From: an uncultured bacterium | Lineage (GTDB): Bacteria; CAYUVA01 | Length of the DNA: 33,488 nucleotides | Assembly: GCA_964448115.1 (NCBI GenBank) | Contig: CAYUVA010000008.1 | Span: 62,001-95,488 of the forward strand | Direction of reading: 5' to 3' | Part shown: in pieces, positions 1 to 33,488 of the stretch | Numbering within the stretch: position 1 is the first letter of the stretch | Layout of the letters: every line of letters starts with the position of its first letter | Program-made: the position numbers and the translations under genes | Notes under the pieces: generated by a model | The model's database searches: none | What the model saw: only the letters and a program-made list of their open reading frames with translations | Told to the model about the DNA's origin: nothing

Positions 1-1
1 G

Positions 2-322
2 ATGAAGAACCTGGCTATGCGGGCTAGGTTTACCAAGATATCCGAGAGCCTGCGCGCTTCGAGGGGATCGTTAACCGACTCGGCTAAGGATGTTCTTACT
101 CATTATCCTATCGCTTATGAGATGCTCGTTACCGGTGAGGCATCAGGTCGGCTGCCGGAGATGATGCACAAGGCTGGAGTACTGATGATGCAGGAAACAG
201 AGGATATGATCAAGGATAGGCTGAAGATACTCGGTTTGCTCGCATTCCTGATGGTAGCTGCTTACATCGCCTATATCGTGATAAGCAGCTACGCAGCCTA
301 CTACCAAGGACTACCTTACTAG
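2..322 (+). CDS. Type II secretion system F / PilC-family inner membrane platform protein, C-terminal part (truncated by window edge)
   Basis: 'MLVTGEASGRLPEMM' matches the GE-x-G-x-L motif of GspF/PilC domains and is followed by a C-terminal TM helix (ILGLLAFLMVAAYIAYIVI). The ORF runs off the left edge. Confidence 0.75.
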   Translation: MKNLAMRARFTKISESLRASRGSLTDSAKDVLTHYPIAYEMLVTGEASGRLPEMMHKAGVLMMQETEDMIKDRLKILGLLAFLMVAAYIAYIVISSYAAYYQGLPY

Positions 323-404
323 TTTTCCCATAGGCTCGGTTATTTTTTATAGGGAGTATAATGATGGCTGCCAGGGGTTGACAATTAAAATGTTGTTTAA
401 TTAT

Positions 405-433
405 TTGACTTTTCACCGTTCGCATGATATATT
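405..433 (+). promoter_or_regulatory. Putative sigma70 promoter for the PP2C phosphatase gene
   Basis: TTGACT (405-410), 17-nt spacer, TATATT (428-433) with an extended -10 TG, about 20 nt upstream of ATG 453. Confidence 0.5.
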
Positions 434-452
434 TAAAATAAGAAGTAAGCGG

Positions 453-1202
453 ATGAATGTAACCTACACAGCCCTCACCGATATCGGCAGAGTAAGGAGT
501 ATCAACGAGGACGCATTTCTTGTCGAGCCGGAGCTGAACCTTTTCGTTGTCGCAGATGGGATGGGGGGGCACGCTGCCGGCGATGTGGCAAGTAAACTGG
601 CGCTCAAATCACTAGTCCGCTCATATCGTGCTCAGCTAGTTGCACTAAAAAAAGCAGCAAAACAAAGGACAGCCGATCATGTCCTGCGAAGAGCTATAAA
701 TACAGCCAATCGAAAGGTCTTTAACCAGTCGAATGCAAAATCGCACTTAAATGGCATGGGTACTACCATAGTCGGGATTTTGCTCCAAGACTCGACAGCC
801 TTCATATTCCATGTCGGCGACAGCAGGGCATACCTTATCAGGCAGGATGAGATCGAGCTGTTAACCAGCGATCACTCCTGGGTCAATATGCAGGTAAAGC
901 AGGGTAAATTAAACGAAGAGGATGCCAGGCACCATCCGCTGAAAAATGTCATTACCAAAGCGCTGGGAATTCATAAAAAGGTAGAACCGGATATCGAGAT
1001 GCGATCCATCAAATCAGGCGATATCATTCTTCTATGCAGCGATGGCATCAACAATATGCTTGAAGATAATGAGATCCTGGGCATCATCATTGATTCATCG
1101 GGTCTCGATGCCGCTGCGGGGAGGCTTATCGAGACTGCCAACAATCGCGGTGGTGATGATAATTCTACTGTGTTGCTGGTCAAGGTTCATGATTCAGGTT
1201 GA
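453..1202 (+). CDS. PP2C-type Ser/Thr protein phosphatase (Stp1/PrpC family)
   Basis: Motifs TDIGRVRSINED, VVADGMGGH, GMGTT, HVGDSRAY, LLCSDG and GGDDNST. ATG 453 is preferred over TTG 378, which lies upstream of the promoter. Confidence 0.93.
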   Translation: MNVTYTALTDIGRVRSINEDAFLVEPELNLFVVADGMGGHAAGDVASKLALKSLVRSYRAQLVALKKAAKQRTADHVLRRAINTANRKVFNQSNAKSHLNGMGTTIVGILLQDSTAFIFHVGDSRAYLIRQDEIELLTSDHSWVNMQVKQGKLNEEDARHHPLKNVITKALGIHKKVEPDIEMRSIKSGDIILLCSDGINNMLEDNEILGIIIDSSGLDAAAGRLIETANNRGGDDNSTVLLVKVHDSG

Positions 1203-1205
1203 TAG

Positions 1206-2537
1206 TTATGCCTGGTGATTCTTCTGTTCTATCAGGCTATCTATTATAGCAAGGTTCTTGGATAGCGCCCCCAGGTTGCCGACAATGACTTCCTCAGCGC
1301 ACTTTCCGAGTTTCTTTCTTTTTTGCTCATCGCTTAAAAGATCCAGCGCCACCTCGTAGAATTCCTTGTGATCTTTTACCTGCAAGCCGCAGCCAGCATT
1401 AAGCAAAAGATCCCTTCCCTCCTTGAAGTTATTCATAAACGGACCGAAGATGACCGGCTTGCATAAGGCAGCCGGCTCGAAGATATTATGTCCGCCGTGG
1501 GGGATGAGGCTTCCGCCGATAAAGATGATGTCGCCGATGGTGTATAGCGTGGAAAGCTCTCCAATAGTGTCAAGTATGATCACCTCAAGGTCCTTGGAAA
1601 TCTTCCAATCCTCCGGATTGCCCTCCAGTTGGCGGCGTTTTAAGAAGGGGATCTTCTGCTCTGAAAGGTATCTGGCTACCTCATCGACCCTCTCCAGTCG
1701 CCTGGGAGCTATGATCAAAAGTAGTTGAGGGAACTTCCTGCGCAACTTTTGGAATACCTTGATACCGATCTCCTCTTCATTATAGTGGGTGCTTCCCAGG
1801 ATCATAATCAGGCGATCGGCTGGTATCCTCAGCTCTTTTCGCATCTGGTCTCCGTGCTTAAGTCGCTCCCTTGCCTCGGAGACAGCTCGTTCGTACTTAA
1901 GGTTGCCGGTGGTGGTTACTTTCCGGGGATCTGCTCCCAGCTTGACGATCCTCTGAGCATCGAGATCCGATTGCATACAGAAATGTTGGATGTGCCCTAG
2001 GAATCGCTTCATGCAGCAGTGTACCAGCTTATATCGCCGATAGGAGTGATCAGAGATCCTCCCATTTACCATGATCACTGGTATATTTAACTTGCTTGCA
2101 CGGCTGATGAAGTTCGGCCAGATCTCGGTTTCCATAAGGAGAATAAGCGAGGGATCGATCTGCTTGAAAACCCGTCTTATTACTCCATAAAAATCGAGCG
2201 GAAAATAAATGATAAAATCCGCATTGGGCACCTCGTCCTTGGCTAGCGCATGTCCGGCTTCGGTGGTGGTGGATACGAGCACCTTGTATTGCGGGTATCT
2301 GATCTTGAAGCTGTCAAGGATAGGCCTGGCAGCCTGCAGTTCGCCAACGCTCACCGCATGAACCCATAATATTTCACCATTTTCTTTGAGTTTTCGTTTT
2401 AGCTTACCAGGATAGAAACCGAATCGTTGAAATAGACCGCTGCGGAATCGGCGGGTGAAGATCATCCGCACCAGGCTGTAAAGAAAGATAAATGGAGCTG
2501 ACAGGTAGGCTAACAAATTGTACAATAGCAACATCAT
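1206..2537 (-). CDS. waaA: 3-deoxy-D-manno-octulosonic acid (Kdo) transferase
   Basis: N-terminal TM anchor, WVHAVSVGE, YFPLD, METEIWPN, NGRISDHS, GSTH, DTIGEL, GGSLIPHGGHNIFEPA and GPFMNNF. Confidence 0.95.
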   Translation of the reverse strand: MMLLLYNLLAYLSAPFIFLYSLVRMIFTRRFRSGLFQRFGFYPGKLKRKLKENGEILWVHAVSVGELQAARPILDSFKIRYPQYKVLVSTTTEAGHALAKDEVPNADFIIYFPLDFYGVIRRVFKQIDPSLILLMETEIWPNFISRASKLNIPVIMVNGRISDHSYRRYKLVHCCMKRFLGHIQHFCMQSDLDAQRIVKLGADPRKVTTTGNLKYERAVSEARERLKHGDQMRKELRIPADRLIMILGSTHYNEEEIGIKVFQKLRRKFPQLLLIIAPRRLERVDEVARYLSEQKIPFLKRRQLEGNPEDWKISKDLEVIILDTIGELSTLYTIGDIIFIGGSLIPHGGHNIFEPAALCKPVIFGPFMNNFKEGRDLLLNAGCGLQVKDHKEFYEVALDLLSDEQKRKKLGKCAEEVIVGNLGALSKNLAIIDSLIEQKNHQA

Positions 2538-3208
2538 CTCTTGAAGTACGAATCTACCTGCTCTGTAAGGCGGTTCAACGAGGCTTCCAGTGCCTTTCTT
2601 TTCTCTTCCAACTGCACCTCATCAGCTTGACTGGGAACGAATATCGGCTCTCCCCATAAGAATAATCCACCGCTAAAGGGGAGCGGAACCATGAATCGAT
2701 CCCAGCTATTCAACAACTTTGCCTTCGATGTCCCGAAGGAGACTGGTATTATAGCAGCCGAGCTTAGCTTGGCAAGCGCGATGATACCCATCTGTGCCTT
2801 TTGTGCTGGTCCCCTTGGTCCATCGGGGGTTATGCAATTTACCTTCCCTTGCCTGGCGATTCTTACCATCGATTTTAGAGCCTTACTACCGCCGTGGGTA
2901 GTGGAGCCTCTGACCGTGTGATATCCGAAGCGCTCGACCACCCTTGCGATCATCTCGCCGTCCTTGTGCTCGCTGATCATGATATGTACCTCATGAGGAT
3001 GCGGATATACATAAGGCATAAGCAACAACCTGCTATGCCAGAATGCTATTATATGAGGAGTACCCTCATCAAGCAACCGCTGCAGGTGCTCGGTGCCATG
3101 ATGCTCGATGCGCATTGTCGCTTTCAGACCGGCTAACAAGCATCTACCCAGGCAGCCGAATAAGCGCCAACCAACCTCGATTAGCATACCCTTAAACCGA
3201 GCAAACAT
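2534..3208 (-). CDS. DUF374 lysophospholipid acyltransferase-family protein (LpxJ-like lipid A acyltransferase candidate)
   Basis: AFWH, ISEHKDGE, VRGSTTHGG, TPDGPRGP and SWDRFMVPLPF. Its stop overlaps the waaA start (ATGA coupling). Confidence 0.85.
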   Translation of the reverse strand: MFARFKGMLIEVGWRLFGCLGRCLLAGLKATMRIEHHGTEHLQRLLDEGTPHIIAFWHSRLLLMPYVYPHPHEVHIMISEHKDGEMIARVVERFGYHTVRGSTTHGGSKALKSMVRIARQGKVNCITPDGPRGPAQKAQMGIIALAKLSSAAIIPVSFGTSKAKLLNSWDRFMVPLPFSGGLFLWGEPIFVPSQADEVQLEEKRKALEASLNRLTEQVDSYFKR

Positions 3209-3239
3209 CCCTTATCCTCTCCGTATCCTCCCCATGACA

Positions 3240-4388
3240 TCAGCGGATCATGCAACACTTATTGCACAGGGGAAACAGCTTCGCTTTTTTCAGCTTCCTG
3301 CGAAGGCTACAATAAGCCGGCGAGTTCCAGACCTCCCTTATCGAGCTTTCTCGTATATTACCCAACGATATGCCCAAGAATCCCAACGGGATGCATGGAT
3401 AGACATCACCATAGGGGCTGATCACCATGACCTGCCAGGGATAGTGGCAATGTGTAGCCAGCTTAAAGCTGAAATCGTTGTGATATCTTGAGATATCTTC
3501 AGCATTCCTGAGCATGGTTAGATTAACCGTGATCCCTTTGGCTTTCGCCTTTGACTCGATCGCTTTGAGCTGTTCAGCGACCACCTCGCCATCGATATCT
3601 AAACAATCTGCCGGCAGGCTAGCGGAGCCTAGGAGGGGAACCTGCTGGTCTGCCTCTAGTATCTGCCTTGTCCTCTCAACCGCATTATCATCCGTAAATA
3701 CGAGGTTGCCGAAGCCGATCCGATTAATACCCCAGGAAGTAACCATGTCGAAGGTCTCCTCCAGGTGATCCTGGTTGGCAGGTAGGATAAGTATGAAGAC
3801 GCTGAGCAATTTGTCCCCTTTGCCCATCTTCCTACCCGAACTTAAAAGTCGCTCGATGCCAAGTTTAGCCTTCTGGAAGGCGCCCTCTATCATACAGACC
3901 CGGTCATGGATAGCTTCGGGTCCATAGATGCTTATTCCCAGATCATCGACCAGCGAGTGCACTCTCTTGGCGTTCTCCTCGGTGATGAAGGTGCCATTGG
4001 TGATCATGCTTACGATCATCGAGTGCGACTTTATCTGTTCAGCTATCTCGAAGAAGTCGGCTCTTAGCATCGGCTCTCCGCCGTGCAACGCAAAGACCTT
4101 AGTCCTCATGGCAGCGGCATCCTTAATAAGAACTTTTATCTCATCGAGGGTCAATTCCTTATCATATAACTTGCTCAGGTTGCGGTTGACCTGCTTATAT
4201 ATCTGGGGACGGTGATGATAGCACATCTCGCAGCGCAGGTTACACCGATAGGTAAGGTTCAGAGCTACGGATAAAGGCGGGAAGGCTCTACCTGACAAGA
4301 GTTGGTAAGGGATCTCAGCATAGACATGGGATAAAAAGCCCTGCACTCTTGGATTGCTCTTCAGTCTGGTTATCAATCCTTCAAACAT
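3240..4388 (-). CDS. Radical SAM protein with SPASM/Twitch domain
   Basis: CNLRCEMC (CxxxCxxC), GGEP, TNG, and C-terminal CHYPW...GDVYPC...GNI...CNKCC. Confidence 0.9.
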   Translation of the reverse strand: MFEGLITRLKSNPRVQGFLSHVYAEIPYQLLSGRAFPPLSVALNLTYRCNLRCEMCYHHRPQIYKQVNRNLSKLYDKELTLDEIKVLIKDAAAMRTKVFALHGGEPMLRADFFEIAEQIKSHSMIVSMITNGTFITEENAKRVHSLVDDLGISIYGPEAIHDRVCMIEGAFQKAKLGIERLLSSGRKMGKGDKLLSVFILILPANQDHLEETFDMVTSWGINRIGFGNLVFTDDNAVERTRQILEADQQVPLLGSASLPADCLDIDGEVVAEQLKAIESKAKAKGITVNLTMLRNAEDISRYHNDFSFKLATHCHYPWQVMVISPYGDVYPCIPLGFLGISLGNIRESSIREVWNSPAYCSLRRKLKKAKLFPLCNKCCMIR

Positions 4389-4456
4389 AGCAATTTAATC
4401 TAGCCTATGCGTTCGACTAAGGCAAATTGGGGAGACCAGGTGGCGCTATAACTTGG

Positions 4457-4542
4457 GAGGCTTGAGGTTTGAGGCTTAAGGTGGGGGAGTTTTTTACACA
4501 CACACACACAAAGGCACGAAAAGTTTTTTCCCTTGTGCCTTT
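4457..4542. repeat. Simple-repeat and hairpin cluster between the divergent rSAM and gdhA genes
   Basis: (GAGGYTT)x3 at 4457-4477, an (AC)n tract at 4496-4510, and inverted repeat AAAGGCAC...GTGCCTTT at about 4510-4542. Confidence 0.6.
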
Positions 4543-4558
4543 ACGGCGGATTTTAGTA

Positions 4559-4586
4559 TTGACAAAATGTTTCTATGAAGTATAAA
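4559..4586 (+). promoter_or_regulatory. Putative sigma70 promoter of gdhA
   Basis: TTGACA (4559-4564), 16 nt, TATAAA (4581-4586). An RBS AAGGAG precedes ATG 4634. Confidence 0.5.
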
Positions 4587-4633
4587 TAGCAGCGCCTAAT
4601 CGGGATTTTGTTTTGCAGAACAAGGAGACGGAA

Positions 4634-5896
4634 ATGGCAAATGAAACGAGTCTTTTTGATAGTGTAAAAAGGCAACTTGATAAAGCAGCGGATCTGATGA
4701 ACCTGGATCAGGATATCAGGCGGATTCTATCGCGCACGACAAACGAGATCGTGGTCAACTTCCCCGTCAAGATGGATGACGGCAGCATCCAGATGTTCAC
4801 CGGCTATCGGGTACAACACAACGATGTAATCGGTCCCTTCAAGGGTGGTCTTCGCTTTCATCCCCAGGTGAATATCGACGAGGTTCGCGCGCTGGCATCC
4901 TGGATGACCTGGAAGGGGGCACTGACCGGGATCCCCTTCGGCGGAGCAAAGGGTGGCATCCAGATGGATCCCCATAATTACTCACTGCGGGAGCTGGAGA
5001 GGATAACCAGAAGGTTCACTTATGCGCTAGGCAATGTGATCGGTCCTGAGTACGATATACCAGCGCCGGATGTTAATACTAATCCCCAGATCATGGCGTG
5101 GATTCTTGATACCTACCTCGGCATGATGCCTCCCCATGAGCGCAATCGCAGCGTGCATGTGGTTACTGGCAAGCCTCTTGGAGCTGGCGGCTCAAAAGGG
5201 AGAGACAAGGCAACCGGGCAAGGGCTTGTATTCACCATCGAACAATGGGCTAAAGATGCTAATTTCTCGCTCAATGGCGCTACCTACTTCGTACAGGGCT
5301 TCGGCAATGTCGGTTCATGGGCAGCGAGGCTACTGAAGCCTCACGGATCGGTGCTGATAGCGGTCGAGGATCACACCGGTGCGATCGCCAACCCGAACGG
5401 CATCGATGCTGATGAGCTTACCGCTTATGTAGCACAGCACGGTGGGATCAAGGGTTATGCCAAGGCGGAACCTATCGATCACCAGACATTCCTGAAGACC
5501 AAGGCGGATATATTCATCCCAGCAGCGCTGGAAACGCAGATCACAAAAGAGACCGCCACATGGCTCGATGTAAAGCTGGTGGCCGAGGGCGCTAATGGAC
5601 CGACCACCCCAGAGGGCGATGAGATCCTCCATGAGCGAGGTATCAACCTAATCCCGGATATCTTGTGCAACTCGGGTGGTGTCATCGTCAGCTACTTTGA
5701 GTGGCTGCAGAACAAGAGAAGCGAGTACTGGGACCTGGAGGATGTCGATCGCAAGCTGAACAAGATCATCGTTGATGCCTACAAGCGAGTCGGTGAGGCA
5801 GCAAATGAGTTCGATACAGACTGGAGATCGGCTGCATATATTGTGGCACTAAGGAAGTTGGAGCAGATATACAAGACGCGCGGCATCTTCCCCTGA
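4634..5896 (+). CDS. gdhA: Glutamate dehydrogenase (Glu/Leu/Phe/Val dehydrogenase family)
   Basis: GYRVQHN, GPFKGGLRFHP, GGAKGGI, DIPAPDVNT, VTGKP, QGFGNVG, EGANGPTT and GGVIVSYFEW. The RBS supports ATG 4634. Confidence 0.93.
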   Translation: MANETSLFDSVKRQLDKAADLMNLDQDIRRILSRTTNEIVVNFPVKMDDGSIQMFTGYRVQHNDVIGPFKGGLRFHPQVNIDEVRALASWMTWKGALTGIPFGGAKGGIQMDPHNYSLRELERITRRFTYALGNVIGPEYDIPAPDVNTNPQIMAWILDTYLGMMPPHERNRSVHVVTGKPLGAGGSKGRDKATGQGLVFTIEQWAKDANFSLNGATYFVQGFGNVGSWAARLLKPHGSVLIAVEDHTGAIANPNGIDADELTAYVAQHGGIKGYAKAEPIDHQTFLKTKADIFIPAALETQITKETATWLDVKLVAEGANGPTTPEGDEILHERGINLIPDILCNSGGVIVSYFEWLQNKRSEYWDLEDVDRKLNKIIVDAYKRVGEAANEFDTDWRSAAYIVALRKLEQIYKTRGIFP

Positions 5897-6075
5897 TAGA
5901 AGAAGATAATAGGTTTGCTATTGAAGTCTGGAGCATGAATGAAAATCGAGGGGTGGTACATGTTTTCACCCCTTAAATGATAATAAGAAACGGATCCTGG
6001 ATAAAATTGACCAGCTAATGGATCTATGCTATGTATTTAACATGACTAAACTAGTGTCTATGGGGAAGAGAACCG

Positions 6076-7554
6076 ATGTTTAGATATACATTAGCAGCGG
6101 CTGTATCATTACTGCTGACTATTGTGCCAGGACTCTCGCTTGCACAACAGGATCCGGGTGTCATGGGCAACTATGGTCAAACCTCCATCTTCGTTCGAAT
6201 AAACGACACGATAGATACAAATATCTACTATCCGGGGAGCGAGGGAGTAGTTGATCCATCCGGTGCCCCATATCCGGTTATAGTGCTTGCACATGCCCAG
6301 CTTGGCTTGCCGGCGCAACAGGTAGGCACCGGCGAACACCTTGCCAGTTGGGGGTACATAGTCCTTGTCCCGCGAGTTGCGGGCACCGACTACAACACAA
6401 ATGCCGGCATCATGCAGACCGTGCTCACCTATATAATAAATCAAAACGGCAACCCGATGAGCATGTGGTATCAGAATGTGAATACGACCAAGGTGGGCAT
6501 GGCGGGACACAGAAGGGGAGGATTATCTGCAATAATCGTTACTAAAAATGATGCTCGGGTAGATGTTTTATGCTTGCTCGACTGCCAGGATAATGCCGGA
6601 GAGGGAGCTGGCCACATGTTCGCCATCCATAAACCTGTGATGGTGGAGATGGCGGAGGCAAGCTCATGCAATGATAACGGCAGCGCTGCCCAGATATATA
6701 CCAATGCCTACTCCCCAAAGTACAAAATGAAACTGATCAATGGATCATCCTGCGACTTCGAGAACCCGACCACCGCACTATGCACCTTTTCCTGCGGTGA
6801 TGACCACGAGTATCGACATTATCTGGCCAAAAAGTACATGACAGCATGGTTCAACGCCTATCTGGCAGGCAATACAGCTTATTTCATCTATCTCACCGGC
6901 AGCTATGCTTATGATGATGTAGCCAACGGTTATGTAGAGATCGATCACCTGGGCGTTCCTTTAATTCCGACCTTTACGCCTACCGAGACCGTTGGACCGA
7001 CTAACACGGCGACTCCATCTCCGACTCGCACCGGGATGCCGACCTGGACTCCGACCAACACCTGGCCGGCAACCCCGACATTCACCCCGTCTCCGAGCAA
7101 GACGGTAACCCCGACCTTCACTCCTACCATAACCAAGTCAGCGACCCCTACGCCATCGGTCAATCCGAGCCACTCCTCCACACCGACGCCGACTCCATCA
7201 TTTACCCCGACCAAGAACCCGACCCCGGATCATCCATTCCCCATGATCTACTTAGGCGGTTACTGGGATACTTATATAGACCGAGCAAACGGCGGACAGA
7301 TGACATTGATCGCTTTTTTAGTTGATCGTGAGAACGATGTCGCTCGAGTCGATATCCTGTATAACGGGTATCCAACCGGCTTGATGTTGTTCGACAACGG
7401 CACCAATGGCGACTGGAAGCCGGGGGATAGTCTGCACACCTACTCGATGCTTATCGGCGCTGGGCTGCCGGAGAATAACTGGCTCTTGCAGCTACGCGCC
7501 ATCGACCTCGGTTCACGGCAAAGCGAGATGTGGCCATATCTGGTGGTCAAATAA
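6076..7554 (+). CDS. Secreted alpha/beta-hydrolase-fold protein (chlorophyllase/dienelactone-hydrolase-like, apparently catalytically degenerate) with a Pro/Thr linker and a C-terminal 'WPYL' domain
   Basis: Signal peptide (...PGLSLA-QQ), IYYP...YPVIVLAH, HLASWGYIVLVP, and a nucleophile elbow reading GHRRGG, then a long PT linker and a C-terminal domain shared with 13328..15199. Confidence 0.75.
   Translation: MFRYTLAAAVSLLLTIVPGLSLAQQDPGVMGNYGQTSIFVRINDTIDTNIYYPGSEGVVDPSGAPYPVIVLAHAQLGLPAQQVGTGEHLASWGYIVLVPRVAGTDYNTNAGIMQTVLTYIINQNGNPMSMWYQNVNTTKVGMAGHRRGGLSAIIVTKNDARVDVLCLLDCQDNAGEGAGHMFAIHKPVMVEMAEASSCNDNGSAAQIYTNAYSPKYKMKLINGSSCDFENPTTALCTFSCGDDHEYRHYLAKKYMTAWFNAYLAGNTAYFIYLTGSYAYDDVANGYVEIDHLGVPLIPTFTPTETVGPTNTATPSPTRTGMPTWTPTNTWPATPTFTPSPSKTVTPTFTPTITKSATPTPSVNPSHSSTPTPTPSFTPTKNPTPDHPFPMIYLGGYWDTYIDRANGGQMTLIAFLVDRENDVARVDILYNGYPTGLMLFDNGTNGDWKPGDSLHTYSMLIGAGLPENNWLLQLRAIDLGSRQSEMWPYLVVK
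6967..7230 (+). repeat. Pro/Thr-rich low-complexity linker (TPT/TPS repeats)
   Basis: PTFTPTETVGPTNTATPSPTRT...TPTPTPSFTPTKNPTPD in the translation. Confidence 0.85.
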
Positions 7555-7658
7555 GTTTTGGTTGCAACTCATCTGTGGTCAGAGAAATACCAGTAGGAGA
7601 TCCCTCCACGGTTACATCTACCAGTGCTTCCAAATCCTAGAAGCAGTGAAGCAATTAC

Positions 7659-8363
7659 TTAACACATAGATTGTATTTTATCCTCATATCGGCAGATGGG
7701 AGATAATGGGCAACCTTCACATAGGGGATTCTTTCTACAGTGCTGCTGGGCGCATCTGACTAGAAGGGCATGGTACTCATAATAAAGCCGTATGCCTTGG
7801 GGAAGATTGTCGATGAACAGGCTCTGTAGTCCTTTATAAGAGATGTTCGATTCACAAAGCCCCAACCTGCTTAATATCCGCCTGGTATAGGCATCGATTA
7901 CGAAAGTCGGCTTTTTAGCTGCATATAGGATAATAGAGTCAGCCGTCTCCTCCCCGATACCCCATATAGATAACAGCTTCTCCCTTAGCTCATCGACTGG
8001 TAGCTCGAATAGTTCATCAAGGCTCCCATTGAATTCACGGTATAAAAACCCGGTGAACTCCTTGAGCTTCCTCGCCTTGGCATTGTAATAGCCAGCAGGG
8101 AGGATATGCTTGATAAGCTGGTCTTTCTCTAGCTTATTGATACGCTCAACAGAAAGCAGATCCGCATCCTTGAGGTTTTCGAGTGCTTTTTTGACATTCG
8201 ACCAGTTCGTGTTCTGGGTCAGGATCGCGCCAACCACCACCTCGAAATCGCTTTCTCGCGGCCACCAGTCCATGTAGCCGAAGCGATCGTAAAGCCTGAC
8301 AAATATCTCCAGTAAGGTTTCTCGAAGCGATGATTGTCCTTGTTGCAATGACATGGGCAGCAA
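7659..8363 (-). CDS. HhH-GPD DNA glycosylase, endonuclease III-related, with a 4Fe-4S motif
   Basis: WWP...FEVVVGAILTQNTNW, HhH LLSIWGIGEETADSI, VIDAYTRR and C-terminal CRKNPLCEGCPLSPIC. The start may be ATG 8354. Confidence 0.88.
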   Translation of the reverse strand: MLPMSLQQGQSSLRETLLEIFVRLYDRFGYMDWWPRESDFEVVVGAILTQNTNWSNVKKALENLKDADLLSVERINKLEKDQLIKHILPAGYYNAKARKLKEFTGFLYREFNGSLDELFELPVDELREKLLSIWGIGEETADSIILYAAKKPTFVIDAYTRRILSRLGLCESNISYKGLQSLFIDNLPQGIRLYYEYHALLVRCAQQHCRKNPLCEGCPLSPICRYEDKIQSMC

Positions 8364-8366
8364 ATA

Positions 8367-9821
8367 TCACCGTTTGATTCTTCTTTTAAGATAAGTGCGC
8401 AACATGCCTAGGTACAGGGCTATATCCTTTGGCGAACGAATTGATTTTAACGCTCCGACAGCCTTTTTCCATACCGGGAATCCCTGCATATCAGCCCACT
8501 CGAAGAGTGCATCCTGAATCCTTTTCCAGGGAAGTTTATCAATAAAAATCGGGGCATATCCCTGTGTCGAGGGCAGCATCAGGACTCGATCATCTTTTGG
8601 ATTGGTCCATGTAAAATCTGCTGGCAGTATCCCTTTTTGTTTTGCCAAGATCTCCAACGCGGTGCCAGGATAGATATGAAGCAAACTCAACGAGATCTTG
8701 CCGGAAGCAGGCCACTGGCGGATCAATCGCATTGTCTGCTCCAGGTCCTGCTCGGTCTCTTCCGGGTGGCTGAAGATGAAGAACGGATTGGAGATGATCC
8801 CCAGCTCATCGCACCAGGCGCCTAACTGCCTGACCTGCTCAAGGTCTATTCGTTTGCCGATGACCTCATCGAGTATCCGCTGAGAGCCGGACTCAACGCC
8901 GAAACCGACGCTGAAGCAACCGGCTTCTTTCATGGTAGCCAGCAGCTCCCTATCCACCTGATCCACCCTGATCTCACAAAACCAGTTGAGCCTTAGTTTC
9001 TCCTTATCCAGCGCTTCGCAGAATCTATAGACCCTTTTTTTATTTATATTGAAGGTGTCATCGAATGGCCAGAGAAGCTCGATCTCATACCTATCAACCA
9101 GTTCCTTTATCTCCTCGATGACATTATCGATCGAGCGCATCCTGACCGCCTTTCCCCAAAACAGGCTCGAGGAGCAGAAGTTGCAACCAAATGGACAACC
9201 GCGGCTGGTCATGATGTTACCTCCAGCGAGAGAGCCTTTGCCAGGTACATCATAATAGAAGTTATACTGATCCATCGGCATTATCTCTCTTGCCGGGTGG
9301 GGCAATGAATCGAGTTCTTTGACCAGGGGACGGTCGAGATTATGGAGCACCTGTCCGCCCTCTCGGTAGCTTATCCCTTGTATATTTTCTAGCGAACCAC
9401 CCCCCAACAGACCCTTGATAAGCTCCGTGGACGTAAGCTCCCCCTCCCCGCGCACTATGAAATCGAGTTCCTCAATATGTTCAAGCGTATCCTGTGCTGC
9501 CAGTGATGGATGGGGACCGCCCGCTATGGTGATGACATCGGGAAGCATTTTTTTTATATGGCGGATGCTCTCGAAGCCGAAGAACCGGTTCTCTGTGGTG
9601 ATTGTAAAACCGGCTATGCGCGTCTTTTTCTCTCTTAGCAGTCGTACAATATCTTTATTGCTGAGCCTTTGCACATAAGCATCGATGATGCCTACTGAGA
9701 TCCCAGCCTTTTTCAGCGAGGCAGCAACATAACCGATGCCGAGCGCGGGCATGGACCTGCCCGACTTCCAGCGATCCGCATAGTACCCGCCGGGAGGCAC
9801 GATTAACATTACATCAGTCAT
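8367..9821 (-). CDS. Cobalamin-binding (class B) radical SAM protein, putative methyltransferase
   Basis: N-terminal B12-binding region (PALGIGYVAA, GGPHPS, VRGEGE), TSRGCPFGCNFC, GVESGSQRIL and YPGT. Confidence 0.9.
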   Translation of the reverse strand: MTDVMLIVPPGGYYADRWKSGRSMPALGIGYVAASLKKAGISVGIIDAYVQRLSNKDIVRLLREKKTRIAGFTITTENRFFGFESIRHIKKMLPDVITIAGGPHPSLAAQDTLEHIEELDFIVRGEGELTSTELIKGLLGGGSLENIQGISYREGGQVLHNLDRPLVKELDSLPHPAREIMPMDQYNFYYDVPGKGSLAGGNIMTSRGCPFGCNFCSSSLFWGKAVRMRSIDNVIEEIKELVDRYEIELLWPFDDTFNINKKRVYRFCEALDKEKLRLNWFCEIRVDQVDRELLATMKEAGCFSVGFGVESGSQRILDEVIGKRIDLEQVRQLGAWCDELGIISNPFFIFSHPEETEQDLEQTMRLIRQWPASGKISLSLLHIYPGTALEILAKQKGILPADFTWTNPKDDRVLMLPSTQGYAPIFIDKLPWKRIQDALFEWADMQGFPVWKKAVGALKSIRSPKDIALYLGMLRTYLKRRIKR

Positions 9822-10043
9822 GGCGTTCCTTGGATATTAACAACCGTATAATCATGGAGCTTATAGCAAACTTGGAGCAATATATAAAGAGATTATTTTA
9901 TGCAAAAACATATATATATAATGCTAAATAACAGAAAAACTTTCGATAATTATTGCTTTTATTTTAATAATCCCTTTTGTGAGAAATGTAGTTGTATTTT
10001 ATGCTTAAATATTTTAGCGTAATTTATAATGATGTCAGCAACC

Positions 10044-10691
10044 TCACGGCTTGGGTATCTTCTCCCAGTCCTTCTTGAAGCGGTCGATGCCGATATCGGT
10101 GAGCGGGTGCCTAGTTAGCTTCTCGATCACATTGAAGGGGATGGTCGCAATGTGTGCCCCTGCCCCTGCTGCCTCGAGGACATGCAGCGGGTGCCTGATG
10201 CTGGCTACGATTATTTCGGTCTCGTAGTAGTAATTATCGAAGATCAAGACTATCTCCCTGACGATGTCCATCCCCACATGGCTGATGTCGTCGAGCCTGC
10301 CGATGAATGGGCTGACATAAGCGGCGCCGGCTTTTGCTGCCAAAAGAGCCTGAATCGGGTTGAAGATCAGTGTCATGTTTACGGCTATGTCCTCGTCGGC
10401 AAGGTACTTGGTCGCCTTGAGTCCCTCAGTGGTCATCGGTATCTTGATCACTATATTCGAGGCTATGGAAGCTAGATCCTCAGCCTCGTTGATCATGCCC
10501 TGGTAGTCATCCGAGATAACCTCAGCGCTGACCGGTCCCTCGACTAGTTCACAGATTTCTTCCAGGCACTCGCGCATCATCTTTCCTGTCTTGGCGACCA
10601 GGCTGGGATTAGTAGTTACGCCGTCGAGCACCCCTAACTCGTGTGCCTCTTTGATTTCCTCTATCTTTGCCGTATCGATAAAGATCTTCAT
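10044..10691 (-). CDS. tal: Transaldolase (TalC/FSA-like family)
   Basis: [19 protein letters not shown], Schiff-base [13 protein letters not shown] (Phe, the transaldolase type) and [17 protein letters not shown]. Confidence 0.92.
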
Positions 10692-10721
10692 TATGATAAC
10701 CTCCGGTTATTTTAGGATGCG

Positions 10722-10750
10722 AACCTATCGCAAAATTAGCCTATTGTCAA
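10722..10750 (-). promoter_or_regulatory. Putative sigma70 promoter of tal
   Basis: Minus strand reads TTGACA (10750-10745), 17 nt, TAGGTT (10727-10722). Confidence 0.5.
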
Positions 10751-10776
10751 TGATAATCTATCTTTCAGCAGCGCAT

Positions 10777-11190
10777 TTATAGCCCTATGTTTTCCACCCT
10801 CCAGGTGCCATCATCATTGAGATATGCCATCAAGGGATGGATTTTTACCTGCGGGAAGCTGGAAAGAATGATCTCCCTCGCCTTTCTCATATCCTGTAAG
10901 TAGCGCTCAAGTTCCTCTTCGAGAGTGCTAAATGCCTTGCTACCACCATAAGCGCCACAGTCCTGGTGGTGCATAAGGTACACATCACTCACACCGTGTA
11001 AATCAACCGCTGTCTTGATATTAGAAAAGATTAATCCCTTGGGATTCTCAGCCAGCTCCTTGGTTACGCCGGCAACCGAGATTACATCGCAGTCGCCGAC
11101 CAGCTTCTCTTTCTCCATCCAGTTGTACACATCCTTTGTCATCCTGAAATCCATGCACTTTACCAGCACGCTGCTGCACTTTTTAGCCAT
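10777..11190 (-). CDS. Small beta-class-like carbonic anhydrase
   Basis: Zn-ligand motifs CMDFR and HHQDCGAY. RBS AAAGGAG. Confidence 0.8.
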   Translation of the reverse strand: MAKKCSSVLVKCMDFRMTKDVYNWMEKEKLVGDCDVISVAGVTKELAENPKGLIFSNIKTAVDLHGVSDVYLMHHQDCGAYGGSKAFSTLEEELERYLQDMRKAREIILSSFPQVKIHPLMAYLNDDGTWRVENIGL

Positions 11191-11205
11191 CGTCTTATCT
11201 CCTTT

Positions 11206-12150
11206 CTAGGTCGCTAATCTAAGGCTCCCCTTTCTTGTATCCATGATAACCCTGGCGCCGACCGGCAGGCACAGGTTCACCTTGCCGTGTCCGAAGGGGG
11301 CTTCCATTATGACCGGTATGTCAAGCCCGGCAAAGACATCCTCTATCACTTGGAGCATGGTCAGGCTCCGCTCCGGGTGCTCAGGCTCGCAACGATAGAG
11401 CCTGCCTACTATAAGCCCGGATATCTCCCTTAGATTAGCTGCCATGGCGAGATGGGTCAACATCCGGTGTATTGAATAAGGCTCCTCTCGTATATCCTCG
11501 AAGAAGAAGATATTCCCCTTGAGATCGGGCATGAACTCGGTGCCGATAAGATTGCACATCAGGGTCAGGCATCCGCCGACCAACAGCCCCTTGGCTAATC
11601 CGTGATGCAATATCTGGCACTGATAAGCCTTCTTACCTGCATCGATATCGAGGATTATATTGCCCGATTTGCCCTGGATTGTGGCACGGAAGTTCTGAAG
11701 CGTCGCCGGCTCCCTATGTTTGCCAAACGCGCTCTCTACCATGGGACCGTGGTATGTGACAAGGTTCGATTTTAAGGCTATGGCATTGAGCAGCACGGTA
11801 AGGTCGCTGAATCCCATGTAAAACTTGGGGTGGGAGGCGATGTATTCGTAATCGAGATGCCTAAGGTGCTCTATTGTGCCGAAGCCACCCCTAGATGCAA
11901 TGACCAGCCTGATTTCATCATCTTGAATGAAGCGCATAAGGTCGGAAAGTCGCTGCTCTCTCGTACCGGCAAAGTATCCCCATCGCTCATAGACATGCTG
12001 GCCGACTATGACTCTATATCCCTGTTTCTTAAGCCACTCGATGCCATCCTTGAGGTGTTTATCCCTTGAGCGCCCGGCTGGGGCAATGACCCCTATTTTA
12101 TCACCGGGCTTTAATGGTGGGGGAAACTCGGTAGCCACCTTAGCGATCAC
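11206..12150 (-). CDS. LD-carboxypeptidase (peptidase S66)
   Basis: LKPGDKIGVIAPA, RGGFG, GFSDLT (catalytic Ser), YHGP, GGCL, FFEDIRE and FGHG. Confidence 0.9.
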   Translation of the reverse strand: MIAKVATEFPPPLKPGDKIGVIAPAGRSRDKHLKDGIEWLKKQGYRVIVGQHVYERWGYFAGTREQRLSDLMRFIQDDEIRLVIASRGGFGTIEHLRHLDYEYIASHPKFYMGFSDLTVLLNAIALKSNLVTYHGPMVESAFGKHREPATLQNFRATIQGKSGNIILDIDAGKKAYQCQILHHGLAKGLLVGGCLTLMCNLIGTEFMPDLKGNIFFFEDIREEPYSIHRMLTHLAMAANLREISGLIVGRLYRCEPEHPERSLTMLQVIEDVFAGLDIPVIMEAPFGHGKVNLCLPVGARVIMDTRKGSLRLAT

Positions 12151-13177
12151 CTCCTCTCTTCGTATCGCCTATCAGGTCATCTTCTCGATTCGGATGAGTA
12201 ACAGTCTTGTCTTCGACATCGAGTATCATCTCATCAGCGCTCTGCTTGGTGAGTAGTAGTGCGATTACTCCGACCAGCACTGCGAACCATAGCGTGCAAG
12301 CCCTGATGATAAATGTGCTCGCTACCGCGGTTGATTCAGCCATCCCCTTGGTTACCAGCAGTCCGGTCATGCTCGTCTCGGTTAAGCCGATGCCGCCGGG
12401 GAGCATTGTAATGGCGCCGGCTATGGTCGATGCCGCATAGATGAAGCTCGCCTCAAAGACTCCCAGCATCAGGCTCCCCTCCTTGAAGCCACCAACTGTG
12501 ATATAAAAGCCGAGGCACTCGCAGAACCAGGCGATTACGCTGATAAAGGTCGCTATAATCAGTGGCTTGAAGGAGATTAACAAGGCGGTGGAAAGATAGA
12601 ACTCCTCTACCTTGTGGGCGAATTTGCCTATAAAGGGGAGCCTCTCGAAGACGCCGATGATAGCCAAAGAGAGCCGCCTGGAGCTTATTATGGTGATAAA
12701 AACGAGGCTGAGAGCTGCTGCCACGGCAAGCATCATGTAATCAAAATGATATATTACCACTCCAAAGATGCAGATTATGATAAGTGCGATAAAATCTGTG
12801 AGCCTATCGGCCACTACGATAGGCGATGAGCGTGCAATCGATATCCCTTTTTCCACCTTGAGCAGGTAGCTTTTCAGCACCTCGCCTAGCTTGCCCGGCG
12901 TAACCGACATGGCTAGCCCGGCAAGGAATATGCGTAAGCTGGTGAACAAGGGGAGGTTTACCTCAAGGTATCGCAAGTACATCTGCCACTTGAGGAAACG
13001 AGTGAGATAATTACCTAAAGCAAGCGCAAGTATGGGCAAGGTTAGATACCAGTGAAATCGTGTGAAGGAGCGCGCTGTTTCCTTGTAGTCTGCGTAGATG
13101 CTTAGAACCAGAAACACCAGCACACCGAGCGCCACCGATAAAATGAAACGCCGGCTGTATTTCCCAAAGACCTTCAT
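12140..13177 (-). CDS. Lysylphosphatidylglycerol-synthase TM-domain (flippase-like, UPF0104) membrane protein
   Basis: Polytopic, with RFLKW, TPGKLGEVLKSY, DRLTD, PGGIGLTE and IIRACTLWF. Confidence 0.85.
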   Translation of the reverse strand: MKVFGKYSRRFILSVALGVLVFLVLSIYADYKETARSFTRFHWYLTLPILALALGNYLTRFLKWQMYLRYLEVNLPLFTSLRIFLAGLAMSVTPGKLGEVLKSYLLKVEKGISIARSSPIVVADRLTDFIALIIICIFGVVIYHFDYMMLAVAAALSLVFITIISSRRLSLAIIGVFERLPFIGKFAHKVEEFYLSTALLISFKPLIIATFISVIAWFCECLGFYITVGGFKEGSLMLGVFEASFIYAASTIAGAITMLPGGIGLTETSMTGLLVTKGMAESTAVASTFIIRACTLWFAVLVGVIALLLTKQSADEMILDVEDKTVTHPNREDDLIGDTKRGGDR

Positions 13178-13327
13178 CTCGGCGCTTATAATACAGCAAG
13201 TAACAATTCATTCAAGAATTACATGGCTTCGGCAATTTTACCAATCGCTCCTGTTCTGCTAGGATAAAAAACGAGGGCTGCGTTGTTCTCATTCATTGTA
13301 AGATGTATAGAATCGAAAGGAAATATT

Positions 13328-15199
13328 ATGAAAATCAGAATACTGCTGTGCATTGCTGCGCTTGCCGTTGCTGTCAACTTTATCGCGGAACCATCGCTGG
13401 CTTCACAGTTGGAGGTTACCAACCGCATCGAGCATATCGAGAGTCTTTATCAACAAGGTGAGATAGACTTCGACCATTATATCCTTTTTCTGATCCAGGC
13501 AGTAAAAGCCCCACAACTGCTGCCCGATGAGATAAAGGCATGTCCCAAGGTATCCGATCCCCTCTTTTGCGCCACGCCGATCATGCGACTGGTGCAGTTC
13601 TCGAAGTATAAGCTATCCCCTGGCATAAGATCGCAAGTCGAGGCGCTATCCAGGAGACCGAGCGCTGAAGAATATGTCCAGTCCGAGCGCTATCCGTTCA
13701 GAGTCCATTACAACAAGGACCGGGAGAGCTATGCCAAGGCGTTGGTGCCGATGCTGGAACACTGCTGGGATGTAGAGGTCTTTGATTACGGATTTTATCC
13801 ACCGCATCCGGATCTGGGTGCTGGGGGGAGCGACGACCTCGATGTTTACCTGGTAGTCGGCGACTTCGGAGGGTATGTAGCGCCAGAGAGGAGCTATCCC
13901 TATACCGAGCGCACCGATTATACCTGCTATATGGCGATCAATCCACAGATAGGGCTGGGATGGGTGCCTTCGGTTATCGCCCATGAGTTCAACCATACCT
14001 GCCAGTTCGCAATGGATGCCATAGCCGCAGATTGCTTCTTCGAGAACACCGCTACCTTCATACAGGACGAGGTTTACCCGGATATCCCCTATCACTACGG
14101 ATTTTTATCCTACTTCCAGGGCATGCCCTATCTTTCAATTGATTACTTCAACTATGGACAGCCCTACCAGTACGGCGCATTTATGTTCCTGGAGTGGATC
14201 AGCGAATACTATGATGGCGGTTCTGCGGTGATCATCCGCAGGCTCTGGGAGGAAGGGATTCAAAACAATTGGACAAATGAGCCAGACTATCAAGATGTCT
14301 TTGATAGCATAGGATCACAGTATGGTGGCACTAACTTTGCCGATGCGCTGGAGCTTTTCACAACCGCCCGCTATTTCACCGCTGAAAATGATGATGGAAG
14401 ATTCAGCGAGGCTTATAAATGGGGAGGTCATGCCCGGCTCCGTCTAGCAGGTCGTTTTTCAGACGAGGACTACCCGGTCTATTATTTCCAGCCAAACAAT
14501 TTCCCTGCCGAATATGGCAGTAATACCTACGAGATCACCGCCAGCGGAGTTGAGCCTCTCACTATAACCTTCCGTGGTGCACAGCTCAATCTATGGAGAG
14601 TGAACCTGGTCGCCTTTTTCAACGATGGCAGACCGATACAGGAGATCCCAATGTCGATAAACTACGGCTGGGGGCAATATACATTCTATGACCTTGACCA
14701 GTATTCCAAGATAGTGATGTCGGTGCTGAACATGGGTGATGGTATCCACGATCCAGATAATAAGGACTGGGGCGCCAGCCAATACAGTCTCGATTTAGTC
14801 AGGGCTACTTCAACGGAGAATACGCCGACCCCTACGCCGAAGCCTACACCATCGGATTGGCGTGAGGTTGCACCGCAGATAATGCTCGGCGGATACATGG
14901 AGACCGATTTCCGGGCTGCTGAGGGTGGCTACATCCGGCTCATTGTCTATGTAATCGATCCCCAGGGGCGCGATGATATCAGCTCAGTTGAGCTTTATAG
15001 CGGCGCGCATTACATCGAGAGAATGAGGGATGATGGGATGAACCAAGACTTCGATTTCTATGATGGCATCTTCTCCAGCCTTTATACCTTTGAACCAGGA
15101 GTTACCATCCCCGCGATGCACCTGCTGGAGGTGAAAAGCTGGGATCTTTCAGCCAACCAGAGCAACACCTGGCCATACTTGCATGTGAGGGTGGACTAG
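13328..15199 (+). CDS. Secreted zinc metalloprotease (MXAN_6640-like) with a PT linker and a C-terminal 'WPYL' domain
   Basis: Signal peptide (MKIRILLCIAALAVAV...SLA), FRVHY, AHEFNHTCQF...FFENTAT (HExxH plus a distal Glu), YQYGAFMF, TPTPTPKPTP linker and the shared C-terminal domain. RBS AAAGGA precedes ATG 13328. Confidence 0.78.
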   Translation: MKIRILLCIAALAVAVNFIAEPSLASQLEVTNRIEHIESLYQQGEIDFDHYILFLIQAVKAPQLLPDEIKACPKVSDPLFCATPIMRLVQFSKYKLSPGIRSQVEALSRRPSAEEYVQSERYPFRVHYNKDRESYAKALVPMLEHCWDVEVFDYGFYPPHPDLGAGGSDDLDVYLVVGDFGGYVAPERSYPYTERTDYTCYMAINPQIGLGWVPSVIAHEFNHTCQFAMDAIAADCFFENTATFIQDEVYPDIPYHYGFLSYFQGMPYLSIDYFNYGQPYQYGAFMFLEWISEYYDGGSAVIIRRLWEEGIQNNWTNEPDYQDVFDSIGSQYGGTNFADALELFTTARYFTAENDDGRFSEAYKWGGHARLRLAGRFSDEDYPVYYFQPNNFPAEYGSNTYEITASGVEPLTITFRGAQLNLWRVNLVAFFNDGRPIQEIPMSINYGWGQYTFYDLDQYSKIVMSVLNMGDGIHDPDNKDWGASQYSLDLVRATSTENTPTPTPKPTPSDWREVAPQIMLGGYMETDFRAAEGGYIRLIVYVIDPQGRDDISSVELYSGAHYIERMRDDGMNQDFDFYDGIFSSLYTFEPGVTIPAMHLLEVKSWDLSANQSNTWPYLHVRVD

Positions 15200-15232
15200 C
15201 AGCCTTGTAGGTTAAGATGCTAAACTCAAGAC

Positions 15233-15826
15233 ATGGGCGAATGGGATTATCTTGATGAGCACACGCTAAGCGGAATCGCATCAGGTAAACCCCAATATAT
15301 ATCCCTTTTATACACTAAGCTGAAGATCCCCCACAGCACGGTGATGCGCATTATCTCCAAGCAATCATGGGGCTTTGGTGCTGACGTGGAGGATATTTTT
15401 CAGGAGATATTCATCGATAGAATACTACCTGCCATGCGTTGTTTCCAGGCACAAGGGGATGAAGAGCCAGCTAACCAGGCAGGCAAGCTCATCGTTGACA
15501 TAACCAAGAAAGCCTGCATCGACTTCTATCGCAAGGCGAGGGCATCCAAGCGCGGCGCCGACCTTCGCATCAATCTCGATGATGAGGTGATAGAGCGCAT
15601 CTTCGCCGAAGATACATCGCCACTGGAGGTCTCGATAAAACAGCAGAGGAGACAGAAACTTTACGAGGCTATTTCGAGGCTCGACCCTATTTGCCGTGAT
15701 GTGATCAGCTTGCGCCTTCAGGAGTTCACCTCATCAGAGATCGCTAGGCGGCTAAATATGAAGGTCAGCGCGGTGGAGACGAGGATCTTTCGCTGCCTAA
15801 AAACACTACGAAACCTAATAAAGTAA
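15233..15826 (+). CDS. ECF-type RNA polymerase sigma-70 factor
   Basis: Region 2 (DVEDIFQEIF...ACIDFYRK) and region 4 HTH (LDPICRDVISLR...SSEIARRLNMKVSAVETRIFR); 197 aa. Confidence 0.85.
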   Translation: MGEWDYLDEHTLSGIASGKPQYISLLYTKLKIPHSTVMRIISKQSWGFGADVEDIFQEIFIDRILPAMRCFQAQGDEEPANQAGKLIVDITKKACIDFYRKARASKRGADLRINLDDEVIERIFAEDTSPLEVSIKQQRRQKLYEAISRLDPICRDVISLRLQEFTSSEIARRLNMKVSAVETRIFRCLKTLRNLIK

Positions 15827-15907
15827 AGCTTTTTATGATATGTTGATAAAGAGTCAGAAATATTGAAGATCTGCCAAGTATGAAACCTTGCAAATCAAGG
15901 AGTGGGT

Positions 15908-17014
15908 ATGATGACTGAAGAGTTTGTGAGAATACCTGTAGAGAAGCTAAGGAACTTTATGAAGGATGTCTTTATTGGTGCTGGAGTACCTCCAGATGAT
16001 GCCGAAATCTGTTCAGATGTGCTGATCGCCGCTGACCTTCGAGGTATAGACTCTCACGGGATACAGCGCCTAAAAATGTATATCGACCGAATAAAAAAGG
16101 GGATTCAGTACCCGATAACCGAATGGAAGATAATCAAGGAAAACCAGTCCTCAGCCCTGATTGATGCTAACAACGGCATGGGTCATGTTGTCTCCTATCA
16201 TGCTATGAATCTGGCTATTGAAAAGGCGAAAAACACCGGCTGTGCAGCAGTAGCGGTGAAGAACTCGTCTCACTTCGGCATCGATGGTTATTATCCGCTT
16301 ATGGCTGTTGATCGCGGCATGGTTGGAATGGCATTCACTAATGCCCGCCCGGCGATTGCTCCGACATTCGGTGTTACACCCATGATGGGCACCAACCCGA
16401 TAGCATTTGCCTGTCCGACCGACGATAAGTATCCATTTTGCTTTGACGCCGCCACCTCGATAAGCCAGCGGGGAAAGATCGAGGTGGCGAAGCGAGCCGG
16501 TAAAAAGGTGCCTGTTGGATGGGTTATTGACGAGAAAGGAGAAGATATGACCGAGCCTGAAGTGATCCTTCAAAAGCTGCTCGAGGGCAAGGCTTCCATG
16601 CTTCCGTTGGGAGGAGTTGGAGAAACACTCGCCGGTTACAAGGGTTACGGCTTGGCTGCCATTGTCGAAATCCTGTCAACTGCCTTCCAGGATGGACCCT
16701 ACCTGACCAATATCACCTGCCGGGAGGGAGACAAGCTGGTGCCTTACCGTCTAGGGCACTTCTTCATGGCAATTAATATCTCCAGTTTCATCGATCTTGA
16801 GGTCTTCAAGAGGGTGGTTGGAGGGATAGTTCGCACCCTGAAGTCATCGGATAAGGCACCTGGAGCCGAGCGTATTTGGGTCGCTGGTGAAAAGGAATTC
16901 GAGATGATAAAGAAACGACAAGAAGAGGGCATCCCTGTAAACAAAAGCCTGCAGGCAGATATCAAGACGATCATCTCTGATCTTGACATTTCTGGATACC
17001 ATTTCCCGTTTTAG
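15908..17014 (+). CDS. Ldh_2-family oxidoreductase (malate/L-lactate/sulfolactate dehydrogenase-like)
   Basis: ADLRGIDSHG, NSSHFG, MGTNPIAF, DAATS, YKGYGL and AGEKE. The RBS AAGGAG fits ATG 15908 or 15911. Confidence 0.9.
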   Translation: MMTEEFVRIPVEKLRNFMKDVFIGAGVPPDDAEICSDVLIAADLRGIDSHGIQRLKMYIDRIKKGIQYPITEWKIIKENQSSALIDANNGMGHVVSYHAMNLAIEKAKNTGCAAVAVKNSSHFGIDGYYPLMAVDRGMVGMAFTNARPAIAPTFGVTPMMGTNPIAFACPTDDKYPFCFDAATSISQRGKIEVAKRAGKKVPVGWVIDEKGEDMTEPEVILQKLLEGKASMLPLGGVGETLAGYKGYGLAAIVEILSTAFQDGPYLTNITCREGDKLVPYRLGHFFMAINISSFIDLEVFKRVVGGIVRTLKSSDKAPGAERIWVAGEKEFEMIKKRQEEGIPVNKSLQADIKTIISDLDISGYHFPF

Positions 17015-17103
17015 TTAAGGGAACTAAAACTTGAGACTGATACTATTCACTTAGGAACATTTATTGTTCTTTTTGAGTTAACAAATATTACCCTCTCCCA
17101 GAG

Positions 17104-17287
17104 GAGTCTGTTTCAAAATCCACATCGTGTCATCCCGAGCGGAGTCCCGATTTTTCTTAAAATAAGGACCAAGTCGAGGGATCTTATTAACATGTTGATT
17201 CTAATGAGATTCCTCGACTCGCTCGCTTACGCTCACTCGCTCGGAATGACAGGATATGGGACTCCTTGGACATTTTGAGACAAACTC
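17104..17287. mobile_element. 184-bp non-autonomous MITE-like element
   Basis: TIRs GAGTCTGTTTCAAAAT (17104-17119) and ATTTTGAGACAAACTC (17272-17287) are 14/16 complementary and flanked by direct repeat CAGAG (17099-17103, 17288-17292). The interior is a long palindrome. Confidence 0.7.
17128..17251. repeat. REP-like long imperfect palindrome inside the MITE
   Basis: TGTCATCCCGAGCG (17128-17141) pairs with CGCTCGGAATGACA (17238-17251). AGTCGAGGGATCT (17172-17184) pairs with AGATTCCTCGACT (17207-17219). Confidence 0.8.
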
Positions 17288-17324
17288 CAGAGAGAGGAAG
17301 CAAGGATGGAGAGGGAGATCCGAT

Positions 17325-17446
17325 CCCCTCTCCCTCCGGGAGAGGGTTAGAGTGAGGGAGGAAAGACACACCCCTAAATCCCCTCTTGATAGATGGGACT
17401 TTTCGGAACATACCCTCTTTTTAGAGGAAATGATAAGAAAGTCCCC
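17325..17446. repeat. Further REP-like palindromes
   Basis: Hairpins CCCTCTCCCTCCGGGAGAGGG(TTAGAGTGAGGG), CCCCTAAATCCCCTCTTGATAGATGGGACT and GGGACTTT...CCTCT-TTTT-AGAGG...AAAGTCCC. Confidence 0.65.
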
Positions 17447-17536
17447 ACTAGCTTCAGTGGTAGGTAAAAACAAGCCATTTATTTGGGAGATGGTTTATGA
17501 TAAAAGGAAAGTGAAATTCTATGATAGGAGTGAATA

Positions 17537-18166
17537 ATGAATCGAGTTCAGGTAGGACCTATCTTCTCTGAGGCATGGCGACTCATAAGCGCCAATTGGG
17601 CATATACATTGATCGGTGGACTGCTGGTAGCAGCCATATCGGCAGTAGCAACAATGGTATTGTTTATCCCTGTGCTTATCGTGGGACCTCCATTATACTT
17701 CGGCTTTACTTATGGATTCCTTCGTATCAAGCGCGGAGAACCAATATCCATAAGCAATGCTTTCGATGGCTTCAACGAGTTTGGCAATTGTCTTGGTGCA
17801 GGCTTACTAGCCGGGATCGCTATTCTAATCGGGACTATTTTATTAGTTATTCCTGGTATCTATCTTTATATCCTATGGAGTATCCTTCCCCTGGTGGTCA
17901 TGGATCGCAAGATAGGAGGTGGACAAGCGCTGTCCGAATCGAGCAACCTGGTTTACGGGCACAAGACCGATATTTTGGTAGTCAGGTTATTGGAGGGGCT
18001 TATCTTTTTCGCCGTTAATAGCATTACAGGTGGTTTTGGAGTAATCATTACTCTTCCTTTTGATTGCGCAATTACAACCGCCATCTACACAACCGTAGCC
18101 GGTAAGGAGAAAAAACAAGAGGAGACCATTGAAGGGCAATCTCCAACCGATCCCATAACTCCATAG
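17537..18166 (+). CDS. Integral membrane protein of unknown function (DUF975-like, several TM helices)
   Basis: Hydrophobic helices, IGTILLVIPGIY, ALSESSNLVYGHK. RBS AGGAG. Confidence 0.7.
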   Translation: MNRVQVGPIFSEAWRLISANWAYTLIGGLLVAAISAVATMVLFIPVLIVGPPLYFGFTYGFLRIKRGEPISISNAFDGFNEFGNCLGAGLLAGIAILIGTILLVIPGIYLYILWSILPLVVMDRKIGGGQALSESSNLVYGHKTDILVVRLLEGLIFFAVNSITGGFGVIITLPFDCAITTAIYTTVAGKEKKQEETIEGQSPTDPITP

Positions 18167-18224
18167 AAAACTACGCAGACTTTAATAACTTGGCTTTTTC
18201 TCTTAGACTACCCTAAGTGTGGTC

Positions 18225-19217
18225 ATGCAAAAGATCTCTGTCATCATACCTGCCCACAATGCCCAGGAGACGCTGACTATATGTCTCGATGCCATACTTT
18301 CTCAGAAACCGCCACCCGATGAGGTGATCCTGGTCGATGATGCATCCTCTGATGCTACTCGCCTGATAGCAGAGCAATATGAAATCAAGGTGATATCAAC
18401 TAAGGGCAATAGCGGACCGGCGGTTGCTCGTAATATGGGTGCTAAGGCTGCAACTGGCGATATAATCTGCTTCATAGACGATGATATAATCATTCAGCAG
18501 GGAACCTTGGCAAAAATCATGCAATTGTTTGAAAGGTCTGAGGTTGATGCGGTGATCGGGTTATTATCGCCGAGACTTCCTTATGATGGGATCGCCAGCA
18601 ACTACAAGAACCTTTACATGAATTATACCTATATGCAACTTCCTAGTCGGGTTTCTGTATTCTATACGAGCCTTGCTGCCATAAGATCGGATGCTTTTCA
18701 TGCTGTAGGGGGTTTTGATGAAAATTACAGCGAGCCGGGCAATGAAGACCTCGACCTGGGACAAAACTTGACGGCAGCGGGTTATACCATCATGCTTGAT
18801 AAGAGCTTGCAGGTTATTCATCATCGGCATTATGGAGCGCTCAGCCTCCTGTTTACCGGCTTTAAGAGGAGCCGGGTCATAATGAAGATGCTGCTTCGCA
18901 AGGGATTATCAACCAGGCGCAAGGCAACCTCTCAAACCAGTACTAGAGAGTATATGCTAGGAGCAATATCCGCCTTCATCGGACTTTGTCTTATCCTCAT
19001 TGGAGTCCTACTAGGCTCGATGTACATCACCGTTGCTGGTTTATGCTTGTGGGTGGCTGATATCGTACTCAATGGTAAGTACCTTTTCTTTTTATACAAC
19101 CAAAAAGGGCTTGGCTTCATGCTATTATCCATGCTGATATTGATATTAGATGGCATCGCCCATGTTACAGGGGGATTGGCTGGCATCGTTGATTATCTGC
19201 GAGGTATAAGATATTAG
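18225..19217 (+). CDS. Glycosyltransferase family 2 with C-terminal TM helices
   Basis: ISVIIPAHN, VDDASSD, GPAVARNMG, FIDDD (DxD), GGFDE, EDLDL and a hydrophobic C-terminus. Confidence 0.92.
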   Translation: MQKISVIIPAHNAQETLTICLDAILSQKPPPDEVILVDDASSDATRLIAEQYEIKVISTKGNSGPAVARNMGAKAATGDIICFIDDDIIIQQGTLAKIMQLFERSEVDAVIGLLSPRLPYDGIASNYKNLYMNYTYMQLPSRVSVFYTSLAAIRSDAFHAVGGFDENYSEPGNEDLDLGQNLTAAGYTIMLDKSLQVIHHRHYGALSLLFTGFKRSRVIMKMLLRKGLSTRRKATSQTSTREYMLGAISAFIGLCLILIGVLLGSMYITVAGLCLWVADIVLNGKYLFFLYNQKGLGFMLLSMLILILDGIAHVTGGLAGIVDYLRGIRY

Positions 19218-19233
19218 AGTCCTATAACTGAAG

Positions 19234-20334
19234 ATGCTCGAACACTTAAAATACCTGCGCTACCTTCCCAAGCTCTTCTTCAAGGAGGGAAGCCTCCCTT
19301 TTTACTTGATCCACTTCGTAACCGCAGATTGCACATGCCGTTGCGGGCATTGTCTTCTCGGCGAGAGGAAGGTCAAGCTGGATGAGCTGACCATCGATGA
19401 GATCGAGCGCATCACCCAAAGCCTTCCTTCGGTGCTTTTCATGTTTATCACCGGTGGCGAGCCTTTTTTGAGGGAGGATCTCCCCGATATTATAGAGCTT
19501 TATTATCGCAACTGCCGGGTGCGCAAGTTCCAGATCCCCTCCAACGGCTCACTGACAGACATGACCATGGAAACAATAATAAAAGCCCTTGAGCGCATAA
19601 AAGATGCACACCTGAGCGTAACCTTGAGCCTGGATGCAGTGGGGGAAGAGCATGATCGCGTGCGAGCGCATCCTGGATTGTTCGACAAGGCGACCACCAC
19701 CTTCAGGGAGCTAAGCAAGCTCGAGAAGCTGTATGACAACTTCAATGTCAATGTAACCATCACCGTCTCGGCGAATAACCAGGACCACCTGGTGGATATT
19801 TATCACTATGCCCGTGATGTACTAGGCGCAAAGAATATCTTCAACACCATAGTGCGCGGCAATCCAAGGGACCCAGCAACCTTACAGGTTGATCCAGCCA
19901 AGTTTGCACAGCTTAATGATCTAATGGAGCAGGATCTGCTTAAGCACAGGCTCAAAGGATACATGCGCTTTCCATTCAGCCACTTCGTGGATGCAAAGAA
20001 TCTACTCAGCAGAAGGCTCATCGAACGAATCTATAGCGAGGGTCGTTATTTCATTCCCTGTTATGCGGGCAGGATAAGCATGGTGTTGTTTTCGGATGGC
20101 GATGTGCATCCCTGCGAGGTTCTGGGCAGATCCTACGGCAATGTGAGGGACTTTAACTATGATGTGCGCAAGCTCTGGTTCAACCCAAAGGCGCAACAGA
20201 TAAAGCGCTTCATACAAGAATCGAGGTGCTTCTGCACCCACGAGTGCTTTATCACCCACAATATACTTTTCAATCCAAGGATGCTTCCTAGGCTGATGAG
20301 CAAATACCTGGCTTTGAGACTCGGGAGGCTATAA
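19234..20334 (+). CDS. Radical SAM protein with a Twitch/SPASM-like C-terminal domain
   Basis: CTCRCGHC, TGGEPFLRED, SNG, CYAGR...GDVHPCE...CFCTHEC. Confidence 0.9.
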   Translation: MLEHLKYLRYLPKLFFKEGSLPFYLIHFVTADCTCRCGHCLLGERKVKLDELTIDEIERITQSLPSVLFMFITGGEPFLREDLPDIIELYYRNCRVRKFQIPSNGSLTDMTMETIIKALERIKDAHLSVTLSLDAVGEEHDRVRAHPGLFDKATTTFRELSKLEKLYDNFNVNVTITVSANNQDHLVDIYHYARDVLGAKNIFNTIVRGNPRDPATLQVDPAKFAQLNDLMEQDLLKHRLKGYMRFPFSHFVDAKNLLSRRLIERIYSEGRYFIPCYAGRISMVLFSDGDVHPCEVLGRSYGNVRDFNYDVRKLWFNPKAQQIKRFIQESRCFCTHECFITHNILFNPRMLPRLMSKYLALRLGRL

Positions 20335-21459
20335 TTGCTGAGTTGGCGCTTATTTAAATCCCTGTCCATGCAATTTTTGACTCGCAGAAATCCCACTTAC
20401 ATACATTATTTCATTACCTATCGCTGCAATCTGCGCTGTCTTATGTGCGATGTTCCCAATCACTCGGTTGAACATGAGCTTGATTTGGATGAAATCCGAA
20501 GGCTTGCCGGTATCCTGGCAGAGATGAACGCAGGCATAATAAACATCGGCGGCGGAGAGCCGTTCCTCAGAAAGGATCTTGCGGATATCGTTGGCATCTT
20601 CAGTCGGCATGGGTTCTCGGTGCGCATACAGACCAACGGCTATGCGATAACCGAAGCGGCTCTTGACCATATCTTCAAGCACAGACTCGGCGGAATCTCG
20701 TTATCCATAGACTCCTTAGATCCCAAGATTCAAGGTATGATCCACAAAAGAGACGATGCACTAGATGTAATTGCATCCAAGATCGCGCTGCTGAGCAAGT
20801 ACCTATCGGCATCAAATACCTATCCTATATTGAACATCGTTGTAAGTCGCTTAAACTATCGAGACTTACGCGCTCTGATCGATTTCGCAGCCCGCATCGG
20901 CTGGTATTGTAGTTTCGCGCCGGTGCACCTCGATGAGCACAAGCAAGGGATGTTTCGCAGTTTCCACCAACGATTGCGCTTCACCAAGCAAGATATGCCT
21001 GAGCTTAGGCATACCTATGAACAGCTCGTGAGGCTGAAGAAAGCCGGGGCAGCCATTGCAAATTCAAGCAAGTATCTTGCCAATAGCATGAATTTCTTCG
21101 AGGATAAGAAACCGTATTTCAACTGCCGGGCGGGGGAGTCGTATTTCCTGGTGCGCCCGGATGGAGGCTTTGCATTATGTAATGACCTCGATAGCTTCGA
21201 TAACATTCTGCGCAGGGGATTCATCGATGATTTTCGATCTCCATCCTTCAGGGATAGATGTCGCAAAGCGGTCTCTGCTTGTCCTGGTTGCTATTATCCC
21301 TGCTGGGCTGAGATGGAGCTGCTTTCTTCACCAAAGGTTATCTGTGAGCGTATGAAGACAACCATTCCTCAGCTCATAACCAAGCGACCGACCCTGACAA
21401 AGGAGCAGCTCATCGAGCTAATGCGTGAATGTCAAGATCATCATAATTTGCATGATTAA
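20335..21459 (+). CDS. Radical SAM protein with a Twitch/SPASM-like C-terminal domain
   Basis: CNLRCLMC, GGGEPFLRKD, QTNG, CRAG...PDGGFALC...CPGCYYPC. The TTG start abuts the previous stop (alternative ATG 20368). Confidence 0.88.
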   Translation: MLSWRLFKSLSMQFLTRRNPTYIHYFITYRCNLRCLMCDVPNHSVEHELDLDEIRRLAGILAEMNAGIINIGGGEPFLRKDLADIVGIFSRHGFSVRIQTNGYAITEAALDHIFKHRLGGISLSIDSLDPKIQGMIHKRDDALDVIASKIALLSKYLSASNTYPILNIVVSRLNYRDLRALIDFAARIGWYCSFAPVHLDEHKQGMFRSFHQRLRFTKQDMPELRHTYEQLVRLKKAGAAIANSSKYLANSMNFFEDKKPYFNCRAGESYFLVRPDGGFALCNDLDSFDNILRRGFIDDFRSPSFRDRCRKAVSACPGCYYPCWAEMELLSSPKVICERMKTTIPQLITKRPTLTKEQLIELMRECQDHHNLHD

Positions 21460-21536
21460 TAATTTTCATGCCCTAAGCTTTGGGTTGACAATGTTAGATA
21501 AAGCACTTAAAGAAGAGAATCCAGGTACTCGATGAA

Positions 21537-22898
21537 ATGAGAAAAAGTTTACCAATAACACTAATACTATCAGCAATCCTAATAGTAGTAGGGCTGTTAT
21601 GGCATTTCATTATTGGTCGTCCCCCTTATAATTTGCTGTTAATCTCGGTTGATACGCTGCGCAGTGATGCCTTGGGCAGCTATGGAAATCCAAGCACCTA
21701 CACCCCTACCACCAACAGGCTCTCTAGCATGGGAACAACATTCTATAATGCCTACACTCATGTGCCTATTACTGCACCGTCCTTCTCCACCATATTCACC
21801 TCTAAATATCCCCTACAGCACGGGGTATTGAACAATGATTACGATCTTAACCTTTCCTACACCACTCTAGCGGAGACATTGCATGAGCAGGGCTATAGTA
21901 CCGGGGCGGTGATCAGCACCCATGTGCTCGATGGCAGGTTCGGCTTCTCGCAGGGCTTTGATTACTTCAACGATCAGTTCTACTATCGTCCGGCAGAAAA
22001 GACCACGCAAAGAGCCATTGAATGGCTTAAAAGATTGAGCGGGTCAAAGATCAAGCAACCGTTCTTTTTATGGGTTCACTACATCGATCCCCATTCCCCT
22101 TATAAAGTTCCGGATAGCCCCTATCGAAAGCTATATTTAGATGAACCTTTGCCCCCTGAGATAGAAGGAATGGGAGCGGAATTATGTCAAATATATGTTG
22201 AGAAGCTCAAGTTAACTCCCTATGTAACCCAGATCTATCGCAACCTTTACTACCAGGAGGTTAGCTACTGCGACTTTCATATCGGAAAAATCTTGTCTTT
22301 TATAACAGAAAGAGGGCTACTAAATAGGACTCTCATCGTGTTTCACGCCGATCATGGCGAGGTGCTATATGAGCACGATTATTACTTCGGACACGCATTT
22401 TCGCTCAATGAGGGGAGCATTCGTATCCCCATGACATTCATTTTGCCTGGTATCATTCCGCAAGGTAAGATCCTTGAAGACAATGTTCAAACCATTGATA
22501 TAATGCCGACAATATTGGATATACTTGGCATAAAGCCCCGCTTGAAGCTGGAGGGTATCTCTCTACTATCAGCTATTTTAGGCAAGGGAAATCTGCCGCA
22601 AAGGTCGATCTTATCACAGACATATCAACCGGAGGGGGAGTACGATAAGGATGCGCTGATAGCTTATGGCTACAAGCTGATCATCGAACCGGAACACCAA
22701 ATAGAAAAGTTGTATAACCTATTTTCGGATGCACAGGAGATAAGCAACTTGATCGAGATCGAGGAAAAGAAGGCTCGGCAGTTGAAAACGATATTGCAGG
22801 ATGAATTGTCTCGACTTCCATCCCGGGAATCACACAAGAGACCTAAGGTTGACCGGTGGCGTTTGGATCTTCTTCGAAGCATGGGCTATGCGCATTGA
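21537..22898 (+). CDS. Membrane-anchored sulfatase-like hydrolase/transferase (alkaline phosphatase superfamily)
   Basis: N-terminal TM, NLLLISVDTLRSD, ITAPSFST, QGFDYF, PFFLWVHYIDPHSPY, ADHGE, DIMPTIL and C-terminal LRSMGY. Confidence 0.88.
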   Translation: MRKSLPITLILSAILIVVGLLWHFIIGRPPYNLLLISVDTLRSDALGSYGNPSTYTPTTNRLSSMGTTFYNAYTHVPITAPSFSTIFTSKYPLQHGVLNNDYDLNLSYTTLAETLHEQGYSTGAVISTHVLDGRFGFSQGFDYFNDQFYYRPAEKTTQRAIEWLKRLSGSKIKQPFFLWVHYIDPHSPYKVPDSPYRKLYLDEPLPPEIEGMGAELCQIYVEKLKLTPYVTQIYRNLYYQEVSYCDFHIGKILSFITERGLLNRTLIVFHADHGEVLYEHDYYFGHAFSLNEGSIRIPMTFILPGIIPQGKILEDNVQTIDIMPTILDILGIKPRLKLEGISLLSAILGKGNLPQRSILSQTYQPEGEYDKDALIAYGYKLIIEPEHQIEKLYNLFSDAQEISNLIEIEEKKARQLKTILQDELSRLPSRESHKRPKVDRWRLDLLRSMGYAH

Positions 22899-22911
22899 AG
22901 GCTATAAACAG

Positions 22912-24273
22912 TTAAAAAAGCTTATCGATGCACTGTTTAAGCGTTGCTATTGAACTTAACTCAACCGGCTTTATATGGCTAAGCTCATGGAGGTTGCCCT
23001 TTGGAACCATCACTGCCTTGAATCCGAGATTGATCGCCTCGTTGACCCGATGCAATGCCCTTGGTACCGAGCGAACCTCTCCGGTTAGCCCTATTTCGCC
23101 CATAGCCACGATATCAGGCGGTATCATTATGCCCCTGAAGGAGCTTGCTATTGCGATGGCAATGGCAAGATCGACCGCTGGTTCATCTATGCGCAAGCCT
23201 CCAGTTACATTGACATAGATATCTTGGTCGCCAAGGTGCAATCCAATCCTTTTTTCCAGCACTGCAATCACCTTAAGGAGCCTTTTTTGGTCAATGCCGG
23301 TTGCAACTCTTCTGGGCATTGCCATTTGCGAGGTAGCGACCAACGCTTGTATCTCGATGAGCAGTGGGCGTGTGCCCTCGATCACGGCAGCAATAGCGGA
23401 GCCTGATACGGCGACCGCTCGCTCCTGCAGAAAGATGCGGGATGGATTAGTTACCTCCTCAAGCCCGCTTCCTTTCATCTCGAAGACGCCGATCTCAAAG
23501 GCAGGACCGAAGCGGTTCTTTACGGTTCGTAAAACGCGATACATTCGACTTCGTTCTCCCTCGAAGTAGCAGACGGTATCGACCAGATGCTCCAAGACCT
23601 TTGGACCTGCAATCATACCCTCCTTGGTTACATGCCCGATTAGGAATATGGGCACAGCGGAGTGCTTTGCATACTCGACTGCCTGGTAGGCGACCTCCCG
23701 CACCTGCGCCAGGCTACCGGGTACAGACTCAAGTTCATCTGAGCGGAGCGATTGCACGCTATCGATTATGATAATCGAATATTCGCCATCATTGATCGCA
23801 TCCATGACCGACTCAAGAGAGGTCTCGGCAAGCAGATGTATCCTGTTGCCGTTGGCGTTCAATCGTTGTGCCCTTAGCTTTATCTGTCGCAATGACTCCT
23901 CTCCGGATACGAGCAATGTCTTGTGTCCCTTTTCATGCAAGGATTGTGCGATCTGTAGCATGAGGGTTGACTTGCCGATACCAGGCTCTCCGCCGATAAG
24001 GGATACTGAGCCAGCGACAATACCACCCCCTAGTATGCGATCGAACTCACCGATGCCGGTTATCAGCCTCGGTTGTTCATCGATTTCGATCTCATCCAGT
24101 GATATTGCCCTGGCATCATGCCTTGCAAAATCAGCCCTTGTCTTGCCCGCCCGGCCTTGTTCAGGCACCTCGTGTAAAGAGCCATAGCTGCCGCACATGG
24201 GACACCTGCCCAGGAAGGTGGGCGCCTTGTAGCCACAATCGATGCATTGGTAAGATGACCTGCTTTTAGCCAT
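22912..24273 (-). CDS. radA: DNA repair protein RadA/Sms
   Basis: C4 zinc finger (CIDC...CPMC), GEPGIGKST, KNRFG signature and a Lon-like C-terminal domain. Confidence 0.96.
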   Translation of the reverse strand: MAKSRSSYQCIDCGYKAPTFLGRCPMCGSYGSLHEVPEQGRAGKTRADFARHDARAISLDEIEIDEQPRLITGIGEFDRILGGGIVAGSVSLIGGEPGIGKSTLMLQIAQSLHEKGHKTLLVSGEESLRQIKLRAQRLNANGNRIHLLAETSLESVMDAINDGEYSIIIIDSVQSLRSDELESVPGSLAQVREVAYQAVEYAKHSAVPIFLIGHVTKEGMIAGPKVLEHLVDTVCYFEGERSRMYRVLRTVKNRFGPAFEIGVFEMKGSGLEEVTNPSRIFLQERAVAVSGSAIAAVIEGTRPLLIEIQALVATSQMAMPRRVATGIDQKRLLKVIAVLEKRIGLHLGDQDIYVNVTGGLRIDEPAVDLAIAIAIASSFRGIMIPPDIVAMGEIGLTGEVRSVPRALHRVNEAINLGFKAVMVPKGNLHELSHIKPVELSSIATLKQCIDKLF

Positions 24274-24352
24274 GATATTTAATCTACCATATAACCTTAG
24301 ACTTATGTAGCTTTGAAGCGCTTTGGTTACTGTGATAGATTATCTTGCGATT

Positions 24353-26401
24353 ATGAGCGATGAAGAACTGAGAAAACTGCGCAACTTCGGTATCGTGGCG
24401 CATATAGACGCCGGCAAGACCACCACCACGGAGCGTATGCTCTACTATTCGGGCAGGATACATCGCATCGGCGAGGTCGATGACGGCTCTGCCTGGATGG
24501 ATTGGATGGATCTGGAACAGGAAAGAGGCATTACCATCACTAGTGCTGCAACATTCTTTACCTGGAAGGATTACAGCTTCAATCTGATCGATACGCCGGG
24601 GCATGTCGATTTCACCGCCGAGGTAGAGCGTTCTTTAAGAGTGCTCGATGGCGCGATCGGGATCTTTTGCGGAGTCGGTGGCGTTGAGCCACAGTCAGAG
24701 ACCGTATGGCATCAGGCTGAACGATATCGTATCCCTCGCATCGCCTATGTCAACAAGCTAGATCGCATAGGAGCCGATTTCTACGATGTACTAAAACAGA
24801 TGAGGGAGAAGCTGGCTAGCAAGTGCTTGCCCGTGCAATTGCCAATTGGAGTAGAGGAGGAATTCGTCGGCATAATCGACCTAGTAGAGCTTAAGGCTTA
24901 TATCTGGGACAAGGTTACCGATGGCTTGAGTTTCAGGGTAAAGCCTATACCTAAAGAATACGAGGAGCTTGTATCAAAGTACCGCACCGAGCTGCTTGAA
25001 GAGGTGTCGCTGTTCGATGAGAGCCTTCTTGATAAGTATCTTGCTGGCAACGGGCTAACTCCCGGTGAGATAAAAAAGCTGGTGAGAAAGGGAACCCTGG
25101 ATGTGGAGATATTCCCCGTGCTATGCGGAAGCTCACTGAAGAACAAGGGCATACAGCCACTGCTCAATGCGATAATCGATTACCTACCCAGTCCGAGCGA
25201 TATCCCCGATGTTGAGGGTATTGATCCAGCTACCGGGAAAAAAGTTTACCGTAAGAGAGCGATCAACGAGAACTTCAGTGCGCTGGTATTCAAGGTTTAT
25301 AACCAGGGAGGAAAGGGAAGATTGACCTACCTAAGGGTTTACTCCGGCAAGGCAAAGGAGGGGGATCTGCTCTTTGCACCGGATAAAAAAATGAAGGTAA
25401 AGCTGCCCACTCTGGTCAAGATGCATGCTGATAAACGAGAGCGGGTAGATAGGATCCAAGCCGGCGATATCGTGGTTATGCTCGGAAACAAGACCCTAAG
25501 CACCGGCGATACACTGTGCCCTCGACAGGCTCAGATATCATTCGAGGGGATGATGTTCCCTGAACCGGTAATATCGATGGCGCTAGAGCCTGAGTCGCTG
25601 CATGAGCAAAAAAAACTATTGGAGGCGCTGGAATTGTTCCAATCCGAAGATCCTACCTTCAGGTTCAAGATCGACCAGGAGACAAACCAGCTTATTATCT
25701 CAGGCATGGGAGAACTACACCTAGAGGTGCTAATTGAGAGGCTGAAGAGGGAAAATAACCTGAAGGTAAGGGCAGGATCACCCCAGGTGAGCTACCGTGA
25801 GTCCATAACCAAGCCGATCAGGGAAACACACACCTTCAACAAGACGATCGGCGGGGAGGTGAATAAAGCCGGCGTCTCCATATATATTGAACCTGGCGAA
25901 CGAGGATCCGGTTATAAATACATGGTAGGCGAAAAGGCATCCAATGCGGCGGAAGAGCTTCTGGAGGCTGCCAAGGAGGTGCTCATAGCCGGCAGGGATC
26001 ATGGCATCATGTATGGTTATCCTATCGTTGACATGACGGTAATCCTCGAGGAGCTTATAACCTATGAAAGCCAGACAACGCCATTGGCGGTCAAATCGGC
26101 AGCCTCGAACGCCTTCAGGCAGGCATGTATCAAGGCAGATCCCATACTGCTGGAACCGACCATGATGGTCGATGTCATCGCCCCCAAGGAGTTTCTCGGC
26201 GAGATCATAAACAGCCTCAGCCTTCGCGGGGGGGACATAAAAAAGATAACCGAACGAAAGATGATGCAGTCGGTGAGGGCTGAGGTGCCGCTTGCCAAGA
26301 TGTTCGGCTACACGACCGCATTGCGCTCTATCACACAAGGGAGGGGAACCTATACCATGGAGGTAGCCGGTTTCACTCCTACGGAGCTCAAGAATGAATA
26401 A
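24353..26401 (+). CDS. fusA: Elongation factor G (stand-alone, divergent paralog)
   Basis: RNFGIVAHIDAGKTT, ERGITI, DTPGHVDF, NKLD, GMGELHLE and LRSITQGRG. It is not in an rpsL-rpsG-tuf context. Confidence 0.92.
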   Translation: MSDEELRKLRNFGIVAHIDAGKTTTTERMLYYSGRIHRIGEVDDGSAWMDWMDLEQERGITITSAATFFTWKDYSFNLIDTPGHVDFTAEVERSLRVLDGAIGIFCGVGGVEPQSETVWHQAERYRIPRIAYVNKLDRIGADFYDVLKQMREKLASKCLPVQLPIGVEEEFVGIIDLVELKAYIWDKVTDGLSFRVKPIPKEYEELVSKYRTELLEEVSLFDESLLDKYLAGNGLTPGEIKKLVRKGTLDVEIFPVLCGSSLKNKGIQPLLNAIIDYLPSPSDIPDVEGIDPATGKKVYRKRAINENFSALVFKVYNQGGKGRLTYLRVYSGKAKEGDLLFAPDKKMKVKLPTLVKMHADKRERVDRIQAGDIVVMLGNKTLSTGDTLCPRQAQISFEGMMFPEPVISMALEPESLHEQKKLLEALELFQSEDPTFRFKIDQETNQLIISGMGELHLEVLIERLKRENNLKVRAGSPQVSYRESITKPIRETHTFNKTIGGEVNKAGVSIYIEPGERGSGYKYMVGEKASNAAEELLEAAKEVLIAGRDHGIMYGYPIVDMTVILEELITYESQTTPLAVKSAASNAFRQACIKADPILLEPTMMVDVIAPKEFLGEIINSLSLRGGDIKKITERKMMQSVRAEVPLAKMFGYTTALRSITQGRGTYTMEVAGFTPTELKNE

Positions 26402-26451
26402 AAAAACTCAGTTGTATTTTTGAATCTTGCCTCTTATAGATAGTATGGTTA

Positions 26452-27510
26452 TTATACAACATTTGCGACCGATCTTGCTATGTATTGTGCTTGTGGCTCA
26501 GATAGCGATGGGTAGATGGGGATGGAGATGGCGCTATCTGCGAGCATCGATGAGGCCGGGTATTTGCTATCAGACAATCCCAAAGTGCGGTGAATAGGGC
26601 AAAGCACCCCCAAGCCGGTCTCGATTCCATAATTCTTGGCAAGAATGCCTCTGATCTCATCTCGCCGACCTGGCTCGACCCTGATAATATATCGATAGTA
26701 AGAGTGATGCTCCTTTGGCTTTAATCTACCCCCCAGCCTTATTGCAGCTAGCTGCTGATCATATATTTCAGCGATGCGAAGCCTTTTATCAACGAATCCA
26801 TCCAGTTTTTCAAGCTGCACTAGCCCCATTGCAGCAGCCATGTCGGGCATGGAATAAGGGTATCTGGTGGCAGCATCGCTCTTTCCTCGATAATTGCCTA
26901 GCTCTCTGGCTCGTTGGATAAGCTTTGAATCATTGGATAGCAGCATCCCGCCCTCTCCAGTGGTGATCACCTTGGTTGCATAGAAGCTGAGCACGGTGTA
27001 ATCATAGCCGACCCCCAACTGGAATCCGACAACAGGCAGCCCCAATCCCTGAGCAGCATCCTCGATCAACGCCACCTTGCCCTTGTATAAGTAAGTATCG
27101 ATGCAAGCAGCCCTGCCGAAGTTGTGCACGATGATAGCTGCCTTTGTCCTGGAGGATAGCAGTGGTTGTATGTATTCATCGGTCATATTGCCAGTATCTG
27201 GATTGACATCGGCAAGCACAGCATCGGCACCGGTGTACTTGATTGCGTGAAGCACTGCCGTGCAGCAATACGAGGGGATTATCACCTCATCGCCCGGTTC
27301 CACGCCTAGAGCCAGCAGCGCCAGGTGCAGGGCTGCGGTGCCGCTCGAGGTAGCATAGGCATGATCGATGGCGAGACGCCTGGTCGCTCGTTGCTCGAAC
27401 AGCTTGGCTTGATTGTCGTATGAAAGCTGTGCAGAGGCGATAACCTTTGATACGGCGTTGATTTCCTCGCTCGATATTGTCGGCTTGCTGTGCGGGATAG
27501 CTCTTCTCAT
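26452..27510 (-). CDS. DegT/DnrJ/EryC1/StrS PLP-dependent sugar aminotransferase
   Basis: SSGTAALHLAL, GDEVIIP, IEDAAQ, SFYATKVITTGEGG and SIPIYP. Confidence 0.92.
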   Translation of the reverse strand: MRRAIPHSKPTISSEEINAVSKVIASAQLSYDNQAKLFEQRATRRLAIDHAYATSSGTAALHLALLALGVEPGDEVIIPSYCCTAVLHAIKYTGADAVLADVNPDTGNMTDEYIQPLLSSRTKAAIIVHNFGRAACIDTYLYKGKVALIEDAAQGLGLPVVGFQLGVGYDYTVLSFYATKVITTGEGGMLLSNDSKLIQRARELGNYRGKSDAATRYPYSMPDMAAAMGLVQLEKLDGFVDKRLRIAEIYDQQLAAIRLGGRLKPKEHHSYYRYIIRVEPGRRDEIRGILAKNYGIETGLGVLCPIHRTLGLSDSKYPASSMLADSAISIPIYPSLSEPQAQYIARSVANVV

Positions 27511-27575
27511 GTCCTTATTTTAGTATAACCTTTTTTCTTTTTTCATTCGAGGTTACTTTAGGGTTTTGCCAATGA

Positions 27576-27604
27576 TTGACATACAAGGTCGATATGTCTA
27601 TCAT
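27576..27604 (+). promoter_or_regulatory. Sigma70 promoter of the alanine dehydrogenase gene with an overlapping inverted repeat
   Basis: TTGACA (27576-27581), 17 nt, TATCAT (27599-27604). GACATA-N9-TATGTC spans 27578-27598. Confidence 0.6.
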
Positions 27605-27656
27605 CGCCGTTGTTAATACACCTTTAGAAGATGCTTTTAATCGAAGGAGAACGAAG

Positions 27657-28646
27657 ATGTTGATGGTGCTAAAAAAATCGGATGTTGAAAAGGTTATGGA
27701 GATGAAGGACTTCCTGGATGCGGTGGAGACAGCCTTCCGGATGTATGGACAGGGCAAGGTGCAATTGCCTCCAAAATCATATTTATACTTTAAGAGATAC
27801 TATGGAGATCTACGCTCAATGCCCTCCTATATCGAGGGGGATGTCGATATAGCCGGCATCAAGTCGGTCAATGTCCATCCCAATAATCCCAAGTCCGGCT
27901 TGCCTACCGTGATGGCTGCTATCTCGCTTACCGATCCCAGGGACGGAAGGACGATCGCCTTCATGGACGGTACCTATATAACCAATATGCGAACCGGCGC
28001 TGCTGGCGGTATCGCTACCAAGTACCTCGCACTGAACGATGCTAAGGTGGCTAGCTTCATCGGAGCCGGTGTGCAGGCATCGACACAACTTGAAGCACTC
28101 ATGCTGGTGCGCAATATCAAGAAGGTTAAGATCTACGATATCAATCCGCATGTGGTAAAAAGATTCATCGATAATGACTGCGCTAAGTATGACCTGGAGG
28201 TAGAGGTCTGCGACAATATCGAACAGGCTTGCAAGGGATGCCAGGTGATAAATACCACTACGCCATCCCGAACGCCGTTGGTGATGAGAGAATTTGTAGA
28301 TCCTGGAACCCATATTAACGCAATCGGAGCCGATGCAGAGGGCAAACAAGAGCTTTCAACCGACCTGGTGCTTAACTCTAAGATTATTATCGACGAGTGG
28401 ACACAGGCTTCGCACAGCGGCGAGATCAATGTCCCGGTACACGAGGGCAAATTTAACAAAGATATGGTTTACGCTGAACTTGGTGAGATCGTTGCTGGAC
28501 TAAAGCCGGCACGAAAGAGTGAAAACGACATCACCATATTCGATTCCACGGGACTATCAGTGCAGGATATCATGTCCGCTTTTATCGCCTATAAGAAGGT
28601 CAAGGAAAGTGGTATGAGGGTACTAGAGATAGACCTGCTGGAATAG
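27657..28646 (+). CDS. Ornithine cyclodeaminase/mu-crystallin family protein, probably archaeal-type alanine dehydrogenase
   Basis: GDLRSMP, KSVNVHPNNP..GLPTVMA, RTGAAGG, GAGVQA, HINAIGADAEGKQE, SHSGEIN and FDSTGL. RBS AAGGAG precedes ATG 27657. Confidence 0.85.
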   Translation: MLMVLKKSDVEKVMEMKDFLDAVETAFRMYGQGKVQLPPKSYLYFKRYYGDLRSMPSYIEGDVDIAGIKSVNVHPNNPKSGLPTVMAAISLTDPRDGRTIAFMDGTYITNMRTGAAGGIATKYLALNDAKVASFIGAGVQASTQLEALMLVRNIKKVKIYDINPHVVKRFIDNDCAKYDLEVEVCDNIEQACKGCQVINTTTPSRTPLVMREFVDPGTHINAIGADAEGKQELSTDLVLNSKIIIDEWTQASHSGEINVPVHEGKFNKDMVYAELGEIVAGLKPARKSENDITIFDSTGLSVQDIMSAFIAYKKVKESGMRVLEIDLLE

Positions 28647-28751
28647 AGATCATACCAATTAGTGACAAAGGAGCCTTGCGCAATAACCTGCCTTGAGTCC
28701 CGACCGACTCGGGAAAGGGATGCAAAGGATAATTGTAGATGCCTTTGGCAT

Positions 28752-29903
28752 TTAGTAATTCTCGGTTGTCTCGGTAATTGTTTGCAATCTTCTGGCAGTG
28801 CCGGCATATTCTCTGTCATCGGGAGATATACCGAGCATCTGTAGCAGTTCATCCGGCTTCTGAGAGTAACCGAGTGCATCCTCCTTGGTAATCGTCTTTC
28901 GTTGTATCAGATCGACCAGGGACTGATTGAAGGTGAGCATACCATACCTGTCCTGCCCAGTCTGCATGGTACCATAAATCTGGTGTATTTTATCCTCTCT
29001 TATAAGGTTCCGTATCGCTGAATTAGGCACCATGATCTCCAGACATAGCTGGCGTCCCTGTCCAGAAGCCTTGGGGATAAGTGCTTGGGAGACAACTCCC
29101 TCCAGGACAAAGGCGAGCTGTGCCCTAATCTGCGGCTGTTCATGCGGGGGAAACACATCGATAATGCGGTGTATGGATTGATCGCAGGAGTTGGTATGCA
29201 GCGTGGAGAAGGTCAGATGCCCGGTCTCGGAGCACTGTAAAGCAAGGCGGATGGTCTCCGGATCACGCATCTCACCGACCAGAATTACATCAGGATCTTG
29301 TCTGAGGATAGAGCGCAGGGCAGCGGCGAATGATCTCGTATCAGCACCCAGCTCCCTCTGATTGATCAGCGCTTTTTTATGTGAATGAAGATACTCGATA
29401 GGATCCTCGATGGTGATTATATGTACATTCCTTTCCTCATTGATCTTGTTAATCACCGCAGCAAGAGTGGTGGATTTACCGCTGCCGGTAGGACCGGTTA
29501 CTAAAACAAGTCCCTTGGGTCGCATAGCAAAGTCCTGAACCACCTTGGGCAGCCCCAGCGACTCGAAAGACCTAATCTTCCAGGGTATTTGTCGAACTGC
29601 GATTGCAACTGCACTTCTTTGATAAAAGACATTGCATCTGAAGCGGCTCAATCCCTTTAAGCCGAAGGAAAAGTCAAGCTCATAGCTCTCCTCGAACTTC
29701 TTTTTTTGCATATCGGTCATAATGCTGTAGGCTAATCGCTTGGTGTCGCGTTGTGTTAATGGCTTTTCCCCCTCGATATTCATCAGCTTTCCATCTATGC
29801 GTATGCGAGGGGGGGCATTGGTGGTGATATGCAGATCGGTTGCCCCCTCGCCTATCATGATGCGAAGGAGCTCTTCCATTGTCGAACTTCTGGCTTCTGC
29901 CAT
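28752..29903 (-). CDS. pilT: Type IV pilus retraction ATPase PilT
   Basis: DLHI, GPTGSGKSTT, TIEDPIEY, LRQDPDVILVGEMRD, TLHT and the AIRNLIRE motif. Confidence 0.95.
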   Translation of the reverse strand: MAEARSSTMEELLRIMIGEGATDLHITTNAPPRIRIDGKLMNIEGEKPLTQRDTKRLAYSIMTDMQKKKFEESYELDFSFGLKGLSRFRCNVFYQRSAVAIAVRQIPWKIRSFESLGLPKVVQDFAMRPKGLVLVTGPTGSGKSTTLAAVINKINEERNVHIITIEDPIEYLHSHKKALINQRELGADTRSFAAALRSILRQDPDVILVGEMRDPETIRLALQCSETGHLTFSTLHTNSCDQSIHRIIDVFPPHEQPQIRAQLAFVLEGVVSQALIPKASGQGRQLCLEIMVPNSAIRNLIREDKIHQIYGTMQTGQDRYGMLTFNQSLVDLIQRKTITKEDALGYSQKPDELLQMLGISPDDREYAGTARRLQTITETTENY

Positions 29904-29906
29904 AAT

Positions 29907-31793
<1,887 letters not shown>

Positions 31794-31890
31794 ATCTATC
31801 CCTTCTTTACGAGTTCACTCCACTTATATAATAAAGCATACAGCATCTAAAAGTCAAAACCAGGTAAAAAAAGATATACTCTTACCGGTA

Positions 31891-32880
31891 TCAAGGTTTC
31901 CTTCCCTTTTTGTCGGCAATATCACCGGCAGAAGGTAGGTTGCCCATGGGGATAGCTCGACTCACCGCATCATAGATAGCCCTGCTTAATACCTCGACAG
32001 CGATCGCTCCTATTCTTGGAAGCAAAATGCTCTCCATCTCGGCAGTGGAAACAACAAAGATGATATCCCCATCGAAAACGCTGAATGAAGGTGATATGCA
32101 CCTCGCTAGAGCCGCCTTTGCCATCCTTGCGACCATTGTGCAACCAGCTTTATCCAATGTTGCATTAGTGGCGATTACCGCTATTGTCGTGTTTTTCTCG
32201 CCGAAGTTGCCAATTTTATAGCCAGAAGCCAAGAGTCGGTTTGTATTGATAAATCTCATCGAGTCCGGCGACTCCCTGGCTCCGGCAACGATATTGCCCC
32301 GGCAGTCGATTATGTCTCCAAAGGCATTTACCACCGCCAGGGCGCTTACAATCAAGCCATCGTTTGATAGGATGCTCGCTGAACCTAACCCACCCTTTGT
32401 AGCGTTGGAGACGGAGAATATCTTACCGATGGTGGCACCGACCCCTACCCCCACGCAACCTAGCTCTATCTGACCGCTTTTCGAGCCAAGACATGCCTCG
32501 TAAGCCATCCTAGAGGTAGGATAAGCCTTTGAGCTTCCGATGCCAAGATCGAAGATCACCGCGCTGGGGACTATCGGCACTCGAGCATACAAAGTCTTGA
32601 AGCCTCGCTCCCGTTCACTCAGATAACGCATCACACCGCCGGTGGAATCTAGCCCGAAGCCGCTTCCGCCGGTCAGGTATATGGCATCTATATTAGGCAC
32701 CGAATGAAACGGAGATAGCGAATCGAGCTGCCTGGAACCGGTGGCTGCTCCGGCTAGTTCGCAGCCAGCAACACAGGGCTTCTCAAGCAGCACAACCGTA
32801 CAGCCAGTTAGACCCTTGAGATCGCTTGCATGTCCGACAAGCACTCCCTTTACATCCGTGATGTTGTTATAGGTAGTCAT
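31891..32880 (-). CDS. P1/S58 family peptidase (DmpA-like aminopeptidase)
   Basis: ITDVKGVLVGH, TGCTV, LTGGSGFGL, VPIVPSAVIFDL, VNAFGD, NTT processing site and DGD. Confidence 0.88.
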   Translation of the reverse strand: MTTYNNITDVKGVLVGHASDLKGLTGCTVVLLEKPCVAGCELAGAATGSRQLDSLSPFHSVPNIDAIYLTGGSGFGLDSTGGVMRYLSERERGFKTLYARVPIVPSAVIFDLGIGSSKAYPTSRMAYEACLGSKSGQIELGCVGVGVGATIGKIFSVSNATKGGLGSASILSNDGLIVSALAVVNAFGDIIDCRGNIVAGARESPDSMRFINTNRLLASGYKIGNFGEKNTTIAVIATNATLDKAGCTMVARMAKAALARCISPSFSVFDGDIIFVVSTAEMESILLPRIGAIAVEVLSRAIYDAVSRAIPMGNLPSAGDIADKKGRKP

Positions 32881-33218
32881 GTTCTTTTCGGTATAACACA
32901 GATAAATTCCAGCGGTTCGGTGCCGACATTTTTATAACAGTGCCTCTCATTAGGTTCGATATATATGACATCCCCTGTAAAGACTGGAGTTTCTTCCTTC
33001 TCTGTAACCACCATGCCGGAGCCTTTGATGATGTAATTCTCGTGCTCGTAAGGGTGCTTATGGAAGGGCGTGTGTCCCCCTCTTTCAACCTCGATTACTC
33101 GCATTATGAAGTTAGAAGCACCCTCTACAGCTCCGATAACAATCCTCAATTGTACACCCTTAGCTTCCGGCGAGTCGAACTTGACGGCCGGCGTCTCCTT
33201 GTAATGATGTTTCTTCAT
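32877..33218 (-). CDS. Cupin domain protein
   Basis: GGHTPFHKHPYEHENY...GDVIYIEPNERHCYKN cupin metal motifs. Its stop overlaps the peptidase start. RBS AGGAGG. Confidence 0.88.
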   Translation of the reverse strand: MKKHHYKETPAVKFDSPEAKGVQLRIVIGAVEGASNFIMRVIEVERGGHTPFHKHPYEHENYIIKGSGMVVTEKEETPVFTGDVIYIEPNERHCYKNVGTEPLEFICVIPKRT

Positions 33219-33328
33219 ATCATGCCCTCCTTATTGAAAGAATTCTTCAATTTGCTTATTCAGCCGACAGGCAATAAAACTATTACACTCTTGAAACTAT
33301 AATGGTTTTTAGATGTTTTGTGAATAAT

Positions 33329-33362
33329 CTGTGCTCACCTGTGTCATCCGTGTCATCTGTGG
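33329..33362. repeat. Short tandem ~9-bp repeat (REP-like half element)
   Basis: CTGTGCTCAC-CTGTGTCAT-CCGTGTCAT-CTGTGG. Confidence 0.5.
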
Positions 33363-33488
33363 ATTTTTCTCTCCTGACCCGCTCTCTTGAATCCACATCC
33401 AGCGCTATAGTTACCTTAAATAATTCTTCAGAGCCTGTGATTCAGACAGTAATTTTGTGGCTATTAGGCTCCTGATTTATCAGGGGCT

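Follow-up and report, generated by a model that had tools for sequence, protein, structure and literature searches.

The window, i.e. the whole 33,488-nucleotide stretch of DNA analysed here, contains two genes whose products carry unrelated enzyme domains and end in copies of one shared domain, with the following features:

6076..7554, + strand: gene 1, encoding an exported 492-aa protein of alpha/beta-hydrolase fold that ends in the shared domain (open reading frame, translation)
6076..6144, + strand: predicted Sec signal peptide of gene 1, MFRYTLAAAVSLLLTIVPGLSLA followed by QQ (read from the sequence)
6250..6861, + strand: hydrolase-fold domain of gene 1, residues 59-262 (Pfam DLH)
6967..7239, + strand: Pro/Thr-rich linker of gene 1, residues 298-388, 58% Pro plus Thr (composition)
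7240..7551, + strand: copy 1 of the domain (104 aa), in gene 1, predicted Ig-like beta-sandwich of a divergent choice-of-anchor X family (BLASTP, HMM, AlphaFold)
13328..15199, + strand: gene 2, encoding an exported 623-aa HExxH metalloprotease (MXAN_6640-like) that ends in the shared domain (open reading frame, NCBIfam)
13328..13402, + strand: predicted Sec signal peptide of gene 2, MKIRILLCIAALAVAVNFIAEPSLA followed by SQ (read from the sequence)
13982..13996, + strand: HEFNH zinc-binding motif of gene 2, residues 219-223 (sequence)
14807..14872, + strand: short Pro/Thr linker of gene 2, residues 494-515 (sequence)
14873..15196, + strand: copy 2 of the domain (108 aa), in gene 2, same family as copy 1 (BLASTP, HMM)

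The product of gene 1 matched the Pfam DLH model across residues 59-262 (27.6 bits, cutoff 21) and, under cutoff, the Pfam PETase-like model; its closest solved structures are PETase-like alpha/beta hydrolases (E about 1e-7). Alignment to 9hl5_A, with GHSQGG over GHRRGG, places Arg146 (codon AGA at 6511-6513) at the nucleophile position. For gene 2 the start was taken as the ATG at 13328, with an alternative TTG start at 13283. Residues 131-358 of its product matched NCBIfam NF045524 (MXAN_6640_HExxH) at 97 bits (E 1.5e-27), below the cutoff of 140; ten homologues were retrieved, and the linker reads TSTENTPTPTPKPTPSDWREVA. No other protein in the window has a clear signal peptide, and cleavage sites of the predicted Sec signal peptides, assigned by eye, fall between SLA and QQ in gene 1 and between SLA and SQ in gene 2. 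Upon translation, 7240-7551 runs from PMIYLGGY to WPYLVVK and 14873-15196 from PQIMLGGY to WPYLHVRVD, the proteins ending 3 and 5 residues past WPYL, respectively, and neither product has a C-terminal hydrophobic helix. Sequence comparison identifies the two copies as homologous, with a similarity far above chance (BLASTP: 37/108 identities (34%), 57% positives, E 3e-16), and a six-frame HMM scan detected no further copy in the window. An earlier note on this DNA had described the shared C-terminal domain of ~105 aa, together with the signal peptides, unrelated enzyme domains, Pro/Thr linkers and lack of a terminal transmembrane helix, all of which are borne out by these results.

Based on a profile built from the two window copies, an exhaustive search of 1.84 billion representatives identified 555 protein clusters at E<=1e-3 and 274 at E<=1e-10 (best E 1e-45). 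The earlier note had named as support many such matches, on signal-peptide proteins with diverse N-termini and from a restricted lineage, and this is largely what was recovered. Signal-peptide-like N-termini were found in 105 of 149 proteins by a crude test, and the N-terminal parts correspond to at least ten unrelated Pfam families, comprising FG-GAP, subtilases, M14, lamin-tail, BNR, beta-helix, PQQ propellers, prenyltransferase, PKD and C25 peptidases. The 30 residues preceding the first copy contain 12% Pro and 12% Thr, compared with 6.6% and 7.8% overall. Named genome matches concentrate in the rare candidate phylum CSSED10-310, with a few in other uncultured lineages, a picture that is partial because the single narrow peptide pattern with which genomes were scanned is found in only 16/151 family proteins.

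The same note had envisaged a single terminal tag, which has to be revised: among the 151 proteins examined, a tandem pair is the usual form (128 proteins), a single copy is found in 21, including both window proteins, and one protein each carries three and eight copies. The expected C-terminal position holds for most of the family, the last copy lying 0-8 residues from the C-terminus in 121/151 proteins, but in 27/151 further domains follow the cassette, as we refer to the single copy or pair. Endings are precise, given that among 107 terminal copies the protein stops exactly 3 residues past WPYL in 60 and 4 past it in 41. Inspection of tails by eye, with NCBIfam scans of 88, identified a hydrophobic helix or other recognisable anchor at the C-terminus in 0/151. 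The copies of a pair are joined by a ~38-residue helix-containing linker, and no motif was found that is specific to the terminal copy and lacks a counterpart in the inner one. The nearest neighbour of a copy was the other copy of the same protein in only 2/222 cases, indicating that the pair is transmitted as a unit. Also identified were carriers of ~190 aa comprising little beyond a signal peptide and one copy, with conserved synteny. Taken together, secreted proteins of a rare phylum of uncultured bacteria frequently end in the domain, most often in two copies.

Contrary to the earlier note, which had treated the domain as unnamed, homology searches identify it as a full-length, divergent form of NCBIfam choice-of-anchor X (NF041940). 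This model, 37 positions long, corresponds to the central DDGxxGDxxAGDGxY loop plus the next strand and spans about one third of the ~105-aa domain, with the P.I..AGY and WPYL flanks outside it. A likeness of the inner loop to choice-of-anchor X had been pointed out before and is seen again here, at 13.9 and 14.9 bits (E 0.034 and 0.016); the window copies thus miss the cutoff of 25 bits, and neither is listed at E<=0.01. They are linked to NF041940 by homology, as their profile retrieves, with E values to 1e-45, relatives that pass the cutoff, which is reached inside the domain by 38/56 and 14/32 full-length relatives; 36/40 isolated copies match the model at E<=0.01. Pfam has no model for the domain, and the name “choice-of-anchor X” is used by no paper in the literature searched. 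That name implies alternative anchors behind the domain, whereas here the pair itself forms the C-terminus. Under the choice-of-anchor convention, in a passage that bioRxiv 10.1101/2023.03.06.531300 devotes to choice-of-anchor A, the domain is not itself an anchor and precedes alternative C-terminal sorting signals. Internal repeats of the X core are also present in a protein of 5363 aa (P0080), and in a distant core relative (P0157) four X-core repeats are followed by a true C-terminal membrane helix, so that the core is able to serve simply as part of an ectodomain.

AlphaFold confidently predicts the single domain (copy 1) to form a seven-strand Ig-like sandwich (mean pLDDT 89.1, pTM 0.80). 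The tandem model (pLDDT 89.5, pTM 0.84 over 264 residues) has a helix in the linker (138-147), suggesting that the two domains form a fixed unit with a structured linker. The predicted fold is a generic Ig-like (E-set) sandwich with no close solved relative: against the PDB, the single domain returned nothing at E<=1e-3, and its best matches (TM 0.45-0.53, E>=6e-3) are Ig-like domains of sulfite dehydrogenase, chitinase A, CbhA Fn3-like modules, PPAD and CBM21, with no T9SS C-terminal domain (CTD) entry among the 50 fold matches listed. Sequence links to Big families are likewise sporadic, with weak Pfam matches across the family to Big_7, Big_13, DUF4625 and Big_3. In L014 and P0033 a copy contains a Big_7 match that reaches the cutoff, and among 40 copies two are listed for Big_7 and two for DUF4625. 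Invariant or near-invariant positions comprise D29, D52, G54, G57, D58, D63 and D89, and, judging only from the five near-invariant loop Asp residues, the domain probably binds a metal (Ca2+).

Our preferred reading, to which we assign a probability of about 0.42, is that the cassette may be a lineage-typical, non-catalytic, Ca2+-stabilised retention or display module that binds envelope or matrix non-covalently. Both window proteins would leave via Sec, each with one Ig-like copy behind a flexible Pro/Thr spacer, and in relatives a cassette of usually two copies closes very diverse exported proteins. After export, the cassette would bind an envelope or matrix component non-covalently, and enzymes and adhesin-like proteins would thereby be kept at the cell surface. 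Beyond the homology, architecture, positional bias, lineage distribution and fold observed, we infer that the cassette probably binds an envelope ligand and retains its carriers at the surface. Tandem repetition is typical of binding modules gaining avidity, not of export signals. Furthermore, the enzyme of the window protease is surface-sorted elsewhere, because its homologues have as their C-terminal part an X domain (P0160), MYXO-CTERM (P0163, 26.6 bits, cutoff 20; P0166, 19.8 bits) or, in the corresponding position, a T9SS type A domain (P0169, 31.2 bits, cutoff 23). The homologues with MYXO-CTERM or T9SS ends come from other lineages. No ligand or partner of the cassette was identified, and neighbours of the window genes and of 18 related loci are housekeeping genes. 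The naming convention, the ectodomain repeats of P0157, the 27 non-terminal proteins and the generic fold speak against retention. Of the lineage-specific surface or export tag proposed in the earlier note, family size, position, lineage and diverse carriers stand, but the generic Ig-like fold, usual doubling and non-terminal occurrences weigh against it.

The cassette could instead be an outer-membrane export or sorting signal of the T9SS CTD kind, recognised by a hypothetical translocon, with a C25 (PorU-like) peptidase perhaps processing it and fixing the cargo to the surface, a role we regard as unlikely. Its extreme C-terminal position and fixed ending past WPYL would be consistent with such a signal, as would a seven-strand sandwich about the size of T9SS CTDs, which are described in PMC11285876 and PMC4804311 as 3+4 beta-sandwich export signals. 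The T9SS type A end of the homologous protease P0169 points in the same direction, as do two family members that are C25 peptidases (P0142 and P0153), of which P0142 matches PorU-related NCBIfam models at E 1e-64 over 750/879 positions (219 bits, cutoff 450) and has as best solved relatives PorU (6za2_A, E 6.8e-10) and then Lys-gingipain (E 1.7e-5). PorU itself carries a T9SS CTD. Conversely, export signals would not be expected to be doubled in 128/151 proteins with a terminal copy lacking a motif of its own, or to be run past in 27; the domain is matched by none of the sorting models in Pfam or NCBIfam, those for T9SS and FlgD_ig included, and T9SS is described in PMC11611037 and PMC5445135 as limited to Bacteroidetes, whereas CSSED10-310 is placed beside Acidobacteriota (PMC8248873). 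Nor was any secretion or display machinery found in the window or beside the 18 related loci, leaving the uncharacterised system that the earlier note took to be implied as conjecture. A related proposal, which we hold to be doubtful, would make the terminal X or X-X cassette the cargo tag of an unrecognised sorting or surface-display route in CSSED10-310 and allied lineages, with the PorU-like C25 peptidase wearing the cassette (P0142, P0153) as candidate processing enzyme; if true, this route would functionally parallel T9SS, MYXO-CTERM and PEP-CTERM sorting.

Given its generic E-set fold, sporadic Big-family and DUF4625 matches, internal X cores in P0157 and P0080, and a naming convention under which the domain is not an anchor (as quoted in bioRxiv 10.1101/2023.03.06.531300), the cassette might also be an ordinary accessory Ig-like module (a spacer, stabiliser or substrate binder, cf. 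PKD, FN3 and PPC) with no role in localisation. We judge this to be about as improbable as an export signal, as a plain spacer is not expected to be so strictly terminal (121/151) or so exact in its ending. The cassette is also shared by enzymes and non-enzymes of at least ten unrelated families within a narrow set of lineages, makes up most of ~190-aa proteins with conserved synteny, and moves as a pair. Considerably less probable is a self-associating or docking module, in which the copies of a pair would pack together and single copies would find a partner in trans or bind to a scaffold, resulting in a coat or multi-enzyme complex. The modelled tandem, which argues for a fixed pair over beads on a string, and the 21 single-copy proteins, both window proteins among them, are compatible with such packing, but no scaffold carrying partner repeats was identified, and the predicted all-beta fold is unlike dockerin.

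As in T9SS type A CTDs (TIGR04183 / PF18962), a small seven-strand Ig-like sandwich forms the very C-terminus of proteins that have a signal peptide, diverse N-terminal parts and dispersed genes. The window proteins have this terminal position and, as modelled, this fold; across the family, however, the domain is usually doubled and sometimes internal, and its lineage lies outside Bacteroidota. The T9SS model has no match at E<=1 in the window proteins and none among the 40 copies, phmmer with one T9SS CTD (from P0169) gave no matches, and no T9SS genes (PorK/L/M/N, Sov, PorU/V) occur within the 33-kb window or 18 loci of ~12 kb. Of the database comparisons suggested in the earlier note, choice-of-anchor X proved related, but T9SS CTD and FlgD_ig were without match. 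PPC and PKD extensions of secreted peptidases are also beta-sandwiches, often doubled, behind subtilases and metalloproteases, but the cassette ends many non-peptidases too, and Pfam models of FlgD Ig-like, PPC and PKD domains match the domain neither in the window proteins nor in the 40 copies. Dockerin resembles it as a C-terminal tag on diverse exported enzymes with Pro/Thr linkers and conserved acidic loops, but is a small helical duplicated EF-hand-like module, whereas the domain is modelled as an all-beta sandwich. The domain has no known cohesin-like partner. Dockerin identity was rejected from the seven-strand all-beta model and the absence of a Pfam dockerin match. Ca2+-binding giant adhesins (SiiE, 2yn3; Bap, 7dm0; NCBIfam Ca_tandemer) have in common with the second half of the domain a dG.y...G.Y.l.v.A.D.aGN.S pattern, and loop Asp residues are conserved in both, although these adhesins carry tens of repeats along a rod as opposed to a terminal pair. 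When folds were compared with the tandem model, SiiE ranked among the best matches (E 1.1e-5), with a global TM for the pair of only 0.23-0.25, and sequence matches to BIg adhesin repeats fall below significance (E 0.067 and 0.17). This likeness to SiiE, in sub-threshold sequence and in tandem fold, agrees with the retention or display reading.

The two cassette genes of the window lie 5.8 kb apart amid housekeeping genes, which include glutamate dehydrogenase, radical-SAM enzymes, transaldolase, LD-carboxypeptidase and Kdo transferase, a gene content that identifies the source organism as a diderm. The genes and their terminal domains are:

6076-7554, forward strand: gene 1, exported hydrolase-fold protein (492 aa)
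7240-7551, forward strand: domain copy 1, C-terminal end of the gene 1 product
13328-15199, forward strand: gene 2, exported HExxH metalloprotease (623 aa)
14873-15196, forward strand: domain copy 2, C-terminal end of the gene 2 product

Alignment of the two copies over their full length (34% identity, E 3e-16) bears out the earlier note's observation that two otherwise unrelated proteins share a C-terminal domain, and a six-frame scan of the window found no third copy. The accompanying description also held: both products begin with a predicted Sec signal peptide of typical form, and their enzyme domains are unrelated, with an alpha/beta-hydrolase fold in the gene 1 product (Pfam DLH, 27.6 bits against a cutoff of 21; solved PETase-like relatives at E about 1e-7) and, in the gene 2 product, a HEFNH motif and an NCBIfam MXAN_6640_HExxH match (E 1.5e-27, under the model cutoff). 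A Pro/Thr linker precedes each domain copy, comprising 91 residues (58% P+T) in the gene 1 product and 22 in that of gene 2.

Several other features of the window were noted. In the gene 1 hydrolase, Arg occupies the catalytic Ser position (residue 146; window 6511-6513), the nucleophile elbow reading GHRRGG versus GHSQGG in PETase-like 9hl5_A; its codon, AGA, differs from AGY by one base. By this comparison the protein may be non-catalytic and act in binding; alternatively, the Arg codon may be an assembly error. A Gly/Val-rich, 89-aa antisense ORF (6945-7214, reverse strand) corresponds to the gene 1 Pro/Thr linker read in reverse and in all likelihood does not represent a gene. An ECF-type sigma factor gene (Sigma70_r4_2; 15233-15826, forward strand) begins 34 bases past the gene 2 stop and may be co-transcribed with gene 2. 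Also identified at 19234-22898 (forward strand) were two radical-SAM genes (one encoding a SPASM domain) immediately upstream of a sulfatase gene whose product has a membrane-anchor-like segment at its N-terminus, together resembling an anaerobic sulfatase-maturase arrangement. Of two T2SSE/PilB-type secretion ATPase genes lying side by side at 28752-31793 (reverse strand), one has an MshEN domain; the pair, some 13 kb away from the nearer of the cassette genes, represents components of a type IV pilus or of type II secretion. The window contained no tRNA or Rfam match, and its promoter/terminator scan was close to shuffle expectation.

No Pfam model covers the domain in the window proteins, relatives or isolated copies scanned. 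Its central loop is matched by the 37-position NCBIfam model NF041940, 'choice-of-anchor X': among 56 relatives, 38 score at or above the 25-bit cutoff, 13 are listed under it and 5 are unlisted; the corresponding figures for a second set of 32 are 14, 6 and 12; and 36 of 40 isolated copies match at E<=0.01, with the window's two copies reaching 13.9 and 14.9 bits (cutoff 25). From these scans, the resemblance of the inner segment to choice-of-anchor X suggested in the earlier note is correct. The same note did not recognise a named family in the flanking LGGY and WPYL motifs; the entire LGGY...WPYL domain is, judged by sequence, a divergent, full-length form of the choice-of-anchor X family. 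Neither the name, in a search of 8.4 million papers and preprints, nor the domain was found in the literature searched.

A profile built from both copies and run against the complete set of 1.84 billion protein representatives retrieved the many relatives that had been anticipated: 555 at E<=1e-3, 274 at <=1e-10 and 47 at <=1e-30. Word-index searches added little, profiles of two copies and of 40 copies (longer proteins) returning only the window proteins, or 14 matches. Architectures were counted over 151 proteins, namely 150 listed matches of the 555 and the gene 2 product. A local HMM scan found a tandem pair in 128, a single copy in 21, three copies in one and eight partial copies in another. 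The expectation that the domain would be almost exclusively C-terminal was largely upheld: in 121/151 no more than 8 residues follow the last copy, but tails exceed 50 residues in 27 (51-200 residues in 12; >200, containing PKD, choice-of-anchor-D-like and other domains, in 15). In three further proteins the last copy lies 33-35 residues from the end, and in two of these the remainder resembles a degenerate further copy. No hydrophobic helix or other recognisable anchor was found at the tail ends of the 151 proteins, and terminal copies stop 3 residues past WPYL in 60/107 and 4 residues past in 41/107. A Met start is present in 132/149, and a crude signal-peptide test was passed by 105/149; the predicted prevalence of signal peptides thus holds for the majority, but not for the other 44, many of which are fragments. 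Pro and Thr are enriched in the 30 residues preceding the first copy, and N-terminal parts are as diverse as foreseen, with Pfam matches among 56 relatives to FG-GAP repeats, subtilases, M14 carboxypeptidase, lamin-tail domains, BNR/sialidase-like propellers, beta-helices, PQQ propellers, prenyltransferase toroid, PKD and Big domains, and no Pfam match in 15 of the 56. The family consensus is P.I..AGY.dT......GG.lt.lA.V.Dp.g.di..VElyy.G.PTG..L.DDG..GDf.agDg.yg....i.Pg.p.G.YLLEl.A.D..Gn.S..WPYL.i.

Genomes were scanned with one narrow pattern, SD[LIM]WPYLT[IV], derived from a 12-sequence alignment and present in 16/151 family proteins. This identified 18 loci in 15 assemblies, with two loci on each of three contigs; by title, seven belong to candidate division CSSED10-310, one to Candidatus Coatesbacteria and ten to an 'uncultured bacterium' or 'bacterium'. 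CSSED10-310 is also the source name of two proteins from the searches. Since the pattern detects about a tenth of the family, a genome would, by extrapolation, carry some ten cassette proteins or more. Nine loci (L001-L008 and L018, each with its match at about 5700-6318), several of them titled CSSED10-310, share the gene order FabF, a 282-aa unknown, KhpA, a ~190-aa domain protein, 489-aa and 595-aa unknowns, and Mfd; the ~190-aa protein comprises one domain copy in addition to its signal peptide and some 80 further residues. The conserved neighbours at related loci (SelA, FabF, KhpA, Mfd and three proteins without a Pfam match) include no secretion gene. Outside the domain, the best match of window proteins to the 18 loci is a PP2C (39%). 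The phylum CSSED10-310, which is rare, uncultured and Gram-negative, is placed next to Acidobacteriota in a paper that does not mention the domain (PMC8248873). The domain is real and partly modelled, and within a narrow range of uncultured lineages it is widespread.

An AlphaFold2 model of copy 1 from a 40-sequence alignment (mean pLDDT 89.1, pTM 0.80) is a seven-strand all-beta sandwich in which the DNGTNGDWKPGD loop is less certain. Foldseek returned no PDB match at E<=1e-3; the best folds are Ig-like (E-set) domains at TM 0.45-0.53, in sulfite dehydrogenase, chitinase A, CbhA Fn3-like modules, PPAD and CBM21. Viral predicted structures yielded generic FN3 matches only, and PDB sequence searches with domain profiles nothing significant. 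Model scans and fold spoke against membership of dockerin, FlgD_ig, PPC and T9SS CTD. Five near-invariant Asp are located in loops, from which we infer metal binding; repeats of SiiE and Bap show a weak, non-significant sequence likeness to the domain (E 0.067 and 0.17), which would fit a Ca2+-stabilised Ig-like module. The tandem pair of P0019, a family member, was modelled at pLDDT 89.5 and pTM 0.84 with a linker helix, and the pTM alone suggests a fixed two-domain unit. Domain by domain it is like titin Z1Z2, the Ca2+-binding adhesin SiiE and CbhA (E about 1e-5), but its overall arrangement is unlike theirs (TM 0.2-0.27). Tandem linkers (e.g. P0019 residues 123-157) span ~38 residues (range 21-71), are not Pro/Thr-rich and contain a Trp that is conserved across at least half of the 30 proteins aligned; the helix modelled in the P0019 linker covers residues 138-147.

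The feature is a lineage-specific C-terminal cassette of exported proteins, built from the Ig-like choice-of-anchor X domain. The tandem pair is ancient and moves as a unit: the nearest neighbour is the other copy of the same protein in 2/222 copies and a same-position copy in 142/222. N- and C-copy labels change 49 times on the tree versus 73-78 in the five shuffles listed, so that the copies are weakly distinct; with specialisation this weak, the idea of two functionally distinct halves was dropped. Among ten homologues of the gene 2 protease, one (P0160) ends in the same domain, two in choice-of-anchor Z with MYXO-CTERM (P0163 over cutoff, P0166 slightly under), three, by eye, in a Cys/hydrophobic/basic tail, one (P0169) in a T9SS type A domain and one in a PQQ propeller, with nothing recognisable in two. 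These ends identify the C-terminal slot as the place where different lineages put a sorting device.

Our leading, still tentative, explanation (probability roughly 0.4) is that the cassette, through non-covalent binding, would hold proteins on the cell surface or within a matrix once they are exported. Such a binding module is favoured over an export or sorting signal of a so far unrecognised route, which we consider unlikely, because copies are doubled, are at times internal, and lack a signature in the terminal position, where no motif of its own was found. Cassette genes are scattered among housekeeping genes, and no machinery genes lie beside them in the window or at related loci. Relevant to such a route are two C25 cysteine peptidases of the family, both with a propeptide: P0142 (1312 aa; tandem C-terminal cassette) and P0153 (1636 aa; single). 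PorU is the closest solved structure for both; for P0142, this T9SS sortase (6za2_A, E 6.8e-10) ranks ahead of Lys-gingipain, and PorU-related NCBIfam models match over 750/879 positions (E 1e-64, though at 219 bits, with the cutoff at 450). A T9SS C-terminal domain is present on PorU itself. A cassette-bearing PorU-like peptidase could carry out the processing step in a parallel sorting route, or be one more cargo, and does not yet count as evidence. That the cassette is a plain accessory Ig-like module also seems rather improbable, and would reduce the finding's value to that of a useful annotation; a self-associating or docking module is a long shot.

Should the cassette govern where exported proteins finally reside, it would mark the larger part of the exoproteome in a phylum known from metagenomes only, including peptidases, sialidase-like proteins and FG-GAP/lamin-tail proteins, and provide a simple sequence handle for predicting its surface and secreted proteins. 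It would also represent one more lineage-specific solution to protein display in diderms outside Bacteroidota. As the NCBIfam model spans a third of the domain and divergent copies such as the window's two escape it, a full-length model would improve annotation.

A preprint on choice-of-anchor A (bioRxiv 10.1101/2023.03.06.531300) uses the term for a domain of surface proteins that does not serve as their anchor; the proteins are attached through one of several alternative anchors. A distant core relative, P0157 (879 aa), fits this picture: it has a signal peptide, four choice-of-anchor X core repeats that lack the AGY and WPYL flanks and, at the C-terminal end, a membrane helix plus a basic tail, the classical layout of a domain ahead of an anchor. 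The cassette subfamily differs, since here the cassette itself forms the end of the protein.
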